This document shows positions 1 through 64,000 of a stretch of DNA of 64,000 nucleotides, one piece after another. The DNA lies in the NCBI GenBank assembly GCA_902801025.1, contig CADCGZ010000001.1:11091-75090 (forward strand), in the 5' to 3' direction. Source of the DNA: an uncultured bacterium. Lineage in GTDB: Bacteria > Verrucomicrobiota > Kiritimatiellia > RFP12 > UBA1067. Positions within the stretch are counted from its first letter, which is position 1; every line of letters starts with the position of its first letter. The notes beneath the pieces were generated by a model, which was not told the DNA's origin, did not search any database, and saw only the letters and a program-made list of their open reading frames with translations. Both the position numbers and the translations under genes were made by a program.

Positions 1-3000
1 CAATACGAATATGGCCTTGGCGCGACCGAGTCGGCGGTGACGGAATGGCTGACCAACCCGACGAATATCGCCGAGGCCGGGACTTGGATCGTCAGGGCCA
101 CGATTCCCGCTAATGACAACTGGGCGTCCGCAACGAAAATCGCAACGTTTGAGATGTGGGACGATCCCGGGAAGCTCTACGACTACCGTGTTGACATCTT
201 CGTGAAGGGCGGATCAGTTCCCCTCACGAACTTCCCCGTCCCCGTGAGAATTTCTGAAGCACGCATAGGGGGCTTCAAGTACAAGCACGCGGATTCAAAG
301 GGGCAGCAGCTTGTGTTCATCGATACAGATGGCAACATCCTGCCCTACGAAGTCGACACGTGGGACACGGCTGGTGAGTCGCTCGTGTGGGTGGGGCTTG
401 CGACGTTGCCGACGACCGGCATGAAGATTACGATGTTCTGGGGGCTTGGCGACGGGAAGGAGCCGTTCGAATACACTCCAAAGGCGGTGTGGGACGAGAA
501 CTTTGTCGGCATCTGGCACATGACCGCATCTGGCGCAACGGGCAAGACCGTTGCGGATACTACTGGACGGAGCGACGGTACGCTTGTCGGATTAGCGACA
601 AGTCAGGCAGGACTGCTTGGCAAGTCAGTTTCGCTCCCGTCTCCAAACGAAAGTTCATGGATCACATGCGGGACAAAGCAGCCCAACTCCGAACTTGCAG
701 AGGGTTTTACTGTCGAGGGCTGGGCCAACGCGTCCAACTATTCAAGCAGGCACGCCATGTTTGGTAAGAAACAGTTTATATCGGTTCGAACTGAGTCCAA
801 GACGCAGATTGCCGTGACGACAATCGGTAAGAAGGATTTTTATATAGATACATCCCTGCCAGATGCCGGAAACTGGTTCCACTACGCGTTGACATTCAGG
901 CCCAGCGTGGCTGGCGGGCTCCAGTTCTATATCAACGGAGCACTGGTAAATGAGCAGACGACAGCGGTAGATAAACCGGGATACAACGACCCTACATCAT
1001 CCTCTGAAATGTTCATCGGTCGCAACGAATTCAGCACCGATCAGTATTTCCACGGACTTCTCGACGAATGTCGCCTTTCCAAGACGATTCGCCCAGGCGA
1101 ATGGATCGCTGCAGAATACGAGAGTATGTTTGATGAGAGCTTTGCGCTTACGAATTCCCCCGTCTATCACGGCGAAAAGAAGATAAATGTCTGGCTTGAA
1201 GTCCCTGCTCTTGACAAGACAGACTGGGATGCGAATGATACGCCCGGTTCGTTTATCTCCGAGGGCAAGTTGCTTTACGGCGATGTCACGAACGTTATTT
1301 ACTCTGTGTACACAGGTGAGACGTTTGCAGGGCTCTCGGATGTCACGAATGCTGGTCTTTATCGCATTGACTTTCTGCCGACCGAGACCGAGGGATATGA
1401 GCCGATCAGCTACACAATTGACATCCATGTCGTCGAGAGTCAGCCGTATACCGATATTGGCGGCAATGGTGGTGATTCTGGGCGTGTTCTCCTGATGAAT
1501 AATCATACTAAAGACCCTAATGCGGTTGACATTGATTATCAAGGATGGTATGATGCGGATAACACTGAACAAATCGATGGCAAAAAAGCTTTTGCAGGAA
1601 AATCCGACACAGTAACGTTCTGGCATCATCAGAATCTCACGGCGCCAGCGGTTACGGCATATAACCTTAAGCACGGAACGATATCGACTCTATACACAAA
1701 AAACTATGGGTCGCGACTTTGGGATCTTTATAATTGCCGTCATGGGAACACCTTCCCAACGAAAGATACAGATCCTCTTGTCGGCACGCAAAACTATTTG
1801 CCATGGAAAGCCACGTACTCACGGCGAATAAATGCTCATAACACATTGTCTGGTTCGCGTTCAACTGTTGGCCAACTTGTGATGCAGAACACGACTGACG
1901 CCGTTGTTTACTCGTCTTGCTTTACGAACGGTATTGGCACGATTTACTTCGATGCAGTGAATGGCTGGTGCCGTAGCGATGAGAATTACGAGAACTATAA
2001 AATTGTTGTTGAAATCGCGACGAATACAATTTATGGGCTTGAGCCGACGGACGTAAATAGCATGACAATCATTGAGACAACAAATGATGTCGAGAATGTT
2101 GGTATCGTCATTACTACAACCACAAACTATTATGGCAATCTTGAAGGGCAGTGGATTGCCGCGGGAATGATCCCATTCAAGCGCGATGGAACGGCAAACT
2201 TTGTCGAAGAGTCCAAGACGAGCGAGCTTGCGCTTTCAGTGATGAATGGCGGCACGATGGACAACTTCTACCGCGTTGTCGTTCCACTTGACATTGCAGG
2301 GCCAGTCCGTTTCCGAATAAGAAGAAGCAAGGCCGACGAAGATCGACCTGTTGACGTTTCCTCCTTCATCCTCCTCGATAACATCATTGCCTCGATTCCT
2401 GCGATGCGTGGAGATCTGGTGTCGGCGGGCCACTTCGACGCGGAAAAGAAGGGTTCGCAGGTGCTTGGCTGGGAGCTCGCGACGAGCACGCCCTATCCGT
2501 CCGGCGCAGATGCAGACCTGATAGCCCGCGCAACGCCTGTGTACACATTGAACGTCGGCGACGGCTCGACGCCCGATACGAACACGTTCTTCTCGTCTGC
2601 GACGATGCACTACCGCTGGCGCTACCTGAACCAGCAGGCAACCGACTGGCGGACGGTCGTCCTCAACCCGAGCGATGGCTTCAAGGCGCTTTCGGCCCTC
2701 GACCTCCCGGGACGCGTCGGCGACGTAGAATACTGGTTCGACTACAAGCTCCAGGCGCCGTTCTACAAGTACGTCGACTATTCAGGCGCGAGCAACGCCT
2801 CGATCAACTACACCGAGGAGCGCGGCATCCTCACGAACCGGCTCGACGGCGCGACGTTCGCGAGCGGCGGCACCGACTGGTTCTTCCGCCTGCGCGACGG
2901 GAAGAGCGACTATGCGGGCTTCGACATCGTCTTCAAGCGCGGCAACAGCGAGAATGTCGAGCGCGTCCACATGGCGCTTGCCGAAGATCATGTCTGGCGC

Positions 3001-6000
3001 GGCTTCGTCCAGACTAAGGAAAACCAGACCGGCCCGATAAAGTACCACATCGAGGCCCTTGACGAGCAGACGGAGCCCTTCGCCGAATATGCCGCGACGA
3101 CGAACTACTTCAACTGCAAGGTGGACGATCCCAAGTTCCCCGTCAGCGAGTCGCTCGTGCCCGGCGCCGCCGACAGCTGGTCGACGCTCACGCTCGACGC
3201 CGTGACGGGATACGTCATGTTCCAGATAGACGATACGTCGAAGGCGCTGACGGTAGTCCACGCCGACTACCAGAACGCAAACGGCTGGAACGACGCACAC
3301 GATCGCGTGGGACAGGACAAGAACGGGAATTCGGTGTCCAAGATCTTCGTCGGCACTTCGACGACCAACGCATACAAGATTGGCGTCTCGCCGTCGAAGC
3401 AGACGTTCAGCGAGGACTTCTCGGCCTGGGGCACGATGCCGGCGACGAACGAAACGTGGACGTTCCCGACGGGACTTACTGACATTCAGTCGGAACACAT
3501 GTACGGCCGCAAGGCATACGAGACGTTTGCGAGCGAGACGAACGGGCTTTGGGACATTGGCCAGGGCATGTGGGTGGCAAAGAAATACATGATTGACAAG
3601 GGCGCCGACGCCGGGGTCGCATTGCAGATGGAGGGCAACGGCAAGGGCTTCTTCCAGTTCACCGACAAAGACAGGGCACCGCGGGGTCTTGAATCGATAT
3701 CGTTCAACGTACGTCTCGGCCAGTTCATAGAATTCGACGATTTCAACTACTATGACGGCGAGGTCAAGATGTCGCTCATGAACTATACGTTCTACACGAG
3801 GGCGGCCTTTGACACAAATTCGAACAAGGATTTCAGGGGCAATGGGTCGCTTTCGGTCATCGCCAACTACCTGCCGAACAAGGGATGCTACGAGGCGAGA
3901 TGGGAACAGATAGCCAACGAATCAAGTAGCAAGGGCGGTCAGCGCCTGTGCCTCTATCGCTGGAATGTGTCGCGCAACGGGAAGACTGAAAAGCTGTTGA
4001 CCGCATGGACCAATGTCAACACATTTGCACAGGCGAAGACAACGGCGTTTAGCAGCAGTGCAAAGTTCATGCCGTTCTACATTACCGTCTCGAACGACAC
4101 GGCAAACGCCTGCACATGGGTCGCGGCAGGTGTGTGCGACACCGCCATAGCGCCAAACGCTTCGTGGCAGTCGAGCAAGTGGTACATTGTCGCCTGCAGG
4201 GACAACGATTCTCAAAATCGCCTTGTCAGGGGCACATACGGCGTCCTGTCATCGAACTGCGACGGCGTCTTTATGGTGCCGCAGTATTCCCCGAACGTGG
4301 TTTTCAGCAAGGATGACGAATTGAAGCTGGCGGCAGGCAAGGCCGGGTTCTACACGCAGAAGACTCGTACGGGGCCGGCGGGACTTGTCATGCGCACGGA
4401 CGGCTTTGGATCGAAAGACGACGTAGATGTAAACTGGAACATAATTCCAGGAAGAATGAAGACGAGGAAAGAGGGAACGGACGACTATACAATAGGAATC
4501 GTAGCCGATCCGAACGTCCAGAACCTTGAGATATATCTCGGCACGGCCGGTCGCGCCGACTGGGGTGCAACACCGTACAAGACAATTGCCATTAATGGCT
4601 TCGGCGGCGCCACGACAAACATTGCCCTCTACACGACGAAGGACTGCTCCGTCAGGTTTGCGGTCGCCGGAACGGGTCGAGACATCAGAACCGACGTCGT
4701 CGTCGATACTGTGCAGCTAAGGCAGTGGCGCGGCGGGAACTGGGACGACGACGATGTGTGGCCGCTTCTCCCGGCGTGGGCGGACGCCCAGCACCGCAAC
4801 AAGCCGGTCGGGCACACGAACTTCGTCTTCACCTCGGCCTGGGTGACGAACCATACCGTGCTCCTTAGCGCCAAGCGCGCGAAGGTCGACGAGCCGTCGT
4901 CGATACGCTCGCCGCTGATGGACGGCTTCTCGGACGATAACACGGGCTACGTCCGCGGCAAGGGCCTTGGCATGATCTCCATCGGCTACGCGAACGCCCA
5001 GGAGAACGCCGTCCTGACGCTGCAGATTGCGACGAACGGCGTCGACTACACGTCGATCGGGACCTACGACCACCATCTCGAGTCCACCATCTGGACGCCG
5101 ATCACGAATTATAACTTCGGGGCGATGACGGAGACGCAGCGCAAGTCGGGCGTTCTCAATACCTACTTGGGGCTCCATGATCTCAAGGGCGCGATGCGCA
5201 TCATCGTGAGCACCAACGTAATCGCCAATGTCGCAGGCGAGACGAATCCTCAAAGATTCGGCGACGTGACGATAACCTCGATTTCCTGCAGCGACGAACC
5301 CGCCGTGGACGTCCACAGCTGGTGGGGCTGGAACCTGCGCACAGTAGGCGGTGACGAGGATAGCGAGAAGAAGATGTTCCTTGGCGACTTTTCGACGGAT
5401 GTCGGCGGGGCGGGCCTCTCGGTCGCGCTTAACAACTCGGTCGACGGCGATAACTGCCAAATTTCCAAGATCGACTACCGTGACCGCGAGTCGTACATCC
5501 AGCACAAGCCGTTCATCCAGACGCCGACGTTCACTTCGAACATCGTGGGCGAAGTCTCGTTCAAGGCCCGCAAGTACTCGTCGTCCGACCCGACGGCCAC
5601 GATCACGATCTACGGGTCGAGGAACGCCTCCGAGACGGACGAGGGCACGTGGGACAGGATCGACAACGGTGTGTTCATGGTGTCGAACGACTGGTACGAG
5701 ACCTACAGCTGCAAGATGGATTCGCGCTACAAGGCGTTCCGCCTCGCCGTCGCGGGCGTTGACGGCGTCATGGAGACCGCCGCAGGCGGCGGCAACGGGC
5801 TTCCCGACGGCGCCTACGACCCGCCGCCGCGCGTCCTCCTTGACGAAATATTCGTCAGCGAAGCCATAGACGCCAGGATGGGCTTCAAGAACGTCGGCTG
5901 CTTCAGGCACGACATGTCGGGGCTCGGCGAGGTGCCGAACGTCCCGAGCGCCGGCGAGCAGCCGCTCTGCGAGGAGTCGTGGGGCGTGCAGTGCGAAATC

Positions 6001-8214
6001 TACGGCGCCCAGCTCGCATCGGACATCGACTTCTCCCACACGCCGCGCGTCAAGCTGTACTGGTACGCGGACATCTCGCCATGGGGCTTCGAAAACTGGA
6101 AGGACAACCCAAAAGCCAATTCCGCGTGGCTTTCCCGCGCGCTCGAGACCGAGGAGGACCGCTACGTCTATCGTTCGAGCATGCGCACGAGCCCTGACGC
6201 CGTCGTGCCGATGTCTATCGTGGCGCCGACTCGCGTGCAGTACATGCTCGAGGTCGTGTTCTACACGAAGGAGAACCCGACCGTCCCGATGACGAACTGG
6301 CTCTCGGCGACCGACTGGCAGATCCCCGACTGGTACAAGCCGCTCGACCTCAACGCCGAATACGGCCGGAACGGCGACTTCGCGGCGTACAACATCCTCG
6401 ACAACGTGGCTCCGGGCTGGGCGTGGATCAACGAGGTCAACATCTTCGGCGAGTTCAAGAACTGGAGCAACTCCGACGAGAACTGCCAGTTCGTCGAAAT
6501 CGCCCATCCGCCTGAGGCCGATGTCTCCGGCTGGCAGGTGCGCCTCCTCGAGCCGAGCATGGGCAACAACCTCATCTACACCAATGTTCTCGCAAGGTTC
6601 GGCAGCGGTGGACTCGCGGGCACGAAGCAGATGTCGTCCGAGGACGCCGAGGTCAACATGGTCTTCCGCGTGATCGGCAGCCCCCTGTCGCGGTCGAGCG
6701 GACGGCTCAAGAAGTCGGACGGCACTCTCGACGCCGTGTGGGGCGTCGACAACCCGACGCTTGAGTTCACGTCCGACGGCGTCATCAGCTACTACGACCC
6801 GATGGTCTTCCAGCTCGTCCGCACAAGCGGCATCATCGAACACGAAATCATCGTCGAAGGCACGAACTACCTCGAGTCGCTCGAGATCGAGTCGCCCGAC
6901 TACCTCAGGGAGATGCGCGACTTCGTGACGAACAAGCTCCAGCAGAGCACGATTCCGATCCCCGGCTACGACTACGGCGGCGCGAGCAACTCCCTCAGCG
7001 TGATCCAGAACTTCGGGCACAACGGCATGGAGGAGCCCGAGAACGACTGGACGACGGCCGTCAAGATGACGCCCGGCGGCCGTAACATAGGCCAGGTCAT
7101 CGACCCCAACCATCCGGTGCCGGCGGGCGAGGAGATTCTCGTCTACTTCACCGTGACAGGCGACCACATCACGCAGTCCATGGATGGCTCGAACTTCACG
7201 AACGGCATGTTCTCCGCGATCGTAACGAAGAACAACCCCGTCGGCACTAACGTCATCTACAGGGTCGACCCGTGGTATGTGCTCGGCTCGGTGAGGACAG
7301 GGACGGTCTCGCTGATCGACAAGGCGGTGCAGACCAAGGCGACGCAGCCCTTCGAGTATACGCTTTCCAACGTCGCGAAGGGAATCTCCAACAACGTGAC
7401 GGTCGTGGCTTCGGCTGTGCTCAACCCGAAATTAGGCACCGACTGGGGCGTTCCCGAGGACGATCCCTACCGCGACGCGATCATCGACTGGCTCGAGGGC
7501 GGCACGGACCTCTACGGCAATCCGTTCGCCGACGTGGAATCGGGCGACATAAAGCTCGCGAACTACCGCTCGTGGTGGACCCGCGAAGTCGTGACGAACC
7601 TGACGCTGAGGGAGATGTACTGGCTCGACATGGATCCCACGATCGGCAACCTCTCGCTCATCGGCGGCATAACCGTCGATCCGCACGGCATAGAGCACGT
7701 CGTGACGCGGACCATCGGCGAAAGCTCGGTCATCATGACGAACCGCCGCGTGAACGTCTACATGATGATCTCGAACGAGAACGCGACGGTTGCGGCGCCG
7801 ACGCATCCGCGCGGCGCACACGACTTCACGACGCACTGGACGCCGTACGTTCTGCGCGGGCTGAAGCCGGGAGAGAGCTCTCGCTACTACGTGTCTGCGA
7901 CGGACGACTGGGACAGCGTCACGTTCAAGATCACGGGCATGCTCATGAACGGCTACACGTCGTTCGAAAACGTCGACAACAAGGTCCCCTTGAGGCACTT
8001 CGTGTTCAACGAGAACTCGTTCAGCGCCGAAGGGCTCTCGAAGATCGAGGTCTACGACCCGTATTCGCCGCTCTCGGTCGGCTACAACGCCGGCTGGAAG
8101 CGCTGGTGGGACAAGCACGGCTACTGCCCCGTCGTATTCTTCTGGATGATCGACACGAGACTTCCGCCTGTTGGCGTGGAGCAGTTGCAGGAGGACAGCT
8201 ACTATGGCGACTGA
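1..8214 (+). CDS. giant secreted/surface protein, 5'-partial (>=2737 aa): DUF2341-like + LamG jelly-roll modules near the N-terminus, lamin-tail-domain (LTD)-like module near the C-terminus
   Basis: Frame 1 has no stop from nt 1, so the GTG at 37 in the ORF track is not a credible start. Stop is TGA at 8212-8214. The translation shows a LamG/ConA-like module ending LLDECRLSKTIRPGEWIAAEYESM (nt ~150-1130). It also shows an LTD-like signature AWINEVNIFGE..CQFVEIAHPPEADVSGWQVRLLE (nt ~6420-6550). Overlapping antisense ORFs are Arg/Val/Ala/Asp-rich low-complexity artefacts. Confidence 0.85.
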   Translation, partial: QYEYGLGATESAVTEWLTNPTNIAEAGTWIVRATIPANDNWASATKIATFEMWDDPGKLYDYRVDIFVKGGSVPLTNFPVPVRISEARIGGFKYKHADSKGQQLVFIDTDGNILPYEVDTWDTAGESLVWVGLATLPTTGMKITMFWGLGDGKEPFEYTPKAVWDENFVGIWHMTASGATGKTVADTTGRSDGTLVGLATSQAGLLGKSVSLPSPNESSWITCGTKQPNSELAEGFTVEGWANASNYSSRHAMFGKKQFISVRTESKTQIAVTTIGKKDFYIDTSLPDAGNWFHYALTFRPSVAGGLQFYINGALVNEQTTAVDKPGYNDPTSSSEMFIGRNEFSTDQYFHGLLDECRLSKTIRPGEWIAAEYESMFDESFALTNSPVYHGEKKINVWLEVPALDKTDWDANDTPGSFISEGKLLYGDVTNVIYSVYTGETFAGLSDVTNAGLYRIDFLPTETEGYEPISYTIDIHVVESQPYTDIGGNGGDSGRVLLMNNHTKDPNAVDIDYQGWYDADNTEQIDGKKAFAGKSDTVTFWHHQNLTAPAVTAYNLKHGTISTLYTKNYGSRLWDLYNCRHGNTFPTKDTDPLVGTQNYLPWKATYSRRINAHNTLSGSRSTVGQLVMQNTTDAVVYSSCFTNGIGTIYFDAVNGWCRSDENYENYKIVVEIATNTIYGLEPTDVNSMTIIETTNDVENVGIVITTTTNYYGNLEGQWIAAGMIPFKRDGTANFVEESKTSELALSVMNGGTMDNFYRVVVPLDIAGPVRFRIRRSKADEDRPVDVSSFILLDNIIASIPAMRGDLVSAGHFDAEKKGSQVLGWELATSTPYPSGADADLIARATPVYTLNVGDGSTPDTNTFFSSATMHYRWRYLNQQATDWRTVVLNPSDGFKALSALDLPGRVGDVEYWFDYKLQAPFYKYVDYSGASNASINYTEERGILTNRLDGATFASGGTDWFFRLRDGKSDYAGFDIVFKRGNSENVERVHMALAEDHVWRGFVQTKENQTGPIKYHIEALDEQTEPFAEYAATTNYFNCKVDDPKFPVSESLVPGAADSWSTLTLDAVTGYVMFQIDDTSKALTVVHADYQNANGWNDAHDRVGQDKNGNSVSKIFVGTSTTNAYKIGVSPSKQTFSEDFSAWGTMPATNETWTFPTGLTDIQSEHMYGRKAYETFASETNGLWDIGQGMWVAKKYMIDKGADAGVALQMEGNGKGFFQFTDKDRAPRGLESISFNVRLGQFIEFDDFNYYDGEVKMSLMNYTFYTRAAFDTNSNKDFRGNGSLSVIANYLPNKGCYEARWEQIANESSSKGGQRLCLYRWNVSRNGKTEKLLTAWTNVNTFAQAKTTAFSSSAKFMPFYITVSNDTANACTWVAAGVCDTAIAPNASWQSSKWYIVACRDNDSQNRLVRGTYGVLSSNCDGVFMVPQYSPNVVFSKDDELKLAAGKAGFYTQKTRTGPAGLVMRTDGFGSKDDVDVNWNIIPGRMKTRKEGTDDYTIGIVADPNVQNLEIYLGTAGRADWGATPYKTIAINGFGGATTNIALYTTKDCSVRFAVAGTGRDIRTDVVVDTVQLRQWRGGNWDDDDVWPLLPAWADAQHRNKPVGHTNFVFTSAWVTNHTVLLSAKRAKVDEPSSIRSPLMDGFSDDNTGYVRGKGLGMISIGYANAQENAVLTLQIATNGVDYTSIGTYDHHLESTIWTPITNYNFGAMTETQRKSGVLNTYLGLHDLKGAMRIIVSTNVIANVAGETNPQRFGDVTITSISCSDEPAVDVHSWWGWNLRTVGGDEDSEKKMFLGDFSTDVGGAGLSVALNNSVDGDNCQISKIDYRDRESYIQHKPFIQTPTFTSNIVGEVSFKARKYSSSDPTATITIYGSRNASETDEGTWDRIDNGVFMVSNDWYETYSCKMDSRYKAFRLAVAGVDGVMETAAGGGNGLPDGAYDPPPRVLLDEIFVSEAIDARMGFKNVGCFRHDMSGLGEVPNVPSAGEQPLCEESWGVQCEIYGAQLASDIDFSHTPRVKLYWYADISPWGFENWKDNPKANSAWLSRALETEEDRYVYRSSMRTSPDAVVPMSIVAPTRVQYMLEVVFYTKENPTVPMTNWLSATDWQIPDWYKPLDLNAEYGRNGDFAAYNILDNVAPGWAWINEVNIFGEFKNWSNSDENCQFVEIAHPPEADVSGWQVRLLEPSMGNNLIYTNVLARFGSGGLAGTKQMSSEDAEVNMVFRVIGSPLSRSSGRLKKSDGTLDAVWGVDNPTLEFTSDGVISYYDPMVFQLVRTSGIIEHEIIVEGTNYLESLEIESPDYLREMRDFVTNKLQQSTIPIPGYDYGGASNSLSVIQNFGHNGMEEPENDWTTAVKMTPGGRNIGQVIDPNHPVPAGEEILVYFTVTGDHITQSMDGSNFTNGMFSAIVTKNNPVGTNVIYRVDPWYVLGSVRTGTVSLIDKAVQTKATQPFEYTLSNVAKGISNNVTVVASAVLNPKLGTDWGVPEDDPYRDAIIDWLEGGTDLYGNPFADVESGDIKLANYRSWWTREVVTNLTLREMYWLDMDPTIGNLSLIGGITVDPHGIEHVVTRTIGESSVIMTNRRVNVYMMISNENATVAAPTHPRGAHDFTTHWTPYVLRGLKPGESSRYYVSATDDWDSVTFKITGMLMNGYTSFENVDNKVPLRHFVFNENSFSAEGLSKIEVYDPYSPLSVGYNAGWKRWWDKHGYCPVVFFWMIDTRLPPVGVEQLQEDSYYGD

Positions 8215-8647
8215 CGAAATGAAAGACAGCAAGAAGCCGAAATGGCTGCTGCCCGCGGCGATAGGCGCCGCGCTGCTCGCGATTGCCGCGTTGGTGGCCC
8301 TGGTATGCCTCCGCGGCAAGTTCGCCGCGGAGCAGCCCGCCGATCCGTACGATACGCAATACGCGCGGATGCACGACCCAGCGTACCTCAAGCAGCTCGA
8401 CGAACTTCGCCAGGAGCAGAAGGGAATCGCCAGGATGCTCGGCGAGGCGCAGGCCGCGCTCGAGCAGGCGAAGGAGAAGGGCGAGGACTCGGAGGAGTTC
8501 AAGGCCGCGCAGGCCAAGATGGCGGCGGCGAAAGACGCATTTCAGAAGAACCGCATAAAGGCGCAGACGCTCGTCCGCGACCGCATCATGCAGGAAAACG
8601 ACGCAATAAAGGCCAAACAGGAATCTTCGAAAGAGAAGGGTGAATAA
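8204..8647 (+). CDS. small single-pass membrane protein with a long Ala/Glu/Lys/Gln-rich predicted coiled coil (hypothetical)
   Basis: ATG 8204 is preceded by GGAGG (8190-8194, 9-nt spacer) and overlaps the upstream stop by 11 nt. An in-frame alternative ATG lies at 8219. One TM helix (WLLPAAIGAALLAIAALVALVCL). Stop TAA 8645-8647 lies 3 nt before the next gene's ATG. No recognisable family. Confidence 0.6.
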   Translation: MATDEMKDSKKPKWLLPAAIGAALLAIAALVALVCLRGKFAAEQPADPYDTQYARMHDPAYLKQLDELRQEQKGIARMLGEAQAALEQAKEKGEDSEEFKAAQAKMAAAKDAFQKNRIKAQTLVRDRIMQENDAIKAKQESSKEKGE

Positions 8648-8650
8648 ATC

Positions 8651-11600
8651 ATGAAAAAGAAACTGACGACCCTCGCACTGACAGCAGCCCTCGGATTGTT
8701 CGCGGGGCCATTCGCCAAGGCCGCCGACGGCGACATCTACGACATCGTGCCGTGCACCGAGTACGGCGTGGACCGAGGCGCGTGGACGATTCCCGACGAT
8801 CCGTTTGGCTCGGGCGTCGACGTCTACTTCAAGATCCGCCTCGTCGCGCGCGAGTTCAACGGCGCTGCCCCGGTCAGCCTCTGGCGCCTCGACTACGACG
8901 GACTTATCTCCCCGAGCGTCGTCTCGAACCTCTACCCGATGCAGATCGGCATCTACGTCTCTGGCAGGCAGACGTTTGCAAAGCTTGACACGGTGCTGGC
9001 CGAGGGCAACTACACGACGGCGCTCATCTTCAAGTACACTACGAAGCCGGGCGACTTCGCGATGCCAATACGCCTTGCGACCGCCGCCGGCCCCGCGGGC
9101 GATGCGATTGGCAACGGCGAGTATGTGTTCAACCCGGCCACCTCCTACTGGAAGATGAGCCGCTACGACTCCAGCAACAACAGCATCTCCGACTGCAACT
9201 GGACCTTTACGTCCGACAACACGAGGATCGGCCGCGCGATAACCGACATCGGCCGCTCGCCAGTCACCGACTACTCGCTCCAGGATTGCGGGATATACGT
9301 CAAGACTGTCGACTTCTCCAACGACTGGGAAGACGCGGCCTATTGGCGCTCGATCCACGAGAACTCGACGATTACCGGCGGCGGCATAAGCCCCCGTCTC
9401 GCGATCACGGCGCCGTCCGACGAGAAGCGCTCGTTCTACGTGTGGTCCTCCGACGAGAGCAAGATCAAGGTCAAGGCCTCCGGGTCCGTCACCGTCTCGC
9501 CGGTCACGATGCAGATCGACTCCTCTGGCACCATGGACACTTTCCAGGTGGCCAAGGTGTCGTTCGAAGGCGGCTCGGGCGATCCCGTTCCGTTCCTCGT
9601 CGAGGCCCAGCCCAACTCGTCGGGCGACACGGCCAACCTCATCCTCAGCGCATACGACCACTTCAACTACTCGGCCTCGTCCACCGACCAGCTCATCGAC
9701 TACATCACGGTTCCCGTGAAGTGCATCGAGGCGCTTCCCGCGAGCGTCATCGTAGAAAGCGCCGACAAGTCGATAACGGCGGACAACGACTACATGACGG
9801 CCAAGACTTCGCTCGCCGTCTATCTCTCGCAGGCGGTTGAAACCAACGTCACCATCACGATCAAGACGACGTTCGAGGACGACGCCACCAAGACCGATTG
9901 GGGCAACTACGTCCGCTTCTCGACTTCCGCCAACACGGTGCAGACCCTTCCGGTCGACAACGAGGTCACGATTACCATTCCCGCCGGCTCGACGGAAAAG
10001 AGGATCGTCTACATCTACGCGCTGCGCGGCGACTCGCATACGACAGGTGACGGGCACCAGGTGAAGTTTACCCCGTACGTCGACCCTGCGGTAATGGCGG
10101 CGGCGGGCATTCAGGATCTCACGGCGGCGGGCCTCTGGATCAGCGCCGCGAAGCCGGTCATCACGACGCCCGACTCGACGAGCACCTATGAGGTCACGGC
10201 AGGCGAGGAACTCGAGATCAACGTCGCCGTGGAGGATACCTACGCCGACATGACCGACACGGCGACCGGCTACCAGGTCAAGATCAAGACCGGCTCGACG
10301 GCAAGCTGGACGACTCTCCCCGAGCGGTTCAAGGTGACCGGCGAGGAAGGCGAGCTTATCGGCCTCACGTCCGGCAACCCGCCGACGATCGAATACCCGT
10401 CCGCCGGCACACAGACGTCGCAGATCCAGGTAATTGCGCCGATCAGCGGCAAGAAGAGCGAAATCGTCACCTTCACCGTGAACGTTGCCGCTGCGAAGAC
10501 GACGAGCGCCATGTCGCTCGACCCCGATCCCGACAACTACGTCGAAGGCGACATCGTGCACTTCCGCATCGCGCTCAGCTCGCAAAACGACACGGGCGCC
10601 CCGATCTACGCGTTCCTCGTCTGCAACGAAGACGTGGATCTCTCGATGTTCGGCGGCACGGCCTCCAAGGCGATCCTGAGGGACAGGACGGCCGCGGCGC
10701 CAGGTTCCGTCGGCAGGCAGATCGGCGAAGTCGGTTCTTACGCCGACAGCTCCTTCACGGTGCTTGATGGCCTTTCCTCGGACGACGGCGGGCTCAACTA
10801 CACGTTCTCCGTGGTCCTCTGCAGGACGAAGGAATACGATCCCGCCCAGCGGCTCGAGGGCTACGCCACGACCGAGATGCTCAACATCACGGTCTACAAC
10901 AAGGAGCCCGAGTTCGTAACCGTGTCCCTCAACGGCTTTGACGCGGACGGCGACGGCTACACGTTCTCCAACCAGTACCCGAAGGGCCAGGACCAGACGA
11001 TCCAGCCGACCTTCGACGACGTCTCCTACGACCTGAAGCACGGCTTCTCCTACAAGTGGACGGCCTCCCGCGACGGCAAGGCCGAGGTGAACGGCACGGT
11101 GATGCACGACACGACCGGAACGGTCACGACGCCAACGACGACCTGGAACGGGAACCAGTGCACGACCGTGGTGCCCGACGGCGAAAACATCAACGAGTGC
11201 CCGATCGTCTACAACTTCCCGCGCGCCGGGACCTGGACCGTCAAGATCCAGATGAAGGACAAGGACATGACGAAGATCTCGCCCGTCTCCTATTCCATCT
11301 CCTTCGTCATACTCTCCAATCCCGCGATCACGATAACGGCCGATTCGTCCTACGACGAAAACCTGAACGCCGCGAAGTTCGACGTCGGGCTCGGCTACTT
11401 CGATTCCGACGACGACATCGTCGTCAAGCTGACCGTTACGCCGCCTGCGGGCACGAACCCGGGATCGCTCGTCCTCGACAACGAGTTCAAGACGGTGCCT
11501 GCGGGCTACCCCGCGCTCGCCGACAACGAGTACTACGTGGTCTTTGACTCCGCGCAGGCGATATCGATCGGCATTGACTCGATGGACGGCACGCGCCTGT

Positions 11601-14600
11601 CGAGCTCCAAGGGCTTCGTCGTCAGGGCCGAGGTGGTCACCACCACGCAATCGGTCGACCCGACGATGACCTGGGCCGAGTACTACACTCCCCACGAGAC
11701 GAAGATCTACGTCAACAACATTACGCCCGAGTTCGACTATGTCACGCCCGAGAACACGAACGCGTGGACCGTTGCCGGCGGCGCGGCCGATTCCTACCCG
11801 ATCAGCTGGGGAATCCGCAACGACGTCGACTACGACTTCACGACCGGCTGGGCCAACGGCGAAGGCCCCGGCATCAAGGTGTCGTTCAAGGGCTGCGACA
11901 ACGAGACGACCTTCTATGTCACCGACACTGACCCGTGGAGCGGCACGTTCATCCCGAACTTCGGCTCGCGCCAGAAGGATCAGACCGTCGTCCTGACGAT
12001 TCAGGACAAGGACGGCGGCATCCAGTCGTGGACGTACCTGTACTTCATAAGGCCGTCCAAGTTCCTGACGACGATACCGAACGGCCCGACGGGCTTCGGC
12101 AACAGCGACCTCTCGAAGAAATATTCGCGGACGGCCCTCAAGGGAGGCCGAGGCGAAGGCCATCTCTACGTGCCCGGCGCGACATTCTCGGACGGTACCG
12201 GCTGGCGCCAGAGGTGGAATTGCTCGTCGTCGGCTGCCGTCGACGTGTATGCGTGGGGCTACCACGTCGGGGCGTTCGACAACGGCTGGCTGAACAACGA
12301 GAGGGACATCGCTATCGACGAGGTCGGCGAGAGCACGGCGAAGGCCGCCGCCGCCGACGTAACCGCCGGCTACTACCCCTATCCAGACGCAGAGAAGGAC
12401 AGCTTCCTCTACGCCTGGCTCATCTCGACTCCGCAGACCGAGAGCGGCCCGCCCGAGTGGACACTTACGCTTGCGCCAGAACAGCCGAGCGCCAAGGCCG
12501 AGCCGGCGACGGCATACCTCCCTACCGCCACGACCGAGGACGAGTCGTACATACCTGTCTATGCGGAGGCGGTGTTCTCGAAGGAATGGTATCCCGAGGA
12601 CAACCTCGGCGACATCAACCAGGACGGCATACCCGACTACTTCGCGATCGCCACGTGGGGCAACGGCCTGTCGCTCATCACGACGATGACCGGCGCCGAG
12701 AACGCGGATGCCGACCTTACCGACATTGCTGCCGGCAACCCCGACGAGGACTACATCCCCGGCGTGTGGCAGGCGCAGGGCAAGCTCAACCTCGTCAACA
12801 AGGAGCTCGCGAGCTACGCGCCGATCGGCTATCCGCTCAACAACCGCCTTGAGCTCCGCGGCTTCCACTACGGCCTCAACGAGACGTCGTTGACCATGAG
12901 CGACGTGTGCTTCAGCACGGCCGAGACGAACGCGTACAAGGCGGCCTTCAAGGCGAAGAACAATGCTGACTGGACCGAAGCCGATGGCTTTGACCTCAAC
13001 TTCTGGTGCCCAGAGCCGCGCGGAAAGGGCGAGCAATACCGCATGGACCCGACGATGGACGACACCGACTCCGACGGCATGCCCGACGGCTGGGAGTACT
13101 TCTTCTGGTACCAGGCCAAGGTCTGGGCCCCCGCCAACGAAGGCCTCGGCAAGCCGAGGGACGGCCAGCTCTTCGTCTTCGAGCGCTTCAACCCGAATGA
13201 CATCGTCAGGGGCATCGAGATCCCCGCAGCGGAGGTGCTTGAGCGCTTCGACCCGTGCGTCGAGCTCGACATGACCGTCAAGGACTTCAACCCCGACTTC
13301 GACGGCGACGGCCTCACGGACTTGGAGGAGCTTGTCATCGGCACAAATCCCTGCCACTGGGATACCGACGGCGACCACATGTGCGACGGCTGGGAGGTTC
13401 TGCATTCGCTCGACCCGCTGAACGGCTCGAAGGTCGGCAACCCCGACGGCGACTTCATGGCGTACCTGAGTCTCCGTCTCTATATGGCCGCAGAGATACC
13501 GAACGCCGACCCCAACGCCCCCACCACATACGTGTTCGACCTTGGCCAGGAACTCCGCGAACCCCGCGATTACGAGACAAGGGAGATTGAGATGTATGCC
13601 ATGAAGAAGTACTACGATTCGAATGGCTTCTACATCCATACGGTCAGTCCAAAAGACGCCAACGGCGACGACAACTATCCGCTCTACTATTACCTCGACG
13701 CCGATGGCAATATGCGCTATACGGTCGACGAGAACGATCCCAACGCCGGCGCCAACACGATAATGCGCTATACGTCGATGGGCGCGATCACGGTCCGCGA
13801 CGTCCCGCTGACAGCGGCGCTGATCGCCCCGGAGAAGCTGGACGCCACCGGCGCCCCCTACCTCTACGGTCTTGAGACCGACGCTCCGCCAATTCCGATT
13901 CCCGCCGTCTGGCACTGGAGCTACCCGATGCTCGACCACAAGTATACCGACGCTGACGGCAATCTGGTGTTTAGGCGCGGCACGTACACGATCCCCGAGG
14001 GAACCCTGCTCGTCAACACTACCCACATCCTCATACACGACCAGGTTGAAGCGGCCTTCGGCTTCGATCCGCGCACGGGCTGGTACAGGAACGGAGCCGG
14101 CTATGTGGCCGACCGCTGGAACCCGCAGATCAACCTCGACCTTGCGCCGACCGACTCGACGGGCCTTGCGGTCAACACCGATCCGTACACGGACTACGAC
14201 GAATACCTCGTCATGCGCTACCGCCACGATTTCGGCATCAGGTACTATGACGACGGGAAGTACGACCCAGGCGACATCTGGGCGACGTTCCTCGCCTTCA
14301 CGACGAAGCCGAACATCGTGTACGCGAAGTCGGACATCGAGGCGATGCTGAACCAGACCAACGCCACGGAAAACGCGACGACGTACGACACGGAAACGTC
14401 GGCGAACCTTCTGGCGACCGCAAACATCTCCGAATACCTTGCAAATGCATTCGCCGAGGTCGGAAGCACGAAGAGCCCCGTCAAGGGCCATGGCGCCGAC
14501 ACCGACGGCGACGGCGTGCCTGACGGCTGGGAGCTCTACAAGGGCCGCAACCCGAACGCGGCGCCTTCCAGGCCGACGGCTGTCGGCAGAGACAGAGAGG

Positions 14601-17600
14601 GCTTTGGCGAGCCGTGGGACAAGGACGGGGACCTTCTCGGCTACACCGCCGAGTACGCGGGCACCGACTCCTGCAATGCCTACAAGGACTGCCCTTCGAT
14701 CTACAACAACCATCCCGGCCTCCACCCGGCGGGAGAGGGCTTCCAGCAGGGCTGGTTCAACAAGTTCTTCCCGACCGACCCGGACAATCCCGACACCGAC
14801 GGCGACGGAATCCTCGACGGCTATGAGGGCATGGCGTGGCGCGGAACGTGGTACAACGGCGGCAACTCCTACATTGTTGCGCCTACCGCGGCCGGCATGA
14901 CGTTCATCTACGGCAATCCGCAGGATTCCATCACCTGCTGCGTGCGCGGCGGCGGCATGAACCCGTGCACGGTTGACACCGATATCGACGGTCTCCCCGA
15001 CCCGTGGGAGATGCAGTACGCCGGCATCGCCGTCGACGCCTTGACGCGCAAGTACGTGGGGCCGGCTCCCAACTTCGACCCCGATATCGCCGAGGCGACG
15101 TTCACGTCCGACGGCCTCAATGCGGCGGGCTTCGCGCTCGCGAGCAACGTCGTCTACATCTGCGGCGGCATGGACGCGACATGGGGAGGCGACGGCTTTA
15201 CCGATCCGCTCATGAACGGCAATTCCACGGACGCGCTTCTCGGCACGGTGCGCGACGTCGACTTCGACCATGACGGTCTCCAGAACTACCAGGAGTATCT
15301 CGTCCAGCAGGTGCGCCACTTCCGCTACGACGACATCACGACCCCGCTCATGGGCCGCTATCTCGACGAGGGCGAGTACGATCTGATGAATCCCATGGGG
15401 CCGCTTCTCAGCAACCACGTCATCAACGAGGCACCGGCCTTCACGCCGATGATGCAGGATGCAGACCAGTTCGTCTTCACGGCAATCGGGAACTGGGGCG
15501 ACGGCGCTGTGGTCTCGATCGTCACCAACGCCATTGACAGCACGGTCACCATCAACGAGTTCACGGGTGCCGAAATGACCAATTTCGTCTACGAAGTGAT
15601 CACGAACGTAGTGCCCGGCAATACAGTCATCGCGAGAAAGTACTACGGCGACGGCTACAACTACATGTACTCGACGCCCTGGGTCGCTGCCGGCTGGCGC
15701 AAGAACGGCTACATGGCGTCGCCCATCCACTACTGGGACCGCATGATCACCTGCGCCGTGATACAGCCGAGCATCATGATGCCTCCTGCGGGCGTCTACG
15801 TCTCGACCGATCCTCGTCTCGCCGACACTGACGGCGACGGCATGGACGACTACTACGAGATGTTCCACGGCCTCAACCCGCTCCTTGGCTCGACCGGGGC
15901 AGGGGCCAAGGACATAATTGCCCTTGCCTGGGGTGCGCCCGCCTTCTACAACGCGTTCTGGAACGAGTGGACCCATCCCGACTTCAACCGCATCGTCGCG
16001 CTCATGGGCATGCCGGGCAGCATCGCCGATCCGACGCCGCTCCAGGCCGCCGCGGCCCTTGATCCGTTCCGCTATCCGTGGTCGATGGGCGCAGGCGAGG
16101 CCGATCCCGACGGCGACGGCCTCAGGAACGACTCCGAACGCGTCACGGCGAACCTGACGAGCCCGATGACGACTCACACCGACCCGACGCCGCTCTGGTT
16201 CACCGACACGAGTTCGCCCGCCAGCTATACGGCCCAGTACTACCAGAACACCATGCCGGTCACCGCCATGCCGTTCTGGCCGCTTTTGGTCGGCTTCGAC
16301 GATCCCTATTCGCCCCAGACGCCCGACGGCGGCTACGGCGGCTTCAGCTACCTCTATGCGTTCGAGGAGAACGAGGGCTACGACACCGACAATGACTGGA
16401 AGAGCGACGGCCACGAGATCATAACGACGACTCGTCCGGGAAGCGACCCGCTCGACTTCACGGACCCTGCGCGCCGTCAGGCGCTCTATCTCGACGGCAA
16501 CAGGTCGTGGGTGCAGTCGCGCGCCATGTTTATGCGCGACATCTTCGAGGGCAAGGAGCCGAGCGCGACGACGGTAGACTTCTTCAAGCAGTTCACCGTC
16601 GAGGCGTGGATCCGTCCCGAGAAGAAGGCAGCCCAGACGATACTCGACCGCTGCTCGCTCTACGGCTACGACGCCATCAACAAGAACGAGGCCGCGATTC
16701 GCTCGAACTTCCGCCTCGGGCTTACGGCTGACGGCAGGGTCTACGGCATGTTCGACAACGACGACGCCAGGGATTCCGGCGACAACGACACCGTCAGTAG
16801 CCAGACTGTCGACGGTCCCGAGGTGCCCCTCAACGAGTGGACCCACGTCGCAATGACCTACGACGGCAAGGCGCTTCTCCTCTACGTGAACGGCATCGAG
16901 CGCGGCCGCAAGCCGACGTCGCTGATTCCGGCCAACGGCGTCACCGTCATCATTCAGGACCCGACGTACACGAACGCCTTCACGCAGCTCTCCTACGAGG
17001 CGGTGCCCGGTGCGTTCTTCATCGGCGGCAGGCCGCTCCCGGCCGGCGACGGCGGCGCGGCGGCGTTCGACACGGCCACCATCACCTACGACGCCATGAA
17101 CGGCGACGAGTGGTTCAAGGGCTATGTCGACGAGGTCCGCATTTGGGACGGTGTGCGCACAGCGAGCGAGATTTCCGCGAACTACGCGAAAAAGATGACG
17201 AAGGCGGATGCCTCGGCGAATCGCGAAGAGGTCTACGCGCACCTTATGAGCCCGAACGCCGACGCGTCGCGCAACGACAACGACGGCAAGCTCAGGCTCA
17301 CGGCCGAGCTCGTCCAGCTCTACGACTTTACGACACTCCCGGGCGCGGTCAACGCCGCTGACGTCGCGACTAATCCGATGGGCTTCGACACGGCTGTCCG
17401 CGGGCAACTCGTCAGCAAACCAGCCGCCTTCAGCGAGAACATCGGCTGGTGGGACGCCTGCGCGACGAAGAGCACGGTATACACCGACTACGCCGTCATG
17501 CCGTGGATCGAGAACACCGTCCACCACCTCCCGGTCATGGACGGCAGCGTCGTCGACTCGTTCCTCTACTCCGACTATCTCGGCGGCTACACCACAACCG

Positions 17601-20600
17601 CGACGCAGCACGAGCTCTCCAAGTACGCGCTCAACAACTCGGCGATGCCGTATCCTTACCACAATTACTTCCTCGAGCGCTACCAGCGTCTCTTCAAGCT
17701 CAACCTGCTCGCCCAGACCGATCCCGAGAACTTCCTGCTCGAAGATCTCGTCTGCCGCTACGAGTACGAGATTCGCTCCGACTTCATCGGCACGGCCGAT
17801 CTCGTCCCGATGGGCGGCGCGTACTCGAAGACCTGCCCGGCCATGTGGGACGGCAACGGCGTCGCTGACGCCTGGGAATACACATCGGTCGACACGGACG
17901 CCGACGGACTTCCTGACTGGTGGGAGGACCTCTACGGTCTCGACCCGGCGGGCGGCTATGACTGGAACTCCATGGTCGACTGGAACGGCGCTCAGATGCC
18001 CGCCTACATCGCCTACACCGTCGACCTCGCGCTCGGCATGCAGCCCGATGGCGAGTACCATCCCGAATACGCCTCGACAGTTGACGCAGACGCCGACAAC
18101 ATCCCCGACTGGTGGGAGAACCTGTTCGGCGTCGCCGGATACGGCGCCGAGGACGACCCCGACAAGGACGGACTTCCGAACTACGCGGAATACCTCATCA
18201 GCTTCGGCCCGTATCCGTATGGCATCACGAACGGCTGGGCGTTCATCAGCCCGCTGAACGCCTATTCGACGAAGGCCGACCAGCGTGTGCCGGACTACTA
18301 TCTCCGTGCGCCCAAGGCGTTCGACGATGGCGGTCGCCACATCAATGCGAATGAATACTACGGCGAAATCGTCACTGACCATGACTTCATGGAAAGCTGG
18401 TGGGAGAACAGCTTCCCGCTCGCCTACGTAAACTCGCACGTCTACGATCCTGACAGGGATGTGGATGGCGACGGCTGGGACAACTGGAGCGAGAACCGCG
18501 CGGCAACATGGTACGGCACGCTGCTCTCCGACCTGATCACGAAGTATCTCTCTGACGACGTGTCGCTCAAGAACTACCCGCAGCCGGCGATCGGCATCAG
18601 GTTCACTTATCCTGAGGGCAACATCCAGGACATCTCCGGGAAGTCGGTCGTTGTCAGGACAATGACCGCTGGCCGTGCAAGGACAGATGCAACGTTTACC
18701 ATTGTGGCTCCAGAGGCGGCTGAGGTCGGCATGGCTGTATACACCGTAGGGGCATTTATTGATAATAGCACGCCAATACAAGGCTTCTTGCAACCGGGCA
18801 ATGTGGTTCCAACCTCTTGCTATGTTTACGGCTTGCATCTTTCAAAGGAAGGCGTCAGTTATTGGGGCATTCCGAGATCGATTTATAGGGAGGATGTCCA
18901 GTGGCGTGATGGCATAAGGGCGCCAAGTTCCTCTGGCACGTATATAGCTACGACAACATTGACCAGAGCCGATGGGACAGCTGTGGATTGCTGGTATTTC
19001 AGAGGAACTTTCCCAGATTATGTCGCAGACGTTCGTTCCTATGGGCGGGATAATGTTATCCTTGATAATCCAGCACTTGACTTTGAAATTGTTGGACGTG
19101 CGGTCAGCCGCGACGACGGGCGCATCGGAGACATAATAATTTCGAGCGCTCAGACCACCGATCAAAGCGTGTTTGGCAGCATCAATTTCATAACGGGTGA
19201 GTTCACTCTGAATCCGGCGCAGCTTGAGACGGCCGGACTTGAACCTGACGGAATGTTGGTGAAGTTCGAATACACTTATTCGATCAGCACCGAGTGGCCG
19301 CAAACGCTGTGGCTCAACAATCCTTCGTCCGGTCGCGTCAGACAGGGTCTCAACACCATTGAGGCGTGGATTGACCTCAATCTTGACGGAGTTTACACGC
19401 CTGGCGAGCCATACGGTGTCGTGCGCAATGTCAACGTTGGCTGGCACAAGACGGCCGAGACGGTAATTGAACTAAAGGACACCTCGACTGTAATTCCGCG
19501 TTATCTGCTTGCCGACGGCTCGAGCGACCGCGCGGTGGTCAAGGGCATCTCCAGCGGTGTGCTGCCCGCCGAGGCTGCCGCGGGCGGCGAAGGCGGCGGC
19601 GCGTCGATTGCTGCGGCCGGCCTGACGGCCGACGTCCTCGTACGTCGTGTCAGCCTGAACGGCCAGCCGAGGGTCGGCGACAAGACGGTGCCTGAGCGCG
19701 TGCTCGTCTCGAAGACGGTCGTCCTGGATGACCGCGCCTATCTGACGGAGGCCGACGTCCTCTCGGACGACAAGTTCGATCTCGACTGGAAGTGGCTCGC
19801 CAAGGACGCCGAGAAGCTCGGAATCACGGGTGTTGACCTCAAGACGGCCGAGTACGAGATATCCACCACCGCCACGTTGCCCGACGGCAGCTCGACGAAC
19901 ATCGCGTTGTCGACGTTCGTAAACACGTTCAACGCGCAGCGCGTCAAGCCGGCGCCCGTGTCGCCGACGCTTGTATCGCCTGTCTACAGCGCGGCGCCGA
20001 CTTTCACGTTCACGTCGCCCGACGACACGATGACGGCGTTCCGCCTGCAGGTTTCGACGTCTACGAACGCGGCCGACGTCGTCTACGACTCCGGCATCCG
20101 TACTCTGCCAGGCCGTGTCCCGACTGCGGTCGGTACCATCGGCTGCACGTTCACGCCGCAGCTGTATGTGAACGACTCCGTCGCGACGAACGGCGCCCCC
20201 GTCTTCGTGGACGGCAGCAACTATTTCTGGCGCGTGACGCTGATGAACGCCAAGTACAACTCGCCTGACGCGGGCTGGGGCGAATGGGCCGAGTTCCAGA
20301 TGGACGTCGCGAACGAGAACCGCTACCCGAAGCTGCCTACTGGCTACGGCAAGTGTGGCGCAGTTGTCCGCTACTTCGGCCCGGGCGAGGCGCCAGAGGG
20401 ACAGGTCGTCGTCGAAGTCCATAAGTCGGCCGACTTCGCCGGTCAGCCGCTCGCGCAGCTGCGCGCCGACGTGTCGCAGCTCGACGACATCGACGACATC
20501 GACACGGTCAACGCGGCGTTCATGGGCATCGAGCCCGGCGCCGTCTACCTGATGGCCTATATCGACGCGAACAACAACGGTCGCCGTGACGTGAACGAGT

Positions 20601-23600
20601 CGTGGGGCTATGCCAACTACATCGGCACCGCCCATCTGTCGATCTACACCCCGCGTGACGTAACGGTGACCGACGAGCTCTACCTGACTGGCGAGCCGCC
20701 GAAGGTCGTGATCTTCATCGAGGACACCGACATCAACCGCAACGAGATTCCCGACTGCCTTGAAGACGCGGACGTTAGCTCGTCCTCTGCCGCCTCCGGC
20801 GACACGGACCGCGACGGCCTTCTCGACGAGGAAGAGCCGAGCTACGCCACCGAGTCGACAATCTGGGATACCGACGGCGACGGCATGCCCGACGGATGGG
20901 AAGTCAAGTTCGCCGACCTCGACCCGAACTTCAACGACGCAGTCGAGGCGGCAGAAGGCGACGTGATGGCCTTTGTCAAGCAGGACTGCACGATCGTGAC
21001 GGTTAGGAACACCGACGGCTCCGATGCCGTCAACTACATCCTGAAGGAAGGCCAGTTGCCGCCTGTCAGGGGAGACTCCATCGACGGGTACTCGCTCTAC
21101 GTTCCGTACGACTACCCCGTCGTCACGAGCAACGGCGTCGAGAGCTGCTACGGACGCGGCGCCGAGGTGCAGCTCAAGGCGGCGGCCGGCACGACGAACC
21201 GCGTCATCGACGTCTCGTCTGGCAAGGTCGTGCTTGTCCACTGGCAGGTGTACGACGAGTTCGGCTTCAATCCTCGGACGGCGAACCCAGTCGCCTTCGC
21301 CAACGGAACCGCCGTCAACACCAAGGAGTTCACGGCGCTCGACAAGTATCTGGTCATCCGCTACCTCGAGGCGCTTGGGCTTTGTAGCGAGGACGAGGTC
21401 AATGTCAAGGGCCAGTGGGCGCAGTATTCGCTCAGGCCGTTCGACAGCGACAACGATCTCGACGGCATTGCGGACGGCTGGGAGCTCTACGTGATGTTCG
21501 GCCATGGCGGCGCTCAGGAACTTTCGATGGAGCCGAGCCCGAAGGTCATCAGCCCGTGGGTCTTCGACGACAGGTCGATGGATCACGACGGCGACAAGCT
21601 CGCGGACGTCCATGAGTACGACCGCGGCAACTACCCGACCGATCCCTGGGACGTGGACAGCGACGGAGACGGCGTAACCGACTACTTCGCCTGGAAGTAC
21701 CATCTCAAGGGCACCGACGGCGTCAAGGACTTCGACGGAGACGGCCTCTCCAACTACGTCGAGTATCTGCTCGCCGAAGTGTTCTCGATAGCCGAATTCT
21801 CGCCGGACGACGCCTTCAGCGTGAACCCGAACGTTTCCGACTACTTCTATCGCCTCAACGAGCTCTATGTCGGCGAGATCTTCACGGATCACGATCGCGT
21901 CTGGGACGTCTGGGAGTCTGGATACTTCGCCAAGGAGGACGATGTCTCGCCGTATGTCTATGACGAAATGCTCGATCCCGACGGCGACGGGTGGTCGAAC
22001 TACTCCGAGTTCCAGGCCGGCACTGCGCCGACGAAGCTTGGCTCTCTCAGCGTCGACGCGATCCAGATGGACGAGTACCCGGTGCCGACGATCGAGCTCA
22101 AGCTCTCCTACAACGGCAACCAGTCCGTCGGCGACAAGGCAGTCGTCGTCAAGGCGTGGAGCGACCCGAAGCTCGTGACCATTCCCGACGCCGTCTGGAC
22201 GCTTGGCGGGCAGGGCAACGTCTCGGTCACCGAGAACGGCAACTCCAACATAGTGACCGGCGTCAAGTACTTCGGCATGAACCCGATGCGCGAGATGCTC
22301 GTCCACCTCTCGCCCGGTAGCGTCGTCCCCGGATCGGTCAAGTTCGAGTTCAAGGATCTTGCCTGGGTGCTCTACAACGAGCTTACGGAGCAAGGCTACC
22401 TCAACGACCCGGTGACCGCTCTCTGGGAGGGCGGAATCATCGACCAGCAGCGCAACGACAACTCCGGACTTGGCGACATCGTCAGCCAGGACGAAACGAC
22501 CAAGTCGCTCGGCACTATTGACTACGCGACGGGCGAGATGAAGGTAGACTTCGCCGCGTTCTCGGAATACTTCGCCATCGTCGGCGACATTTCCGGGCGA
22601 GTCACGGGCAACGGCTGGCTCTCGATCTACAACCTGCAGAAGAGCTATGTCCGCGTCAACTGGCAGTCGAAGCTGATAGCCGGCAGCACGGTCACGACGT
22701 ACTACCTCTCCGAGGCCGACAAGCGTTCTGCCTCCAACAACTCGCTTGGCCACGTCAAGGAGGGTCTGAACACGTTTGTCGCGTTCTACGATCTCGACGG
22801 CGACGGCATGTACACGGCGGGTGAGCCGTACGGCTGCGCGGTCGGCGTCGACGTTGGCTGGAACTATGCCCGCGCCGAGATCGAACTGACCGACACGCAT
22901 CCGGTCTCTGCCCGTATCTGCTGCATCACAGGCGCGGCCGGCGGCGCCGCGGCGGCCGGCTCGACAGGCGGCGGATCTTCCGACAGCACGCTCGGCCAAA
23001 GCGACCGTAAAGTCCTCTGGGGAACCGAGCATGGCGACATTCCCCCGGAGATGCTTCTCGTGAGCCAGGAAACCGGTGGCAAGTATATGCACATCCGCGT
23101 CGTCCGTACGCTGATCGACGGCAAGGACTGCACGCTGTACAACGTGCCCGCAAGGGTCGTCCTCGACAAGGAGTATCTCAGCGTCGACAGCGTACGCTAC
23201 CTCACCGAGGCCGACTTCCTTGCGAACGGAGCGCTTGACATCGACTGGCAGGACCTTGCCAACGACCTCAGCAAGGCCAACGTCAACGGCCTCGCGATTT
23301 CGAACGTGACCTATCGCATTGTCATGGGCGAAGGCGACGTCTCGAACTCCGCGACGAACAACTGCGTCGGCGCGTTCAATCGCTGGTTCGACTCGCTGTC
23401 CGTCTACAATGCCTCGAAGCCGATCCTCCTTGACGACGACCAAATGATTACCGCCGTCTCGCCGACGTTCAAGTGGGCGATTCCGAACGGGCTTGGCACC
23501 TATACGGCGTTCCGCATCGAGATTACCGGCGATGGCTTTGCCTGGGATTCCGGGTTCCAGAGGATGCCGCCGCGCATCATGGATCCAGGCAAGGACTACA

Positions 23601-24769
23601 AGTGCCACTACGAGTGGACGGCGCCCATTTGCGTGGACGATCTGGTCGCCATCAACGGCAGGACGGCGCGCTTCGCGAACGACAAACGGTACGCCTGGCG
23701 CGTGACGCTTGCGAACGCCCGGTTCCGCGAGAACTGGTCGGTGCAGGGGCATTTCCACATGAACGTGCCAGAGCCATCGCGGGAATGTGGCAAGGCCCAA
23801 GTGGCCGTCCGCTACTACGGCCCCTCCAATGTCGCAAACGGCTCCGTCATCAGGGTCGAGGCGTTCACGACGCCCGACTTCTCGGGAGAGCCGGTCTCTC
23901 GCGGCTATGTGACGAACAAGTCCGACATCGCCTCGGCGGATGCGATCACCGTTGCGAACGCGACGCTTCCTGGGCTCAAGACCGGCAGCTACTACATCCG
24001 CGCCTACATTGACACGCTGTCCAACGGCATGCACGAGGGTTGGGAGTCGTGGGGTTGCTACTGCACGCGTGACGTCGCGACTGGCACGATCTACACGCCG
24101 AAGAGCGTGACGGTTGGGCCGGAGATCGGCGGGGGCGACATCATCCCTGTCTACATCGATGACTGCGATACCGATCGGGACTGCCTGCCCGATGCGTGGG
24201 AATGGGCGTCGAACGGCAATCTCTCGACGTATGGCTCCGCGCAGATCGACCAGACCGCGACGGGTGGCTTTGCGCTGAAGACGTCCCTTGGCCAGAACCT
24301 GAGGTCCGGCGGCTCGCCGTCGGGCGGGCTTGCGGTGATGGTTAGCCGCGTGCTCTCGTCGCCGCGCATCGCCGCGCAGATTGTCGGCGTCGACGCGACT
24401 GGAACCGACGAGCAGGTCAATGCGACGCTTGCAAACGTCTCCGCCGATGCCGAGGCGACGCCTGTTGCCGTTGCGATCACGGCGATTGCGCTTGACCGCA
24501 CGGCCGGCACCGTCTCCATCTCGGCCGACACCGAGGGTGCAGCGTCCGGCGACGCGGCGTCGCAGATATACACGATACCAGGCGGCGCCGACACGCTTGA
24601 GCTGACTTGCAAGGTCCTGCACCGCGATTCGCTCGACTCTGGCGACTGGACGGTGATCAAGACCGAGAAGGTCACGATCGAGAAGAAGTCCAGGACGTAC
24701 ACGTTCGACCTCGGCTCGTCGCCGATCGACCTCTCGAGCGGGTTCTTCAAGGTTTCTCTGGAAAAATAA
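8651..24769 (+). CDS. giant secreted protein (5372 aa) with many thrombospondin-type-3-like Ca-binding repeats, a LamG-type domain and a duplicated ~470-aa C-terminal module
   Basis: Signal peptide MKKKLTTLALTAALGLFAGPFAKA. More than 15 DxDxDGxxDxxE repeats (DTDGDGMPDGWE, DFDGDGLTDLEE, DTDADGLPDWWE, DPDKDGLPNYAEY...). LamG-like module ending VDEVRIWDGVRTASEISANYAKKM (nt ~16440-17200). TAA at 24767-24769. Confidence 0.9.
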   Translation: MKKKLTTLALTAALGLFAGPFAKAADGDIYDIVPCTEYGVDRGAWTIPDDPFGSGVDVYFKIRLVAREFNGAAPVSLWRLDYDGLISPSVVSNLYPMQIGIYVSGRQTFAKLDTVLAEGNYTTALIFKYTTKPGDFAMPIRLATAAGPAGDAIGNGEYVFNPATSYWKMSRYDSSNNSISDCNWTFTSDNTRIGRAITDIGRSPVTDYSLQDCGIYVKTVDFSNDWEDAAYWRSIHENSTITGGGISPRLAITAPSDEKRSFYVWSSDESKIKVKASGSVTVSPVTMQIDSSGTMDTFQVAKVSFEGGSGDPVPFLVEAQPNSSGDTANLILSAYDHFNYSASSTDQLIDYITVPVKCIEALPASVIVESADKSITADNDYMTAKTSLAVYLSQAVETNVTITIKTTFEDDATKTDWGNYVRFSTSANTVQTLPVDNEVTITIPAGSTEKRIVYIYALRGDSHTTGDGHQVKFTPYVDPAVMAAAGIQDLTAAGLWISAAKPVITTPDSTSTYEVTAGEELEINVAVEDTYADMTDTATGYQVKIKTGSTASWTTLPERFKVTGEEGELIGLTSGNPPTIEYPSAGTQTSQIQVIAPISGKKSEIVTFTVNVAAAKTTSAMSLDPDPDNYVEGDIVHFRIALSSQNDTGAPIYAFLVCNEDVDLSMFGGTASKAILRDRTAAAPGSVGRQIGEVGSYADSSFTVLDGLSSDDGGLNYTFSVVLCRTKEYDPAQRLEGYATTEMLNITVYNKEPEFVTVSLNGFDADGDGYTFSNQYPKGQDQTIQPTFDDVSYDLKHGFSYKWTASRDGKAEVNGTVMHDTTGTVTTPTTTWNGNQCTTVVPDGENINECPIVYNFPRAGTWTVKIQMKDKDMTKISPVSYSISFVILSNPAITITADSSYDENLNAAKFDVGLGYFDSDDDIVVKLTVTPPAGTNPGSLVLDNEFKTVPAGYPALADNEYYVVFDSAQAISIGIDSMDGTRLSSSKGFVVRAEVVTTTQSVDPTMTWAEYYTPHETKIYVNNITPEFDYVTPENTNAWTVAGGAADSYPISWGIRNDVDYDFTTGWANGEGPGIKVSFKGCDNETTFYVTDTDPWSGTFIPNFGSRQKDQTVVLTIQDKDGGIQSWTYLYFIRPSKFLTTIPNGPTGFGNSDLSKKYSRTALKGGRGEGHLYVPGATFSDGTGWRQRWNCSSSAAVDVYAWGYHVGAFDNGWLNNERDIAIDEVGESTAKAAAADVTAGYYPYPDAEKDSFLYAWLISTPQTESGPPEWTLTLAPEQPSAKAEPATAYLPTATTEDESYIPVYAEAVFSKEWYPEDNLGDINQDGIPDYFAIATWGNGLSLITTMTGAENADADLTDIAAGNPDEDYIPGVWQAQGKLNLVNKELASYAPIGYPLNNRLELRGFHYGLNETSLTMSDVCFSTAETNAYKAAFKAKNNADWTEADGFDLNFWCPEPRGKGEQYRMDPTMDDTDSDGMPDGWEYFFWYQAKVWAPANEGLGKPRDGQLFVFERFNPNDIVRGIEIPAAEVLERFDPCVELDMTVKDFNPDFDGDGLTDLEELVIGTNPCHWDTDGDHMCDGWEVLHSLDPLNGSKVGNPDGDFMAYLSLRLYMAAEIPNADPNAPTTYVFDLGQELREPRDYETREIEMYAMKKYYDSNGFYIHTVSPKDANGDDNYPLYYYLDADGNMRYTVDENDPNAGANTIMRYTSMGAITVRDVPLTAALIAPEKLDATGAPYLYGLETDAPPIPIPAVWHWSYPMLDHKYTDADGNLVFRRGTYTIPEGTLLVNTTHILIHDQVEAAFGFDPRTGWYRNGAGYVADRWNPQINLDLAPTDSTGLAVNTDPYTDYDEYLVMRYRHDFGIRYYDDGKYDPGDIWATFLAFTTKPNIVYAKSDIEAMLNQTNATENATTYDTETSANLLATANISEYLANAFAEVGSTKSPVKGHGADTDGDGVPDGWELYKGRNPNAAPSRPTAVGRDREGFGEPWDKDGDLLGYTAEYAGTDSCNAYKDCPSIYNNHPGLHPAGEGFQQGWFNKFFPTDPDNPDTDGDGILDGYEGMAWRGTWYNGGNSYIVAPTAAGMTFIYGNPQDSITCCVRGGGMNPCTVDTDIDGLPDPWEMQYAGIAVDALTRKYVGPAPNFDPDIAEATFTSDGLNAAGFALASNVVYICGGMDATWGGDGFTDPLMNGNSTDALLGTVRDVDFDHDGLQNYQEYLVQQVRHFRYDDITTPLMGRYLDEGEYDLMNPMGPLLSNHVINEAPAFTPMMQDADQFVFTAIGNWGDGAVVSIVTNAIDSTVTINEFTGAEMTNFVYEVITNVVPGNTVIARKYYGDGYNYMYSTPWVAAGWRKNGYMASPIHYWDRMITCAVIQPSIMMPPAGVYVSTDPRLADTDGDGMDDYYEMFHGLNPLLGSTGAGAKDIIALAWGAPAFYNAFWNEWTHPDFNRIVALMGMPGSIADPTPLQAAAALDPFRYPWSMGAGEADPDGDGLRNDSERVTANLTSPMTTHTDPTPLWFTDTSSPASYTAQYYQNTMPVTAMPFWPLLVGFDDPYSPQTPDGGYGGFSYLYAFEENEGYDTDNDWKSDGHEIITTTRPGSDPLDFTDPARRQALYLDGNRSWVQSRAMFMRDIFEGKEPSATTVDFFKQFTVEAWIRPEKKAAQTILDRCSLYGYDAINKNEAAIRSNFRLGLTADGRVYGMFDNDDARDSGDNDTVSSQTVDGPEVPLNEWTHVAMTYDGKALLLYVNGIERGRKPTSLIPANGVTVIIQDPTYTNAFTQLSYEAVPGAFFIGGRPLPAGDGGAAAFDTATITYDAMNGDEWFKGYVDEVRIWDGVRTASEISANYAKKMTKADASANREEVYAHLMSPNADASRNDNDGKLRLTAELVQLYDFTTLPGAVNAADVATNPMGFDTAVRGQLVSKPAAFSENIGWWDACATKSTVYTDYAVMPWIENTVHHLPVMDGSVVDSFLYSDYLGGYTTTATQHELSKYALNNSAMPYPYHNYFLERYQRLFKLNLLAQTDPENFLLEDLVCRYEYEIRSDFIGTADLVPMGGAYSKTCPAMWDGNGVADAWEYTSVDTDADGLPDWWEDLYGLDPAGGYDWNSMVDWNGAQMPAYIAYTVDLALGMQPDGEYHPEYASTVDADADNIPDWWENLFGVAGYGAEDDPDKDGLPNYAEYLISFGPYPYGITNGWAFISPLNAYSTKADQRVPDYYLRAPKAFDDGGRHINANEYYGEIVTDHDFMESWWENSFPLAYVNSHVYDPDRDVDGDGWDNWSENRAATWYGTLLSDLITKYLSDDVSLKNYPQPAIGIRFTYPEGNIQDISGKSVVVRTMTAGRARTDATFTIVAPEAAEVGMAVYTVGAFIDNSTPIQGFLQPGNVVPTSCYVYGLHLSKEGVSYWGIPRSIYREDVQWRDGIRAPSSSGTYIATTTLTRADGTAVDCWYFRGTFPDYVADVRSYGRDNVILDNPALDFEIVGRAVSRDDGRIGDIIISSAQTTDQSVFGSINFITGEFTLNPAQLETAGLEPDGMLVKFEYTYSISTEWPQTLWLNNPSSGRVRQGLNTIEAWIDLNLDGVYTPGEPYGVVRNVNVGWHKTAETVIELKDTSTVIPRYLLADGSSDRAVVKGISSGVLPAEAAAGGEGGGASIAAAGLTADVLVRRVSLNGQPRVGDKTVPERVLVSKTVVLDDRAYLTEADVLSDDKFDLDWKWLAKDAEKLGITGVDLKTAEYEISTTATLPDGSSTNIALSTFVNTFNAQRVKPAPVSPTLVSPVYSAAPTFTFTSPDDTMTAFRLQVSTSTNAADVVYDSGIRTLPGRVPTAVGTIGCTFTPQLYVNDSVATNGAPVFVDGSNYFWRVTLMNAKYNSPDAGWGEWAEFQMDVANENRYPKLPTGYGKCGAVVRYFGPGEAPEGQVVVEVHKSADFAGQPLAQLRADVSQLDDIDDIDTVNAAFMGIEPGAVYLMAYIDANNNGRRDVNESWGYANYIGTAHLSIYTPRDVTVTDELYLTGEPPKVVIFIEDTDINRNEIPDCLEDADVSSSSAASGDTDRDGLLDEEEPSYATESTIWDTDGDGMPDGWEVKFADLDPNFNDAVEAAEGDVMAFVKQDCTIVTVRNTDGSDAVNYILKEGQLPPVRGDSIDGYSLYVPYDYPVVTSNGVESCYGRGAEVQLKAAAGTTNRVIDVSSGKVVLVHWQVYDEFGFNPRTANPVAFANGTAVNTKEFTALDKYLVIRYLEALGLCSEDEVNVKGQWAQYSLRPFDSDNDLDGIADGWELYVMFGHGGAQELSMEPSPKVISPWVFDDRSMDHDGDKLADVHEYDRGNYPTDPWDVDSDGDGVTDYFAWKYHLKGTDGVKDFDGDGLSNYVEYLLAEVFSIAEFSPDDAFSVNPNVSDYFYRLNELYVGEIFTDHDRVWDVWESGYFAKEDDVSPYVYDEMLDPDGDGWSNYSEFQAGTAPTKLGSLSVDAIQMDEYPVPTIELKLSYNGNQSVGDKAVVVKAWSDPKLVTIPDAVWTLGGQGNVSVTENGNSNIVTGVKYFGMNPMREMLVHLSPGSVVPGSVKFEFKDLAWVLYNELTEQGYLNDPVTALWEGGIIDQQRNDNSGLGDIVSQDETTKSLGTIDYATGEMKVDFAAFSEYFAIVGDISGRVTGNGWLSIYNLQKSYVRVNWQSKLIAGSTVTTYYLSEADKRSASNNSLGHVKEGLNTFVAFYDLDGDGMYTAGEPYGCAVGVDVGWNYARAEIELTDTHPVSARICCITGAAGGAAAAGSTGGGSSDSTLGQSDRKVLWGTEHGDIPPEMLLVSQETGGKYMHIRVVRTLIDGKDCTLYNVPARVVLDKEYLSVDSVRYLTEADFLANGALDIDWQDLANDLSKANVNGLAISNVTYRIVMGEGDVSNSATNNCVGAFNRWFDSLSVYNASKPILLDDDQMITAVSPTFKWAIPNGLGTYTAFRIEITGDGFAWDSGFQRMPPRIMDPGKDYKCHYEWTAPICVDDLVAINGRTARFANDKRYAWRVTLANARFRENWSVQGHFHMNVPEPSRECGKAQVAVRYYGPSNVANGSVIRVEAFTTPDFSGEPVSRGYVTNKSDIASADAITVANATLPGLKTGSYYIRAYIDTLSNGMHEGWESWGCYCTRDVATGTIYTPKSVTVGPEIGGGDIIPVYIDDCDTDRDCLPDAWEWASNGNLSTYGSAQIDQTATGGFALKTSLGQNLRSGGSPSGGLAVMVSRVLSSPRIAAQIVGVDATGTDEQVNATLANVSADAEATPVAVAITAIALDRTAGTVSISADTEGAASGDAASQIYTIPGGADTLELTCKVLHRDSLDSGDWTVIKTEKVTIEKKSRTYTFDLGSSPIDLSSGFFKVSLEK

Positions 24770-24777
24770 TTGAGGGG

Positions 24778-24795
24778 GCGGGCCTTCGGGCCCGC
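24778..24795 (+). terminator. GC-rich stem-loop directly after the giant gene (GCGGGCC-TTCG-GGCCCGC), no U-tract
   Basis: Perfect 7-bp stem with a TTCG tetraloop, 9 nt after the stop codon. The missing T-run makes intrinsic-terminator function uncertain. Confidence 0.35.
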
Positions 24796-24809
24796 GGGAA
24801 TACAACGAA

Positions 24810-25946
24810 ATGAAAAAGCAGATAAGGAAAGTTCTCGTAATCAACTCGGGCTCAAGCTCGCTCAAGTATCAGCTCTTCGACATGAAGACGGAGACGCGGC
24901 TCGCCAAGGGTCTCGTCGAGCGCATTGGCTGCGGCGGCCCCAAGGACCACGCCGCCGCGCTCGCCAAGGTCGTCGCGGATCTTGGCGACATGGCGAAGGG
25001 CATCGACGCAATCGGCCACCGCATCCTCCACGGCGGCGAGGTCTTCAAGGACTCCGCCGTGATGAACAAGGCGAACATGGCTAAGGCGAAGAAGCTCGTC
25101 AAGTTCGGCCCCTTGCACATGCCCGCCAACCTCGGCGGCGTCGAGGCGTGCGAGAAGATCTTCAAGGGAGTTCCGAACGTCGGCGTCTTCGACACGGCGT
25201 TCCACATTGCGACGATGCCCGACTGCGCGGGAATGTACGCGATCGACCCTAAGTACTACAAGAAGATGGGAATTAGGAAGTACGGCTTCCATGGCACCTC
25301 GCACAAGTTCATCACCCAGGCCGCCGCGAAGTTCCTTAAGAAGCCGCTTGCGAAGGTGAATCTCGTCACGTGCCATCTCGGCAACGGCTCGTCTCTCGCC
25401 GCGATCAAGAACGGCGGCGTCGTAGATACGTCGATGGGGCTCACTCCTCTCGCCGGCATGGTGATGGGGACGAGGTGCGGCGACATCGATGCCGCGGCGG
25501 TTCTCTCCATCATGGAGGCCGAGAAGCTCACGCCCGCCCAGACCGACACGCTGCTCAACAAGAAGTCGGGGCTTCTCGCGCTTACCGGCTCGAGCGACTG
25601 TCGCGACATCTGCACGATGGCCGACAAGGGCAACAAGCAGGCCGAGCTCGCGCTTGAGATGCTCGCCTACCGCGTCGCGCTCTACATCGGCGCGTACAAC
25701 ACAGTCATTGGCGGTGCGGACGCCATCATCATGACAGGCGGCATCGGCGAGAACTCGAAGGAGGTGCGCGAGAGGATCATCCGCCGTCTCGGCGCGCTCG
25801 GCATTAAGCTCGACCCGAAGGCCAACAAGGTCCGCGGCGAAGTCAAGATCATCAGCGCGAAGGGCTCGAAGATCCCCGTTGTCGTCATCCCCACCAACGA
25901 GGAGCTCATGATTGCTCGTGACACCGTGAAAGTGCTGGGAAAGTGA
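24810..25946 (+). CDS. ackA: acetate kinase
   Basis: 378 aa. N-terminal VLVINSGSSSLKYQLFDM matches the acetate/propionate kinase signature. HGTSH, CHLGNGSS and TGGIGENS motifs are present. Confidence 0.95.
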   Translation: MKKQIRKVLVINSGSSSLKYQLFDMKTETRLAKGLVERIGCGGPKDHAAALAKVVADLGDMAKGIDAIGHRILHGGEVFKDSAVMNKANMAKAKKLVKFGPLHMPANLGGVEACEKIFKGVPNVGVFDTAFHIATMPDCAGMYAIDPKYYKKMGIRKYGFHGTSHKFITQAAAKFLKKPLAKVNLVTCHLGNGSSLAAIKNGGVVDTSMGLTPLAGMVMGTRCGDIDAAAVLSIMEAEKLTPAQTDTLLNKKSGLLALTGSSDCRDICTMADKGNKQAELALEMLAYRVALYIGAYNTVIGGADAIIMTGGIGENSKEVRERIIRRLGALGIKLDPKANKVRGEVKIISAKGSKIPVVVIPTNEELMIARDTVKVLGK

Positions 25947-25950
25947 AATC

Positions 25951-26000
25951 GACCCTAAAGGACTCTAAAAGACTCTAAAAGACACTAATTGACCCTACTG
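25951..26000. repeat. 5 x 10-bp phased tandem words GACNCTAANN in the ackA-pta spacer
   Basis: GACCCTAAAG GACTCTAAAA GACTCTAAAA GACACTAATT GACCCTACTG. The same word family occurs inside kdsD, inside uvrA and in the hairpin after the secretin gene. Confidence 0.9.
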
Positions 26001-26002
26001 CT

Positions 26003-27040
26003 ATGAACGCAATCAAGAACATCATTGAAAAGGCCTCGAAGCTGAACGGAACGGTCGTTCTCCCCGAGGGCATGGACCCCCGCGTCATAACCGCCGCGTG
26101 CGCTTGCGTCGACCGCAAGATCGCGACGCCCGTCGTTCTCGGCACTCCCGCGGAAATCGCCGACGCAGAGGCGAAGGCCGGTCTCAAGCTCGCAGACCGC
26201 GGCATCAAGACGATTGACTATACGCAAGGCGACGCGGAACTCGAAGCCGCGTATCTCGAAGCGTGGAACGCAAAGGAGTCGAAGAAGCCGGCCGAGAAGC
26301 AGAAGATCATTGACCTCGCCGCAGCGCAGAAGACGCTCCGCACGAAGCGCATATACTTCGGCGGCATGATGGTTAAGCTTGGTCGCGTCAACGGTCTTGT
26401 CGCGGGTTCGATCGCCTCGACTGGCGACATGCTTCGCGCGGCGTTCCACACGCTTGGCACGCAGAAGGGCGTCAAGACGGCGTCGAGCTGCTTCATCCTC
26501 GACCTCAAGACCCCGACGGCGTCGGGCGACGAAGTGCTCGCGTTCGGCGACTGCGCGGTTATTCCCGATCCGACGGCCGAACAGCTCGTCGACATCGGCC
26601 TTGCTACGGCGCAGACCTACCGCGACCTCACCGGCAAGGAGCCGCGCGTCGCGTACCTCTCGTTCTCCACAAAGGGCTCCGCGGCGGGTCCGCTCGTCGA
26701 GAAGGTCCAGAAGGCCGTCGAGCTCGCAAAGCCCCGCTTCGAGGAAGCCGGCATCAAGATGGATGGCGAGCTGCAGTTCGATGCGGCGATCGTCCCTGCG
26801 ACCGGCAAGCAGAAGAACCCGAACGGCGCCGTGCAGGGCGACGCGAACGTCTTCATTTTCCCTGACCTCAACGCAGGCAACATCGGCTACAAGATCGCGC
26901 AGAGAATCGGTGGCGCCGACGCCATCGGGCCGAACCTCCAGGGACTCGCCAAGGCGATGAACGACCTCTCGCGCGGCTGCTCCGCCGAGGACATCGTTGG
27001 AACCATCTGTGTAACGCTGCTTCAGTCGACGACAAAGTGA
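26003..27040 (+). CDS. pta: phosphate acetyltransferase (short form)
   Basis: 345 aa. VVLPEGMDPRVI, the DCAVIPDP region and FIFPDLNAGNIGYKIAQR are typical Pta/PTA_PTB motifs. Located next to ackA. Confidence 0.95.
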   Translation: MNAIKNIIEKASKLNGTVVLPEGMDPRVITAACACVDRKIATPVVLGTPAEIADAEAKAGLKLADRGIKTIDYTQGDAELEAAYLEAWNAKESKKPAEKQKIIDLAAAQKTLRTKRIYFGGMMVKLGRVNGLVAGSIASTGDMLRAAFHTLGTQKGVKTASSCFILDLKTPTASGDEVLAFGDCAVIPDPTAEQLVDIGLATAQTYRDLTGKEPRVAYLSFSTKGSAAGPLVEKVQKAVELAKPRFEEAGIKMDGELQFDAAIVPATGKQKNPNGAVQGDANVFIFPDLNAGNIGYKIAQRIGGADAIGPNLQGLAKAMNDLSRGCSAEDIVGTICVTLLQSTTK

Positions 27041-28143
27041 CAGACAACAAGATGATCGAGCGCGCGAAGCAAGTCTTCGCAGTTGAGATCGAGGGTCTCG
27101 AGAAGACCCGCGACTCTCTCGGTGCATCTTTTGTCAAGGCGGTCCGGCTCATTCTCGACACTGTCGCGGACGGCGGCATTGTCGTCGTCTCCGGCGTCGG
27201 CAAGAACCTCCACATCGCCGAGAAGATGAGCGCCATCTTCTCTTCGACTGGCACGCGTTCGATCGTCCTCAATCCCGTGCAGGCGATGCATGGCGACCTC
27301 GGCATGGTCTCCGCGAAGGACGTCCTTATCGCGCTTAGCTTCTCCGGCGAGTCGGCCGAGGTCAACAACTTGATTCCCGCGATCCGCCGTCACGGGCTCA
27401 AGGTCATTTCGATGACTGGCCGCCCCGACTCGACGCTTGCGCAGATGAGCGATATCCACATCGAGATTCCGTGCGGCAAGGAGGCGTGTCCGTTCGGCAT
27501 GGCGCCGACGAACTCGACGACGGCGACGATGGCGATGGGCGATGCGCTCGCGATGGTGATGATCGACGCGCAGAAGTTCCCTGTCGAGGACTACGCGATG
27601 AACCATCCGGCGGGCGCGATTGGCAGGGCGCTTGTCATGAAGGTGACGGATGTCATGCGCTCGGGCGAGCGGCTTGCGAAGGTCGGCCCCGAGGCGACCG
27701 TTCTCGATGCGCTGATGGCGATGACGAAGGCGCAGGGCGGCAGTGCCATTGTCGTGGACGCGAGCGGCAAGCTGCTCGGCATCTTCACCGACGGTGACTT
27801 CCGCCGCATCATGAGCGAGAGGGGCAAGTTTGGGTCAAATAGCGTCGGTGTAGAGTCTGGTAGTGTCGGCAAGACCCTGAGCGACTCTAATTCGCCCCTA
27901 AGCGACGCTAAAGGACCCTATTCGACCCTAAGCGACGCTAAAGGACCCTATTCGACCCTAAACGACCCTATCTCCCTCTACATGACCAAGTCTCCGCTCT
28001 TCGTCTACGACGACGCGTATGCTGCGGAGCTCCTCAAGATCTTCGAGAGAAAGCGCATCGACGACCTGCCGGTGTGCGACAAGTCTGGCCGGGTGGTCGG
28101 ACTCGTGGACATCCAAGACCTGCCAAAGATGAAAGTATTGTGA
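27037..28143 (+). CDS. kdsD: KpsF/GutQ-family arabinose-5-phosphate isomerase (SIS + CBS pair) carrying a ~50-codon repeat-derived insertion
   Basis: SIS motifs VVVSGVGKNLHIAEKMSAIFSSTG and ALSFSGES, followed by a CBS pair. GTG 27037 overlaps the pta stop (GTGA); an alternative ATG lies at 27052. The protein is ~40-50 aa longer than typical KdsD, and the excess maps to 27828-27978. Confidence 0.9.
   Translation: MTDNKMIERAKQVFAVEIEGLEKTRDSLGASFVKAVRLILDTVADGGIVVVSGVGKNLHIAEKMSAIFSSTGTRSIVLNPVQAMHGDLGMVSAKDVLIALSFSGESAEVNNLIPAIRRHGLKVISMTGRPDSTLAQMSDIHIEIPCGKEACPFGMAPTNSTTATMAMGDALAMVMIDAQKFPVEDYAMNHPAGAIGRALVMKVTDVMRSGERLAKVGPEATVLDALMAMTKAQGGSAIVVDASGKLLGIFTDGDFRRIMSERGKFGSNSVGVESGSVGKTLSDSNSPLSDAKGPYSTLSDAKGPYSTLNDPISLYMTKSPLFVYDDAYAAELLKIFERKRIDDLPVCDKSGRVVGLVDIQDLPKMKVL
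27828..27978 (+). repeat. in-frame foldback word array inside kdsD: ~4 inverted words (nTAGnGTC) then ~11 forward 10-bp words (GACnCTAn), including a perfect 30-bp x2 duplication (27901-27960)
   Basis: Read directly from the sequence. It encodes KFGSNSVGVESGSVGKTLSDSNSPLSDAKGPYSTLSDAKGPYSTLNDPISL between the two CBS motifs. Confidence 0.9.
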
Positions 28144-28151
28144 TTAAAATA

Positions 28152-28296
28152 AGCCACAAAGAACAGGAGAAAACAGGAGAATGGGAAAGAAAGAACGTAA
28201 TATCACCTATTTGGTGATGAGGGATATTGAAATCGGTGCTGTTGAAATGTCAAATTGCCGAGACAATACCTCCTGTATCTCCTGTTCTTTGTGGCT
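28152..28296. repeat. foldback element: 28-29-bp imperfect inverted repeat (19 bp perfect AGCCACAAAGAACAGGAGA / TCTCCTGTTCTTTGTGGCT) around an AT-rich 88-bp core
   Basis: Left arm 28152-28180 contains AACAGGAGA twice. Right arm 28269-28296 contains the complement TCTCCTGT/CCTCCTGT twice. The core holds a sub-hairpin TCACC..GGTGA. Located between kdsD and the pilus-like cluster. Confidence 0.85.
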
Positions 28297-28362
28297 AAAC
28301 GATGGCGAGACCTGGGGCAACAGAGGAATTTAAGTTAAACCAAATAGGAAAGGAACAACAAA

Positions 28363-29064
28363 ATGAACAAGAAGCTTATGACATTTTCCATTGCGATGCT
28401 TGCTGTTGCAGTGGCGTTTGCCGCCCCCAGGACTTCGAAGAAGCCGGTGGCCACTGACGACGATGCGCCTACGACTGGCAAGGAGGCGAAGATCATGCTC
28501 GACCAGTTCCCGAAGCTTGGCCGCCAGTCCACTCTTTCGGCGCCGGCCCTTCAGGGCGGCTCGATTATCGGCGCATGCTATACGAAGCCGCGCAAGTGGA
28601 TCGTCCTTGAGGCGAAGTATACGACTTTCGTGAAATGGCAGGACCAGCTCACCTTCACTTGGCACGTCCTCCTCGAGACGAAGAGCGCGACCGAGAACAA
28701 GGGCAACAAAGAAGGGCTCGCCCCCTATTCCTACTTCACGGCCTCCACGACCTACCAGAACATTCCGCAGGGTTCGCATGCGGCGTCCGTATGCCTGCAT
28801 CCGTCCTACCTCGAACGCTACGGCGAGGCGAAGGCCATCGGTCTCGTCATCACCAACGCGAAGGGCGAGATTCTGCAGGGCGACAGCGAGAGCGAGATCA
28901 ACGGAATCGCCAAGCACACGAAGTGGTGGGAGAACCAGGACATCATGAACAAGCAGCAGGCCGACGGCAAGCCCATGATCGAGCGCCGCCAGGGGCTTAT
29001 GGATCGCTCGAAGACGATCTGGGCCCTTGTGAACCCGAACGACTACGAGCAGGTCGCGCAGTAA
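28363..29064 (+). CDS. secreted protein, first gene of the pilus-like cluster (occupies the position of Amuc_1102 in the Akkermansia cluster)
   Basis: 233 aa. Signal peptide MNKKLMTFSIAMLAVAVAFAAP. The family assignment rests on synteny and size only. Confidence 0.75.
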   Translation: MNKKLMTFSIAMLAVAVAFAAPRTSKKPVATDDDAPTTGKEAKIMLDQFPKLGRQSTLSAPALQGGSIIGACYTKPRKWIVLEAKYTTFVKWQDQLTFTWHVLLETKSATENKGNKEGLAPYSYFTASTTYQNIPQGSHAASVCLHPSYLERYGEAKAIGLVITNAKGEILQGDSESEINGIAKHTKWWENQDIMNKQQADGKPMIERRQGLMDRSKTIWALVNPNDYEQVAQ

Positions 29065-29065
29065 T

Positions 29066-29118
29066 GGGGTAACGGGGAACGGGAACCGGGTAACGGGGAA
29101 CGGGGAACGGGTAACGGG
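29066..29118 (+). repeat. array of 8 G-tracts (GGGGTAAC/GGGGAAC/GGGTAAC, ~7-bp period): canonical G-quadruplex motif on the + strand
   Basis: G3-4 runs start at 29066, 29074, 29081, 29088, 29095, 29102, 29109 and 29116, separated by 3-4 nt. Located between the stop at 29064 and the pilM ATG at 29133. Confidence 0.85.
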
Positions 29119-29132
29119 AACGGAAACTTTCT

Positions 29133-30770
29133 ATGGCTAAACGATACCTAACATTAGACATCGGCGCTTCCGCGGTGAAGCTTGCCGAATACGAAGGCGG
29201 GAAAGGCGGCCTGACGCTCGTCAACTACGGCATCGCCGCCCTCGCCGCTCCACTCGACGCCGGCAACGCGGGCGCGCTCCTCTCGCCGGCGCTCCTCGAG
29301 ATCGTCCGCGAGAAGGGCATCAAGCCGGGTCCAGTCGCCATCTCGATTTCCGGGCAGATGGTGTTCCCGCGCTTCGCGTCCATCGCGGCCGCCGGAGGTG
29401 CGGACCGGTTCGACCAGATGGTCCGTTTCGAGATCGAGCAGAACATTCCGTTCCCGATCGACGAGATGATCTGCGACAGGCAGGTTCTCGGCGACAACGA
29501 AAACGGCGAGAAGAACGTGATGATCGTCGCCGCGAAGATCGACCAGGTCGAGGACATCGTGGCCGCCGTGCGTGGCGCGGGATTCACGCCGGAGCTCGTG
29601 GACGTCGCGCCGATCGCCCTCACGAACGTGCTTCGCCACGCGGGCGCCGCAGACGGCGGGTGCTGCGTCGTCCTCGATATCGGCTCCAAGACGACGTCGC
29701 TCGTGATCGTCGACGGCGACAAGCTCTACAACCGCTCGATCCCCGTCGCGGGCAACACGATCACGAAGGAGATATGCTCCGCGCTCGGGTGCACGCCGGA
29801 GGAGGCGGAGGAATACAAGCGCGCCGCCGCGTACGTCGCCCTCGGCGGTGTCGTAGAGGACGAGGACGCGACGCGCGACCGCGTGTCCAAGGTCTGCCGC
29901 GCGGTGATGACGCGCCTTCACGCCGAAGTGTCGCGTTCGATCAACTTCTACCGTTCGCAGCAGGGCGGGAGCGTCCCCGTGAAGCTCTACATCACGGGCG
30001 GCACCGCGCTTCTTCCGCAGCTTGACCGCTTCTTCGCCGAAAGTCTCCAGCTCGAAGTCGAGTACGTTAATCCGTTCGACGTCGTCGGCGTCGGCCCCAG
30101 GATCGACGCCGAGGCGCTTGAGGGCGATGCAACGCAGCTCGCGGCGACGGTCGGCCTTGCCCTTCATCTGGCAGGCCACGCGACGTTTGCGATAAATCTC
30201 CTGCCGCCCTCTTTGGTGAAGGAACGCGCCGACATCGCGAAGATCCCGTTCGTGGCCGTTGGCGCCGTATCGCTTGTCGCGGCACTTGTGCTCGTGATGC
30301 TCGCCGCCAACAAAGGCGCCGCCGAAGCGGAGGCCAAGAGTTCGGCTGTCTCGGCCGAGGTGTCGCGTCTCCGCTCCGTGGAAGCCAAGGTCAAGGAAGC
30401 GATTGCGGAAGAGGAGCAGGTTACCGCCAAGGCGGACTCGTTTAAGGCGCTCTTTGCGAAGCGCAGTCTTCCCGTAGCGAAGATCATGGCGATTCGCTCC
30501 GCCCTCGGCAACGAGATGTGGATCGAGAAGTGGGAGGGCGACCGCATCACCGTTCGCGGCTGGGCGGACGACCTCAAGACGCTCGTCTCGCGCACGAAGA
30601 CGGGCGGCTCCACGGCCGCGCAGATAATCGAGGCCCGGCTCAAGGGGTCGCCGGTGGTTGATCCGGCGTCAGTCAAGATCGAGTCGATGACCGATGTCGG
30701 CAAGGACGCTGCGCTCAAGCAAATCGTCGTCGTCGCCAAGTTCAAGTTCGGGAAGGGAGAAGAGCGATGA
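29133..30770 (+). CDS. pilM: PilM-like actin-fold ATPase fused to a PilN-like membrane/coiled-coil segment (Amuc_1101-like)
   Basis: 545 aa. The N-terminal YLTLDIGASAVKLAEYE and VLDIGSKTTSLVIVDG motifs are typical of PilM/FtsA. A TM helix (IPFVAVGAVSLVAALVLVMLAA) sits at ~aa 370, followed by a PilN-like tail. Confidence 0.88.
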   Translation: MAKRYLTLDIGASAVKLAEYEGGKGGLTLVNYGIAALAAPLDAGNAGALLSPALLEIVREKGIKPGPVAISISGQMVFPRFASIAAAGGADRFDQMVRFEIEQNIPFPIDEMICDRQVLGDNENGEKNVMIVAAKIDQVEDIVAAVRGAGFTPELVDVAPIALTNVLRHAGAADGGCCVVLDIGSKTTSLVIVDGDKLYNRSIPVAGNTITKEICSALGCTPEEAEEYKRAAAYVALGGVVEDEDATRDRVSKVCRAVMTRLHAEVSRSINFYRSQQGGSVPVKLYITGGTALLPQLDRFFAESLQLEVEYVNPFDVVGVGPRIDAEALEGDATQLAATVGLALHLAGHATFAINLLPPSLVKERADIAKIPFVAVGAVSLVAALVLVMLAANKGAAEAEAKSSAVSAEVSRLRSVEAKVKEAIAEEEQVTAKADSFKALFAKRSLPVAKIMAIRSALGNEMWIEKWEGDRITVRGWADDLKTLVSRTKTGGSTAAQIIEARLKGSPVVDPASVKIESMTDVGKDAALKQIVVVAKFKFGKGEER

Positions 30771-31834
30771 ACCTGTCCAAGAACCAGATAGTGATGCTCG
30801 CGATAGGCGGAGTTGCGCTTGTCGCCTCGGCCGTGCTTGGATATTTCGCATTTAGCGCCTACTCCGCGAAGTCCGAGGCGGAGGATGCTTTCGAAAGCGA
30901 TTCCGCCGCGGTTCGCGCCTTGCTCGGCGCCGCGATAAGCCCAGACGCCGCGAGCACAAAGGCGGTGAAAGACAACAGCGCCGCCCTCGCGGGCTGGACG
31001 GAGGCCGCGCTTTCGACGGCTTCGGCAGGCGACCGCGTCGTCGAAGCCGACGTCAACGAGGCCGCCTTCAAGCAGAAGCTCGTCGACGAGGCTCGCGCCC
31101 TTTCCGCTCTCCCCGGCGGCGTCGATGGCAAGATCGTCAAACCCGACTTCGCGTTCGGCTTTCCCGATTTCGTGACGGGCGACAAACTTCCCGAGAGGGA
31201 GAAGCTTCCGCAGCTCCAGCGCCAGTGGGCCGACATCCGCACTGTCGTCGAGGCGCTCGCCGACTGCGGAATCGTGGAGATTGTCAGGGTCGAGCCAATC
31301 CTTGCGAAGCAGCCCCAGGCCAGCGAGCAGCAGAAGGACGCGAAGACGAACAGGCGTCAGCGCAGGCGGAAGGACGCCGAGGAGGCGAAACCCGCCTATA
31401 CGGAGGAGAAGTACGCAATCGACTTCCGTGCGAAGCCGGCGGCGCTTGTCAAGGTCGTAAACGCGTTTGCGACGTCGCAGCGTTTCCTCGTCGTCGAGAC
31501 GCTGGACTTTGCGCGCGAAGGCGACATGATCGGCAAGGCCCTCGGCGAGGGCGACAAGAGGGGCGCGTCCGAGCAGCAGTCCTCGCGTCCGCGGCGGAGG
31601 CGCCGCGGCGAGCAGACCGGATTCGGGGAGGAGAAGCCGGCCGAGGGCGCCGAAGAGCCGGACAATGGCGTCGTGAACGATCCCGAGAAGGAGGAGCCGT
31701 TCCTCGTGCATGCAGTTGTTGCGACGTATGATTTCGGTTTGGCGGTGAAGCCAGTCGTAGGCGAGAGCGCCGAGCTCCCTGCGGCCGAGGGCGACGCCGA
31801 GGGAGTCAAGGAAGAGAAGGAGGGCGAGGAATGA
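30767..31834 (+). CDS. Amuc_1100-family pilus-like protein
   Basis: ATGA overlap with pilM. N-terminal TM helix. ALADCGIVEIVRVEP and YAIDFRAKPAALVKVVNAFATSQRFLVVETLDFARE parallel my recollection of Amuc_1100 (LAECGLSKFIKVYRP; PLEIAFQGDRESVLKAMNAITGMQDYLFTVNSIRIRNE). The C-terminal strand FLVHAVVATYDF parallels VFVQVSLNLVHF. Confidence 0.75.
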   Translation: MNLSKNQIVMLAIGGVALVASAVLGYFAFSAYSAKSEAEDAFESDSAAVRALLGAAISPDAASTKAVKDNSAALAGWTEAALSTASAGDRVVEADVNEAAFKQKLVDEARALSALPGGVDGKIVKPDFAFGFPDFVTGDKLPEREKLPQLQRQWADIRTVVEALADCGIVEIVRVEPILAKQPQASEQQKDAKTNRRQRRRKDAEEAKPAYTEEKYAIDFRAKPAALVKVVNAFATSQRFLVVETLDFAREGDMIGKALGEGDKRGASEQQSSRPRRRRRGEQTGFGEEKPAEGAEEPDNGVVNDPEKEEPFLVHAVVATYDFGLAVKPVVGESAELPAAEGDAEGVKEEKEGEE

Positions 31835-32916
31835 TCTCCAGGAATGCCGAAGGCGGCTTTTTCGCCGCACATTGGGACTGGCTTGTGGCAGCGGTCGGAG
31901 TCGCTGCGCTCGTTGTCGGTGTGGTGCTTTTCGTGATGACGGGCGGCGGCGATCCCGATGAGAACGCGAGAGTGGCCGTCGACCGGCTGAAATTGGCCAA
32001 GCGCTCCGAGACCGGTGTCAAGCCCGTGGACATGTCGCAGTACGAGCGTGCGCTCCAGTTTGCCGTCAAGCCGGCGACGATTTCCGAAATCGAGGATGCG
32101 GGCGGGAACTTCCTCGTTTCCGAGCGGCGCGTGTTCTGCAAGTCCTGCAAGAAGCCAATCAAGGACGGCTCGAAGACCTGCCCGTTCTGCGGCGAGGCCC
32201 AGCCAGAGCCCGAGAAGGTCGTGGTCGACTCCGACGGCGACGGACTGCCCGACTGGTGGGAGGAGAAGTACGGGCTTGATGTTACGCAGAACGACGCCGA
32301 TGCGGATAAAGACGGCGATGGCTTCACCAATGCCGAGGAGTATGCGGCGGGAACGGATCCGTCCGACAAGAACTCGCATCCGGACTACTTCGATTCGCTT
32401 AAGCTCGTGCTTCCGCTGAAGGAGACGGTCCTCCCGTTCTACCTGCGCTCGTACATGAAGACCCCGAACGGAATGAAGCTCGAGTTCTTCGATCCGAAGC
32501 GCCGCAACGACTACGGGAAGAACGGATATCGCTACTCCGTGCTCGTCGGCGAGGCGATCGGCGACACTGGCTTCACCGCTAAGGCGTTCGAGCAGAAGGA
32601 AAAGAAAGTCAAGATCAAGGGCTCTAACGTCGAGCGCGCCGTCGATGTCTCGGCCGTGACGATCGTTCGCAAGAAAGACGGCAAGGAACTCGAGCTTGCG
32701 CTCGACGAAAAGCGCAAGCCGGTAGACGTGCAGGCGACGCTCGAATTCAGCCGCGGCGAGACGAAGACCTTCGTCGTTGTGCCGGGCGGGACGATTGATT
32801 TGTACGGAAACAAATACAAGGTTATGGACGTGAAAAGAGTCGAAAAGGGTGCAAAGGTCACTCTTGAAGACGTGCTACTCGGCAAAATTCGTACTGTAGA
32901 GACCCTTGAACAGTGA
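31831..32916 (+). CDS. membrane protein with zinc-ribbon and TSP3-like repeats (Amuc_1099 position)
   Basis: ATGA overlap with the upstream gene. TM helix WLVAAVGVAALVVGVVLFVM. CKSCKKPIKDGSKTCPFCGE. DSDGDGLPDWWEEKYGLD..DKDGDGFTNAEEY. Confidence 0.7.
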   Translation: MISRNAEGGFFAAHWDWLVAAVGVAALVVGVVLFVMTGGGDPDENARVAVDRLKLAKRSETGVKPVDMSQYERALQFAVKPATISEIEDAGGNFLVSERRVFCKSCKKPIKDGSKTCPFCGEAQPEPEKVVVDSDGDGLPDWWEEKYGLDVTQNDADADKDGDGFTNAEEYAAGTDPSDKNSHPDYFDSLKLVLPLKETVLPFYLRSYMKTPNGMKLEFFDPKRRNDYGKNGYRYSVLVGEAIGDTGFTAKAFEQKEKKVKIKGSNVERAVDVSAVTIVRKKDGKELELALDEKRKPVDVQATLEFSRGETKTFVVVPGGTIDLYGNKYKVMDVKRVEKGAKVTLEDVLLGKIRTVETLEQ

Positions 32917-32928
32917 GAAGAATTAGGA

Positions 32929-32934
32929 TATAAT
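32929..32934 (+). promoter_or_regulatory. -10-like TATAAT located 5 nt upstream of the secretin ATG (possible leaderless transcript)
   Basis: GGATATAATACACAATG. The hexamer is at 32929-32934 and the ATG at 32940. Confidence 0.4.
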
Positions 32935-32939
32935 ACACA

Positions 32940-35900
32940 ATGCAAAACATTAGGAGCATGTTCGATATGACGAACCTCAGGACATACGTCGCGCTGACGG
33001 CGACCATCGCTTTCATCGCGCTCGGCCAGAGCATGAACGCGCAGGACGATCTTGACGATCTGCTTGCCGACCTCGAAGGCGAGGCCCCCGCAGCGACACC
33101 AGCCGCGCCTGCACCAGCCGCCGAGGAACCGGCACCGGCGCCCGCAGCTGAAGAGCCTGCGCCAGCGGCCGAGGAACCGGCACCGGCGCCCGCAGCTGAA
33201 GAGCCTGCTGCCGAGGAGCCCGCACCGGCGCCAGCCGCCGAGGAGCCCGCGCCTGCTGCCGAAGAACCGGCACCAGCACCTGCGGCTGAAGAGCCCGCTG
33301 CTGAGGAGCCCGCACCTGCTGCTGAGGAGCCGGCGGCCGAGGAGCCTGCACCTGCAGCTGAAGAGCCCGCACCTGCTGCCGAAGAGCCGGCGGCCGAGGA
33401 GCCTGCACCTGCAGCTGAAGAGCCCGCGGCTGAGGAGCCCGCTGCCGAGGAGCCTGCACCCGCGCCAGCGGCTGAAGAGCCCGCTGCCGAGGAGCCCGCG
33501 CCCGCTGCCGAAGAGCCCGCGCCCGCGCCTGTGGCTGAGGAACCTGCTGCCGAGGAGCCTGCAGCTGAGGAACCTAAGGCTGATGACAAGAAGATTGATG
33601 ATACGCTTAGTCTTCTCGACGAACTCGAGGCCGAGGAGCCCGTCGCAACCGATCAGATCGGGGAGGCGGGCGTCTCGCCCGCGCCGGCGGCCAAAGCCGA
33701 CGAACCGCTTCCAGAGCCCGTCGCTGCGACTGAAGCCGTCGAACCGGCTTCTGCTGCCGAGTCGGAAGAATCGGCCGTAAAGCAGCGGCTTCAGAACAGG
33801 AAAGACGGCGGTCTCATCGGCGAGATCCTGACGGTTGAAAAACTGCGTCGCGAGGCGATGGACACCCAGGCGATGCGCGAGATTTCGGAGGCCCGCGCTG
33901 CGATGACCAGTGGCGAGTATGCCGAAGCCGTCCGTCACTATGGCATTGCCGCTAAGCTCCTGAACGACAGTGAGAAGTCCAAGATCTTCAAGGCCGAGTG
34001 CACTGAAGGCATTGCCGAAGGGCTTTACAGGGCCGCGCTCGAGGAAGAGCGCACCGGTCGCCGCGCGCGTGCGATAAAGTACATGGAGAAGGCCGTCGAC
34101 CTTCGCCACCCGAAGGCCCGCCGCCAGCTTGAGGCCTGGCTTTCCACTGTAGACCCCGATGCCCTCAAGACCGATGTCTCCGAGATTTCGCATCGTCGCA
34201 ACGATGCCGACTACAAGGCCCGTCGCGAAATCGAGCGCCGCCACCTGAAGCGCGCCAGTCAGTTGCTTGCCCAGCGCGAGATCGACCGCGCGCTCGACGA
34301 GTGCGAGCTTGTCCTCGTGAAGGACCCCTACAACCAGGAGGCCCTTCGCCTCAGGGACTCCATCGTCCGGAAGAGCGACGTCATTCTCAAGAAGGAGCGC
34401 GAAGTCGCCCGCGAGAAGTGGATAGCCGACGTCGACAAGGCGTGGCGTCCGAACTACGCCACCGACGCCAAGGACCGCGACGACAAGAAGGGTGCCACCA
34501 TAAAGGCCAAGCCCGACCCCAACAACAAGGAGCGCACGATCGAGCAGACGATCATCCAACGCATGAAGGAGATGCGTCTCCCGGCGATTTCGTTCAAGCC
34601 GCCGGCGACGATCATCGACGCGGTCGAGTATTTCCGCGGCGCTTCGAAGGACTTCGACCGTCCCGAGATCCCGCTTGAGCAGCGCGGCTTCAACTTCGTC
34701 CTCAAGACGCCCGAGGCCGTTCGCATGAAAACGGCCGCAGCGGCGGGCGAGGATGCTGATGACTTCTCCGACACTGGTTCCGACGAGGCGGCGGATGCCG
34801 GCGGGCCGCTTGGCGTTCCTGTCATCCCGATGATCACCGCGAGCGACATCACGTTCTACGACGCCCTCAAGCTCGTGTGCGAATCCGTCGAGTACAAGTT
34901 CACCGTGCAGGGTCCGATCGTCATGGTCATGCACAAGGACATGTCGGTCGAGGAACTCGTCACGCGCTCCTTCCCGGTTCTCTCGTCCTTCACCGAGAAG
35001 ATGGAAAGCGCGAAGGGCGACATCACGACGATGCGCTCGAGCAATAGCGGCTTCGGCGGCGCATCGCGCAAGAACGACGACGGCGAGGAAAACGAAGAGC
35101 GCGACTGGAAGGAGTTCTTCTCGCTCCTCGGCGTCAAGTGGCCCGAGGGCAGCTCGATCTTCTACGTGAAGACCGTCGGCCGGCTCTTCGTAAAGAACAC
35201 CCAGGAGAACCTCGCCGAGTTCGAGAACGTCCTCGCCCAGCTCAACCAGCAGGTCACGCTCGTCGAGATCGAGACGAGGTTCATCGAGGTCTGCCAGGAC
35301 GACCTGACCTCTCTCGGTTTCGAATGGATTCTCAACAGCGACTATTCACTTGGCCTCAACAAGCACCTCGGTAGGGCGCTTGGCATTCGTGGCGGCGCGT
35401 TCAGCGGTCTCGGCGGTGAAATTGGCACTGGCAGTTCCTCCACTTCGACTACTGGCGGCGATACGACGACTATCACGACGCAGGCCGGCGGGATTATCAC
35501 TTCCCAGGGTACGGGCACTGCGGTTTCCGGGGGCAGCAGCTCTGGCACTGCGTCTGCTTTGTCGCAAGACGCTTCTTGGGTGCGTAGCTCTGGTGCAAAA
35601 AGGAACATTGGCATCAATTCGGTTGACGGTGAGACTTATGCAAGCGGGCATCGATATCTCTCGGATGTCGGGAATCATATTTCCGGTGAATCGAAGTCGA
35701 CAAATGATCGCTTTATGCGGCTGAATGCCTTCCTTGGCAGTGCCGACCTCTCGATGATCCTGCACATGCTTTCGCAGCGCAGCGACACCGATCTCCTCTC
35801 TGCTCCGAAGGTGCTGACGCGTCCGGGCGAAGAGGCCGTCATGAAGGTCGTGACGGAGTACATCTACCCGACCGACTACGACGTGCAGCTCCAGTCGAGC

Positions 35901-36611
35901 TCTTCCGGCAGTTCGGGCAATTCGGGCGGCAGCCAGTCGGCCATTCTCGCCGTCGTTGAGCCCCAGAGCTTCACGATGCGCGAAGTGGGCGTCATACTCC
36001 AGGTCACCCCGACCCTGACTGACGACGGCAACGTCGTTGACCTCGAGCTCAACACCCAGGTCGTCGACGAGCCGACATGGAAGAACTACGGCATGAGGAT
36101 CCCGTTCACGGGCAATGCCTCGGCCGGCAATCTCACGATCGGAATAGGCGACGGGCCGTTTGCGGAACAGGGCTACACGCCGTCTGCCGCTGTAATGGAG
36201 CGCATTGTCACGCGCTATTGGGAGGCGGTCGCCAACATGTTCGAGAACCTCTCAGGCGGCAACCAGAACATTACCTACTACGATGCACCGATGGAGCAGC
36301 CGTTCTTCCACGTCCGGTCCGTCGATTCGAAGATAAGCGTGTATCCTGGGGCGACGATCGTCATGGGCGGCCTTATCACCGAGGCCCGCAAGGCGATGGA
36401 CGACAAGATTCCGTTCCTTGGCGACATTCCGTTCCTCGGACGCTTCTTCCGCAGCCATTCCGAGCAGACCTCGAAGCGCAACCTCCTCATCTTCGTCACG
36501 ACCCGCATCGTCGACGGACGTGGTCGTGAGATGCACAACGATGGTTTTGAGATCTCCGATCAGTCCGCTGGTGCCGACGCGAAGGAGGCGCCCGAGATGC
36601 CGGCTAATTAA
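32940..36611 (+). CDS. secretin (GspD/PilQ family, Amuc_1098-like) with a long acidic Ala/Pro/Glu N-terminal spacer and TPR-like region
   Basis: 1223 aa. Signal peptide ending SMNA/QDD. C-terminal secretin core: DLLSAPKVLTRPGEEA, VGVILQVTPTLTDDGNV, IVMGGLI, IPFLGDIPFLGRFFRS and NLLIFVTTRIVD. Confidence 0.9.
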   Translation: MQNIRSMFDMTNLRTYVALTATIAFIALGQSMNAQDDLDDLLADLEGEAPAATPAAPAPAAEEPAPAPAAEEPAPAAEEPAPAPAAEEPAAEEPAPAPAAEEPAPAAEEPAPAPAAEEPAAEEPAPAAEEPAAEEPAPAAEEPAPAAEEPAAEEPAPAAEEPAAEEPAAEEPAPAPAAEEPAAEEPAPAAEEPAPAPVAEEPAAEEPAAEEPKADDKKIDDTLSLLDELEAEEPVATDQIGEAGVSPAPAAKADEPLPEPVAATEAVEPASAAESEESAVKQRLQNRKDGGLIGEILTVEKLRREAMDTQAMREISEARAAMTSGEYAEAVRHYGIAAKLLNDSEKSKIFKAECTEGIAEGLYRAALEEERTGRRARAIKYMEKAVDLRHPKARRQLEAWLSTVDPDALKTDVSEISHRRNDADYKARREIERRHLKRASQLLAQREIDRALDECELVLVKDPYNQEALRLRDSIVRKSDVILKKEREVAREKWIADVDKAWRPNYATDAKDRDDKKGATIKAKPDPNNKERTIEQTIIQRMKEMRLPAISFKPPATIIDAVEYFRGASKDFDRPEIPLEQRGFNFVLKTPEAVRMKTAAAAGEDADDFSDTGSDEAADAGGPLGVPVIPMITASDITFYDALKLVCESVEYKFTVQGPIVMVMHKDMSVEELVTRSFPVLSSFTEKMESAKGDITTMRSSNSGFGGASRKNDDGEENEERDWKEFFSLLGVKWPEGSSIFYVKTVGRLFVKNTQENLAEFENVLAQLNQQVTLVEIETRFIEVCQDDLTSLGFEWILNSDYSLGLNKHLGRALGIRGGAFSGLGGEIGTGSSSTSTTGGDTTTITTQAGGIITSQGTGTAVSGGSSSGTASALSQDASWVRSSGAKRNIGINSVDGETYASGHRYLSDVGNHISGESKSTNDRFMRLNAFLGSADLSMILHMLSQRSDTDLLSAPKVLTRPGEEAVMKVVTEYIYPTDYDVQLQSSSSGSSGNSGGSQSAILAVVEPQSFTMREVGVILQVTPTLTDDGNVVDLELNTQVVDEPTWKNYGMRIPFTGNASAGNLTIGIGDGPFAEQGYTPSAAVMERIVTRYWEAVANMFENLSGGNQNITYYDAPMEQPFFHVRSVDSKISVYPGATIVMGGLITEARKAMDDKIPFLGDIPFLGRFFRSHSEQTSKRNLLIFVTTRIVDGRGREMHNDGFEISDQSAGADAKEAPEMPAN
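33075..33575 (+). repeat. coding low-complexity tandem region (AEEPAPAP/AAEEPA units, ~165 aa)
   Basis: Imperfect repeats of GCYGARGARCCNGCNCCNGC-type units read directly from the sequence. The antisense ORF 32858-33589 over this region is an artefact. Confidence 0.9.
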
Positions 36612-36687
36612 GGGTCAGACCCCTCTGACACAGTAGCTGACACAGCTAAAGCTGCGGTCAGCTACTGCAGTCAGAAAGGTCCGACCC
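36612..36687. repeat. long imperfect hairpin/foldback element immediately after the secretin stop (possible terminator)
   Basis: Outer pairing is GGGTCAGACC (36612-36621) with GGTCCGACCC (36678-36687). Inner pairing is CTGACACAGTAGCTGAC (36625-36641) with GTCAGCTACTGCAGTCAG (36657-36674). The outer words belong to the GACCCTAA family (TTAAGGGTC ... GACCCTCTAAAA). No U-tract. Confidence 0.8.
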
Positions 36688-36696
36688 TCTAAAAAC

Positions 36697-37302
36697 ATGA
36701 AAGTCGCACTAACGGGAGGGATTGCCTGCGGCAAATCCCTCCTTTCTAAGTTTTTGAATGAGCTCGGCGTCGAGACGCTTGACGCCGACGATGTCGTGCA
36801 CGAGTTTCTCCCCGACCCCGAGGAGCGTCGCCGCATCGCGGCTGAAGTCTTCGCCGACCCCGAGAAGCGCCGCGCACTCGAGGCGAAGATACATCCAGTC
36901 GTCAAAGAGAAAATTGACGCTTGGCTTGACAGGACGAGCGGGACTAACAGGACCACCGGGACAGACGTGACAAACGGGACTATCGCCTGTCCCGTTAGTC
37001 TCGGTGGTCTCGTCTGTCCTGTTCGTGTCGCTATAATTCCGCTTTTGTTTGAAGCACACTGGGAGAAAAATTTTGATATAATATGTTGTGTCGCTTCCAC
37101 ACGCGAGAGCCAGATCGAACGTATGACGGCGACGCGGGGGATGACGCTTGCGGAGGCCGAAGCCCGTCTTGCGGCACAGATGCCAGTCGAGGAAAAGGCC
37201 AAGCGTTCGCACTACGTCATTCATAACAACGGCACAGCCGATGAACTTCGCGCAGAGGCGCAAAAATTCGTCGCCTGGTTGCATGAGCAGAAATCCAATT
37301 AA
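36697..37302 (+). CDS. coaE: dephospho-CoA kinase with a 30-codon repeat insertion
   Basis: P-loop VALTGGIACGKS. IHPVV, IPLLFE and the C-terminal HYVIHNNG are typical CoaE. The insertion lies between AWLDR and VAIIPLLFE. Confidence 0.88.
   Translation: MKVALTGGIACGKSLLSKFLNELGVETLDADDVVHEFLPDPEERRRIAAEVFADPEKRRALEAKIHPVVKEKIDAWLDRTSGTNRTTGTDVTNGTIACPVSLGGLVCPVRVAIIPLLFEAHWEKNFDIICCVASTRESQIERMTATRGMTLAEAEARLAAQMPVEEKAKRSHYVIHNNGTADELRAEAQKFVAWLHEQKSN
36940..37029 (+). repeat. 10 x 9-bp in-frame array inside coaE: five GGGACnnnC-type words followed by five reverse-complement GnnnGTCyC-type words
   Basis: GGGACTAAC AGGACCACC GGGACAGAC GTGACAAAC GGGACTATC | GCCTGTCCC GTTAGTCTC GGTGGTCTC GTCTGTCCT GTTCGTGTC. 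It encodes GTNRTTGTDVTNGTIACPVSLGGLVCPVRV. Confidence 0.9.
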
Positions 37303-37328
37303 TTGCGGTATTCAACATGGCGAAGAAG

Positions 37329-37442
37329 TTTTTAACGCAGAGTAGCGGAGTAGCAGAGTAGCAGAGTTGTTTTGGGCCGCGCAAGCGCGGGGTCTGGGGT
37401 GCAACCCCAGCATCAACATCCTCTGCGTCTCTGCGTTAAAAA
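37329..37442. repeat. foldback element / candidate structured RNA between coaE and rho
   Basis: Perfect 14-bp terminal IR: TTTTTAACGCAGAG (37329-37342) and CTCTGCGTTAAAAA (37429-37442). Left arm has 4 x 8-bp CAGAG words (37335-37366). Right arm has 2 x CTCTGCGT (37421-37436). The core is TTTTGGG plus hairpin CCGCGCAAGCGCGG plus hairpin CTGGGGTGCAACCCCAG (37370-37410). Confidence 0.85.
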
Positions 37443-37510
37443 TCAATTCCCCAACTTGAAATTCTACACGATCTACATGTTCTACACGGCTAAAAAAGAT
37501 AGATAAGATT

Positions 37511-39070
37511 ATGGCAGAAGAACTCGATGTGTTTGCGAGCGCCGTCACCAAGAGCGCCGCGCCGAAGCCCCAGCAACCCCAGCCGCCGCAGCAGGGGGGC
37601 AGCGGCAATAATGGCCAGAAAAAGCGGTTCCACAACCGCGGCGGCAAGAACTTTAACCGCGGTGGCGGCAAGCCGAACAACTCCCCGATTCGCGGCGCGA
37701 ACGGCGAGGAGAGCGTAAATCCGCTTCTCAACGCCCCGCTTCCGACGGAACAGCGAGTGCAGGAGGTCGACGCCCCCGCGAACCCGAACCGCAATCCCGA
37801 CCTCCCGGAGTACCGCCTCGCCGACATCCAGACGTGGACTGCGCCGGAGATAGTCGAGCGCATGATGCCCGGCGCCGATCCCGAGGAGCTCGGCACCTAC
37901 CGCAAGCACGAGCTCATCTTCGCCGCTATACGCAGATATCTCGCGAACGGCGGCGCGGTGCTTGCCTCCGGCTGCCTTGAGATCGTCCGCGAAGGGCACG
38001 GCTTCTTGAGGTCCGCGAAGAACAACTTCCTCGCATACCCCGAGGACGTCTTCGTCACGCAGCAGCAGATCCGCCGCCATGCACTCAGGACGGGCGACAT
38101 AGTGGAGGGCCCGATCCGCGATCCGCGCGACCGCGACCGATTCTTCTGCCTCGGCAACGTCGCGACGGTCAACGGCAAGGAGCCGTCCGTCGCCGCCCGC
38201 GTCATACACTTCGAGAACCTGACCGCCACGTTCCCGACGCGGCGCATCATCCTCGAGACCGACCCGAAGGAGTTCTCGACGCGCGTCGTCGACCTCTTCA
38301 CGCCGATCGGCTTCGGACAGCGCGGCCTCATTATCGCGCCGCCGCGCGTCGGCAAGACGGTTCTTCTCCAGAAGATGGCCAATGCGATTTCCAAGAACTA
38401 CCCCGAGGCGATGCTCATCATCCTTCTCATCGACGAGCGCCCCGAGGAAGTCACCGACATGCAGCGCAACACGAAGGCGATGGTGCTTTCGTCTACGTTC
38501 GACGAAGAACCTCAGCACCACGTGAGCGTCACCGAGATGGTCCTCGAGATGTCGAAGCGCCAGGTCGAGAATGGGCGCGACGTGATTATTCTCATGGACT
38601 CGCTGACTCGCATGGCGCGCGCCTACAACACGGTGCAGCCGCATTCCGGCAAGATCCTGACAGGCGGCGTCGACGCGCTCGCGATGCACAGGCCCAAGAG
38701 GTTCTTCGGCGCGGCAAGAAACATCGAGGGCGGCGGCTCGCTCACAATCATTGCAACAGGCCTCGTCGACACGGGTTCCAGGATGGACGAGGTCATTTTC
38801 GAGGAATTCAAGGGCACCGGCAACATGGAAATCGTCCTCGACCGCGGGCTTGCGGACAAGCGCATATACCCGGCGATCGACATCGACAAGTCCGGGACGC
38901 GCAAGGAAGACCTCCTTCTGGATCCGGTCGAACTCGAGAAGACGTGGGGCATGCGCCGCATCCTTTCCGACGCAGGCCCCGAGAGCGCGATGAAGTCGGT
39001 GTTGAACTCGCTCAAGAAGACAAAATCCAATCCAGAGTTCCTGCTTGCCCTCGACCTCAAAAACCTCTAA
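37511..39070 (+). CDS. rho: transcription termination factor Rho with a ~95-aa Gln/Gly/Asn/Arg-rich N-terminal extension
   Basis: 519 aa. GFGFLR-type motif (EGHGFLRS), Walker A (PPRVGKTVLLQ), and the DSLTRMARAYN and IDKSGTRKEDLL motifs are present. The N-terminal extension reads PKPQQPQPPQQGGSGNNGQKKRFHNRGGKNFNRGGGKPNN. Confidence 0.95.
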   Translation: MAEELDVFASAVTKSAAPKPQQPQPPQQGGSGNNGQKKRFHNRGGKNFNRGGGKPNNSPIRGANGEESVNPLLNAPLPTEQRVQEVDAPANPNRNPDLPEYRLADIQTWTAPEIVERMMPGADPEELGTYRKHELIFAAIRRYLANGGAVLASGCLEIVREGHGFLRSAKNNFLAYPEDVFVTQQQIRRHALRTGDIVEGPIRDPRDRDRFFCLGNVATVNGKEPSVAARVIHFENLTATFPTRRIILETDPKEFSTRVVDLFTPIGFGQRGLIIAPPRVGKTVLLQKMANAISKNYPEAMLIILLIDERPEEVTDMQRNTKAMVLSSTFDEEPQHHVSVTEMVLEMSKRQVENGRDVIILMDSLTRMARAYNTVQPHSGKILTGGVDALAMHRPKRFFGAARNIEGGGSLTIIATGLVDTGSRMDEVIFEEFKGTGNMEIVLDRGLADKRIYPAIDIDKSGTRKEDLLLDPVELEKTWGMRRILSDAGPESAMKSVLNSLKKTKSNPEFLLALDLKNL

Positions 39071-39085
39071 ACGGGAGGAAAAGCC

Positions 39086-42000
39086 ATGAAGAAGATCCTT
39101 GCATTGATCGCTTCGGCGTGGACCGCGCTCGCGGTTGGCGCCGCCGTTCAGCTGACAGCGTCAGTCTATGACGACGATACAGGCGGAACCTACACGGGAA
39201 GCGGGGTTTTCGTGGAGGTGACATATTCATGGTGGCAGGGCGAGCGACAGGAGACGGGGGTTGACGATGTATCTGTCACGATAGGCGAATACAACAGCGC
39301 GAGCTACGCTATTGTCCGCGGTTGCATCACGAACGAGAACATCGACCGCGACAAGTGCAAGTGGGAAGTCGTCAGCGACAGTTCCAATCTCGGCTTTGCA
39401 GAGGATGCCAATGGCGCGGACCTTGCGGCTGGATATCTCACCAATCGCGTAGTTGGCGTGCGTGCGGACGGGACCGGAACGTATGGCAAGGCGGCGATAG
39501 TCCTGCATGTCGCGCGGCGGCACTGCACGTTGACGTACAACGCAAACGGCGGCAATGCCTCCGGACTGCCTGGCGCCGTCGAGATTGTCAGCGGCGTATC
39601 GACGCGGCTTACATCTGTGGTTCCTACGCGTTCTGGCTATGCGTTTGGGGGATGGTCGAAGTCCGCTACCAGCATTTCGGCAATGTACAGCCCTGGGGCT
39701 TCGGCGACGTTCTCGGAAGACACGACGCTTTATGCAGTTTGGGTCGCCAACGACTACTCGGTTGCCTTCAACGCCAATGGCGGCACGGGTACAATGGCTA
39801 CGCAGGCGATGACCTATGGGACGCCTACAAGTCTTTCCATCAACGCGTTCACGCGGCCTGGATATGCGTTTGCAGGGTGGTCGTTGACGGCAGACGGCGA
39901 GGTCGCATACACCGACGGGGCCGCAGTTACCGGAATCGCGACTGGTTTAGGCGAGACAGTCATGCTCTATGCCGTCTGGACCCCCGAGGAATATCTGCTG
40001 ACGGTAGATCCAAATGGCGGCGTCTATAAAGGGAGTTCGGAGACAACGGCCTTGTCGCCATCGATCAAGTATGACACGAAGCTGTGGAACAACATTGGCG
40101 CAGCGACTCGGACCGGCTATGCGCTCAGGGGATATTACGCCGACCGCGAAGGCGAGACGCGCGTATACGATGAAAAGGGCAAGAATGTCGCTGCTGGCGG
40201 CTATTGGTCTGCGGCGTATTCGAATGGCGTCTGGAGATGTCTGGGCGACCTGAAGGTCTATGCGCTGTGGTTGCCTGTCGTCTACAAGGTTTCCTTCAAC
40301 GCCAATGGTGGCAATGGCACGATGCCGGCGCAGCAGCTGACTTATGACGCGAAAACCGCGCTGACTTTGAATGCCTTTACCCGCACGGGGTTTGCTTTCG
40401 CCGGCTGGGCGCAGTCCGCCGATGCGGACAAGGCGAGCTACGCCGATGGTGCGGAAGTCCTGAACCTGGCCGACACTGCCAATGCGACTGTCGCGCTCTA
40501 TGCCGTCTGGGAGGCGAGTCGCTACTATGTCGCCTTTGCCGCGAACGGCGGCAAGGGAACGATGAACGCGCAGAACGCGACTTATGGAGTCGAGACCGAC
40601 CTTGAAACAAACGCATTTACAAGGGTGGGGTATGCATTCGGTGGCTGGGCAAAGACGCCAGGCGGGGCCGCTGTCTATGCTGACGGAGCGTCCGTTTCAA
40701 ATCTGACGGACGTCGCCGACGCTACCAACACTCTATATGCCGTGTGGAAGGCCAATGACTATTCCGTCGCCTTTTACGCGAACGGCGGCACGGGGAAGAT
40801 GGATCCGCAGAATGCGACTTACGGGAAGGCGCTCGTCCTTGAGCCCAATACCTTCAGCCGGACGGGTTACGAGTTTGGTGGATGGAAGGCGACGGACGGG
40901 TCGATATACGTAGACGGCGCGACCGTCTCTAACTTGACGACGATCGCCGGCGCCGCAGCTCCGCTCTATGCAGTCTGGACTCCAAAATCGTACGACCTTT
41001 CGTTTGATGCTGACGGCGGCACAGGCGAACTCGCCCCCCGTACGGTTTCCTACGACTCCGCGTATGGCGATTTGCCGACGCCGACTCGTCCTGGCTACGA
41101 TTTCGTCGGATGGTTTGACGAGTCCGGCAAGGAGGTTACGAAGGATACGCGTGCAAAGTCGACGAGCGCAGGGACATTGAAGGCCCGCTGGGCATCGATC
41201 GCCTACAACGTAGTCTTCGACGCGAATGGCGGTGAGGGGTGGAAGGAACCGTTCGAGGCAATCTGCCGCTACGACGAGACGCTCACGCTGCCGGACGAGA
41301 CCTTCGTGCGCGCGGGCTATACATTAGACGGATGGGATTGCGGCGGAACCAATTATGTCTGCGGCGCCATCGTGTCCAACCTGACGACGGCGGCAGGCGG
41401 CCGCGTCACATTTGCCGCGCAATGGAAGCCGGTTGTCTACAATGTCGTCTTCGACGGAAACGGCGGAACATGTGAAACCAATTCGGCTTCGTCCGTCACG
41501 AATGTAGTGACATACGGCGAGGAGCTTGAAGTGCCGGCGTTTGTCCGCCTCGGCCGCGTTCTCAACGGATGGAATTGCGCGGACGCAGCCTATCCTACCA
41601 ACGCCGTAGTGTCCAACTTGACGGCGACGGCTGGCGGGACAGTGAAGATGAGGGCCAATTGGAATCTTGGCCCCAACGATTTGTCGGAGGCGCTGGATAT
41701 TGACAACCTTGTGTTTGAGAACGACGGCGGAGCGTGGACTGTCCGAGATGATGCCGCCGCCGTGAGCGGCACATGCATCGCCGTGACGGGAGACGGCGTA
41801 ACGAATGAAGTCGCCCTTGCGACGGAGACAGACAGTGGCGGTACGATTAGCTTCTGCTGGAAGTTTGCCAGCGTAGATTCCACATCGGCAGCGTTTGGGT
41901 TTAGACTTTACGATTCTACGGAGGGCAAGACCCTCTGGTCTACAAACTATTCTCGGGACACGGCTTCGACAAGTCCGTTTTACGCGGATTATTCGCCTCA

Positions 42001-44572
42001 TTGGGAGCCGTTTTCCACCAACATTGTTGCGGATGGCATTCATAAGCTTCAATGGGAAATAACGGAATCGCATTCCGGCACCGACGACGAAGGCATAATG
42101 CTTGACCATGTGACATGGGAGCCTGCGGGTGGTGCAGCCGGCATTGCCGCAGTGGAAATCCCCGTTGCGGTCCCCGGTCTTGTCTACGACGGCACTAAAA
42201 AGATCGGCGTTGACGAGAATGCGGCCTATACGCTTGTCGGTAATGTCGCGACAAACGCGGACGGATATCTCGCGACTGCGACGCTGAACAACAAGGCCGC
42301 AAGCGTCTGGGCAGACGGCACGACGGACGACAGGGAGATCCCGTGGCGAATCGCTACCAAGGTCATAGATCTTAGCGGCGTTGCGTTTGCGGATGCATCG
42401 TGGAAGTTCGACGGCAAATCCAAGAGTATCAATGCCTCCGGCGTGCCCGCTGGTGTAGAGGTGACCTACGATGGCAATAATCGAACAGAGGTTGGCGAAT
42501 ACACGGTGACAGCGTGGTTCAAGAGCACTTCCACTGGAAATCTGCTGACGAACATGACGGCTACGCTCACGATAGAGGCGCTGAGCGTCGGCGAGCCATC
42601 AGCCGTTGCGGGACTCGTCTACGACGGCACGGCGAAGACTGGCGTTGTCGAAAGTGTCGGTTACACGCTTGCCGAGAACGTTGCGACGGCCGCAGGCGAT
42701 TATGTCGCGACGGCAACGCTTGACGCCGGATATGTCTGGTCCGACAACACGACTGGACCGAAGGAGATTTCGTGGTCGATTGCGCGCGCTACATACGACA
42801 TGGGCGACGTGTTGTTTGAAGACGGGACGTTTGAGTTCGACGGCACGAATCTGTATCTTGCCGTGGAGGGAGATCTTCCCGATGGCGTTGACGTCTACTA
42901 CCTGTACAACGGGAAGTCCGGCGTCGGCTCTTATACGGTCATTGCCAGGTTCACGGCATCCGATGCCGTCAACTACGAGCCGATTCCAGATCTTGCGGCC
43001 ACGCTGACTATCGTGCTCCCTCCGACGAAGATTGAGGTGCCGACGGCCGTGTCGGGGCTTGTCTACGACGGTGCGGCGCAGATCGGCGTCCTTGAAGGCG
43101 TTGGATACGCCCTTGCCGGGAACGTCGAGACGAACGCGGGCTCGCATGCCGCTACCGCGACGCTGGAGGACGGGTATGTCTGGGCTGACGGCACGACGGT
43201 TGCGCAGACAATCCACTGGTCTATTGCCAAGGCAACATACGACATGAGCGGGGTGTCGTTCGCGAGCAAGACGTTTGAGGCCGATGGCACGAAAAAATCT
43301 ATTGCCATTACGGGAACGCTTCCTTCTGGCGTGAAGGTGTCTTATGTTGGCAACGGCCAGACCGAGCCCGGGACATACACGGTGACGGCGAAATTCACGG
43401 GTGACGCGAACAACTACAATTCGATTTCAGATAAAAAGGCCACACTGACCATAACGAAGAAGTCTGATCCTGTCCCGCCAGGCCCAGGCCCTGGGCCAGA
43501 ACCCGATCCTGATCCAGTGGACGAGACGCCCGATCTGTATCCGAGCGGAGTCGCGGTGCTTGGCGCATTCACGGCCGAGAAGGCAGAGACCTACAACGGC
43601 TGGCTTAAGGATGATGCCGAGCGAGTCGTCGCATTGCTGACAGTGAAGACGACAGCGGCAAAATCTGGCAAGCAGACTAAGTCGACGATCACAGTGACGC
43701 CTGTCAATGGAAAGAAGTACACAAAGAAAACGTCTTTCGATCCAGGGGGGAATCCGACCGACGAATTTGGCATCGTCTACGGCTCGCGTGGGCTCCTTGG
43801 CACATTTGGCGGTTATTCCGTCGAGGCCGGTGTAGATGTCTACAAATCCAAGATTTCCGAGGTAAAGGCCCTTGCTGCGAATATTCCAGTTGCGACGCAT
43901 ACGTTCTCCGTCGACACTGGGAACGGCATGGCGGTGTTCTCGGCCGTGATTGCCAAGACTGGCAAGACGAAAGTCCAGGGATATCTTGAAGACGGCGCAA
44001 AGATATCGGTCTACACTACCGGTGCGCTTGGGGAAGAATACTTTGCCGTCCCTGTCGTTTCGCCAAAAGCGGCGACGCGGTGTGGGTTTGTCCTCTGGTT
44101 CCCCCTTGACGGCGGTTCGCCGACACTCGCAAACTTCTACGATTCGAACTGGACGGCTTCGCTGTCTGGTGGATCATACGCCCTGGCCAACGGTGAGCAT
44201 GTCTTTGACTTCGAGGAGCCGGACTTCCGCAATTATCTCGCTTCAGTCGACGGCTTTGCCGTTGCGCCCGTTGGAGCCGTGTTTACCGTTAAGCGCGGCA
44301 AATGGGACGCCGGCAAGACGGTCGGCCGTCTCAAGGTTATCGATGGCGCACCGGCTGTCACCGGAACTTCGTCGCCGTCGAATCTGTCCGCGCTTAAGCT
44401 GACGTATACTGCGAAGTCGGGGCTTGTGAAGGGCTCGTTCAAGCTGTACTATATGGATGGCAAGCGGCTTAAGAATGACACTGTGACGGTTACGGGCGTT
44501 GTTGTCGACGGCAAGCTATTCGGAAGTGGCACAATCAAGAAGCTCGGCTCCTTTGCCGTAACGGCGGAATGA
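39086..44572 (+). CDS. large surface protein (1828 aa): ~10 Listeria-Bacteroides (InlB B / Flg_new) repeats, then YDG-containing MBG-like repeat pairs, a Pro-rich linker and a C-terminal domain
   Basis: GGAGG RBS at 39075-39079. Signal peptide [19 protein letters not shown]. Repeats of the type [24 protein letters not shown]...LYAVW. Repeated VxGLVYDGTxKxGV...ATLTI units. Linker [19 protein letters not shown]. Confidence 0.9.
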
Positions 44573-47481
44573 GCGACATCAGCATACACAACGCCAAGGT
44601 CCACAACCTCAAGGGGATAGACGTCACGATTCCCCGTGACTCGCTTACGGTCGTGACGGGGCTTTCGGGGAGCGGCAAGTCGTCGCTCGCGTTCGACACG
44701 CTCTATGCGGAAGGCCAGCGTCGCTACGTCGAGTCGCTTTCCGCGTATGCGCGGCAGTTCCTCGACAGGATGCAGAAGCCGGACGTAGAAAAGATAGAAG
44801 GGCTCTCGCCTGCGATCTCCATCGAGCAGCGAACGACGAGCGGCAACCCGCGCTCGATTGTCGCGACCGTCACCGAGATACACGACTACCTGCGAATCCT
44901 CTACGGCGCGATTGCGGTTGCGCACTGTCCGCACTGCGGCAAGCCGGTCACTAAGCAGTCGGCGGAGCAGATTGTGGAGGCGATTCTCGGGGAATGGGGA
45001 ACGGGAAACGGGGAACGGGCAGGTGGCGCAAAAATTATCATCTACGCCCCTCTCGTGAAGGGCAAGAAGGGGCGGCACGAAGAGCCGCTTGCCGCCGTCA
45101 AGCGCAACGGCTTTGCGCGCGTCAAGATCGACGGCACGATATATCCCGTCGACGAGCTTCCCGCGCTCGACAAGAAAAAGGCGCACACCATTGACGTCGT
45201 GGTTGACCGCCTCGTGATTCCGGCGGCGCCCGACGCAGCGTTCAAGACGCGCCTCACCGATTCCGTCGAACTTGCTCTCAAGACCGGCAAGGGCATAATG
45301 GAGGTGGAGAGATTGGGGAACGGGGAACGGGATATATACTCAGAACTCAACGCGTGTCCCGATTGCGGTATTTCCTTTGACGAGCTGAAGGCGCGGTCGT
45401 TCTCGTTCAACTCGCCCTTTGGTGCATGTCCGACATGCGCGGGGCTTGGGCAGCTCTACTACTTCGACGAAGATCTCGTCGTGCCCGACAAGTCGCTTCC
45501 GCTCGAGGAGGCGATACACCCGTGGCGTCGCATGGGGCAGATGAACATCCTCTATCACAAGGAGCTTCTTTCGCAAATCGCAAAGCAGAACAAGGTGAAG
45601 CTCTCGACTCCCTACGAGAAGCTGCCGGCGAAGTTCCGACACGGGCTTATGCACGGCTTCAAGGAAGACCTCGTTCTTCCGTGGCGGCGCGTCGACCGTC
45701 CGTTCGAGGGAGTCCTCGCGTCGCTTCAGCGGCGGCTCGACGAGGCGGAGGACGACGAGATGCGTGCGAAGTTCGAGGCATACCAGAGCTTCCGTACCTG
45801 CCCCGACTGCGGCGGTTCGCGGCTTAGGCCCGAGTCGCGCGCGGCGACTGTCGCCGGGAAGTCGATAGTAGAGGTAATGGCGATGCCGGTCACCGAGGCG
45901 CTCGAGTTTTTCAGCGCCATTCAAGATTATGCAAATGGCGTAGTGTCTGATAGAGGTGCGACCCTAACCGACTCTAATCGCCTCCACGGCCTCAAGGACA
46001 TCATCGCGGAGATCGTGCGGCGGCTCCAGTTCCTTCTCGACGTTGGACTAGACTATCTGACGCTCGACCGCGCCGCGTCAACTCTCTCCGGCGGCGAAAT
46101 GCAGCGCATCCGCCTCGCGACGCAAATCGGCTCTGGGCTCACGGGAGTTCTTTATGTGCTCGACGAGCCGACAATCGGCCTCCACCCGCGCGACAACGAG
46201 CGGCTTATCTCTACCCTAAAGGGGCTCCGCGACCGCGGCAACACCGTCGTCGTCGTAGAGCACGACGAAGAGATGATGAGGAACGCCGACTACATCGTCG
46301 ACCTTGGTCCCGGCGCGGGGCGTGAAGGCGGGAAGGTGATGTACCAGGGCGACTTCAAGGGGCTCCTAAAGTCTAAGTCGCTCACCGCCGACTACCTCAC
46401 GGGGAGGAAGAGGGTGGTGACGGCCGACGACCGGCAGCCGACAGTCGCAAGTCGAAAGTCGAACGGATTGTCGGGTGACGGTTGCCGACTGTCGAAAAAC
46501 TCCGCCTACCTCACCATCTCCGGCTGCACCGAGCACAACCTCAAGAACATCACCGCCCGCTTCCCCGTAGGCGCGTTCACCGTGGTGACAGGCGTCTCTG
46601 GCTCCGGCAAGTCGACGCTCGTCGACGAAACGCTAAAGAGGGCGCTTCTCCAGAAGTTCTACCACGCGAAGGCCGTCCCCGGCAAGTTCAAGAAGCTCAC
46701 TGGCTTCGAGAACTTCGACAAGATTGTGGAGATCGACCAATCGCCTATCGGCCGCACTCCGCGCTCGAACCCGGCGACGTACGTCGGCTTCTTCTCCGAG
46801 ATACGCGAGCTTTTCGCGAAGACAGAGTCGGCGCGCGCGCGCGGCTACACTGCGGGGCGCTTCTCGTTCAATGTGAAGGGCGGAAGGTGCGAGACGTGCG
46901 GCGGCGATGGCCTCCAGAAGCTCGAGATGAGCTTCCTCCCCGATGTCTACGTCACATGCGACCAGTGCGGCGGCAAGCGCTTCAACGCCGAGACTCTTGA
47001 AGTCACCTACGGCGGCAAGAACATCGCCGATGTCCTCGAGATGACGGTCGCCGAGGGGTGCGAGTTCTTCGCGAAGGTGCCGTCCCTCGCCCGCAAGCTC
47101 CAGACGCTTGTCGACGTCGGGCTTGGCTATGTCGCTCTCGGGCAGTCCGCGACGACGCTCTCAGGCGGCGAGGCACAGCGCATCAAGCTCGCGACGGAAC
47201 TTTCACGCCGCTCGACGGGCCGCACACTCTATCTTCTCGACGAACCGACGACGGGGCTCCACTTCGACGACGTGGCGAAGCTGATGAAGCTTCTCCTGCG
47301 GCTCCGCGACCAGGGGAACACGATCATCGTCATTGAGCACAACGTAGACGTGATGAGGTGCGCCGACTGGATCGTCGATCTCGGGCCCGGCGGGGGCGAT
47401 GCGGGCGGCGAGCTTGTCTGCGAAGGGCCGATTTCGGCCATTAAGGCATGCAAATCTTCCATCACTGGGCGCTTTTTGTAA
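44569..47481 (+). CDS. uvrA: excinuclease ABC subunit A
   Basis: 970 aa. [58 protein letters not shown] and [12 protein letters not shown] are present. The ATG overlaps the upstream stop (ATGA, 44569-44572). Confidence 0.96.
45938..45985 (+). repeat. in-frame copy of the GACCCTAA-family foldback element inside uvrA
   Basis: GTAGTGTCTGATAGAGGTGCGACCCTAACCGACTCTAATCGCCTCC aligns with kdsD 27850-27898 (GTAGAGTCTGGTAGTGTCGGCAAGACCCTGAGCGACTCTAATTCGCCCC). It encodes ..[18 protein letters not shown].. in a segment that I recall as longer than in E. coli UvrA. Confidence 0.8.
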
Positions 47482-47492
47482 TCCGCCCTTTT

Positions 47493-47501
47493 TGATATAA
47501 T
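47493..47501 (+). promoter_or_regulatory. extended -10 promoter (TGATATAAT) upstream of recA
   Basis: The TTTTTGATATAAT motif recurs at 37071-37082 and, as TATAAC, at 57986-57998. It would give recA a ~100-nt leader containing the CTCTGCG array. Confidence 0.45.
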
Positions 47502-47567
47502 ACTGGCAAGTGAAATTCAACCGAAACCAACCATGAGAAAATCTGCACGCCAGTCCGAAGCATCCAC

Positions 47568-47591
47568 GCTCTGCGGCTCTGCGCCTCTGCG
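47568..47591 (+). repeat. 3 x 8-bp CTCTGCGN tandem words in the recA leader
   Basis: CTCTGCGG CTCTGCGC CTCTGCGT then TAAG. This matches the right arm of the 37329-37442 element. No complementary left arm is present. Confidence 0.85.
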
Positions 47592-47608
47592 TTAAGACAT
47601 TTCAAACA

Positions 47609-48637
47609 ATGGCAACGAAAGAAACAGTGAAGAAGTCCGGCAACACCGCGCTTGACGCGGTGATGAGCCAGATCCGCAAGGAATTCGGCGAGATGGCGAT
47701 TATGCGTCTCGGCGACCAGGAAGTGAAGTCCATCCCCGTGATCTCCACGGGCGCCCTCTCCTTGGACATGGCGCTTGGCGTCGGCGGGCTCCCGCGCGGG
47801 CGCATCGTCGAGTGCTACGGCCAGGAGTCATCGGGCAAGACGACGCTCGCCCTGCATGTCGTCGCGAACGCCCAGAAGGCGGGCGGCGTCGCGGCGTTCA
47901 TCGACGCGGAGCACGCGCTTGACCCCGGCTATGCGAAGCAGATCGGCGTCGATCTCGACAACTTGATCGTCTCCCAGCCGAACAGCGGAGAGGAAGCGCT
48001 TACGATTTGCGAGCAGCTCGCGAAGTCGGGCGCCCTCGACGTGATCGTGGTCGACTCGGTCGCGGCGCTCGTTCCGCAGGCCGAGATCGACGGCAACATG
48101 GGCGACAGCCACATGGGGCTTCAGGCGCGCCTCATGTCGCAGGCGATGAGAAAGCTCACGGCCGTCGTCGCGCAGACGAAGACGCTCATCATCTTCACGA
48201 ACCAGGTGCGCGAAAAGATCGGCGTGATGTTCGGCAATCCCGAAACGACGCCCGGCGGCAAGGCGCTCAAGTTCTACGCGAGCTGCCGCCTCCAGGTGCA
48301 GAGGATCGGCGCGATCAAGAATCCCGCCGGGCAGGTCGTCGGCAACAGGACGCGCGTCAAGGTCGTGAAGAACAAGGTCGCTCCGCCTTTCACCGAGGCC
48401 GAGTTCGACATCCTCTACACTTGCGGCATCTCCTACGAGGGCTCGGTCCTCGACGCGGCGCTTGCGCGCGGAGTCGTCGAGAAGCGCGGCAGCTGGCTTT
48501 CCTTCGGCGACGAGCAGCTTGCGCAGGGAGCGCTTGCGACGATCGAGTACTTGAAGGCGAATCCCGACGTGACGGCGAAGATCGTCGGGCTCGTGAAGTC
48601 CACGCCGGTCAATCCTGCGTTGGCTAAGAGGAAGTAA
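47609..48637 (+). CDS. recA: recombinase RecA
   Basis: 342 aa. Walker [13 protein letters not shown]; [18 protein letters not shown] and [22 protein letters not shown] are present. Confidence 0.97.
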
Positions 48638-48662
48638 AAGATTTTGCGAGTCCCGGACGAGA

Positions 48663-48752
48663 GGAGGGTTGGCGGAGTGGTTGAACGCGGCGGTCTTGAA
48701 AACCGTTGAGGATGCAAGTCCTCCGGGGGTTCGAATCCCTCACCCTCCGCCA
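48663..48752 (+). tRNA. tRNA-Ser (anticodon UGA), CCA encoded
   Basis: Acceptor GGAGGGT/ACCCTCC. Anticodon loop CTTGAAA on stem GCGGT/ACCGT. Long variable arm GAGGATGCAAGTCCTCC. T-arm GGGGGTTCGAATCCCTC. Confidence 0.9.
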
Positions 48753-48785
48753 CTTTGGAGTGACTTTTAAAAAAGGAGACAAAAA

Positions 48786-49949
48786 ATGAAGAAGACCGTC
48801 ATCGTCAACGCGCACGTCGTTTCCCCCGGCGTCGACATCGAGAACGCCACGATATTCGTCGAGGGCAAGAAGATAAAGAAGGTCGTCAAGGGCTCCAAGC
48901 CCGTCAAGTCCGACGCGAACACGACCGTCGTCGACGTTCGCGGGCAGTACGTGATGCCTGGCTTCATCGACGTCCACACCCACGGTGCGCTCGGCTACGA
49001 TTTCTGCGACGCCGACCCCAAGGCGGTCTTCGAGTTCGCGAAGGCGAAACTCCAGGAAGGCGTGACGACCGTTCTCCCGACCACGCTCACCGTCTCCAAC
49101 GGCGAGCTCAAGGCAGCGGCGAAAAACGCCAAGGCCTACGCCGACGCGGGCATGCCCTATGCGAAGGTTCCCGGCATCCACCTCGAGGGCCCGTTCATCA
49201 ACGTCAAGTGCTGCGGCGCGCAGAACCCGAAGTTCGTCCGCAGGCCCGACATCAAGGAAGTGAAGGAGATCGCGAAGGTCTATCCCGTGAAGCTCATCTC
49301 CTATGCCGTCGAGACCGAGGGCGGCGACAAGTTTGCGAAGGAGTGCTTCAAGGCCGGCGTCGTTCCGAGCTGCGGCCACACGGGCGCCAAGTTCGCCGAC
49401 CTCAAGAAGGCGTACAAGAACGGCCTCCGCCACATGACGCATTTCTGCAACCAGATGACGCCGCTCCACCACCGCGAGATCGGCATGGTCGGCGCGGGCT
49501 TTCTCGTCGAGGACCTCAACACCGAGGTCATCTGCGACAAGATCCACCTTTGCCCCGACATGCTCAACCTCATCTTCACGCGTCGTAGTCTCGCGCACAT
49601 CCAGATGATCACCGACTCGCTCCGCTGCTCGCACTGCAAGGACGGCTACGCGTTTACGATGGGCGGCCTCGAGGTCAAGCTCGAGAACGGCGAGGCGCGT
49701 CTCGTCAAGGGCGGCAACCTCGCGGGCTCGACTCTCTGGATGGGCATGGGCCTCAAGAACGTCCACGACGTCACCGGCATACCGCTCAAGGACCTCGTCC
49801 GCACGACCTCGTGGAACCAGGCCATCGAGCTCGGCTGGGGCAAGAAGCTCGGCAAGGTCGAGAAGGGGTTCATAGCCGATCTCGTCGTGATCAATCCGCG
49901 CAGCTGGAAGCCGTCGGCCGTCTTCATTGACGGCGAACAGCGCATTTGA
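48786..49949 (+). CDS. nagA: N-acetylglucosamine-6-phosphate deacetylase
   Basis: 387 aa. AAGGAGA RBS 8 nt upstream. The GFIDVHTHG metal motif and the overall amidohydrolase/NagA pattern (HLEGPF, GHT.A) are present. Confidence 0.9.
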   Translation: MKKTVIVNAHVVSPGVDIENATIFVEGKKIKKVVKGSKPVKSDANTTVVDVRGQYVMPGFIDVHTHGALGYDFCDADPKAVFEFAKAKLQEGVTTVLPTTLTVSNGELKAAAKNAKAYADAGMPYAKVPGIHLEGPFINVKCCGAQNPKFVRRPDIKEVKEIAKVYPVKLISYAVETEGGDKFAKECFKAGVVPSCGHTGAKFADLKKAYKNGLRHMTHFCNQMTPLHHREIGMVGAGFLVEDLNTEVICDKIHLCPDMLNLIFTRRSLAHIQMITDSLRCSHCKDGYAFTMGGLEVKLENGEARLVKGGNLAGSTLWMGMGLKNVHDVTGIPLKDLVRTTSWNQAIELGWGKKLGKVEKGFIADLVVINPRSWKPSAVFIDGEQRI

Positions 49950-49971
49950 TACAATACGCGCCGAACGATTT

Positions 49972-50062
49972 GGAGAGATGGCCGAGTGGCTGAAGGCAAC
50001 GGTTTGCTAAATCGTCGTACGGGTTAATTTCCGTACCGAGGGTTCGAATCCCTCTCTCTCCG
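49972..50062 (+). tRNA. tRNA-Ser (anticodon GCU), CCA not encoded
   Basis: Acceptor GGAGAGA/TCTCTCC. Anticodon loop TTGCTAA on stem ACGGT/ATCGT. Long variable arm. T-arm GAGGGTTCGAATCCCTC. Preceded by TGATACAAT (49947-49955). Confidence 0.9.
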
Positions 50063-50151
50063 CGCGTCGGTGCTGCCTGACGCCGCTTGGCCCCGACGCG
50101 GAGCTGCCGCTCGGCCAGCCCAACGTCTTCAAGCGACCCTATCCGACGAGG

Positions 50152-51381
50152 ATGGGGCAGCTTGGGCCGCTCTTCTCGTGCGTGCCCTCGATGCAGAACT
50201 TCCCGCGCCAGGTGAACGCAGGCGAGAACCAGGACCTCTACTTCGCGACGCAGCTCGCGTTCGACGCGCTCGCCGACGCGGGGCTTCGCCCGCACTCGCC
50301 GACTTCCGTAAAGGGCAGCGTGCGCGTCGGCTACGCGCCGCCGTTCAACGCCTCGACGGTGAACTGGCTCCAGCATACGGCGTTCCTCGACCAGACGATG
50401 GACATCATTCGCCGCTTCTTGCCGCATGCGCCCGAGGATTCGCTCGGCGTCGTGAAGGAGAAGCTTGTGGAGTCCCTTCCCGCGCCGAACGCGTCTTCCT
50501 TCCTTCTCGGCACTGGCTACCGCTTCGCGTCGTGGATTGCGCGCGAGTGTTCCTTTGCGGGCGTGGCGACGACGATGGACGCGGGGCTTCTAACCGGCGC
50601 TGCGACTTTGCAGGATGCGATGGCCGACCTCGTTTCGGGGCAGGCAGACGTCGCCCTCGCGGGCGCGCTCACGCCGCCGATTCCTCGCGCCTACCTCGAG
50701 GGGCTCTCGGGCGAGGTGCTTTTTTCGACGCGCACGGAGCTCTATCCCTTCGCACAGGATCAGGACGGCACGATTCCCGGCGAGGGCGGCGCGTTCTTCG
50801 TCTTGAAGCGTCGCGCCGACGCGCTGCGCGACCATGATCGCATCTATGCCAACATCCGTTCCGTCGCGATAGGCCACAACCCCGAGGACGATCCGTCTGC
50901 CATTTTCGCCCAGGCGACGAAGGACAGCGGCATCCCCGTCAAGACAATCGGGCTCATAGAGGCGGATGGCACTGGAATTGCGGTCTCCGAGCAGCGCGAG
51001 ATCGACGCCGTCCACCGGCTCTGGGGCGAACACCGTCCCGGCGGGCCGCTTGTCGCGATGGGGTCCGTGAAGGGCAACATAGGACACACGCTCCGCGCGG
51101 CCATGGCCGCAGGCGTCGCGAAGGCCGCGCTTGCGCTTTTCCACCGCGTCCTGCCGCCACAGATTTCGCCGGAGCGGCCGCACGAGTCGCTTGCAAACCT
51201 CTCGTCGAGCGTCTATCTCCTCGACGAGGCGCGTCCGTGGATAACGGGCGACAGCTCGAGCCCGCGCCGCGCCGTAGTGCTTGGCGCGAACTTTGACGCG
51301 ACCGATCCCATTGGCAATGCCTCGAAGGGCGGTCGCGCCGCCGCAATCGTGCTTGAAGAGGAACCGGAGGACCGGCTGTGA
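50152..51381 (+). CDS. ketosynthase-like protein, N-terminally short, with catalytic Cys and first His substituted (predicted inactive)
   Basis: 409 aa. GVATTMDAGLLTGAATLQDAMADLVSGQADVALAGA aligns without gaps to the KS motif G.AVTVDTACSSSLVALHLA.Q.LR.GECD.ALAGG, giving Cys->Leu. EADGTG replaces EAHGTG (His->Asp). KGNIGHT is retained. The C-terminal AAAIVLEE is KS-like. Confidence 0.8.
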   Translation: MGQLGPLFSCVPSMQNFPRQVNAGENQDLYFATQLAFDALADAGLRPHSPTSVKGSVRVGYAPPFNASTVNWLQHTAFLDQTMDIIRRFLPHAPEDSLGVVKEKLVESLPAPNASSFLLGTGYRFASWIARECSFAGVATTMDAGLLTGAATLQDAMADLVSGQADVALAGALTPPIPRAYLEGLSGEVLFSTRTELYPFAQDQDGTIPGEGGAFFVLKRRADALRDHDRIYANIRSVAIGHNPEDDPSAIFAQATKDSGIPVKTIGLIEADGTGIAVSEQREIDAVHRLWGEHRPGGPLVAMGSVKGNIGHTLRAAMAAGVAKAALALFHRVLPPQISPERPHESLANLSSSVYLLDEARPWITGDSSSPRRAVVLGANFDATDPIGNASKGGRAAAIVLEEEPEDRL

Positions 51382-54300
51382 CGGCGGAATTCGGAGCGAT
51401 GGGAAGGGTTGAGCTCGTCCTTGTCTCGGCGGCGGACGACGAGGCGCTTGTCGCCGAGATCTCCCGCCTTGCGGCGTTTCTCGACCGCATTCCCGACGCG
51501 CCTCTCGCAGACGTCGCCTACACTTGCTCCCTTACGCGCGGCGACGCCGTTCTCGCGCTTGTAGTCTCAAGCGTCAACGAGCTGAGGGTGCGGCTTCTCT
51601 CCGCGCGTTCGCGCATTGCGTCGGGCACGGCGAAGATACGCGACAAGAGCGGCACTTACTACTTCCGCGAGCATCTCGTCGGCGAAGGAACTGGGAAGCT
51701 CGCGTTCGTCTACCCGGGCGTGATGAGCTACTATCCCGACATGCTCCGCGACATCGCGATCCTCCATCCGGAGTGCCGCACGCCGTTTGACGAGCTCGAA
51801 GAGGCGCTTTCCGACAATCCCGACTTCACGCCGTCAAGCTTCATCTTCCCGCCCGCTCCCTACTACCGCCACGACGCCGACATCTTCAGCTCCGGCGCGT
51901 ATGCGCAGGCGTTCGTCGCGTCGTTCGCCGGCTGCGTCGCCCTGTCTCGGCTCCTTGGCCGCCTCGGCGTCCAGCCCGACGGCGTCGTCGGCTGCGTCGG
52001 CGGCGATCTTGCCGCGGTTATGCGCTCCGGTGCGGCTGGCATTGACAACCCTCGGCCGGTCAGGGTGCGCGCAATCCGCGACATCTACAAGATCGTCGAC
52101 AAGGCGGTGGACCATTCGGGGCTTCCCAAGACGTCGATGATCTCCGTCCTCCTCAAGCACGAGGGCGAGGCCGACGAAGTGGTGAAGGGCTTTCCCGCAG
52201 ACAAGGTCGCGCTTGCGCTCGACTTCTCTCCGCGCCAGCGCACCTACGCCATCGCGCCAGACTACGAGGAGACGGCGCTAAAGGCGTTTGCCGACGCAGG
52301 CATCCGCACGATGAAGCTCGCGCTCGAGCGGCCCTTCAACACGTCGAAGTGCAAGCCGATAGTCGCGGGCGTCAAGAAGTTCGCCGGCGACTGGATGAAG
52401 CACGAGTCGGTGTGCGACGTCTATTCTTGCGCCCAGGCCGAGAAGCTTCCGAGAAAGGCGCGTCCCGCGCGCAACGACACCGCCGAGCGCTGGGCGCAGC
52501 CGGTGAGGTTCCGCGAGACAATTCTCAAGATGTACGCCGACGGCTACCGCGTGTTCCTCGAGGTCGGTCCGCGCGGGCTGATGACTACGGCGGTCTCCGA
52601 GACGTTGAAGGGCTCCGACTTCGCGGCGATTGCGCTCAACTCGATACACCGTCGCGGAGTCCTGCAGGCGTGCCACGCGCTCGGGCAGCTTGCAGCGTAC
52701 GGCGTGAAATTCGACTTCTCGAAGTCGTTCGAGCGCCGTCGCGCGAGAAAGCTCGACTTTGACTCCGCCCTGTCGCTCGAAGTGCGCCGCGACGCGGAGA
52801 TGCGCCTTTCGAGCGCGTTCCCGCGGCTTACGCTCCTTGGCGACGAGTCCTTCCTGCAGGGCGCTAACTTCCTCGTAGAGCCGACGGGCCGCGGCGCAAA
52901 GGCCGCGCAGAGGGCGGCGGCGGCCGCGGCGAAGGCCCGCCGCCAGAGGCAGTTCGACTTCGGCGCCGCGAACCCGCTTGTCTCAGACGCGGACGTCCTT
53001 GCGCAGAGCCCGGGCGTCTCGATTGAGATCTCGAAGACTTTTCGCATTTCCGATGCGCCGTTCCTCGCGGACTTTGCGCTCGGCGCGAGCCAGCTTTCCT
53101 ATTCCGACCCGAACCTCAAGGGACTCGTCATGCTGTCGATTCCCGTTGCCGCAGAGATGATGGCAGAGGTCGCGCGGATGCTCGTTCCGAACAGGACGCT
53201 CGTTTCAATCGAGAATCTGGGCTGCAGGCGCATGGTCGCGTTTACCGGCGGCGAACTGAAGCTTTTCATAAAGGCCGAGCGCGTCGCCTCTGGAGACGCA
53301 AAACTTGCGGCCGTCAAGGTTCAGATACGCGACGACTCGCCGAACTCCGCCTATACGTGGCCCGTCATGGACGGCGTGTTTGTCATGGCCGACGGCCACG
53401 CCCCGGCGGTGCCGGCGTCTGCGCCTCCGATGTTCAAGCCGCGCAGCGTCCACTGGTCGGGCCGCGACATATATCCCTCTCGGCTCTGCTACGGCCGGCG
53501 GCTTAGGGGCATCCGCTTCGTCGAGTCGTGGAGCGAGTCTGGGCTCGACTACGAGGTCGAGGTTCCGTCGCTTTCCGACGCCGTAGTCTTCACGCGCTTC
53601 CCGCTGTGGGTCGTGAATCCGATTCTCCTCGGCGCCATCACGAGCGGCTTCGCGCTTTGGCGCAGCCACGAGAAGTTCGTCGGCGCCTTCTCCTTCCCGT
53701 TCCGCCTGCGGAAGCTCGCGCTTCACGGCGCCCAGCCACACGAGGGCACGCGGCTCAAGTGCTATCTGCGGCTCACTGGCGTGACGCCGAAGTCGCACGT
53801 CTGCGACATCACGGCCACGGACGGCAACGGTGTCGCCATAATGTCCCTCTCCGGCTGGGAGGAGCTCACCGAGCGCGTTCCCGCGGAGTACCGCGAACTA
53901 GTCCTCCAGCCGGCCAACGCGTTTCTCACACGCCGTGTCTCGACCGACATGCTCGGAGACCCCGCGACCGACGTCGCGAGCGCGTTCATCACCGACGTCC
54001 CGTATCCGATCTTCGAGCGGAACGAGGAGCTTTGGCTGAAGACGCTCTCCAACGTCGTCCTCGGCTCGCAGGAGCGCGAAGAGTTTCGCAACATGCCGGG
54101 CTCCACGTCTCGTCGCACCGAGTGGCTGTTCGGGCGCGTCGCCGCGAAGGAGGCCGTCCGGCGGTATTTGAAGGACTTCCACCAGGCGAGGTGGAGCGAC
54201 GCCGACATACAGATCTGGCGCGACGACGCGGGCAAGCCCCACGCGCTCGGCGAATGGGGCGACCGCCTTTCCTCGAAGATCGACATAGCGATCGCGCACA

Positions 54301-54704
54301 CGGCGCAGTTCATCATCGCGCTCGCGGCGGCGAACGCGCGCGTCGGCGTAGATGTCGAATCCGTCGCCCGCGACCTTTCCGAGGAGTTCACGGCGGGCGT
54401 GTTTGTTCCCGAGGAACTCGAGTTGGCGGCGAATGCGGCGAATGCGGCGCAGGCGATAATCCGCTTCTGGTGCGCGAAGGAGGCCGTCTCCAAGGCGCTC
54501 GGCACCGGCATTCGCTACAGTCCGCGCGAGATGCACGTCACCGAATACCAGCCGGACACCGGCCGGCTCGCCGTCCGCTTGGAGGGCGCGTGGCTCGACG
54601 CCTTCAAGAAGTTCCGCGGCCGCGACATCGACGTCGTGTCGCGCGTGATGCGCGACCATGCGCTCGCCTTCTGTTTCATTCCAATGACGCTGTTCGATGA
54701 GTAG
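51378..54704 (+). CDS. multidomain PKS-like protein: KS-AT linker + acyltransferase-like (Ser-less) + double-hotdog DH-like (His-less) + C-terminal 4'-phosphopantetheinyl transferase domain
   Basis: 1108 aa, with GTGA start/stop overlap. FVYPGVMSYYPDM replaces FPGQGSQ. GVVGCVGGDLAA replaces GHSxGE. RVFLEVGPRG is AT-like. FLADFALG..LSIPVAAEMMAEVA resembles the DH HxxxGxxxxP region but has no His. PPTase motifs GKPHAL, VGVDVE and FWCAKEAVSKALGTG are intact. I found no carrier-protein GxDS motif. Confidence 0.8.
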   Translation: MTAEFGAMGRVELVLVSAADDEALVAEISRLAAFLDRIPDAPLADVAYTCSLTRGDAVLALVVSSVNELRVRLLSARSRIASGTAKIRDKSGTYYFREHLVGEGTGKLAFVYPGVMSYYPDMLRDIAILHPECRTPFDELEEALSDNPDFTPSSFIFPPAPYYRHDADIFSSGAYAQAFVASFAGCVALSRLLGRLGVQPDGVVGCVGGDLAAVMRSGAAGIDNPRPVRVRAIRDIYKIVDKAVDHSGLPKTSMISVLLKHEGEADEVVKGFPADKVALALDFSPRQRTYAIAPDYEETALKAFADAGIRTMKLALERPFNTSKCKPIVAGVKKFAGDWMKHESVCDVYSCAQAEKLPRKARPARNDTAERWAQPVRFRETILKMYADGYRVFLEVGPRGLMTTAVSETLKGSDFAAIALNSIHRRGVLQACHALGQLAAYGVKFDFSKSFERRRARKLDFDSALSLEVRRDAEMRLSSAFPRLTLLGDESFLQGANFLVEPTGRGAKAAQRAAAAAAKARRQRQFDFGAANPLVSDADVLAQSPGVSIEISKTFRISDAPFLADFALGASQLSYSDPNLKGLVMLSIPVAAEMMAEVARMLVPNRTLVSIENLGCRRMVAFTGGELKLFIKAERVASGDAKLAAVKVQIRDDSPNSAYTWPVMDGVFVMADGHAPAVPASAPPMFKPRSVHWSGRDIYPSRLCYGRRLRGIRFVESWSESGLDYEVEVPSLSDAVVFTRFPLWVVNPILLGAITSGFALWRSHEKFVGAFSFPFRLRKLALHGAQPHEGTRLKCYLRLTGVTPKSHVCDITATDGNGVAIMSLSGWEELTERVPAEYRELVLQPANAFLTRRVSTDMLGDPATDVASAFITDVPYPIFERNEELWLKTLSNVVLGSQEREEFRNMPGSTSRRTEWLFGRVAAKEAVRRYLKDFHQARWSDADIQIWRDDAGKPHALGEWGDRLSSKIDIAIAHTAQFIIALAAANARVGVDVESVARDLSEEFTAGVFVPEELELAANAANAAQAIIRFWCAKEAVSKALGTGIRYSPREMHVTEYQPDTGRLAVRLEGAWLDAFKKFRGRDIDVVSRVMRDHALAFCFIPMTLFDE

Positions 54705-55467
54705 CAGGGATCCGTTTGGTGAGTTGGCGCCGCGCCGTTCGCTGCCGCCGGGGCTTAAGCAGAGGTTTCCCGACCGCGTGCTCGTGATGACGACGGACCG
54801 CTGCTTCGGCGCTTGCACGCACTGCACCAGGAAGTTCATTCTCGGGAAGTCGCCTGTCGTTGACTCGGCCGAGCGGCTTGCCGCCTGCGTCGACTACGTG
54901 AAGCGCCATCCGAAAGTGCGCGATGTGCTTCTTTCCGGTGGCGACGTCCTCACGCTTTCCGATGCGAAAGTGGCGAAGTTCGTCGAGGCGTTTGCGAAGC
55001 TCGACCAGATCGAGGTCGTTCGCGTCTGCACTCGCGCGCCGGTGTCGAATCCTGCGCGGATTACCGTTCGTCTCGCGCGGCTCTTGCGCCGCGTCGGGCG
55101 CGGCAAGGTTTGGGCGAATGTCCACGTCAACACGGCAGAAGAAGCGCGGGTCGCGCGCGAGGCGTCGGCGCGGCTTGTCGACTGCGGTATTCCCGTCTCG
55201 TCGCAGACGGTGCTTCTCCGTGGCGTGAACGACACGCCGCGCAAGATGCTATCTCTTCTCCGTGCGCTTTCCGCCGCGAGGATTCGGCCGTACTATGTCT
55301 TTCAGTGCGATCCGGTGGAAGGGCTTGTCGAGCGTTTCGGCGTTCCGCTCTCCCGCGCGAAACAAATCGAGGCTTACTGCGCCGAGCGCATTGGCGGCCT
55401 TGCGCTCCCGCGCTTCGTCGCCGACCTCCCCTCCGCCAAGCGTAAAACACCCCTCGACCTCCTCTAA
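54697..55467 (+). CDS. minimal KamA-family radical SAM protein (lysine-2,3-aminomutase-like core only, 256 aa)
   Basis: ATGAGTAG overlap with the upstream stop. FPDRVLVMTTDRCFGACTHCTRK carries the CX3CX2C motif. DVLLSGGD, VLLRGVND, RPYYVFQCD and FVADLPSAKRKTPL parallel KamA. The protein lacks the ~100-aa N- and C-terminal extensions of KamA/EpmB. Confidence 0.85.
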   Translation: MSSRDPFGELAPRRSLPPGLKQRFPDRVLVMTTDRCFGACTHCTRKFILGKSPVVDSAERLAACVDYVKRHPKVRDVLLSGGDVLTLSDAKVAKFVEAFAKLDQIEVVRVCTRAPVSNPARITVRLARLLRRVGRGKVWANVHVNTAEEARVAREASARLVDCGIPVSSQTVLLRGVNDTPRKMLSLLRALSAARIRPYYVFQCDPVEGLVERFGVPLSRAKQIEAYCAERIGGLALPRFVADLPSAKRKTPLDLL

Positions 55468-55521
55468 CCAGCGCCTCATCCAAAAGTAAACGCGCGTTCT
55501 GAAAGTAAGCGCACAAGAATT

Positions 55522-55745
55522 AACTCCGATCGTTTGGGCTCTCGCTACCGCTCCGCTGCTTCGCGAGGCCTCAACGACAATCCAGTGAGTGGAATTGTCT
55601 TTTGGGGCCGCCTTCGGCAGAGGAGGTCTGGAGGAAACCTCCTCCAGCTTAAAGACAATCAGCATCATTCAGCGAGAAACGAATGATGGGCGCGAAGCAA
55701 ATGTAATTCTGCGGAGCGGTAGCGAGAGCCCTGCTGATCGGAGTT
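55522..55745. repeat. long-stem hairpin element, copy A (224 bp)
   Basis: Left arm AACTCCGATCGTTTGGGCTCTCGCTACCGCTCCGCTGCTTCGCG (55522-55565). Right arm CGCGAAGCA..GCGGAGCGGTAGCGAGAGCCCTGCTGATCGGAGTT (55691-55745), including a perfect 21-bp pairing. The interior holds TTTTGGGG plus two hairpins (55600-55647). Confidence 0.9.
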
Positions 55746-55775
55746 TGTGAATCGATGAGAAACGCACTACAAGTA

Positions 55776-55784
55776 TGGTATAAT
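55776..55784 (+). promoter_or_regulatory. extended -10 promoter TGGTATAAT, 9 nt upstream of the parE-like ATG
   Basis: TATGGTATAATATCTGCTCTATG has the same geometry as the tkt promoter TATGGTATAATATACCCCCTATG. Confidence 0.5.
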
Positions 55785-55793
55785 ATCTGCTCT

Positions 55794-57607
55794 ATGGCTA
55801 CAGACTACGGTGATAAAAGCATAAAGACTCTCGATCCGGTGACGCACATCCGCCTGCGTCCCGGCATGTACGTCGGCGAACCCGGCACGGGCGCGATGTA
55901 CCATGACTGCATCTACATCCTGATGAAGGAAGTGATCGACAACGCGATCGACGCGGGCGAAGTGTCCGTGCGCGACTACGGGCGCGGCATTCCGCTTGGC
56001 AAGGTCGTCGACTGCGTCTCGCAGATGAATACCGGCGGCAAGTACGACAACGAGAACTACCAGTTCTCCGCCGGTATGAACGGCGTCGGCACGAAGGCCG
56101 TGAACGCGCTTTCCGAGTTCTTCGAGGTGCGCTCGTTCCGCGACGGCGAGTTCTCCGAGGCGTATTTCGAGGAAGGGCGACTAAAGTCCAAGAAGCGCGG
56201 CAAGCTCAAGACGAACGAGCATTCGGGAACGTACATCCGCTACAAGCCCGACCTCAAGGTTCTGAAGAAGTTCAAGGTGCGCGAGGAACACGTCCTCAGG
56301 CGCATGAAGATGTACTGCTACGTGAACGCGGGGCTGACGATAGTCCTGAACGGCCAGGAGATCTGCTCCGACCGCGGGCTTGCCGACCTCATCGCTGACG
56401 AGGCGCAGTTCGAGAAGCTCTACCAGCCGTTCCACGTGAAGACGAAGTCGCTCGAGATAATCTTCACGCACACCAACCGCTTCGGCGAGGAGTACCACAC
56501 GTTCGTGAACGGCCAGTACACGACCGACGGCGGCACGCACCTCACGGCGTTCAAGGAGGCGCTCACCAAGGCGCTCAACGACTACGACCCGAAGAAGAAG
56601 TTTGACGGCGACGACATCCGCGACGGTCTTCTCGGCGCGGTGTCGGTGAGGATCATGAACCCCGTCTTCGAGGGGCAGACGAAGATCAAGTTCGTGATGA
56701 ACGACATCAAGTCCGAGCTCGTCCAGCAGATGAAGAAGGAGATCGAGGCGGCGCTCCACCGCTCGCCCTCCGAAGCCGACAAGCTCATCTCCAAGGTCGA
56801 GGAGACGGGGAAGATACGCTCGCAGCTCAACACGATAAAGAAGCAGGCGCGCGAGAGGTCAAGCAGGCGCGCGAGAGGTCGCAGGCCGTCTCGGTGCGCG
56901 TTCCGCAGCTCAAGGACTGCAAGAACCACCTGAAGCTCGACAAGGTCGACAAGAAGACCGGGAAGGCCGAGGGCGAGGACACGATGATCTTCCTCACTGA
57001 GGGCCAGTCGGCGGGCGGCACGCTCGGCGGCGCGCGCGACGCGATGAACCAGGCGGTCTTCTTCCTGCGCGGCAAGTGCCTCAACACGTGCGGGCTCAAC
57101 AAGGACGTTCTCTACAAGAACGAGGAGTTTTTCAACCTCATCAAGACGCTCGACATCGAGGACACGCTCGAGCACCTTCGCTACGGGAAGATCATCTTCG
57201 CGACGGATGCCGATGTCGACGGACTCCACATCAGGATGCTCCTCACGACGTTCTTCATGCGCTTCTACCGCCAGCTCATCCTCGACGGGCGCGTCTTCAT
57301 CCTCGAAACGCCCCTCTTCCGCGTCAGGAACAAGAAGGAGCACTACTTCTGCTACACAGACGAGGAGCGCGAGGACGCGATAAAGAAGTGCGGGCGCGGC
57401 TGCGAGATCACGCGCTTCAAGGGACTTGGCGAGATCGACAAGGAGGACTTCAGGGGCTTCATCGGCGAGGAGATGCGCCTTACGCCCGTGACTTGCTCCG
57501 ACGACACAGACGTCGAGAAGACGATCAAGTTCTACATGGGCGCCAACACGCCCGAGCGCAAGGACTACATCATGGAGTCTCTCGTCTGCGACGCCGCCGA
57601 GTTCTGA
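55794..57607 (+). pseudogene. parE: type IIA topoisomerase subunit B (ParE/GyrB family, Bacteroidetes/PVC-type topo IV B-like) disrupted by a 20-bp tandem duplication
   Basis: The GHKL region (EVIDNAID, DYGRGIP, NTGGKYD, GMNGVGTKAVNALS) and transducer lie in frame 3 up to ~56880. Toprim (FLTEGQSAGG, ATDADVDGLHI) and the tail (RFKGLGEI) lie in frame 2 from 56894. Deleting one copy of 56841-56860 restores a single ~597-aa ORF that reads ..KKQARERSQAVSVRVPQLKDCKNH... Confidence 0.8.
56841..56880 (+). repeat. perfect 20-bp tandem duplication AAGCAGGCGCGCGAGAGGTC x2
   Basis: 56841-56860 is identical to 56861-56880. Twenty nt is +2 in reading frame, which is exactly the observed frame change. Confidence 0.97.
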
Positions 57608-57649
57608 TGCGGCGTTCCAAATTTCACCGCTCCACACGGAGTGATTTTG

Positions 57650-57658
57650 TGGTATAAT
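57650..57658 (+). promoter_or_regulatory. extended -10 promoter TGGTATAAT upstream of the low-GC orphan ORF
   Basis: TTGTGGTATAATAAC, 77 nt upstream of ATG 57735. Confidence 0.4.
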
Positions 57659-57734
57659 AACAATGTTCCATGCAGGGGATGTGGAATCGCACCCTATGCC
57701 CATAGCACGCCGTTGAAAAGAAAGGGGCTTTGAA

Positions 57735-57992
57735 ATGATGTACAAATTCATGGAATTGCCGGACAAGACGGAAATCACTCATTCCGACTTAAGAGATGAC
57801 GGAACCGTGAAGGTTTGCGTCGAACGTCCTATTGAGGGAGATTTTAAGACCGCGTATTGCACTATCCCCGGCTATGGGTGGTATGATGTCGAGGGATACT
57901 TGCCAGAAGAGCTTGCTGAGAATCGGAAAATCCTTGAATCCCTTTCGCATCTGATAGTCCGATTTGCTCGCAACGGAGGAGTGGCTTTTTGA
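57735..57992 (+). CDS. hypothetical small protein (85 aa) in a visibly AT-richer segment
   Basis: ATG preceded by AAAGGGG. The ORF has no long overlapping competitor. No family recognised. Confidence 0.5.
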   Translation: MMYKFMELPDKTEITHSDLRDDGTVKVCVERPIEGDFKTAYCTIPGYGWYDVEGYLPEELAENRKILESLSHLIVRFARNGGVAF

Positions 57993-58037
57993 TATAACGA
58001 TGCTGTTCCAATGACAACATTCTGTGGAGTGTGATCT

Positions 58038-58440
58038 TTGACATCGTTGGAGGTTCCCCAGTTTTTCGGGCATGAAAACGGCCACACCCCTGTAAACAAA
58101 GGGTGAAGTGGTGATTTTCATTTCGCGATAAGTGAAAACTCCTTTCCCGATTTTCTAAGCAACTCCGAGCGTTTGGGCTCCCGCTACCGCTCCGCAGCTT
58201 CGCGTCCCTCAACGACTGAATATGTGCAGGGTTAAGCGTTTGGGGATGCGACTGCGTCGCATAAATCGGCCGAGGGCCGCTATAAACACTATGAAAGGAG
58301 TCACTTGATCGTGGTTGAAAAGCGCGAAGCAGTGAAGCGGTAGCGGGAACCCTAACCATCGGAGTTTCTGAAATTCCGCGCGGGGTGTCGGAAAGGGGCG
58401 GCAGTACCTGCGAAAATTGGGGAACCTCCAATTGACATCG
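58038..58440. mobile_element. non-autonomous transposable element (MITE, 385 bp) with 19-bp terminal inverted repeats and a perfect 9-bp target-site duplication
   Basis: TSD TTGACATCG at 58038-58046 and 58432-58440. Left TIR TTGGAGGTTCCCCAGTTTT (58047-58065). The reverse complement of the right TIR (58413-58431) is TTGGAGGTTCCCCAATTTT, an 18/19 match. No transposase ORF lies inside. Confidence 0.75.
58161..58366. repeat. long-stem hairpin element, copy B (206 bp), nested inside the MITE
   Basis: Arms are ~90% identical to copy A (AACTCCGAGCGTTTGGGCTCCCGCTACCGCTCCGCAGCTTCGCG ... CGCGAAGCAGTGAAGCGGTAGCGGGAACCCTAACCATCGGAGTT). The interior holds TTTGGGG plus hairpins ATGCGACTGCGTCGCAT and CGGCCGAGGGCCG (58239-58279). 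Confidence 0.9.
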
Positions 58441-58481
58441 GCATTGCCACGAGGGGCGCGATTTGGTAGACTACGCGGAGA

Positions 58482-58570
<89 letters not shown>

Positions 58571-58593
58571 GACCTAAACTTCGCAAGTGTCTC

Positions 58594-58618
58594 GCGCAGA
58601 GGCGCAGAGAGCATAGAG
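58594..58618 (+). repeat. GCGCAGAG x2 plus a degenerate third unit directly upstream of rnc (CAGAG-orientation half element)
   Basis: GCGCAGAG GCGCAGAG AGCATAGAG. This is the reverse-complement orientation of the CTCTGCG array upstream of recA. Confidence 0.8.
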
Positions 58619-58624
58619 ACCATC

Positions 58625-59266
58625 ATGGAAATATTCGGGTACGCCTTCAAGAACGCCGCGCTTCTCGAAGAAGCGCTGACGACGCCGTCGTTCAAGATGA
58701 GCAGTCCGGATGCGGCCGACAACCAGCGGCTCGAATTCCTCGGCGACGCCGTTCTCGGCTTCATCGCGGCGGAGCGGCTCTACGGCTCCCTGCCCGACGC
58801 GCCGGAAGGCGTTCTCACCGTAAAGCGCACGCACATGGTCTCCTCTGCCGCGCTCTGCGAGGCGGCCGCGCGCCACGATCTCGCTCCTCGCCTCAGGCGC
58901 AACAAGGGCGCGGCGCCTCTCCCGGAAAACTCGAAGACTCTCGCCGACGCAGTTGAGGCCGTGATCGGCGCCGCATTCCTCGACGGCGGTCTCGACGCTG
59001 CGCGGACGATTTTCGACGCCTTGGATCTCGCCTCGATGGCCGACACTGCCGGTTTCAACCCCAAAGGCGACCTCCAGATCCGTGCGCAGGCCATGACTCC
59101 GCCGCGCCACCCCACCTACCAGCTCGTCAAGACCGAGGGCAGCGACCACGAGCCGGTCTTCACCGTGGAAGTCACCGTAGACGGTCTTGGAACCGCTTCC
59201 GCGTCGGCGCACAGCCACAAGGAAGCCGAGGCGCTTGCCGCCGCGAAACTCCTATCTATGGTATAA
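58625..59266 (+). CDS. rnc: ribonuclease III
   Basis: 213 aa. RNase III signature NQRLEFLGDAVL and ADAVEAVIGAAFLD. The C-terminal dsRBD-like segment ends KEAEALAAAKLL. Confidence 0.9.
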   Translation: MEIFGYAFKNAALLEEALTTPSFKMSSPDAADNQRLEFLGDAVLGFIAAERLYGSLPDAPEGVLTVKRTHMVSSAALCEAAARHDLAPRLRRNKGAAPLPENSKTLADAVEAVIGAAFLDGGLDAARTIFDALDLASMADTAGFNPKGDLQIRAQAMTPPRHPTYQLVKTEGSDHEPVFTVEVTVDGLGTASASAHSHKEAEALAAAKLLSMV

Positions 59267-59267
59267 T
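59259..59267 (+). promoter_or_regulatory. extended -10 promoter TGGTATAAT inside the rnc 3' end, 9 nt upstream of the tkt ATG
   Basis: TATGGTATAATATACCCCCTATG. The hexamer is at 59262-59267 and the ATG at 59277. Confidence 0.5.
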
Positions 59268-59276
59268 ATACCCCCT

Positions 59277-61214
59277 ATGAAACTCACCGAAGAAACATTC
59301 CGTCTCGTCGCCAACACCATCCGCTGCCTCTGCGCGGATATGGTTGAAAAGGCGAAATCAGGCCACCCCGGCGCCCCGATGGGCATGGCCGACCTCGCTT
59401 CAGTCCTCTGGCTCAAGCACCTCAATGTCGACCCCAAGGACCCCGAATGGGCCGGTCGCGACCGGCTCGTCTTCTCCGGCGGACACGCCTCTTCCCTTGT
59501 ATACGCTCTCTTCCACCTCTCCGGCATGGGCGGACTTAAGATGGAGGAGCTAATGGAGTTCCGCCAGTGGGGCAGCCGCTGCGCCGGCCACCCCGAGCGC
59601 GGCGTGACGCCCGGCGTCGAGGTGACGACGGGTCCGCTCGGCCAGGGCATCGCGATGGCCGTCGGTCTCGCGCTCGCTGCGAAGAAGAAGGGCGTCCAGA
59701 ACCGCACGTGGGTCTTCTGCGGCGATGGCGACCTCGAGGAGGGAATCTCCCACGAGGCGGCGAGCCTCGCGGGCGCTCTCAAGCTCGACAATCTCACGCT
59801 CATATACGACTCCAACCACATCACCATCGAGGGAGACACGGCCCTCGCGATGGCCGACGACGCCAAAAAGCGCTTCGAGAGCTACGGCTGGAAGGTCTTC
59901 GAGGTCGACGGTCACGATCCAGCCGCGATCGACCGCGTCCTCTCCCGCGCGAAGAAGGTCGCCGGACAGCCCTCGATAATCATCGCGTCCACGCATATCG
60001 GATGCGGAGCGCCGACGAAGCACGACACGGCAGACTGCCACGGGGCGCCGCTCGGCGCCGATGAGCTCGCGGCCACGAAGAAGGCGCTCGGCTTCGACCC
60101 TGAGAAGAGCTTCTACGTTCCGGAGGAAGTCTACTCCGTCTTCAAGTTCCGCACGACCCAGCAGCACCGTTTCGCCAAGAAGACGGCGAAACCCGCCGAG
60201 GAGACCGCCCCTGCGCCCACGCGCAAGGACCTCCTCAAGGCGCTGCCCGCGTTCGACCCAGCGAAGCCGGTCGCGACGCGCGCCGCCTGCGGCACGGTCA
60301 TGAACGCGCTTGCGCCGGTCTTCACCGGGCTTGTCGGCGGCTCGGCCGATCTCGCGCCGTCCAACAAGACCTACCTCAAGGGGCTCGGCGACGTCGGTCC
60401 CGGCTCATACGAGGGACGCAACATCCACTTCGGCATCCGCGAGCTCGCGATGACGGCGATCGTCAACGGCATCACTGCGTTCGGCCAGGGCCTGCGCGGC
60501 TACGGCGCGACGTTCTTCGTGTTCTCCGACTACTGCAAGCCGGCGATTCGCCTCGCGGCGCTCATGGAGCTCCCGTCGATCTTCGTCTTCTCCCACGACA
60601 GCTACTGTGTCGGAGAGGACGGCCCGACGCACGAGCCCGTTGAGCAGCTCGCGAGCCTCAGGTCCATGCCGAACGTCCGCACGTGGCGCCCGGCCGACGC
60701 GAACGAGACGGCATACGCGTGGGTCGAGATGCTTATGCGCACTGACGGCCCGAGCTGCATCTTGACGACGCGGCAGAACCTGCCGATCCTCGAGGGCGTG
60801 ACGCCCGATGGCGTCGCGAAGGGCGGCTATGTCGTATACCAGGCGGGCAGGCAGGACTCCGAGACGATTCTCTTCATCGCGACTGGATCCGAAGTCTCGA
60901 TCTGCATCGAGGCCGCGAAGCGCCTCGCGGCGGAAGGCCGCGGCGTGAGGGTCGCGAGCTTCCCGTGCATCGAACGCTTCTACCTCGAGACGACGCCGGA
61001 GTACCGCTGCGAGGTCATGCCGCAGGAGATGAAGCGCCGCGTGATCGTCGAGGCGGGCGTGAGGTACGGGCTTGACCGCTTCCGCCTCGACTTCCGCACT
61101 ACGGCGTTTGTGACGCTCGACCACTTCGGCGCGTCCGCGCCGTACCAGACGCTCTCCACCAAGTTCGGTTTCACGCCCGAGAACGTCTACAACGTCGCGA
61201 AGACCATAGTCTGA
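59277..61214 (+). CDS. tkt: transketolase
   Basis: The start is moved to ATG 59277 (MKLTEETFRLVANTIRCL..). The ORF-track start at 59187 would overlap rnc and adds an Arg/Pro-rich non-homologous leader. SGHPGAPMGMADLA, GPLGQGIAMAVG, GDGDLEEG and HDSYCVGEDGPTHEPVEQL are present. Confidence 0.95.
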   Translation: MKLTEETFRLVANTIRCLCADMVEKAKSGHPGAPMGMADLASVLWLKHLNVDPKDPEWAGRDRLVFSGGHASSLVYALFHLSGMGGLKMEELMEFRQWGSRCAGHPERGVTPGVEVTTGPLGQGIAMAVGLALAAKKKGVQNRTWVFCGDGDLEEGISHEAASLAGALKLDNLTLIYDSNHITIEGDTALAMADDAKKRFESYGWKVFEVDGHDPAAIDRVLSRAKKVAGQPSIIIASTHIGCGAPTKHDTADCHGAPLGADELAATKKALGFDPEKSFYVPEEVYSVFKFRTTQQHRFAKKTAKPAEETAPAPTRKDLLKALPAFDPAKPVATRAACGTVMNALAPVFTGLVGGSADLAPSNKTYLKGLGDVGPGSYEGRNIHFGIRELAMTAIVNGITAFGQGLRGYGATFFVFSDYCKPAIRLAALMELPSIFVFSHDSYCVGEDGPTHEPVEQLASLRSMPNVRTWRPADANETAYAWVEMLMRTDGPSCILTTRQNLPILEGVTPDGVAKGGYVVYQAGRQDSETILFIATGSEVSICIEAAKRLAAEGRGVRVASFPCIERFYLETTPEYRCEVMPQEMKRRVIVEAGVRYGLDRFRLDFRTTAFVTLDHFGASAPYQTLSTKFGFTPENVYNVAKTIV

Positions 61215-61227
61215 AAAGGGGAAGCCG

Positions 61228-62808
61228 ATGTCCGCTCCGAAGACACTGAGAAATGTGTTTACTGTCGGGGCGTTCACGATGCTCTCGCGCGTGCTCGGGC
61301 TCGTCCGCGAGGTGCTGCAGGCGTGCCTGATAGGCGCCGGCGTGGCGCAGAGCGCGTTCGCCCTCGCGTTTGCGGTTCCGAACATGGCACGCAAGCTCTT
61401 CGGAGAGGGTGCGCTCACCGCCGCGTTCGTGCCTGTCTTCAAGGGGGAGGTAGAGACGGTCGGGCTCGAAAAGGCGGAACGTCTCGCGCGCATCGTCATG
61501 ACGATGGTGCTTGCCGTTCTCGCTTGCGCCGTTGCCGTCGCGCTCGCGGCGCTCGTCGCGGCCGATGGACTGCTCACCGGATGGCGGGCGTTCGTCGGCG
61601 ACGACCGGCGATGCCTCGTCATCTCCCTCGTGATCATTCTCGTCCCGTACATGATCGCGATATGCGGTGCGGCGTTCGGAATGGGCGTCCTGAACGCGCT
61701 CGGCAGATTCAAGGCTTCGAGCTTCATGCCCGCGTTCCTGAATCTTTTCTGGATAGCCGCGCTCGTCGCGCTTGTTCCGTTTCCGGCTCTTCCCGTCGCA
61801 GTTCGCGTGCGCATCGTGGCCGGCGCGATTCTCGTGGCCGGCTTCGCGCAGACGGCGTTCATGTTCCGCTGCATGTCCCGCGCAGGCGTGAGTCCGCGCC
61901 CGCTATTCTCGGGCTGGGGCTCGGAGAAGGTGCGGCTCGTCTGGCGGAATCTCGGCATCGCGGCGCTTGGCGCCGGGGCGGTGCAGGTGAACTATATGCT
62001 CGACCAGGTCCTCGGACAGATAGCGAGTCCGTGGGCGGCCGGTGTGATCGGCTACGCGGAGCGGCTTATGGACCTTCCGCTCGGAGTGATCGGCGTCGCT
62101 TTCGGAACCGTGCTTCTGCCGACGTTCGCGGGACTCTTCGCGAAAGGCGACGTCGAAGGCGCGAGGGAGGCGCTTTCGTCTTCCGTCCGCTCGCTGATGT
62201 TCGTGATGCTCCCCTCGGCGGCCGGACTCCTCGTGCTTGCGCCCGAGATAACGCGCGTAGTCTACGAGCGCGGCGAATTCGACGCGCTCGCGACTGTGCG
62301 CGTGTCGCGCGCGCTCGCGGTCTATGCGGCAGGGCTCGGCCTCTTCGGCTTCCAGAAGACGCTTGTTCCGTGGTTTCATGCGCAGAACGACATGAAGACG
62401 CCTCTCAGGGTCTCCGTGCTGACTGTGGCCGTGAACGCGGTTCTCAACATTCTCGCCGTGTGGCTCCTCCCTGTCGAGTGGCGGCACGTCGGGCTCGCGC
62501 TCTCGACGGTATTGTGCGCCGCGATCGGGTGCGCCCTGCTCGTCGCCATCGCGCGGCGGCGCAACGGCTCGCTTGGTTTGCGCAAGACCTTTGGCGTGCT
62601 CGGCGCGCCCGGTCCGCTTCTGAAGATGCTCGCGGCCTCGATCCTCATGGGATTTGCCGTCGCCGCGGCCAAGCCGCTTGTCGCCAATGGCCCCGCGCTT
62701 ATTGCCCTTGTGGCGCTTATCGCGCTTGGTGCCGTCGTCTACGGCGTTCTCTCGCTCCTTTTCATGCGCGGCCAGGTCCGCGAGCTCCTCCGCCGCAGAA
62801 GGCGGTAG
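61228..62808 (+). CDS. murJ: lipid II flippase MurJ (MviN family)
   Basis: 526 aa polytopic membrane protein. The N-terminus TMLSRVLGLVREVLQACLIGAGVAQSAFALAFAVPNMARKLFGEGALTAAFVPVF matches the MurJ signature. Confidence 0.9.
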   Translation: MSAPKTLRNVFTVGAFTMLSRVLGLVREVLQACLIGAGVAQSAFALAFAVPNMARKLFGEGALTAAFVPVFKGEVETVGLEKAERLARIVMTMVLAVLACAVAVALAALVAADGLLTGWRAFVGDDRRCLVISLVIILVPYMIAICGAAFGMGVLNALGRFKASSFMPAFLNLFWIAALVALVPFPALPVAVRVRIVAGAILVAGFAQTAFMFRCMSRAGVSPRPLFSGWGSEKVRLVWRNLGIAALGAGAVQVNYMLDQVLGQIASPWAAGVIGYAERLMDLPLGVIGVAFGTVLLPTFAGLFAKGDVEGAREALSSSVRSLMFVMLPSAAGLLVLAPEITRVVYERGEFDALATVRVSRALAVYAAGLGLFGFQKTLVPWFHAQNDMKTPLRVSVLTVAVNAVLNILAVWLLPVEWRHVGLALSTVLCAAIGCALLVAIARRRNGSLGLRKTFGVLGAPGPLLKMLAASILMGFAVAAAKPLVANGPALIALVALIALGAVVYGVLSLLFMRGQVRELLRRRRR

Positions 62809-62858
62809 GGCCACGATTTCGCTTGCGCTTCAGACGTAGAATGTAGTATACTAATGTC

Positions 62859-64000
62859 ATGATGTTCAGAAAGGTATCTTTCGTTTTTGGGTGCACGGCA
62901 CTTCTCGTGTCGCCGGTCGCGTCGTTCATTGCCGTCGCCGACGACCCTGCGCCAGCGCCTGCGGCCGAGGCTCCCGTCGAGGAGACCGATCCCGCGCTTG
63001 AGCTCGAAATCCGCTACGTCGAAGCGCTGATCGAGTACGGCTATCCCGATTTCGCAGAGCCCGTCATCGAGGCGACGAAGAAGAAGTGGCCCGAGGCCGA
63101 GACCAAGTTCTTCGCGATCGAGATCCGCGGCATGCTCTCCTTGGGCAAGTTCGACGAGGCCGAGAAGAAGATAGCGGCGCTCCCCGACCGCAACGGCCCT
63201 AAGTACTGGGCGGCGCGACTCGAAGTCGCCAACAACCTCTTCTTCCGCGGCAAGAAGGCCGAGTGCTCGAAGATCTACGACGAGTTCTTCAAGGCGTTTC
63301 CGAAGCCCACGAAGGAAATCCGCGAGTTTTACATGCAGGCGTGCTACGCCTGGGGACAGATCCTCGTCGGCGACAAGCGCTTCGAGGAGGCCGTGAAGGT
63401 CTACGCCGGGCTCCTTGCGCAGATCAACAAGAAGAAGAGCGACGACGACGCGAACACGTGGTGCAACGTCGCCTGCGAGACGGCAGAGATGTACCTGAAG
63501 CTCGCGTCCGACCAGCCCAACGTCAAGAACCGCAAGCAGTACATCGACCCCGCGAGGAAGATCATCGACGCCCTCCTGTGGGAGTCTGACCGCCCCGTCT
63601 ACTTCGGCCGCGCCATCGCGATGAAGGCAAACTCCGAGCTTTTGAAGGGCGACGTCGCCAAGGCCCAGCAGACGATCAACGAGTACATGCAGCAGCTCGA
63701 GCAGCTCCACCAGTCGATCGTCGAGTTCGACCCCGAGGGCAAGGAGGGGCTGAGGAAGTTCTCTCCGATGCCGCTCTGCCGCTTCATGCTCGCGAAGATG
63801 CTGTGGGACGAGGCCCAGGCCGAGTTCAAGAAGCCGAAGCGCGACGACGACCGCATCAAGGCGCTCCTCTTCGGCGACAAGCTGCCCTCCGGCAAGCGCA
63901 ACGGCCTCGGCGCGTACAACCATGCGCTCAACGTCTTCATCCAGTATCCCGAGTCCACGTGGGCCGCCGACGCGGGCGAGATGGCCGAGAAAATCAAGGA
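62859..64000 (+). CDS. secreted TPR-like/helical-repeat protein, 3'-partial (runs off the window; absent from the ORF track)
   Basis: My own translation of frame 3 from ATG 62859: MMFRKVSFVFGCTALLVSPVASFIAVADDPAPAPAAE...EIRYVEALIEYGYPDFAEPVIEA... No stop through nt 64000. Preceded by TAGTATACT (62847-62852). The listed antisense ORF 62739-63923 is Arg/Val/Leu/Asp-rich low complexity. Confidence 0.75.
   Translation, partial: MMFRKVSFVFGCTALLVSPVASFIAVADDPAPAPAAEAPVEETDPALELEIRYVEALIEYGYPDFAEPVIEATKKKWPEAETKFFAIEIRGMLSLGKFDEAEKKIAALPDRNGPKYWAARLEVANNLFFRGKKAECSKIYDEFFKAFPKPTKEIREFYMQACYAWGQILVGDKRFEEAVKVYAGLLAQINKKKSDDDANTWCNVACETAEMYLKLASDQPNVKNRKQYIDPARKIIDALLWESDRPVYFGRAIAMKANSELLKGDVAKAQQTINEYMQQLEQLHQSIVEFDPEGKEGLRKFSPMPLCRFMLAKMLWDEAQAEFKKPKRDDDRIKALLFGDKLPSGKRNGLGAYNHALNVFIQYPESTWAADAGEMAEKIK

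Follow-up and report, generated by a model that had tools for sequence, protein, structure and literature searches.

Three recurrent two-hairpin loci in a Kiritimatiellia contig are probably gene-less copies of a palindromic repeat superfamily

Bacterial MITEs, such as the Correia elements of Neisseria and ERIC, are small, multi-copy elements that lack a transposase gene and have terminal inverted repeats (TIRs) and a target-site duplication (PMC10969869). They fold as long hairpins and lie mostly just upstream of genes (PMC10969869), and transcripts that contain Correia elements are cleaved by RNase III. Rickettsia palindromic elements (RPEs) are palindromic repeats that sit in frame within housekeeping genes. 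REP sequences, with BIMEs and RAYT, and the IS200/IS605 elements, whose hairpins are short and subterminal, provide repeated extragenic hairpins that are targets for other insertion sequences, and REPs are known to receive insertions of the IS110-family type. In 23S rRNA, intervening sequences carry an open reading frame flanked by long inverted repeats, and RNase III excises them. We describe a group of elements that resembles each of these in part.

The window analysed here, a stretch of 64,000 nucleotides, has three loci (c37, c55 and c58) with the order TTT(T)GGG(G), hairpin 1, short spacer, hairpin 2. This order had been proposed in a first-pass annotation, and every string quoted there was found in place:

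37370-37410, plus strand: c37 core, with TTTTGGG (37370-37376), hairpin 1 CCGCGCAAGCGCGG (37377-37390), GGT and hairpin 2 CTGGGGTGCAACCCCAG (37394-37410), closed by GTTG/CAAC
55600-55647, plus strand: c55 core, with TTTTGGGG (55600-55607), hairpin 1 (55608-55620; quoted string GCCGCCTTCGGC, 55607-55618), AGGAGGT and hairpin 2 CTGGAGGAAACCTCCTCCAG (55628-55647)
58239-58279, plus strand: c58 core, with TTTGGGG (58239-58245), hairpin ATGCGACTGCGTCGCAT (58246-58262) and hairpin CGGCCGAGGGCCG (58267-58279)

The motif GGTCTGG ahead of hairpin 2 was likewise confirmed for c37 and c55. Written formally, the pattern is TTTG{3,4} followed by two perfect hairpins no more than 9 nt apart, the first of 4 bp or more and the second of 5 bp or more. 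A search of the two strands of the window gives three sites (37371, 55601 and 58239) and no others, all of them on the plus strand. Over 100 dinucleotide-preserving shuffles of the window, the pattern occurred 0.14 times on average and at most once. The recurrence is far above chance expectation. Fold z scores against shuffles are -11.4 for c55, -7.7 for c58 and -5.0 for c37.

These cores are only the apices of larger elements, which measure 108 nt (c37), 267 nt (c55) and 385 nt (c58). Long imperfect inverted repeats surround c55 and c58 (59 nt and 78% complementary in c58), and the arms of the two are about 86% identical. In the predicted folds of both, the pairing partner of TTTGGGG is CCTCAA(CG), located upstream. 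The c37 element is without a long arm of this kind, and its arms consist of GCAGAG repeats of 8 nt. Its core is shared with the subfamily of c55 (type B), the common sequences being TTGT(C)TTTTGGG(G)CCGC and GGTCTGGRG...CYCCAGC. The core of c58 belongs to a different subfamily, and its hairpins are not compensatory homologues of those in c55 and c37, as had been supposed. Our main conclusion is that the three loci are probably gene-less copies of one palindromic repeat superfamily of gut and rumen Kiritimatiellae.

The architecture at c58 is that of a classical mobile element. Alignment of the flanks of copies of its subfamily (type A) delimits a MITE, inside which the hairpin core is nested:

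58038-58046: TTGACATCG, the 9-bp target-site duplication, left copy; right copy at 58432-58440
58047-58431, plus strand: MITE around c58, 385 bp
58047-58066 and 58412-58431: 20-nt TIRs of the MITE, TTGGAGGTTCCCCAGTTTTT and GAAAATTGGGGAACCTCCAA
58161-58366, plus strand: inner subfamily A element, with arms at 58161-58204 and 58323-58366
58444-58472, plus strand: promoter-like site of tRNA-Leu, TTGCCA-17-TAGACT with an upstream TG; tRNA-Leu gene at 58482-58570

TIRs together with a 9-bp duplication are the signature of transposase-mediated insertion, and duplications of 8 to 10 bp also surround at least eight other copies. Like Correia and ERIC, the element is small, multi-copy and without a transposase gene. 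The target-site duplication of Correia elements is TA, whereas here it is 9 bp, and no promoter is predicted inside. This MITE also differs from Correia and ERIC in holding a second inverted-repeat element in its interior, one with ties to a gene cassette (see below), and in ending at a fixed 12 to 13 nt from the resident -35 in a single orientation. A third size class, type C, has a related shell with repeats starting CTGGAGTTTACCCATTTTTT, and shells and inner types occur in differing combinations. Among the fetched loci there was neither an autonomous insertion sequence with the CTGGAGTTTACCC / TTGGAGGTTCCCC terminal repeats nor an empty shell lacking an inner element. The MITE at tRNA-Leu showed no presence/absence polymorphism and is fixed in all strains sampled.

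The c55 element also lies upstream of a gene, and its parts are as follows:

55479-55745, plus strand: c55 element, a left module and then a subfamily B long-inverted-repeat element
55479-55521, plus strand: left module with two AAGTAAxCGC motifs
55522-55565, plus strand: 5' arm, AACTCCGATCGTTTGGGCTCTCGCTACCGCTCCGCTGCTTCGCG
55664-55687, plus strand: hairpin 3, ATCATTCAGCGAGAAACGAATGAT
55692-55745, plus strand: 3' arm, CGCGAAGC...GCGGAGCGGTAGCGAGAGCCCTGCTGATCGGAGTT
55755-55784, plus strand: promoter-like site of a gyrB-like gene, with an extended -10 (TGGTATAAT)

A 35-nt inverted repeat within the 5' arm is 89% complementary to 55711-55745, and hairpin 1 contains one C.A mismatch. An outer stem had been proposed to keep its pairing between c37 and c55 while changing its sequence. 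Both stems exist, GTTG/CAAC (37366-69 / 37414-17) in c37 and ATTGTC/GACAAT (55594-99 / 55654-59) in c55, but the minimum-free-energy fold of c55 prefers another partner for ATTGTC, an upstream GACAAT at 55578-83. In the same fold, TTTTGGGG pairs with the upstream GGCCTCAA (55567-74). No recognisable target-site duplication flanks c55. An interval of 33 nt separates the end of its arm from the -10 box ahead of the gyrB-like gene. With the likely ATG at 55794, the predicted promoter would give a nearly leaderless mRNA.

The relation of these elements to promoters was followed across copies. In the TTTGGGG orientation, the 3' end of the MITE is followed by the duplication, 3 to 4 nt, a -35-like hexamer, a 17 to 18-nt spacer and an extended -10. 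The distance from the MITE end to the hexamer is 12 to 13 nt, and the -35 of tRNA-Leu begins 13 nt past the MITE. This layout was found on the 3' side of 16 of 21 copies and on the 5' side of 2 of 18, with the sides re-sorted by hand. A looser test, for an outward extended -10 no more than 220 nt away, gave 25/39 (3' side) versus 4/39 (5' side). We used promoter motifs here because the orientation of neighbouring genes from crude open reading frame calls proved unreliable in G+C-rich DNA. The fixed phase and orientation could reflect either targeted insertion or selection. Under selection, the large hairpin would be a domesticated cis-acting element, retained upstream of sigma-70-type promoters for a function there. 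One possibility is an insulator, or an RNase III site at which read-through transcripts would acquire their 3' ends; alternatively the promoter might be tuned by a cruciform in the DNA, by a bent stretch or by an UP-like element. The 3'-side bias in both tests, the c55 arm ending just ahead of a -10 box and the fixation of the tRNA-Leu copy all speak for such a role. However, no relatedness is seen among the sequences that separate element and promoter, and the duplications look like those that any insertion leaves behind. Targeted insertion fits the pattern as well as selection. Gene-bearing, truncated, chimeric and tandem copies resemble decaying mobile DNA, and copies of the c37 type occur in either orientation and also within coding sequences. 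We regard domestication as the chief rival to the repeat reading, though an unlikely one. The strict orientation and spacing are nevertheless a hint of host-level function beyond a purely selfish model.

The c37 element has a simpler structure. It is intergenic, between the stop codon of coaE (37302) and the start of rho (37511):

37332-37439, plus strand: c37 element, a gene-less palindromic cassette with ends TTAACGCAGAG ... CTCTGCGTTAA
37337-37366, plus strand: 5' arm, tandem 8-nt units GCAGAGTA GCGGAGTA GCAGAGTA and GCAGAG
37421-37439, plus strand: 3' arm, CTCTGCGT CTCTGCG TTAA

It folds as one long hairpin of 108 nt (z = -5.0 for plus-strand RNA and -6.4 for minus-strand DNA). TTAACGCAGAG and CTCTGCGTTAA form its terminal inverted repeats, and no clear target-site duplication was seen around it, only an ambiguous TTAA. 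A metagenome scan with the hairpin 2 pattern of c37 returned more than 120 matches. Most came from worm-associated and soil metagenomes and were rejected as unrelated repeats that have a common GGGGTCTGGGG-loop-CCCCAGC hairpin. The true homologues in that scan were only L069, L093/L146, L107, L129 and L167. In related strains a c37-type copy stands upstream of rho with a 3' arm one 8-nt unit longer: the window has two units, while L107, L129 and L167 have three (the extra one being TCTCTGCG). Another c37-type copy is found at a second locus, in opposite orientation to the flanking genes, and one copy has different arms, made of CAGGAG units.

At L167 a c37-type copy lies in frame within uvrA, and the 1009-aa reading frame continues through the element. 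In the window's own uvrA that site is taken by a different palindrome, also in frame, and a further in-frame palindrome is present in coaE, directly upstream of c37. Such in-frame palindromes in housekeeping genes recall the RPEs. The resemblance has limits: the phylum and the sequences are different, the arms are 8-nt tandem repeats, there is a link to a gene (GxxExxY, below) and c37 itself is intergenic. An RNA tied to one gene would hardly be expected to occur, as c37-type copies do, in unrelated contexts, including in frame in uvrA.

We then asked how widely the long-armed elements are dispersed. A 22-base arm motif, CGCTACCGCTCCGCNGCTTCGCG, was taken from the 5' arm of c55 and searched for in a single genome of each species. 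It was found at 64 loci, nearly all of them in MAGs labelled Kiritimatiellae or Lentisphaerae, with goat, yak, deer, cattle and human gut as host sources; a single MAG had 17 matches. The copies fall into three size classes, type A (c58; 164-165 nt), type B (c55; 181-182 nt) and type C (217-218 nt), the last retaining about 35 nt more than type B. There are also longer, gene-bearing forms of 425-735 nt, and tandem arrays. Several copies are chimeric or truncated, and at L186 an IS110-family element has inserted into an arm. The varied pairings of shell and inner element, together with the chimeric, truncated and interrupted copies, indicate recombination via the shared arms and ongoing decay. 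Genes in or beside the elements are GxxExxY, an IS66-like reading frame (a label from sequence reading) and IS110. Four loci (L017, L020, L027 and L061) looked like nested insertions of type A into GxxExxY genes, but their junctions are of a replacement or chimeric kind and not clean, and this reading was dropped. The copies are thus dispersed and multi-copy, the c58 form is carried in a transposase-mobilised MITE, and arm-recombined chimeras exist.

The long forms explain what the hairpins flank. Their gene product, 130 aa in length, has a match to TIGR04256, 'GxxExxY protein' (E = 1e-32), which is Pfam PF13366 (PDDEXK_3). A complete cassette is 0.7-0.8 kb long, with imperfect inverted-repeat arms around a GxxExxY gene that has its own extended -10 promoter. 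Read in the sense of the gene, L051 and L185 have an arm, hairpin 3, hairpin 2 (CTGGAGGAAnnTTCCTCCAG ACCTCCTCT), the extended -10 and GxxExxY. In L051 the gene is followed by the complement of hairpin 1 and TTTGGGG and then by an arm; the TTTGGGG and hairpin 1 module thus lies on the antisense strand, past the 3' end of the gene. Hairpin 2 (AGAGGAGGTCTGG) is about 9 nt upstream of the -10 box in L185 and about 60 nt upstream in L051. L185 appears complete and is without TTTGGGG and hairpin 1, so this module is dispensable. In full-length copies the 0.5-kb gene and its promoter are placed exactly between hairpin 1 and the AGAGGAGGTCTGG hairpin 2. This position makes the series 'hairpin 1 - spacer - hairpin 2' the junction at the gene site.

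None of the three loci contains a GxxExxY gene. The c55 element is colinear with full-length L051 and L185 on both sides of the gene, with gene and promoter missing, and judging from this alignment it is a miniature, gene-less version of the cassette. c58 belongs to the cassette group by its arms, and c37 by its core and its style of arm. The name 'GxxExxY palindromic cassette' denotes a group defined here, not a published family. On this reading, the hairpin cores are parts of selfish or domesticated DNA and not an independent RNA gene.

A nuclease-fold gene between two modules that are contiguous in gene-less copies recalls the invaded and empty sites of free-standing homing endonuclease genes. 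Here, in contrast, GxxExxY is a nuclease only by fold, and L185 bears the gene without hairpin 1. The cassette also resembles the intervening sequences of 23S rRNA, in that a small reading frame is looped out by a long stem and the insertion is tolerated in transcription units. It differs from them in lying between or within protein-coding genes, in having GxxExxY as its reading frame and in that an RNase III step is only a candidate.

GxxExxY cassettes are not confined to this group. GxxExxY has 380 close homologues, and the contigs that carry them are mostly short and break off at repeats. Among plasmid records, tblastn returned eight GxxExxY genes in other phyla, five of which lie between co-directional housekeeping genes with inverted repeats on both sides. 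The arms of these five are 16-30 nt long and 72-92% complementary, and four of them are built of units of about 8 nt:

Bacteroides finegoldii: arms of 30 nt, 90% complementary, TTCACCACAGAGGACGCAGAGGACACGGAG
Bernardetia: arms of 28 nt, 86% complementary, units of about 8 nt
Sphingomonas, between fabD and fabG: arms of 25 nt, 92% complementary, units of about 8 nt
Prevotella: arms of 25 nt, 72% complementary, ACAAATNG units
Treponema: arms of 16 nt, 88% complementary, no evident 8-nt unit

By the look of their arms, the four cases with units of about 8 nt have the architecture of c37, which is without a gene. In Gemmatirosa, GxxExxY stands beside, not inside, an inverted-repeat cassette. The other phyla with a cassette link are Bacteroidota, Spirochaetota, Pseudomonadota and Gemmatimonadota. 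The GxxExxY protein had no match to a defence system, a phage family or a solved structure. A survey of PD-(D/E)XK proteins enters it as of unknown function, and although the family is large, it has almost no mention in the searchable literature.

The gene content bears on a second proposal. The hairpins had been suggested to be a recognition module for a transposase, possibly single-stranded DNA hairpins acted on by a Y1 (HUH) enzyme of the IS200/IS605 or RAYT type. That they belong to a mobile-element module is close to the evidence. The expected TnpA or RAYT gene is another matter: no Y1 gene was found in any element examined, and complete elements hold GxxExxY in its place. The many extragenic palindromic copies and the IS110-family insertion in the L186 arm are REP-like features. 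However, elements of 108-385 nt with arms of 35-59 nt are much larger than REPs, BIMEs or IS200/IS605 hairpins, their cargo is a PD-(D/E)XK-fold gene, and they have TIRs and 8-10-bp duplications, both of which IS200/IS605 and REPs are without. We consider the Y1 explanation scarcely tenable. A by-eye check for integron attC sites gave no convincing GTTRRRY/RYYYAAC pair.

It was also proposed that the fold is a structured RNA under selection, which would be an ncRNA gene or a riboswitch-like leader. The folding z scores of -5 to -11 are compatible with this, as are the few G.U pairs and compensatory differences that set hairpins 1 and 2 of c37 apart from those of c55. Yet folding is no better on the plus strand than on the minus strand. 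Searches of the window with Rfam 15 in gathering-score mode returned tRNAs only, and 16 related loci had no match. In E-value mode the best hit was Hammerhead HH10, a weak match that scores 24.8 bits where the gathering score is 75 and that lacks the CUGAUGA catalytic core. A JUMPstart/ops-like sequence, GCGGTAGCG, gave a 15.6-bit match, which is at chance level. No promoter is predicted inside the three elements, and c37, c55 and c58 have no terminator-like site; an intrinsic terminator was also rejected because the T run stands ahead of the hairpin. As c55 and c58 are upstream of their neighbours' promoters, they are not leader elements.

The argument for selection on the fold was that structure is preserved while sequence changes. 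We aligned 18 distinct type A copies and 17 type B/C sequences with RNAalifold. The covariation term was -0.7 kcal/mol for type A and -0.4 kcal/mol for type B/C, and compensatory pairs numbered 1/50 and 2/66, respectively. Covariation is near nil within the subfamilies because the stems are invariant. Between c37 and c55 about three positions have changed on both sides with pairing kept, too few independent events, which leaves the argument weak. Arm pairs show a slight excess of G.T over A.C (129 versus 90), a point for RNA that is not decisive because the copies are non-independent. A tetraloop argument for the RNA strand was discarded, as the 'UUCG' of hairpin 1 is a UUC triloop or a 5-nt loop. 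The loop CAAG of c37 reads CUUG on the other strand, and the two copies would therefore imply opposite strands. Together with the 0.5-kb gene that separates the hairpins in full-length copies and the copy translated in frame in uvrA, these results make a dedicated RNA gene or leader very improbable. A different RNA-level role is plausible: in read-through RNA the long stems could serve as an RNase III substrate, as in Correia elements.

Returning to the palindromic cassette, the directly joined hairpins of c55 and c37 allow two histories. The gene may have been lost by deletion, as a MITE-like origin would have it, or it may never have invaded, in which case the junction would be the site of a homing-type gene; deletion is equally possible. 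The arms would be the functional ends in this scheme. The GxxExxY nuclease may recognise them, which would lead to homing-like spread. Alternatively, the arms may pair in read-through RNA to form a duplex that is cut by RNase III, which would make an insertion harmless to its neighbours. Tentatively, GxxExxY may mark a multi-phylum class of hairpin-bounded selfish cassettes, for which the arms and the hairpin 1/2 site would be the recognition or homing site of the nuclease. It is conceivable, with similar reserve, that the arms allow excision of the cassette from operons at the RNA level and that the Kiritimatiellae cassettes were captured by a promoter-upstream MITE.

Taken alone, the hairpin core is ordinary repetitive DNA, and it is the context that supplies testable leads. 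The link to a cassette is a first functional handle on GxxExxY/PDDEXK_3. A MITE placed with single-turn precision from the -35 suggests either promoter-targeted transposition or a recruited promoter-upstream module. Palindromes of the RPE kind occur in frame in essential genes (uvrA and coaE) outside Rickettsia. Finally, the elements break assemblies, and in MAGs of gut Kiritimatiellae they may be mis-annotated as open reading frames or ncRNAs.

Palindromic sequence of the kind that makes up the gene-less elements of the window is also found within its genes. Two coding sequences, coaE (36697-37302) and uvrA (44569-47481), carry palindromes that leave the reading frame intact. Further palindromic sequence, a solo arm and some short-period repeats lie elsewhere in the window. 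These features (forward-strand coordinates) are:

25939-26007 and 27882-27990: repeats of 10-nt and 30-nt period (GACTCTAAAA... and CGACCCTAAGCGACGCTAAAGGACCCTATT)
28152-28296: palindromic element, perfect 19-nt inverted repeat, arms of AACAGGAG units
36929-37032: palindrome in coaE, in frame, 44-nt arms of ~8-nt GGGAC units
46387-46533: palindromic insert in uvrA, in frame, fold of -59.7 kcal/mol
47565-47595: solo 3' arm CTCTGCGGCTCTGCGCCTCTGCGTTAA, between the TTTGATATAAT promoter-like site (~47491-47502) and the recA start (47609)

In the coaE product, the palindrome accounts for ~25 extra residues, placed between conserved HP...PLL motifs. The uvrA insert lies between ADYLTG and YLTISGCTE. 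At the same site, a uvrA orthologue from another genome (L167 10380-10560) carries an in-frame element of the type of c37 (37332-37439, one of three two-hairpin palindromic elements of the window), with both hairpin 1 and hairpin 2. GTGNGER-type repeat peptides account for variation at further uvrA sites (from 44968, 45298 and 45883). Given its placement between promoter-like site and start codon, the solo 3' arm is probably part of the recA leader. The arms of the element at 28152-28296 resemble those of a c37 variant, L069, but its interior is ~100 nt of A+T-rich sequence where the c37 type has the two-hairpin core. The repeats at 27882-27990 appear to be translated as a series of recurring peptides that precede the C-terminal end of an ORF stopping at ~28143; by eye, we guess this ORF to be CBS-like.

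Arms of the long-inverted-repeat elements appear to be preferred IS targets. In one locus (L186 457-1921), an IS110-family transposase element breaks the arm after GCGGAG. In three others (L001, L023 and L027), the arm is broken at the same position, after GGTAGCGAG, by the terminus of another IS (GGTATAATGTAGAACGAACGC...). Long-inverted-repeat elements also occur as a tandem run, with four copies at ~260-nt spacing in a single intergenic region (L004 3413-4367).

Complete copies of the element family contain a small PD-(D/E)XK-fold gene, GxxExxY. A mini element is found on a human-gut Kiritimatiellae contig:

L191 1281-2097: mini long-inverted-repeat element (TTTTTGGGG and one hairpin) and, downstream, a 198-aa GxxExxY gene

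The element immediately precedes the gene, which sits inserted within a type III secretion operon. In other phyla (L193 613-1084, L195 636-1086, L206 353-789, L194 and L192), GxxExxY genes of Bacteroides, Bernardetia, Sphingomonas, Prevotella and Treponema are flanked by inverted repeats of 16-30 nt that abut the neighbouring genes. These repeats are built from ~8-nt units in all but Treponema. The Sphingomonas gene lies between fabD and fabG.

The CGCGGGGTCTGGGG-loop-CCCCAGC hairpin, matching the pattern of c37 hairpin 2, recurs in two apparently unrelated families of repeats. The first, from soil bacteria (L065, L084, L110 and L137), is a multi-hairpin intergenic element, which in L084 adjoins an ORF assigned by eye as ssb-like. 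The second, an element of gutless-worm metagenomes (many of L066-L184), is highly repeated. Rfam gave no match for either of these hairpin-bearing repeats.

Elements of the c58 type and of type C are housed in a MITE whose end lies 12-13 nt upstream of a -35 hexamer. After the MITE come the target-site duplication, a gap of 3-4 nt, the -35, a spacer of 17-18 nt and an extended -10. This layout is seen at 58047-58431 of the window, in L003, L016, L026, L029, L036, L041, L043, L046, L047 and L049, and in others. One side of the element has it nearly always: 16 of 21 copies show it there, and 2 of 18 show it on the opposite side.

Beside c55, the type B element, the gyrB/parE-like gene (55794-57607) is split between two frames that overlap, 55755-56933 and 56894-57607. 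The product is a single 614-aa protein in other strains (L196 and L198), and the split reflects either a frameshift or an error of assembly. With its likely ATG (55794) 10 nt past the -10 box, the gyrB/parE-like mRNA would be nearly leaderless.

Follow-up and report, generated by a model that had tools for sequence, protein, structure and literature searches.

Repeat segment in the UvrA linker

The uvrA gene occupies positions 44569..47481 on the forward strand of the window, by which we mean the whole 64-kb stretch of DNA that was analyzed. It was taken from the open reading frame list and encodes 970 residues with the Pfam domains UvrA_inter, UvrA_DNA-bind, and ABC_tran. The 46-mer that had drawn attention to this gene occurs once, at 45940-45985, and is read in the uvrA frame within a linker, just as had been proposed from the letters alone. 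It belongs to a variable linker cassette (45913..45987, forward strand; hot spot 3 of uvrA), which we delimited by DNA alignment with the ortholog L001 and by linker sequences from five genomes, and which sits between the EALEFF helix and the next helix of UvrA. The left edge of the cassette carries a 7-bp inverted repeat, CGCCATT...AATGGCG (45915..45940; seen in the DNA fold and by allele comparison), that encodes the AIQ residues common to all type-A alleles. To its right lie a left-arm relic (45941..45957), made of TAGTGTC (45941-47) and the degenerate TAGAGGT (45951-57) placed 10 nt apart, and a right arm (45960..45977), made of GACCCTAA (45960-67) and GACTCTAA (45970-77) at the same 10-nt spacing. 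With 2+2 words, a single exact left word, and a hairpin z-score of -1.7, the segment has shrunk and partly decayed to a relic with almost no hairpin left. A repeat search of the segment alone found nothing, because this copy is too short and degenerate; its kinship to the family described below is visible only through word analysis and orthologous alleles.

The original prediction stated that this part of UvrA is shorter in E. coli. Indeed, both flanks of the segment align with the solved UvrA structures 2r6f, 3ux8, and 9gxk, which lack 14 residues precisely here, and distant UvrAs do not have the segment. This linker comparison is based on sequence alignment to the solved UvrAs, which replaced an AlphaFold2 model of the window protein (25 close orthologs; mean pLDDT 42, pTM 0.24) that we rejected as unfit for a call on surface exposure. 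There are hints from modeling that UvrA residues 456-475 form a coil between two helices.

Related arrays in the window

Including the uvrA segment, the window holds three copies of the same word-array family. The largest lies in frame in kdsD (27037..28143), where 3 left words are followed by about 10 right words (27832..27978); the right words have a period of 10, i.e., a 30-nt, 10-residue unit, and the copy has a hairpin z-score of -2.6 in the DNA fold. The other copy is one-armed and non-coding: it lies between the ackA stop and the pta start (25947..26002, forward strand) and has 5 right words, again at period 10. A different family, built of GGGGAAC heptamers (family D17), forms an array read in frame at hot spot 1 of uvrA (44988..45019, forward strand) and is also found between genes at 29067-29127 and again in uvrA at 45315-45331. 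When the window was searched for tRNAs and, at the gathering threshold, for Rfam families, only three tRNAs came up, and nothing overlapped an array.

Local alignment of the uvrA segment (45938-45985) with the kdsD insert gave 37 identities over 47 positions in one collinear block (45940-45983) with a score of 31. Dinucleotide-shuffled controls scored 13.7±2.4 with a maximum of 26, and none of 2,000 reached 31; the remaining 48-nt segments of the 64 kb, from both strands, scored 13.5±2.2 with a maximum of 24 (0 of 5,291 at 31 or above). The claimed collinearity with kdsD therefore stands above every shuffled and genomic control. With an expectation of 1.7, the word GACYCTAA is found 10 times in the window, a count reached in 0 of 100 shuffles; all 10 occurrences are on the forward strand, and 8 of them fall in three clusters, at 25951-25978 (intergenic), 27883-27961 (kdsD), and 45960-45977 (uvrA). 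The uvrA and kdsD segments are thus supported as DNA-level homologs and as members of one dispersed repeat family, which is also present in non-coding DNA and at dozens of further loci in related genomes.

Allelic variation at the array sites

We compared 120 UvrA orthologs (945-1098 residues, 78-100% identity). Their length differences are confined to four in-frame spots, at approximately residues 140-154, 249-252, 449-470, and 615-646. Orthologs that are 84-95% identical are empty at the linker site, carry 4+12 words there, or have unrelated repeat families instead. The empty linker of L001, a 95%-identical ortholog, consists of 41 nt, AGGAGTTTGCCTCTACCGCCGCACCATCCGCCAAGCTTGCC, in place of the roughly 75 nt seen in the window, and contains no intact GACNCTA or TAGNGTC word, with one relaxed match, GCCTCTA. 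The description of the uvrA segment as an insert is thus correct in that extra sequence is present relative to close orthologs, but not in the sense of a clean insertion, since a cassette of about 75 nt replaces a linker of about 41 nt. Other orthologous alleles are fuller: P0054 and L002 have 3-4 intact left words at this site, where L002 also carries 12 right words that end in the same GACTCTAACCGCCTCC boundary. Across alleles the boundaries are kept (left, IQ...; right, ...DSNRL[HR]) while word counts differ, and the type-A boundaries are common to three UvrA clades. The extra peptide at the site ranges from 0 to about 60 residues; the remainder of UvrA is nearly invariant. The same alleles recur across independent ENA, NCBI, and JGI assemblies, and for this reason an origin of the arrays as assembly artifacts is unlikely. 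Judging from these alleles, the uvrA linker is apparently a permissive hot spot filled by different repeat families in different lineages, rather than the site of a single event.

The kdsD site behaves similarly. Close KdsD orthologs are 324 to 410 residues long, and all of the length change falls at the array site, where the word count per arm runs from 0 (L188) to about 10 among proteins 77-99% identical and other repeat families occur as well. The empty L188 allele has no intact GACNCTA or TAGNGTC word. The DSN of its peptide SADSNKLL was considered as a seed word and rejected, as its codons are gattcgaac and not GACTCTAAC. At the ackA/pta junction, locus L023 provides the empty site, where the stop and start codons overlap as ATGA. 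In this filled/empty pair the 56-nt insert is bordered by TGAA at either end, which is ambiguous given the stop/start constraints. The L188 junction holds another repeat family, with ends TTAA...TTAA.

Architecture and distribution of the family

Members of the family share the design (TAGNGTC+3-4 nt)k, a short variable center, and (GACNCTA+3-4 nt)m. The right word is the reverse complement of the left word, so that a full member is palindromic; full members give hairpins with z-scores as low as -12.7 (L040) and -7.9 (L084). The arrays have no fixed length (approximately 40 to 375 nt) and no conserved center, the arms may abut directly, and the two arms differ in word count (5+32 or 12+9, for example). 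Wherever both orientations co-occur, the order is left arm and then right arm; of about 48 clusters, one has a stray leading word.

A scan of species-representative genomes with a three-word pattern found the family concentrated in metagenome-assembled genomes (MAGs) of Kiritimatiellae, including SRR873601_bin.89 (about 28 loci), RGIG2266, RUG12612, RUG10640, and others; six or more MAGs besides SRR873601_bin.89 have several loci each. The hosts are rumen and gut Kiritimatiellae. A scan of viral contigs with the word pattern gave 17 matches, of which 7 (L192, L194, L196, L197, L200, L204, and L206) share one cluster with words spaced at 11 nt. We took these matches as unrelated, as none is near a four-helix-bundle gene of the type described below. 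We found no description of such arrays in the literature on Kiritimatiellae repeats.

Copies inside genes

Approximately 40% of the arrays (20 of 48) lie inside open reading frames of at least 250 residues with Pfam domains on both sides. The host genes encode UvrA, KdsD, IspH, a MiaB-like protein, MnmE, ThrC, an RluA-like protein, HisD, MutL, QueA, and SNF2 helicases; PriA hosts an array in three genomes, and hot spot 4 of UvrA is a host site as well. All 20 genic arrays are read in the same two frames irrespective of gene strand, with predicted peptides resembling LGSDRVG for the left arm and TLKDPN for the right arm. The words carry a stop hazard, namely TAG inside the left word and TAA after the right word, and only stop-free versions are found in genes. 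Because of this hazard, genic arrays either alternate 10- and 11-nt spacings, which gives a 21-nt, 7-residue unit, or use a CTAT variant; 11-nt spacings make up 38 of 105 in genes vs. 16 of 263 elsewhere. Such stop avoidance implies that the genic copies are translated, presumably as extra loop residues.

Large arrays flank a four-helix-bundle gene

The largest arrays of the family flank, on both sides, a gene for a 255-260-residue protein with a four-helix bundle and a CxxC..CxxC motif. In every Kiritimatiellae locus examined (L005, L008, L096-L102, L107, L108, and L189/190; 62-100% protein identity) the gene is flanked by large arrays. Contigs that carry the gene are mostly under 2 kb in length. 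A promoter-like TTGATATAAT lies at the center of the upstream array, and the gene ends in a TAG stop codon that belongs to the first word of the downstream array. The protein belongs to TIGR04258/TIGR02436 and not to a transposase family; the window has no intact copy of its gene. A Foldseek search of the model bundle against the PDB matched only the four-helix bundles 2gsc and 2rld (TM-score of about 0.75 on the target), and, as both are uncharacterized, it gives no clue to function. A PADLOC scan of the flanked protein returned no match.

The association extends beyond Kiritimatiellae words. Among 80 metagenome loci of the wider TIGR04258 family, arrays with a period of 8-11 occur within 350 nt of the gene in 32 of 75 cases upstream and 35 of 68 downstream, against a background further from the gene of 0.031 per 350 nt, an enrichment of about 15 times. 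These arrays consist of 9-10-nt words that differ between lineages. About half of the metagenome loci have no array detectable by TRF, and homologs inside type I restriction-modification operons also have none. To our knowledge, no nucleic-acid-binding or enzymatic activity has been assigned to the TIGR04258 family, and we found no description of an array association in the literature on TIGR04258/PF05635. A likeness between the Pfam family PF05635 and the DGR accessory protein Avd has been noted (PMC10053308).

Origin of the arrays

The uvrA segment is very probably a contracted copy of a dispersed, DNA-level family of palindromic word arrays in rumen and gut Kiritimatiellae. We propose that the number of words per arm changes fast, probably via slippage or unequal recombination among tandem words; that whole alleles are exchanged between related strains by homologous recombination, as appears from their distribution; and that copies with stops would be purged by selection. 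As a single strand, a full member could form a long hairpin, and the four-helix-bundle "suffix" gene, with its zinc ribbon, may bind or propagate the words. Insertion itself was not directly observed. The patchy distribution may reflect one old event followed by recombination rather than repeated mobility, because the type-A boundaries are common to three UvrA clades. The original prediction had favored mobility over protein-level evolution: the dispersal and the presence/absence of copies agree with it, but no target-site duplication was found, and neither a transposase nor a reverse transcriptase was found next to the arrays.

It is possible, if doubtful, that the TIGR04258 protein recognizes its own word in DNA or RNA and uses the arrays for self-regulation or propagates them, in which case the scattered arrays, those of uvrA and kdsD among them, would be non-autonomous copies that have escaped, comparable to REPINs and RAYT. 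The consistent flanking in Kiritimatiellae, the promoter-like sequence and stop codon placed within the arrays, the enrichment in the wider family with its lineage-specific words, the Avd resemblance of PF05635, and the fold matches are all consistent with such a partnership. On the other hand, these are associations with a family of no known activity, arrays are absent from the restriction-modification homologs and from about half of the metagenome loci, PADLOC had no match, and the conserved neighborhood may partly be inherited synteny. On a further reading, which is less likely than not, the uvrA insert would be a stray copy from a previously undescribed system, in which TIGR04258 proteins of several phyla, Avd-like in fold, would be paired with lineage-specific 9-10-nt arrays and would bind or propagate their own word, much as in REP-RAYT systems but with no transposase known. 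On the same reading, the arrays of rumen Kiritimatiellae would have escaped and colonized dozens of housekeeping genes in frame.

An alternative that we consider unlikely is that the arrays are MITE-like non-autonomous transposons whose transposase is encoded elsewhere, with the word arrays serving as terminal inverted repeats that contain several sites each, like the ends of Tn7 or Mu. The inverted arms, the dispersed copies, the clean ackA/pta pair with TGAA flanking the insert, and the TTAA ends of the other family in L188 would all fit. However, over 20 two-armed arrays the best direct repeat averaged 1.60 vs. 1.72 under the null (p=0.73), i.e., the target-site duplication expected of MITEs gave no signal; complementarity between the flanks was weak (p=0.036). 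Moreover, length is variable, the center is not conserved, the arms sometimes abut, one-armed copies occur, and no transposase gene was found to adjoin the arrays in the approximately 60 Kiritimatiellae loci read.

A break-repair scar is improbable. On this account, both 3' ends of a double-strand break would be extended with tandem G-rich words (TAGGGTC...) by a templated polymerase or a reverse transcriptase, and rejoining would leave a word array followed by its reverse complement. Such a scheme would account for the nearly constant arm order, the independent arm lengths, the lack of a conserved center and of target-site duplications, and the replacement of original bases at the uvrA site; the flanking gene is also Avd-like in fold, and Avd is the partner of a reverse transcriptase in DGRs (PMC10053308). 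Yet the scheme is purely inferential, and no polymerase was identified. Any palindromic founder would show an equal arm order, and one-armed arrays require a separate account.

We give very little credence to the disfavored view that the linker residues were selected for UvrA function, the DNA likeness being a by-product of a shared peptide motif. The segment is in frame between conserved helices, as this view would have it, but the same words occur in non-coding DNA, sister lineages are empty or have unrelated sequence at the site, and the range of 0 to about 60 residues is set against a nearly invariant protein. Strongly disfavored, finally, and scarcely credible is an origin in situ, by slippage from chance seeds at each site without dispersal: it would explain the whole-word copy-number variation among near-identical orthologs and make the uvrA-kdsD likeness convergent, but dozens of unrelated loci have in common the 7-nt word, its spacing, the order of the arms, and even motifs in the spacers, the empty uvrA and kdsD alleles hold no intact word, and the alignment statistics exclude chance.

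Relation to known repeat systems

A close parallel is with the Rickettsia palindromic elements (RPEs), which are dispersed, often lie in frame in unrelated housekeeping genes, and have no known transposase (PMC10969869). RPEs add a peptide to a housekeeping protein and do not destroy it (PMC10969869), and the word arrays appear to do likewise. The word arrays likewise show multi-copy dispersal, a palindromic hairpin in full members, and stop-free in-frame copies in unrelated genes. However, RPEs are approximately 100-150 bp long with a family-specific full-length consensus, whereas the arrays are modular, range from 2 to over 30 words, and lack a conserved center; their length of about 40 to 375 nt and their organism set them apart from RPEs proper. 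The arrays further differ in being VNTR-like, with a 7-nt word repeated in tandem at 10/11 nt in two inverted arms, in that several families share sites, and in their hosts, free-living gut Kiritimatiellae of a different phylum. By function, then, they are RPE-like in-frame palindromic repeats, possibly with a new gene-repeat partnership.

Many-copy short hairpin repeats next to a characteristic flanked gene also recall REP/REPIN and RAYT systems, in which such repeats flank a characteristic single-copy gene. REPs are mostly extragenic and have one stem with a GTAG head; the gene that they flank encodes a tyrosine transposase of the IS200/IS605 type. No RAYT gene is flanked here; in its place is the gene for a protein that combines a four-helix bundle with a zinc ribbon and has no catalytic motif known to us, and the arrays are in many cases intragenic. 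Arrays that directly flank the suffix gene with 9-10-nt words could instead be placed in a TIGR04258-associated class, which we propose here.

Mycobacterial MIRU minisatellites and cyanobacterial STRR/SDR repeats are tandem short units that vary in copy number from strain to strain and are sited at gene junctions, including overlapping stop/start codons. The word arrays resemble them in their tandem units, in their variable number (2+2 to 4+12 words at the UvrA site, 0 to about 10 per arm at the KdsD site), and in stop/start overlap sites such as ackA/pta, and cyanobacterial heptamer arrays resemble the GGGGAAC arrays of the window. We know of no MIRU or STRR/SDR repeats with two inverted arms of one word or a flanked gene, nor of reports that these repeats often lie in frame in housekeeping enzymes. 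PARCEL repeats are intragenic and tandem, with dyad-symmetric DNA that encodes a similar peptide from either strand (PMC2996958). The arrays share the intragenic location and dyad symmetry, but PARCEL is a 25-residue amphipathic domain that horizontal gene transfer has spread in surface and accessory proteins, whereas the word arrays are built of 10-nt words and lie in core-enzyme loops and intergenic DNA.

Significance

The classic precedent for repeat-derived protein loops is Rickettsia. The word arrays represent a second, independent, and much more dynamic case of selfish or mutational repeats absorbed into core proteins as translated loops, this time in an abundant uncultured gut and rumen lineage. 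They provide natural allele series, with 0 to about 60 additional residues, at defined positions of UvrA, KdsD, PriA, MutL, and other proteins. Such positions offer a ready-made map of where essential enzymes tolerate insertions, and they double as hypervariable strain markers. Word arrays also break metagenome assemblies. The flanking by arrays gives a testable function for the very widespread TIGR04258 family, which is related to DGR Avd proteins, and the link between this family and the arrays may show how short repeats are made and spread.

The uvrA segment and its counterpart in kdsD

The 970-residue uvrA ORF (44569..47481; domains UvrA_inter, UvrA_DNA-bind, and ABC_tran) contains a 46-mer that occurs once in the window (45940-45985) and is read in frame as an 18-residue peptide. 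It consists of words in two inverted arms: left words (TAGNGTC plus 3-4 nt) and then right words (GACNCTA plus 3-4 nt). Here, at 10-nt spacing, these are TAGTGTC (45941), a degenerate left word, TAGAGGT (45951), and the right words GACCCTAA (45960) and GACTCTAA (45970). The 64 kb contain 10 occurrences of GACYCTAA (1.7 expected), always on the + strand; 8 of the 10 fall in three clusters, located between ackA and the next gene (25951-25978), in kdsD, encoding a SIS+CBS protein (27883-27961), and in uvrA (45960-45977). The original prediction took the uvrA and kdsD inserts to be homologous at the DNA level. Local alignment of 45938-45985 with 27830-27975 produced a single collinear block with 37/47 identities and a score of 31 (uvrA, GTAGTGTCTGATAGAG-GTGC--GACCCTAACCGACTCTAA-TCGCC; kdsD, GTAGAGTCTGGTAGTGTCGGCAAGACCCTGAGCGACTCTAATTCGCC). 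Dinucleotide shuffles scored 13.7±2.4, and the full set of other 48-nt windows across the sequence 13.5±2.2; none of 2,000 shuffles or 5,291 windows reached 31, and the similarity is therefore real.

Allelic variation at the uvrA, kdsD, and ackA-pta sites

A protein search yielded 120 UvrA proteins of 945-1098 aa (78-100% identity), the named ones all from Kiritimatiellae, which are near-invariant except at four hypervariable in-frame spots. At the site of the segment, empty alleles read EFFKEFASTAAPSAKLAGLKD (e.g., P0007, an orthologue with 95% identity), and alleles with the window's word family (type A) range from a 25-residue segment to RRIQAVSVGKIGSNRVELRSGKVNALTAPNPPLNDSNSTLTDPNPPLTAPNPTLNDPNSTLIDSNRLR. 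At least three unrelated alleles occupy the same spot: AGASRPSLV..RGRVGDASLP, HSPTPT.DSNSTLQLHSPTP, and AMGQPAGSA..SDSNPQTLKPSNPS. The expectation that other UvrA proteins are shorter here was borne out by the solved structures 2r6f, 3ux8, and 9gxk, which lack 14 residues, all of them inside a 21-residue stretch of the window's protein. A related locus, L002, carries a long type A allele with 4 left and 12 right words in its DNA, and the boundary GACTCTAACCGCCTCC ends both this array and that of the window; thus, the window allele is a contraction of an L002-type array. Compared with the empty allele of L001 (~90% DNA identity), the window has ~75 nt (45913-45987) in place of ~41 nt, which is a replacement. 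A neighbor-joining tree built from conserved UvrA columns places type A alleles in three clades, where they have identical boundaries and are mixed among empty alleles. We infer that an old cassette was passed on by allelic exchange, not inserted three times independently.

The other hot spots of uvrA also contain repeats. Hot spot 4 (46412-46505, aa 615-646) is an imperfect palindrome, CCGACAGTCG...CGACTGTCG, read as 26 residues; at least six unrelated sequences occupy it among orthologues, and in SRR873601_bin.89 (L010) it is a TAGGGTC/GACCCTA array. Tandem GGGGAAC/GGGTAAC heptamers, a second word family, lie in frame at hot spots 1 (a 10-residue peptide) and 2 (LGNGER) (44988-45019 and 45315-45331) and also in the intergenic region just upstream of pilM (29067-29127), where the window and L001 differ in copy number, by 27 nt (29089-29115).

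The kdsD and ackA-pta sites behave like the uvrA site. Close KdsD orthologues vary from 324 to 410 aa, entirely at a single site, which lies between the CBS domains: words are absent from the commonest allele (RRIVSTSADSNKLLASPVGDVMT; L188), type A alleles have a few to ~10 words per arm, and L073 has another palindromic family (GTTCGAG.../...CTCCAAC) with exactly the same boundaries. The ackA-pta junction is empty in L023 (stop/start overlap ATGA), holds 4-5 right words in the window, L073, and L187, and in L188 holds yet another palindromic family, with CAGAGAC words and TTAA ends. Because different families occur at the same boundaries and junctions, these sites serve several repeat families as common landing pads.

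Architecture and distribution of the word family

A search for three phased words in one genome per prokaryotic species found a concentration of matches among Kiritimatiellae MAGs of rumen and gut origin: ~28 loci in SRR873601_bin.89, with further matches in RGIG2266, RUG12612, RUG10640, RUG14463, RUI187, and JAZSLQ01. A full member has tandem TAGGGTC plus 3-4 nt, a short non-conserved center, and tandem GACCCTA plus 3-4 nt; in some arrays the arms abut directly. Arm order is constant wherever both orientations are present, the one exception being a cluster preceded by a stray word, and arm lengths are independent (e.g., 5+32, 12+9, and 7+4 words). Full members form long single-stranded DNA hairpins (z=-12.7 in L040, z=-7.9 in L084). 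In the window, the kdsD copy forms a weak hairpin (z=-2.6), the uvrA copy, at z=-1.7, is little more than a relic, and DNA folding found no fold in the one-armed intergenic copy.

Seven IMG/VR contigs (L192, L194, L196, L197, L200, L204, and L206) share one common cluster of GACNCTA/TAGNGTC-like words with 11-nt spacing and have no four-helix-bundle gene near it. This cluster could be an iteron or origin region and is probably unrelated to the Kiritimatiellae arrays.

Arrays within genes

Among the Kiritimatiellae loci, 20 of 48 arrays are located within ORFs of 250 aa or more, and in most genic cases Pfam domains flank the array on both sides. The host genes encode IspH, a MiaB-like enzyme, MnmE, threonine synthase, a B12-binding protein, a pseudouridine synthase, HisD, MutL, QueA, SNF2 helicases, a glycosyltransferase, and PriA (the same site in three genomes). 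Since the element is palindromic, it gives the same reading (LGSDRVG... then TLKDPN...) on either gene strand. Only two frames are open; the third is closed by the TAG that the left word contains and by the TAA that follows the right word. Spacings of 11 nt make up 38/105 in genes versus 16/263 elsewhere, consistent with frame constraint, because 10 plus 11 nt gives 21 nt and keeps the frame. The kdsD copy of the window keeps a pure 10-nt period in the dangerous frame via GACCCTAT (Pro-Tyr). Such avoidance of stop codons would be pointless otherwise, and thus the genic arrays are likely translated and shaped by selection.

A four-helix-bundle gene flanked by arrays

Both in RGIG2266, which among named genomes is the closest, and in RUG12612, a 255-aa gene (L005:4293-5060, minus strand, on a contig that also carries that genome's uvrA) lies between the two largest arrays; the TAG in the first word serves as its stop codon. 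The gene product combines a four-helix bundle (TIGR02436, TIGR04258 "suffix" domain; PF05635-like) with a C-terminal CxxC...CxxC ribbon; the AlphaFold2 model (pLDDT 82.7) has a bundle matching 2gsc and 2rld. The L008 gene (6134-6928, minus strand) also has arrays on both sides, and every homologue that could be placed in context (L096-L102, L107, L108, L189/190; 62-100% identity) has the identical layout: left arm, promoter-like TTGATATAAT, right arm, gene, left arm, right arm. Most contigs bearing this gene are <2 kb, which would be expected if assembly breaks off within the arrays.

Among 80 loci of the wider family, drawn from a range of metagenomes, an array with period 8-11 was present within 350 nt on the upstream side in 32/75 and on the downstream side in 35/68 (~45-50% per side), against 0.031 per 350 nt farther off in the same loci. 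Their words are lineage-specific in many unrelated metagenome lineages (L110-L186): GACCYTAAA-type 9-mers, CCAATAAGA, AAGGCACCG, GGCTTAGAAA, TACTCAGAG, and TGGGAATTA. No arrays accompany the copies located within type I restriction-modification operons. PF05635 is reported to resemble Avd, an accessory protein of DGRs (PMC10053308). Our literature search found no paper on the association of the suffix family with arrays. Tentatively, the suffix protein might bind or propagate its own word, a functional partnership resting on association, not mechanism.

A long-stemmed element of ~290 nt (gggctcccgctaccgct.../...agcggtagcgggaaccc), which has no Rfam match, interrupts the gene in L189/L190 (L189 1085-1375) and also stands alone at 58130-58440 in the window, upstream of tRNA-Leu (58482-58570).

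Other repeats and length variation in the window

A third family comprises 8-nt words, GCAGAGTA / CTCTGCGT, in inverted arms with TTAAC...GTTAA ends (37330-37440, 47568-47591, 58594-58609); the L188 ackA-pta CAGAGAC element is related to it. Its DNA hairpin at 37325-37445 has z=-7.3, and short arrays of these words lie directly upstream of recA and rnc. A palindromic insert of 79 nt (36615-36693; TCTGACACAGTAGCTGACACAGC...GCTGCGGTCAGCTACTGCAGTCAGA) in the intergenic region separating the secretin gene from coaE is missing in the 91%-identical L001. The rho-uvrA interval is a 5.5-kb presence/absence polymorphism: the window has an 1828-aa ORF (39086-44572), L002 has a counterpart of 1819 aa with Flg_new repeats, and L001, L003, and L004 have none, rho adjoining uvrA there. 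Close relatives also differ in the lengths of Rho (37511-39070; 402-551 aa), RecA (47609-48637; 342 or 363 aa), and the secretin (32940-36611; 1182-1223 aa), which has a PAAEE-type low-complexity tract (33073-33594). This length variation suggests that in-frame repeats are a genome-wide phenomenon.

Spread of the family and relation to known elements

The observation is borne out, and the interpretation of the shared inserts as mobile is supported, with qualifications: the uvrA event is a replacement, not a clean insertion, the sites are shared, and mobility is seen as dispersal and as presence or absence of copies. The allele series is consistent with copy-number change through slippage or unequal exchange between tandem words, which leaves the origin of new loci unexplained. 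A classical MITE is argued against by the lack of a target-site duplication signal in the arrays tested, the lack of a fixed length or conserved center, and the lack of a transposase adjoining any array examined. More generally, the family fails the defining features of RPE, MITE, and REP/RAYT alike. In behavior, the family comes closest to the Rickettsia palindromic element, a repeat of palindromic sequence that frequently lies in frame within metabolic genes (PMC10969869). Unlike it, the Kiritimatiellae family is modular, made of word arrays, acts as a variable-number tandem repeat, occupies sites also used by other families, and is tied to a gene that does not encode a transposase. In itself, the uvrA segment is a passenger, small and decayed; the interest lies in the system that it reveals.

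Follow-up and report, generated by a model that had tools for sequence, protein, structure and literature searches.

What does a polyketide synthase do once its synthase active sites have been replaced and a single catalytic domain is left intact? Three adjoining genes in a gut or rumen Kiritimatiellia genome raise this question. They lie in the window, the whole stretch of 64,000 nucleotides of DNA analysed here, and are joined by successive stop/start overlaps, GTGA at 51378-51381 and ATGAGTAG at 54697-54704, which can be read directly in the sequence as the initial annotation had described. The neighbours of the trio in the window are housekeeping genes (ackA, pta, rho, uvrA, recA, nagA, rnc, tkt and murJ) and no PKS island surrounds it. 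Table 1 lists the features of the locus.

Table 1. Features of the ORF1-ORF2-ORF3 locus, in window positions
Feature	Position	Strand	Basis
tRNA-Ser(gct)	49972..50063	+	ARAGORN
Remnant, still in frame, of the coding region for the ORF1 N-terminus, ARRCCLTPLGPDAELPLGQPNVFKRPYPTR	50062..50151	+	Window versus L001 translations, alignment
ORF1, KS-like pseudoenzyme, 409 aa	50152..51381	+	Pfam ketoacyl-synt N and C matches; stop overlaps ORF2 start
ORF2, 1108 aa: KS-AT linker, AT-like, linker, DH-like, Sfp-type PPTase	51378..54704	+	Pfam, alignments, AF2 model and Foldseek
KS-AT linker domain, ORF2 residues about 10-100	51405..51677	+	Pfam CurL-like_PKS_C, RhiE-like_linker
AT-like pseudo-domain, residues about 101-440	51678..52697	+	Pfam, structure-based alignment, motif table; pLDDT 80-90
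Post-AT Ala/Arg-rich linker, residues about 441-545	52698..53012	+	No PP-binding match
DH-like double-hotdog pseudo-domain, residues about 546-835	53013..53882	+	Pfam PS-DH, motif table, Foldseek
Sfp-type PPTase, residues about 886-1108, two AcpS-like halves	54033..54701	+	Pfam ACPS 64.6 bits; TIGR00556; HetI
ORF3, minimal KamA-type radical-SAM/PLP enzyme, 256 aa	54697..55467	+	Pfam/NCBIfam, alignment to 2A5H, AF2 and Foldseek; start overlaps ORF2 stop

The KS, AT and DH folds are present and their catalytic Cys, Ser and His are absent from the active-site columns. Pfam Acyl_transf_1 matches ORF2 with 33.0 bits (cut-off 32.7), PS-DH falls just under its threshold (23.4 against 23.7 bits), and the AF2 model of ORF2 retrieves KS-AT-DH PKS modules in Foldseek. 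Alignment with solved structures upholds the replacements first read from the KS and AT motifs. In ORF1, tmDAGLLTGa stands opposite DTACSSG (nucleophile Cys to Leu) and EADGTG opposite EAHGTG (first KS His to Asp); the second KS His (KGNIGH) is retained. In ORF2, YPGVMSYYPDM stands opposite FPGQGSHWQGM at the N-terminal AT motif (GQGSQ to GVMSY) and VVGCVGGDLAA opposite VVGHSQGEIAA at the AT nucleophile (GHSxG to GCVGG). The AT motif HAFH has become RPFN, a change absent from the initial annotation. A motif table agrees with the reported loss of the catalytic DH His (DHxxG to DFALG, His to Phe) and adds that of the second catalytic Asp (LLDA to LLGA, Asp to Gly).

The PPTase is the only catalytic centre of ORF1/ORF2 that is kept invariant. 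Column conservation shows its motifs GKP, IAHT, GVDVE and FWCAKEAVSKALG to be invariant across the family, and they pass unchanged through all clades, active to degenerate, in keeping with the intact domain recognized at the outset. AcpS tblastn matches fall on both halves across loci. A carrier protein was likewise correctly reported as missing: ORF1-ORF3 give no Pfam PP-binding match, and the Ser of DFDS in the post-AT linker, which is the ACP site in some active relatives and is without an ACP in ORF2, varies among relatives. No ACP gene was seen at any of the 91 degenerate-clade loci, and domain searches and locus neighbourhoods revealed no KR in or near the three genes.

The dead domains are held under selection. 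Values of dN/dS are 0.07-0.11 for ORF1, 0.09-0.11 for ORF2 and 0.10-0.16 for ORF3, all below 1 as a conserved trio had been expected to show, and about 0.1 is also found in each dead domain, which together comprise roughly 1350 residues. Across >90% of their length, the 91 ORF2, 76 ORF1 and 62 ORF3 matches (window included) all run without a stop, and none of these relatives has a frame disruption. The replaced catalytic motifs are themselves conserved over 45 sequences; mean pairwise identity is 0.70 in the AT-like domain, 0.69 in the DH-like domain and 0.77 in the PPTase. Species-representative genomes contain 366 matches, the best 80 of which cover the full length with 56-94% identity and are nearly all labelled Kiritimatiellae, Verrucomicrobia or Lentisphaerae gut/rumen MAGs. 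Conservation of the ORF1/ORF2 pair extends over the Kiritimatiellia and into deeper clades, and in Kiritimatiellia from gut and rumen the pair forms a core gene unit. At least 8 of the 80 loci, and likewise L081-L083, have no ORF1 next to ORF2.

ORF1/ORF2 descends from a split PfaA-like iterative polyketide/secondary-lipid synthase of the organization KS + AT-(ACP)-DH-PPTase; it has degenerated catalytically and stays under selection. At E <= 1e-30 its relatives form 1203 representative clusters. The active relatives retain DAACASS, GHSxGE, YHT, DHT, LLDA and often LGIDSI. Their loci are genuine biosynthetic clusters that also contain KR, ACP and tailoring genes, whereas the degenerate pair is found by itself between genes of housekeeping function. 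An intermediate clade has PGEGSQY and the KS triad intact, and its AT Ser and DH His are gone. The loss of the synthase active sites was stepwise, as the intermediate clades show.

ORF1 of the window has a peculiarity of its own. The coordinates first given for it stand, but a 5′ truncation had been overlooked: the family-typical length is 467 aa, and alignment with the five closest relatives reveals a 122-bp deletion that takes out a TATAAT-like box, the GTG start and ORF1 codons 1-27, including IAIVGMSCRFAG. The left edge of the deletion is the 3′ end of tRNA-Ser(gct), whose encoded CCA is lost; a promoter scan finds a promoter-like site at 49927-49955, upstream of the tRNA gene. The ORF1 remnant that follows has no start codon. 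With the start and 27 codons of ORF1 gone, the pair may be less than fully functional in the one strain or assembly that the window represents.

ORF3 carries a complete lysine-type 2,3-aminomutase active site on a minimal core; the initial annotation had already seen an intact KamA radical-SAM core in it. It matches Pfam Radical_SAM and NCBIfam KamA-type families, AblA being the best, but stays under every curated NCBIfam cut-off (e.g., TIGR00238, 168.7 versus 199.2). The core aligns with residues 104-340 of lysine 2,3-aminomutase 2A5H at 39% identity, and CxxxCxxC, GGD, R112, R116, R134, D293, D330 and the PLP Lys K337 (2A5H numbering) are all present. ORF3 lacks ~100 aa at the N-terminus and the Zn domain at the C-terminus, and the Zn ligand C268 is Thr. 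The AF2 model (pLDDT 87.7) has 2A5H as its top Foldseek match, with a TM score of 0.84.

The best explanation, in which our confidence is evenly balanced, is a pseudo-PKS scaffold whose one live activity would be phosphopantetheinylation in trans, co-translated with a lysine-type 2,3-aminomutase. ORF1/ORF2 would serve as a holo-carrier-protein synthase, moving 4′-phosphopantetheine from CoA to an ACP encoded elsewhere, of which the fatty-acid ACP would be the simplest candidate. The dead KS/AT/DH body would be retained not as a synthase but as a dimer that serves as a scaffold and a platform on which carrier proteins dock. ORF3 would produce beta-lysine or a close analogue and may partner with the ORF1/ORF2 scaffold, on which it possibly relies because the domains that join the canonical KamA oligomer are lost. 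Several points count against this explanation: domains so constrained are much for a mere scaffold, no ACP gene accompanies the degenerate pair at the 91 loci, ORF1 and ORF3 do not always adjoin ORF2, and ORF1 of the window is truncated. The initial annotation had proposed a pseudo-PKS scaffold presenting a PPTase and an aminomutase; the conserved ORF1/ORF2 pair bears out the first part, and the aminomutase proves to be a frequent partner rather than a constant one.

ORF3 is a frequent, translationally coupled neighbour of the pair, and a link between them is likely without being obligate. ORF3 lies directly downstream of ORF2 in 56 of the 80 loci, across 58-94% ORF2 identity, and of the 38 loci where the junction could be measured, 29 have the ORF2 stop overlapping the ORF3 start (median -11 nt), with both ORF3 subtypes among them. 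These counts argue against the view that ORF3 has no functional tie to ORF1/ORF2 and is a housekeeping lysine 2,3-aminomutase found throughout the clade, which would make, for example, beta-lysine for another pathway and share with the pair an ancestral operon position only. The loss of both terminal domains from which the KamA oligomer is built, which suggests a need for another partner, points the same way. Yet roughly one locus in four lacks an ORF3 beside the pair, as do the loci of deeper degenerate clades. Some genomes encode a 79%-identical ORF3 elsewhere, flanked by an M50 peptidase gene and an exosortase EpsH/EpsI gene, and none of the examined loci of active relatives has a KamA neighbour. 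An unrelated ORF3 is a serious possibility, if one we tend to doubt. It concerns the ORF3 link alone and is compatible with the scaffold explanation.

A rather unlikely alternative is that the pair is a neofunctionalized enzyme, its KS-, AT- or DH-like pockets having gained a new, non-canonical catalytic or ligand-binding role and acting with the KamA-type enzyme and the PPTase to make or modify a beta-amino-acid-derived product or carrier-bound intermediate. The dead domains are constrained like many enzymes, and clade-specific motifs are invariant at the former active sites; those in the AT-like pocket, RHDADIFSSGAYA, YPGVMSYYPDM and RPFNT, might point to a site newly acquired for binding or catalysis. 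C133, H165, D166, D168, C351 and H424 are invariant, an Arg (R229, placed by counting from the former Ser and not by structure alignment) is kept at or near the canonical carboxylate-binding AT Arg, and the ORF2-ORF3 coupling is conserved. However, no nucleophile or base substitutes for the lost Cys, Ser and His at the aligned positions, no conserved adenylating enzyme, ACP, thioesterase or tailoring gene lies nearby, and ORF3 is dispensable as a neighbour.

That the genes form a still-active PKS with unusual catalytic residues is highly improbable. The folds are complete and the second KS His and the Arg near the canonical AT Arg are retained, but the catalytic positions differ among close relatives (Leu or Met for the KS nucleophile, Val or Ala for the AT nucleophile, Phe, Tyr or Ser for the DH base), and ACP and KR are missing in and near the genes. 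The decaying PKS island that the initial annotation also entertained, with pseudogenes en route to loss, has the vanished catalytic residues and the ORF1 5′ deletion in its favour and is scarcely credible, being refuted for the pair at the family level by dN/dS of 0.07-0.16, intact frames, conserved replaced motifs and a distribution over hundreds of species.

Among known systems, the PfaA-like KS / AT-(ACP)-DH-PPTase synthases (for example P0397 in L085, P0269, P0276 in L084) occur split or fused and share their domain order with ORF1/ORF2. The split point is that of the window pair (KS 467 aa, AT-DH-PPT about 1100 aa), profile scores range over 360-620 bits, and the PPTase motifs agree with those of ORF2. 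In NCBIfam, the KS-AT part of ORF1/ORF2 is matched best by TIGR02813 PfaA. These synthases differ in keeping their active sites and in having KR, ACP, phosphodiesterase, hydrolase and sulfotransferase genes nearby, all of which are lost in the window clade. Their KR is missing from the polypeptide. No source found names or characterizes this family.

The enediyne PKSEs (SgcE, CalE8, DynE8) are iterative type I PKSs with the domain order KS-AT-ACP-KR-DH-PPTase, in which the PPTase comes last, behind DH, as in ORF2. ORF1/ORF2 have neither ACP nor KR, and their catalytic residues are missing. No PKSE structure ranks with the best sequence matches in the PDB, nor is a PKSE-type model among the NCBIfam matches. 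The likeness to PKSE that had been pointed out holds for the architecture, but the nearest active relatives are the PfaA-like family without KR. The chain-length factor of KS-CLF pairs is a Cys-less KS-like partner. PUFA synthases and KS-CLF systems still have active KS, AT and DH, and their dead KS has a live one as its partner, whereas ORF1/ORF2 have no live condensing enzyme. In pfaC-PPTase of Pseudoalteromonas sp. DS-12, a precedent for the fusion in ORF2, a PPTase is fused behind the DH domains of a Pfa-type PUFA synthase (PMC3098273).

ORF3 has its active site and fold in common with KamA (C. subterminale, 2A5H; also EpmB and AblA), but KamA has 416 aa and includes the N-terminal ~100 residues and the Zn domain. 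Sfp, HetI and the PPT of the fungal FAS alpha-subunit (4v58, the best solved PPTase match to ORF2) consist of two AcpS-like halves with GKP, xxHS/T, GxDxE and WxxKEAxxK, as does the ORF2 PPTase. Unlike other integrated PPTases, that of ORF2 is fused to a body devoid of any active synthase domain and of a cis carrier domain. The locus thus represents an undescribed, conserved pseudoenzyme system that has lost all of its synthase active sites and keeps the PPTase alone intact, usually followed by a gene for a mini lysine-aminomutase-type enzyme.

The pair formed by ORF1 (KS-like) and ORF2 (KS-AT linker, AT-like, DH-like and PPTase regions) is a selected pseudoenzyme descended from an active PfaA-like synthase. 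Its sole surviving catalytic centre, judged by sequence motifs, is the Sfp-type PPTase at the C-terminus of ORF2, and it is usually co-translated with ORF3, a minimal lysine-type KamA radical-SAM enzyme. The three genes are joined by overlapping stop and start signals, as proposed in the initial annotation: the window sequence reads GTGA where the stop of ORF1 overlaps the start of ORF2, and ATGAGTAG where the start of ORF3 overlaps the stop of ORF2.

Positions of the trio and of other features of the window
Feature	Position	Strand	Length	Remark
ORF1	50152-51381	+	409 aa	KS-like
ORF2	51378-54704	+	1108 aa	KS-AT linker, AT-like, DH-like, PPTase
ORF3	54697-55467	+	256 aa	minimal KamA-type radical-SAM enzyme
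GyrB-N match	55755-56933		392 aa	only the N-terminal ~400 GyrB residues (ATPase + transducer), far under gyrB cut-offs
Giant ORF	37-8214		2725 aa	only Laminin_G_3 domain recognisable
Giant ORF	8651-24769		5372 aa	only Laminin_G_3 domain recognisable
Listeria-Bacteroides (Flg_new) repeat protein	39086-44572		1828 aa	at least 8 repeats; between rho and uvrA

In related genomes ORF1 is 467 aa long and has a normal KS N-terminus (IAIVGMSCRFAG). Relative to its five closest relatives the window carries a 122-bp deletion at 50063/50064, the missing stretch corresponding to L001:6567-6688 in one of these loci. The left edge of the deletion is the 3′ CCA of tRNA-Ser(gct); the encoded CCA is gone, along with a TATAAT-like box, the GTG start of ORF1 and codons 1-27. 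Another 30 homologous codons remain in frame upstream without a start, the first usable start codon being ATG 50152, and dN/dS is not relaxed in the codons that are left. The deletion, which the initial annotation did not mention, reflects either a truncation specific to this strain or an error of assembly.

The KS and AT folds of the synthase are retained, a DH fold is probable, and the catalytic residues are replaced. ORF1 matches both the N- and C-terminal Pfam ketoacyl-synt domains (49.4 and 72.5 bits, cut-off 20.8) and has the thiolase fold of a KS. Alignment to solved structures places 'DAGLLTG' at the position of 'DTACSSG', so that the nucleophilic Cys is Leu (Met in the related locus L012), and 'EADGTG' where 'EAHGTG' is expected, which turns the first His into Asp; the second His is retained, and the Cys-His-His triad of type I PKS/FAS ketosynthases is thus broken. 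ORF2 begins with a Pfam KS-AT linker domain, and the best NCBIfam match of the KS-AT parts is PfaA, under the curated cut-off. The AT-like domain scores just over threshold (Acyl_transf_1, 33.0 bits vs 32.7) and has an AT fold, with a model pLDDT of 80-90 and Foldseek TM values of 0.7-0.8 (target-normalised) to isolated AT domains. It lacks both the Ser nucleophile of GHSxG and the His of HAFH: 'YPGVMSY' stands for 'FPGQGSH', 'GCVGGD' for 'GHSQGE' and 'RPFN' for 'HAFH', the nucleophile motif reading G[CF][VA]GG across relatives. The DH-like region, a putative double-hotdog fold, falls just below the PS-DH cut-off (23.4 bits vs 23.7). About 880 columns of the ORF2 model align by Foldseek to KS-AT-DH modules, with a pLDDT of only 60-80 in the DH-like part; the AF2 model was built from 16 sequences and serves for fold-level use only (pLDDT 64 overall, the N-terminal half of the PPTase being poor). 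The catalytic His (HxxxGxxxxP) and Asp (DxxxQ/H) of PKS dehydratases are missing, with 'DFALG' for 'DHTLG' and 'LLGA' for 'LLDA'; active relatives, an uncharacterised PfaA-like family that keeps its catalytic residues, have DHTLG and LLDA. The replacements listed in the initial annotation for KS, AT and DH are therefore borne out by the structural alignments and the motif table, and others, such as HAFH to RPFN in the AT and LLDA to LLGA in the DH, can be added.

The C-terminus of ORF2 presents the opposite picture. It scores well above threshold for Pfam ACPS (64.6 bits vs 25) and TIGR00556 (55.3 vs 45.35), its best NCBIfam matches being pantethn_trn and HetI. It has the two-half ACPS fold and the Sfp-type motifs (GKP, xxH(S/T), GxDxE and WxxKEAxxK), which occur here as GKP, IAHT, GVDVE and FWCAKEAVSKALG, intact as first described and invariant across 45 sequences and the distant clades. 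A carrier protein had been reported absent from the three ORFs, and Pfam indeed finds no PP-binding domain in any of them. The ORF2 linker (441-545) holds no recognisable ACP remnant; the Ser of its 'DFDS' is not conserved, and relatives have LGIDSI. When AcpS from E. coli and B. subtilis and AcpP from E. coli served as tblastn queries, a set made up of the window plus 94 loci (1.3 Mb) yielded no PPTase or ACP beyond the ORF2 PPTase and the ACP present in L084, a locus of an active relative. The PPTase would therefore transfer phosphopantetheine from CoA in trans to an apo-carrier protein whose gene lies elsewhere, the simplest candidate being the fatty-acid ACP.

The descent of the pair can be followed in living relatives. 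Searching 1.84 billion representative proteins with a profile returned 1203 clusters at E <= 1e-30. They are KS/AT-(ACP)-DH-PPTase proteins, some split (467 aa for the KS, 1100-1390 aa for the other part) and others fused (1550-1990 aa). Most members retain DAACASS, GHSxGE, YHT, DHT and LLDA, often with LGIDSI, and they are located in genuine biosynthetic clusters. At L085:7919-19410 the order is KR, KS, AT-DH-PPT, a 99-aa ACP, a PF01663 phosphodiesterase-family protein and esterases. At L084:1997-25649 a PfaA-like synthase lies 5′ of the gene; an ACP, two sulfotransferases and two CMAS-type methyltransferases come after it. No curated family naming these active relatives was found, and looking up the clusters of ten distant relatives gave hardly any names; their cluster (KR, KS, AT-(ACP)-DH-PPTase, small ACP, PF01663 protein, alpha/beta hydrolases) is apparently of an uncharacterised type. 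Intermediates (P0253, P0254, P0259, P0264) keep PGEGSQY and the HAFH His, whereas neither the AT Ser nor the DH His remains; the one KS partner examined, beside P0254 in L090, still has Cys-His-His. In a further intermediate group the KS Cys has given way to Ala or Ser, and the AT motif reads GFxGGD. In the window clade the loss extends to the KS, AT and DH motifs alike, the first KS His included; the PPTase motifs are unchanged through the whole series.

Selection on the degenerate proteins is strong. Pairwise NG86 estimates of dN/dS between the window and seven relatives are 0.07-0.11 for ORF1, 0.09-0.11 for ORF2 and 0.10-0.16 for ORF3, and within ORF2 each of four sub-regions (linker plus AT, middle linker, DH-like, PPTase) gives 0.07-0.14. 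Mean identity over 45 sequences is 70% for the AT-like, 69% for the DH-like and 77% for the PPTase region. Single stop-free alignments cover more than 90% of the query in 91/91 ORF2, 76/76 ORF1 and 62/62 ORF3 sequences (window included), the only exceptions to such coverage being contig ends and one active relative. The replaced catalytic motifs are themselves conserved across relatives. We infer that the dead KS/AT/DH body is retained as a dimeric docking scaffold. The main rival explanation is acquisition of a new function by the dead pockets, for which the invariant motifs specific to the clade leave room.

Such a scaffold may also serve ORF3. This protein belongs to the radical SAM superfamily (PF04055, 43.1 bits vs 29.5; CFGACTHC for the CxxxCxxC cluster motif and LLSGGD for the GGD SAM motif, on a partial TIM barrel), and its best NCBIfam matches are AblA, KamA and EpmB. 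It reaches none of the curated KamA-family scores (TIGR00238 168.7 vs 199.2; AblA 209.5 vs 525.4; EpmB 148.1 vs 369.3; likewise the Glu and Arg equivalogs). Its alignment spans only residues 104-340 of the lysine 2,3-aminomutase structure 2A5H, the top structural match of its AF2 model (TM 0.84, pLDDT 87.7). In 2A5H numbering the three cluster cysteines, GGD, R112, R116, R134, D293, D330 and K337 are kept. No variation is seen among 29 homologues in Lys337, which binds PLP, in Arg134, which binds the carboxylate, or in Asp293 and Asp330, which bind the epsilon-amine. ORF3 has neither the first ~100 residues nor the C-terminal Zn domain with its Cys triad, and Thr replaces the Zn ligand C268. 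The core is thus intact yet minimal, as the initial annotation held. Two subtypes occur, a short one of ~256 aa (the window type) and a long one of ~295 aa (L022, L029, L030, L032-L036 and others) with a conserved N-terminal extension 'FPEYACxYxxxLAxxSxRFAxQVYD' and MCD or TCD replacing QCD at D293. The product would be beta-lysine or a close analogue. In the paper on the 2A5H structure the N- and C-terminal domains are said to hold the KamA oligomer together; since ORF3 lacks them, it may lean on the ORF1/ORF2 scaffold.

One deeper-clade locus has panB (ketopantoate hydroxymethyltransferase, pantothenate/CoA pathway) directly 5′ of its pseudo-KS/AT-DH-PPT pair (L087:1970-2791), a single case that may be due to chance. 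It suggested an alanine 2,3-aminomutase supplying beta-alanine for pantothenate and CoA, an idea rejected as the leading reading of ORF3 because the two Asp that bind the lysine epsilon-amine are invariant.

More than 596 ORF2 homologues occur in a large protein collection, nearly all of ~1100 aa among the 120 listed. In species-representative genomes 366 stretches match. The best 80 of them cover the full length with 56-94% identity, and almost all come from rumen and gut MAGs labelled Kiritimatiellae, Verrucomicrobia or Lentisphaerae. Five contigs with a Kiritimatiellia-type pair are filed under bins of other taxa (L022, Barnesiella intestinihominis; L039, Gemmiger sp.; L055, Anaerovoracaceae; L066, Muribaculaceae; L073, Faecalibacterium prausnitzii), most likely through binning contamination of MAGs. 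Among the best 80, ORF1 immediately precedes ORF2 in 69, and in some lineages it is not adjacent. In 56 of the 80 ORF3 immediately follows ORF2, about three-quarters of the loci whose sequence extends far enough for this to be judged. Of the adjacent loci, 38 could be measured, and in 29 of these the start of ORF3 overlaps the stop of ORF2 (median -11 nt), in both subtypes. ORF3 may nevertheless be a mere frequent neighbour of the pair rather than its functional partner: a 79%-identical ORF3 sits between M50 peptidase and exosortase genes in other genomes, and in the three intermediate-clade representatives looked up (P0243, P0247, P0254) the pair stands alone amid housekeeping genes, with no ORF3 beside it.

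No other neighbour is conserved among the 80 loci, save nagA and tRNA-Ser in a subset. In the window, 48663-50063 (5′ of the trio) carries tRNA-Ser(tga), nagA (TIGR00221, 253 bits, over cut-off) and tRNA-Ser(gct), and nagA with tRNA-Ser(gct) recurs upstream of ORF1 in roughly 15-20 related loci. Upstream of the trio the window has, besides nagA, genes for ackA, pta, a SIS-CBS protein, pilM, a secretin, rho, uvrA and recA; downstream of it come a GyrB-N-terminal paralogue, rnc, tkt and murJ. The GyrB-N gene looks like a stand-alone paralogue, and L001 and L060 have it downstream as well. The two giant ORFs at the start of the window probably encode very large surface proteins, not PKS or NRPS; very long antisense ORFs run across both. 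A PKS/NRPS island was rejected for the window, these ORFs being Laminin_G_3 proteins and the other neighbours of housekeeping type. The decaying PKS island offered earlier as an alternative is refuted by dN/dS below one in all three genes (0.07-0.16), the absence of in-frame stops, the conserved replaced motifs and the housekeeping neighbours.

A bolder proposal, which we consider improbable, is that the dead KS/AT/DH body is still built for docking carrier proteins and pantetheine-linked substrates, and that this fossil PKS has become an adaptor that holds the live PPTase and recruits ORF3, coupling phosphopantetheinylation and beta-amino-acid formation in one complex. If true, the aminomutase might for example act on a substrate tethered to a carrier, or the complex might carry out a new Kiritimatiellia-specific modification of protein or lipid. 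The PPTase is probably a core enzyme of this gut and rumen lineage, which is abundant but has received little study. ORF3 is the smallest KamA-type aminomutase core found in the analysis and is useful for radical-SAM enzymology, and the pair offers defined proteins for testing what PKS folds do without catalysis. Genome-mining tools would mis-score such degenerate loci as PKS clusters.

A literature search found no paper on the pair or on KamA in Kiritimatiellia, in keeping with the initial annotation, which knew of no described system with such a composition. The enediyne PKSE is a KS-AT-ACP-KR-DH-PPTase in one active polypeptide. The resemblance to it noted in the initial annotation holds for the architecture only, because the pair is split, lacks ACP and KR and has lost its active sites. 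Another architectural counterpart is the pfaC-PPTase fusion noted in PMC3098273. Compared with the KamA family, ORF3 agrees at the active site but misses every curated score and two of three domains. Individual inactive domains are well known from PKS enzymes, among them KS0, chain-length factors and pseudo-KR. Here an entire KS-AT-DH set is dead yet maintained at dN/dS about 0.1 over hundreds of species of one bacterial class, and living intermediates record the stepwise loss of catalytic residues, which together make the pair a clean natural case of a megasynthase turned into a pseudoenzyme scaffold.

Follow-up and report, generated by a model that had tools for sequence, protein, structure and literature searches.

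The two long-stem hairpins in the stretch of DNA that we analyzed (64,000 nt, referred to here as the window) are probably independent, gene-less members of a dispersed family of foldback repeats that is restricted to gut and rumen Kiritimatiellae of one genus-level group and in which a transposase acting on outer ends would move composite elements and a protein reading the arms would spread the hairpin module. Copy A (positions 55522 to 55745, forward strand, 224 nt, A type) and copy B (58161 to 58366, forward strand, 206 nt, B type) were delimited by repeat search and folding, and the coordinates given for them in the original prediction were correct. The long-stem hairpins that it described were also recovered, since both copies folded far more stably than shuffled sequences (−134.2 kcal/mol and a z score of −11.4 for copy A, −104.5 kcal/mol and −8.2 for copy B). 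Its estimate that the two elements are about 90% similar holds for the arms of approximately 44 nt but not for the interiors of approximately 145 and 118 nt, for which no alignment was obtained. The left arms (55522 to 55565 and 58161 to 58204) were 93% identical (41/44), the right ends (55715 to 55751 and 58336 to 58372) were 81% identical, and the first 20 nt of the arm occurred three times in the window versus 0.01 times by chance. The left arm of copy A (55522 to 55565, forward strand) consists of the terminus AACTCCGA, a variable segment, TCGTTTGG, and an invariant core, GGCTCTCGCTACCGCTCCGC; the right arm (55702 to 55745, forward strand) has the core GCGGAGCGGTAGCGAGAGCC, the variable segment CTGCTGA, and the terminus TCGGAGTT, and its positions 9 to 14 are unpaired with the left arm. 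The same architecture was seen across the family: both arms carried invariant 8-nt termini and an invariant 20-nt core, and the segment between them was short, unpaired, and unlike in the two arms.

A genome-wide search for the arm, which had been suggested along with the original prediction, found it to be multicopy both in the draft genome from which the window comes and in the genus. Approximately 17 copies were dispersed singly over 16 contigs of that genome. Of 25 genomes from the genus, 13 had the family, and all 16 genomes that represented other families of the order lacked it. At least 108 stretches were found in species-representative genomes, nearly all of them Kiritimatiellae MAGs; all of the genomes compared were fragmented MAGs, the assemblies of which break at repeats. 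The 91 paired elements formed several size classes (161 to 314 nt), the interiors of which were unrelated. The inverted-repeat search gave hairpin arms of 35 to 59 nt. From end to end, copy A shared 89% identity with C39:36645-36868; twins of copy B, at approximately 90% identity, lay at C93:4528-4733 and C125:6432-6637. Among 23 A-type copies, mean identity was 94.5% in the arms versus 79.9% in the interiors. The hairpins show the traits of MITEs, being small, multicopy, without a transposase open reading frame (ORF), and variably present between genomes. For example, the sites in C39, C51, and C80 that are filled in this genome were empty or held other (palindromic) repeats in G003, G013, and G183. 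No target-site duplication was found directly outside the arms (AACTCCGA...TCGGAGTT) in the 91 elements listed with their flanks. An integron attC site was considered and rejected: the termini and flanks fit GTTRRRY in few copies and RYYYAAC in none, and the single dispersal of the copies over 16 contigs does not fit a tandem cassette array.

Copy A is a gene-bearing element minus its 552-nt gene segment. Its positions 27 to 99 matched C66:31049-31121 and its positions 97 to 224 matched C66:31674-31801, so that it aligned on both sides of the gene segment of C66. Alignment to C66, together with 36-nt inserts in other copies, placed the corresponding point in the interior of copy A between TTCGGCAG and AGGAGGTC (55618 to 55621, forward strand), where full-length relatives carry a 552-nt segment with a PF13366 gene and where 260-nt variants (C32, C151, C192, and C181) have a 36-nt remnant, inserted at copy A position 99. 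For copy B, only the arms matched, and no gene-bearing form with its interior was found. The full-length members, 728 to 1,084 bp and present in at least six genomes, have a gene of the PF13366 family (GxxExxY, PD-(D/E)XK) between the same arms; such forms include C66 (845 nt), L006/L053 (746 nt), L106 (777 nt), L071, L231, G019:C1, and G014:C208 (728 nt). At G019:C1, the gene is flanked by two such hairpins. PF13366 was the sole profile match of the gene between the arms, and the six proteins that we aligned (C66, L006, L106, L071, L050, and L090) were 73 to 90% identical and kept the D...ExK motif. An AlphaFold model of the protein was too poor for use (pLDDT of 47), and a sequence search of the PDB gave no match. 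Copy A sits in the remnant of another repeat, at a place where gene order departs from that of the nearest relatives. This remnant (55468 to 55521, forward strand; ...CAAAAGTAAACGCGCG...GAAAGTAAGCGCACAAGAATT) is what is left of one end, the left one, of another outer element (type 5), and it extends from the stop codon of a radical-SAM gene to copy A. The same 50-nt flank was found 5' of the hairpins in C32, C93, L048, L061, L002, and L106, and in L106 it terminates an element that has inverted ends and is flanked by the 8-bp duplication GGTGAAAT.

Copy B forms the core of a miniature transposon of 385 bp that inserted 42 bp upstream of a tRNA-Leu gene with a 9-bp duplication, and thus the earlier placement of this copy inside a MITE proved right. 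The inverted-repeat search delimited the MITE, a type 2 outer element, at 58047 to 58431 (forward strand), with 19-nt inverted ends (58047 to 58065 and 58413 to 58431) that are 95% complementary. It lies between two copies of the 9-bp target-site duplication TTGACATCG (left, 58038 to 58046; right, 58432 to 58440), the second of which ends where homology with relatives restarts, and the tRNA-Leu gene (anticodon TAA; 58482 to 58570, forward strand) follows 42 nt downstream. An equivalent composite of 385 to 386 bp was found in L079, L098, L054, and L113 with 83 to 93% identity. The composites had clean duplications of 8 to 10 bp overall; other type 2 composites had their own (10 bp in L079 and 9 bp in L054), and those of type 1 composites were 7 to 9 bp. 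At its ends, the MITE resembles an IS4/IS701-like DDE insertion sequence (IS). The type 1 outer TIR, found in L122 to L128, also bounds ISs of 1,539 to 1,596 bp that encode a DDE_Tnp_1 transposase, while the type 2 TIR of copy B is carried by one 815-nt fragment, L145, and is similar but not identical to the TIRs of more distantly related elements (L130 to L136). No intact copy of the IS4/IS701-like element was found in the draft genome of the window.

The original prediction offered two readings of the 2.4 kb between the copies, a recombination-prone cassette and independent insertions of a mobile hairpin. The second agrees with the multicopy arms, the separate duplication of the copy B composite, and the variable sites. 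We infer that the interval is not a unit. It contains a broken ParE/GyrB-like gene (55796 to 57607, forward strand; Pfam DNA_gyraseB, Toprim, and DNA_gyraseB_C) and a low-GC segment (57608 to 58046, forward strand; 46.9% G+C) with an 85-amino-acid ORF (57735 to 57992) and the decayed start of a DUF4160 gene. Both lesions ascribed to the parE-like gene were confirmed by alignment with five relatives, as a deletion of 51 nt near 55954, which keeps the reading frame, and a tandem duplication of 20 nt at 56841 to 56880, and a promoter scan gave the gene its own extended −10 promoter at 55776 to 55784. The low-GC segment was missing at the corresponding position in G183 and G003 and had no second copy elsewhere in the genome. 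The 85-amino-acid ORF had 33 homologous protein clusters, and a DUF4160 gene was always next after the homologues.

It is very improbable that the hairpins are the boundaries of a mobile or recombination-prone cassette, made up of the parE-like gene and the small ORF, that is excised, inverted, or exchanged when the arms recombine. Homology with G183 and G003 stops at 55473, covers just 55772 to 57611, and restarts at 58440; therefore, the hairpin-bearing spacers sit at synteny breaks versus the nearest relatives, and the flanks of both spacers were nonsyntenic in these two genomes. Additionally, two outer element types are fused at a hairpin in the chimeras C56 and L050. Breaks and chimeras of this kind speak for a cassette, and, because of them, the repeats may take part in rearrangement. 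However, copies A and B have just approximately 44 nt in common, copy B came within a MITE that has its own duplication, and the genome holds no second copy of the interval. Moreover, the context of parE differs in almost every species without the arms, which were absent within 1.5 kb of the gene in 15 relatives, and parE and tRNA-Leu have stayed linked in G183, 2.9 kb apart. A false lead is thus removed, as neither the parE-like pseudogene nor the small ORF is the cargo of a hairpin-bounded cassette. We give equally little credence to the view that the hairpins are structured noncoding RNA genes or cis-acting RNA elements (terminators or stabilizers) selected for base pairing. The folds of both copies are very stable, and the hairpins are intergenic and often lie directly 3' of a stop codon, but neither copy has a terminator-like tail, and an Rfam scan of the whole window matched no family beyond three tRNAs. 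The paired T-to-C and A-to-G change on which selection on pairing had been argued does occur in copy B, which is, however, exceptional within the family in this respect: at this arm pair (pair 21), 81 unique copies had T-A in 40 cases, a one-sided change (C.A or T.G) in 37, and C-G in 2. Among the 23 A-type copies, two-sided changes occurred at just 2 of 58 predicted pairs. No covariation was seen in the family, be it in the arms or in the stems of the interior, and the claim of selection on pairing therefore fails. What is conserved in the arms is their sequence, and the seemingly compensatory change in copy B is due to chance. The sites also differ in presence and absence, with other repeats occupying the same spots, and versions of the element bearing a gene or an IS occur, both of which count against this view.

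For independent insertions, the proposed mechanism has two layers. The composites would be carried passively by an IS transposase acting on their outer ends, and a protein that recognizes the conserved sequence of the arms would spread the hairpin module or keep it uniform. For this role, the PF13366 nuclease is the best candidate; it might act in trans by analogy with RAYT for REPINs and Ssn for NTS repeats. A bolder form of this proposal, which we put forward only tentatively and consider unlikely as it stands, is that the PF13366 (GxxExxY) nuclease recognizes and cleaves the conserved arms and that arms and gene together form an undescribed, nuclease-driven foldback mobile element. Such an element would spread without target duplication and seed gene-less hairpins, its loop would take up other genes, e.g., the IS4/IS701-like transposase in L114 and L121, and it would hitchhike in MITEs and make rearrangement junctions such as that at copy A. 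The same two loci speak for another explanation, also unlikely in our judgment, in which one IS4/IS701-like lineage has the arms as its subterminal inverted repeats, all of the hairpins are ordinary MITEs formed from it by internal deletion, and the PF13366 genes are secondary passengers. In the full-length elements L114 (1,726 bp) and L121, the order is outer TIR, arm, transposase, arm, and outer TIR, and, since the arms lie within the IS ends, they could belong to the IS and not to a nuclease element. The hairpin was also found in every short element of the set with these outer TIRs, and the composites bear the clean duplications described above. However, the seven related IS copies L122 to L128, the transposases of which are 66 to 73% identical where full length, share the outer TIR and lack the arms. 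The arms also enclose PF13366 genes outside such IS ends, e.g., at G019:C1 and G014:C208, and PF13366 genes of other subfamilies in the genus likewise lie between inverted arms that are specific to each family (14 of 30 loci in a rough scan). Furthermore, the arms are approximately 93% identical between type 1 and type 2 composites, although the outer parts have diverged far more (only approximately 60% alike, with the sequences compared by eye), a pattern that points to movement of the module between carriers, and many hairpins, copy A among them, have no outer TIRs. Two narrower possibilities were rejected. The arm termini are not copies of the outer TIR tip (AAACTCCAG versus AACTCCGA), as they are unchanged where the tip differs (type 2, ...AACCTCCAA). 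The ISL3 (L064) and IS66 (L044) elements are not parents of the hairpins; they share 51 to 78 nt with short hairpins beyond the arms and therefore look like insertions into hairpin loops.

The preferred reading, an arm-reading protein together with an outer transposase, recalls several known systems. REP and REPIN sequences are short hairpin-forming repeats that are dispersed in intergenic DNA, many of them without a gene, and their RAYT is a Y1/HUH transposase. The Kiritimatiellae hairpins are likewise dispersed in intergenic DNA with many gene-less copies, and one small gene can lie between inverted repeat copies, as at G019:C1. In contrast to REPINs, the flanked gene encodes a PF13366 PD-(D/E)XK protein and not a Y1/HUH transposase, and the arms are far longer (approximately 44 nt, with interiors of 110 to 230 nt). 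No Y1 transposase was found with these arms; the four PF01797 matches were weak (at most 28.7 bits; C17, C24, C110, and C2) and lay on contigs without arms. NTS/SRM repeats are multicopy, are recognized by the associated Ssn GIY-YIG single-strand nuclease, and shape genome dynamics (PMC11893778). The Kiritimatiellae family likewise links a small nuclease gene to a multicopy repeat, with recognition being hypothetical, but the nuclease superfamily is PD-(D/E)XK versus GIY-YIG, the gene between the arms matches PF13366 alone, and the repeats are long foldbacks that also occur inside MITEs. If the nuclease acts on the arms, this would give a function to PF13366, an uncharacterized but very large nuclease family, and would add a third nuclease superfamily, beside RAYT and Ssn, to systems that combine a repeat with a cognate enzyme. 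A literature search returned nothing on Kiritimatiellae repeats and no foldback elements with PF13366, and it found GxxExxY mentioned only in passing, in three papers. The repeats are of an ordinary selfish kind, but their link to a nuclease has apparently not been described.

Known bacterial MITEs include Correia/NEMIS, ERIC, Nezha, and MITEAba12 (PMC10969869; PMC6382973). The 385-bp composite resembles them in its inverted ends, 9-bp duplication, lack of an ORF, several copies, and DDE-IS-like ends, and nested insertions are common in both. The hairpin proper differs in having no duplication at its ends, in arms that are common to composites with unlike outer ends, and in a full-length form that carries a nuclease-like gene and not a transposase. 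The repeats of these uncultured Kiritimatiellae are layered, with a foldback module, linked to the PF13366 family, inside DDE-IS miniature transposons and copies at breaks in gene order. The outer element resembles IS4/IS701-like ISs in its relatives of 1,539 to 1,596 bp, its TIR (CTGGAGTTTACCCATTTTT), and a DDE_Tnp_1 transposase of approximately 450 amino acids (Pfam, 45.9 bits versus a cutoff of 23), whereas with the NCBIfam IS701 and IS4 equivalogs this transposase scored 26 to 40 bits, far below the cutoffs of 115 to 170 (39.8 against 170).

Copies A (55522-55745, 224 nt) and B (58161-58366, 206 nt) each carry matching arms at their start and end, and the original prediction of two hairpins with ~90% similarity holds for the arms (41 of 44 positions identical on the left, 81% identity at the right ends) but not for the interiors, between which BLAST found no alignment. 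Each copy folds into a ~45-bp stem capped by branched interior sequence, with a stability far above that of shuffled sequences (z of -11.4 for copy A and -8.2 for copy B). Three occurrences of the arm start were counted in the window (chance expectation, 0.01), and Rfam searches across the window returned only three tRNAs.

Both copies belong to a family of selfish repeats and are ordinary examples of it. The draft genome holding the window (3.5 Mb, 195 contigs, 59.7% G+C; the window is C1:11091-75090) contains ~17 copies over 16 contigs, as found by BLAST and a core-motif scan, including full-length twins of copy A on contig C39 (89%) and of copy B on C93 and C125 (~90%), together with variants carrying 36-nt inserts, a 60-nt mini form, and forms of 806-845 nt. 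Within the genus, 13 of 25 genomes carry the family; 16 genomes from the order's other families have no copy. In species-representative genomes, a search with an exact pattern for the 21-nt core gave at least 108 matching stretches, and gut or rumen Kiritimatiellae MAGs account for nearly all of them. From these, we gathered 91 distinct paired elements, with size classes of 161, 206/207, 224, 234, 260, and 265-314 nt and a few of 746-2082 nt. A few matches were on short contigs assigned to bins from other phyla, where the presence of a Kiritimatiellae-specific repeat probably reflects binning contamination; short hairpin-bearing contigs (loci L039, L064, L073, and L114) occurred in MAGs named Nanosyncoccus, Clostridia, Bacillota, and Gemmiger.

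The joined flanks of five own-genome hairpin sites were searched in four relatives. At G000:C51:44817-45012, relative G013 has a ~35-nt spacer, and the spot is filled in G183 and G003 by two other palindromic repeats, which are unrelated. At G000:C80:13794-14053, G003 and G183 have a small palindrome of a different kind. The C39 composite is missing from G003, and in G183 another repeat takes its place. Given such empty or otherwise filled sites, hairpins of this family are lineage-specific arrivals where repeats of this kind are attracted. In close relatives (L195-L199), the C51 and C80 spots carry GGAGTCAGTAGTCAGG word arrays, CACAAAG hairpins, TTTTAGCCACA hairpins, or nothing.

Copy B lies, as predicted, inside another MITE (58047-58431, 385 bp) with 19-nt inverted ends and TTGACATCG on both sides. 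The whole composite also occurs in other MAGs at 83-93% identity, with duplications of 10 bp at L079 and 9 bp at L054. A second class (type 1, 427 bp, ends CTGGAGTTTACCCATTTTT; C39 and C181 are examples in the own genome) has A-type hairpins, those with copy A's interior, inside it and 7-9-bp duplications. Its terminal inverted repeat is the end of insertion sequences of 1539-1596 bp, the ~450-aa transposase of which matches Pfam DDE_Tnp_1 and, weakly, the NCBIfam IS701 and IS4 models; the outer repeat of copy B, TTGGAGGTTCCCCAGTTTT, is similar to the termini seen in more distantly related members of this transposase group. The own draft genome has just a fragment of an IS4/IS701-like transposase. 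The arms are ~93% alike between type 1 composites and those of copy B's type (type 2), while the outer parts are ~60% alike (read by eye from the sequences), so the hairpin module has either moved between carriers or been far more constrained than they are. Two chimeric composites (C56:11281-11340 in G000 and L050:3331-3590) have a type 1 end on one side of the hairpin and a type 5 end on the other, in both combinations, which suggests recombination at hairpins.

The arms were also found around transposase genes. Two full-length IS4/IS701-like insertion sequences, with transposases 85% identical to each other, have arms immediately flanking the transposase gene and inside the IS inverted ends (L114:4072-5797 and L121); their relatives (transposases 66-73% identical) have the same ends without arms. 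An ISL3 element (L064:305-1866) and an IS66 element with a DUF6788 gene (L044:245-2326) lie between hairpin arms, and at these two loci more hairpin sequence is shared beyond the arms. From their sequences, both look like insertions into hairpin loops, which may be favored or tolerated as targets.

At C66:30957-31801, sequence matching copy A's interior is split in two by a 552-nt segment, which contains a 130-aa ORF matching PF13366 (GxxExxY, a PD-(D/E)XK nuclease-like family) at 113 bits. Intact PF13366 genes occur within the same arms at L006/L053 (746 nt), L106 (777 nt), L071, L231, and G014:C208 (728 nt), and one at G019:C1 is flanked by two complete hairpins. Copy A thus arose from a PF13366 foldback element by deletion. 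Six aligned proteins (C66, L006, L106, L071, L050, and L090) are 73-90% identical with an invariant D...ExK motif. A-type elements at C93, L048, L002, and related loci have ~185 nt of such a PF13366 gene replaced by a B-type hairpin, one with copy B's interior. PF13366 genes are present in 42 of 61 genus genomes (1-6 each), and a rough scan placed 14 of the 30 loci with the best scores between strong inverted repeats with other sequences, each specific to its family. The wider interest lies in this PF13366 link and in the layering of hairpins inside MITEs; the hairpin's own way of moving is one that we infer.

A paired change in the arms of copy B had been read as selection on pairing, of which the family gives no indication. 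Among 81 unique copies, that pair is T-A in 40, one-sided (C.A or T.G) in 37, and C-G, as in copy B, in only 2. RNAalifold predicted 58 pairs from 23 A-type copies, with any two-sided change in 2 of them (3 of 1,327 cells). Both arms of the 81 copies show almost no variation at positions 1-8 (AACTCCGA) and in the core GGCTCYCGCTACCGCTCCGC, positions 9-14 differ regularly between left and right (e.g., GCGTTAGG versus TCAGCAGG) and are mismatched in most copies, and mean identity among the 23 A-type copies is 94.5% in the arms versus 79.9% in the interior. Thus, either the arm sequence is read by something or the copies are young or homogenized.

The two copies had been proposed to mark a recombination-prone cassette or, alternatively, to be independent insertions of a mobile hairpin. 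The parE-like gene that lies between the copies occurs in 59 of the 61 genus genomes, with interspecies homology ending ~25 nt 5' of the start codon and a few nucleotides past the stop codon; synteny extends beyond it in one pair of relatives only. Since the gene is conserved and its flanks differ in nearly every species, gene order has been reshuffled gene by gene. Homology to G183 and G003 stops at 55473, just past the radical-SAM stop codon, covers 55772-57611, and restarts at 58440. In G183, the closest relative (L168, G183:C18), a ParC/GyrA-like gene directly follows the radical-SAM gene, where copy A and the broken parE-like gene stand here, and the parE-like gene has kept its linkage to tRNA-Leu, at a distance of 2.9 kb. 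Because homology breaks at the hairpin-bearing spacers, these are rearrangement junctions. With no hairpin arms within 1.5 kb of the gene at the 15 nearest loci and nothing linking A to B, the cassette is not supported, and independent insertion was the right reading, given the multicopy family and the variable C51, C80, and C39 sites. Copy A is preceded at 55468-55521 by the left end of an outer element of a third type (type 5), which at L106 has inverted ends and an 8-bp duplication; no matching right end was found 3' of copy A. In another MAG (L061, JAEDKA010000102.1), a radical-SAM ortholog (74% identical) is followed by a type 5 end and a hairpin of a different subtype, and the closer relatives G183 and G003 have neither after this gene. 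The parE-like gene (window 55772-57611; L152-L166) has its own extended -10 promoter and is 72-92% conserved across the genus.

The two lesions predicted in the parE-like gene (55796-57607, the only one in its genome) were confirmed. Near 55954, between CGAC repeats in the region for the ATPase N-terminus, 51 nt are deleted in frame, and at 56841-56880 a tandem duplication of 20 nt causes a frameshift; five relatives have neither lesion. G003 has a separate 25-nt deletion in this gene. The adjoining segment (57608-58046) is 46.9% G+C and unique in its genome. Its supposedly orphan ORF (57735-57992 region; 57735-58046 with the remnant) encodes an 85-aa member of a conserved ~89-aa family of 33 clusters, which elsewhere (L234-L238) always overlaps a downstream DUF4160 (PF13711) gene, forming a two-gene module of toxin-antitoxin style. 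In the window, the DUF4160 partner is represented by its decayed start, a short remnant just 5' of the MITE.
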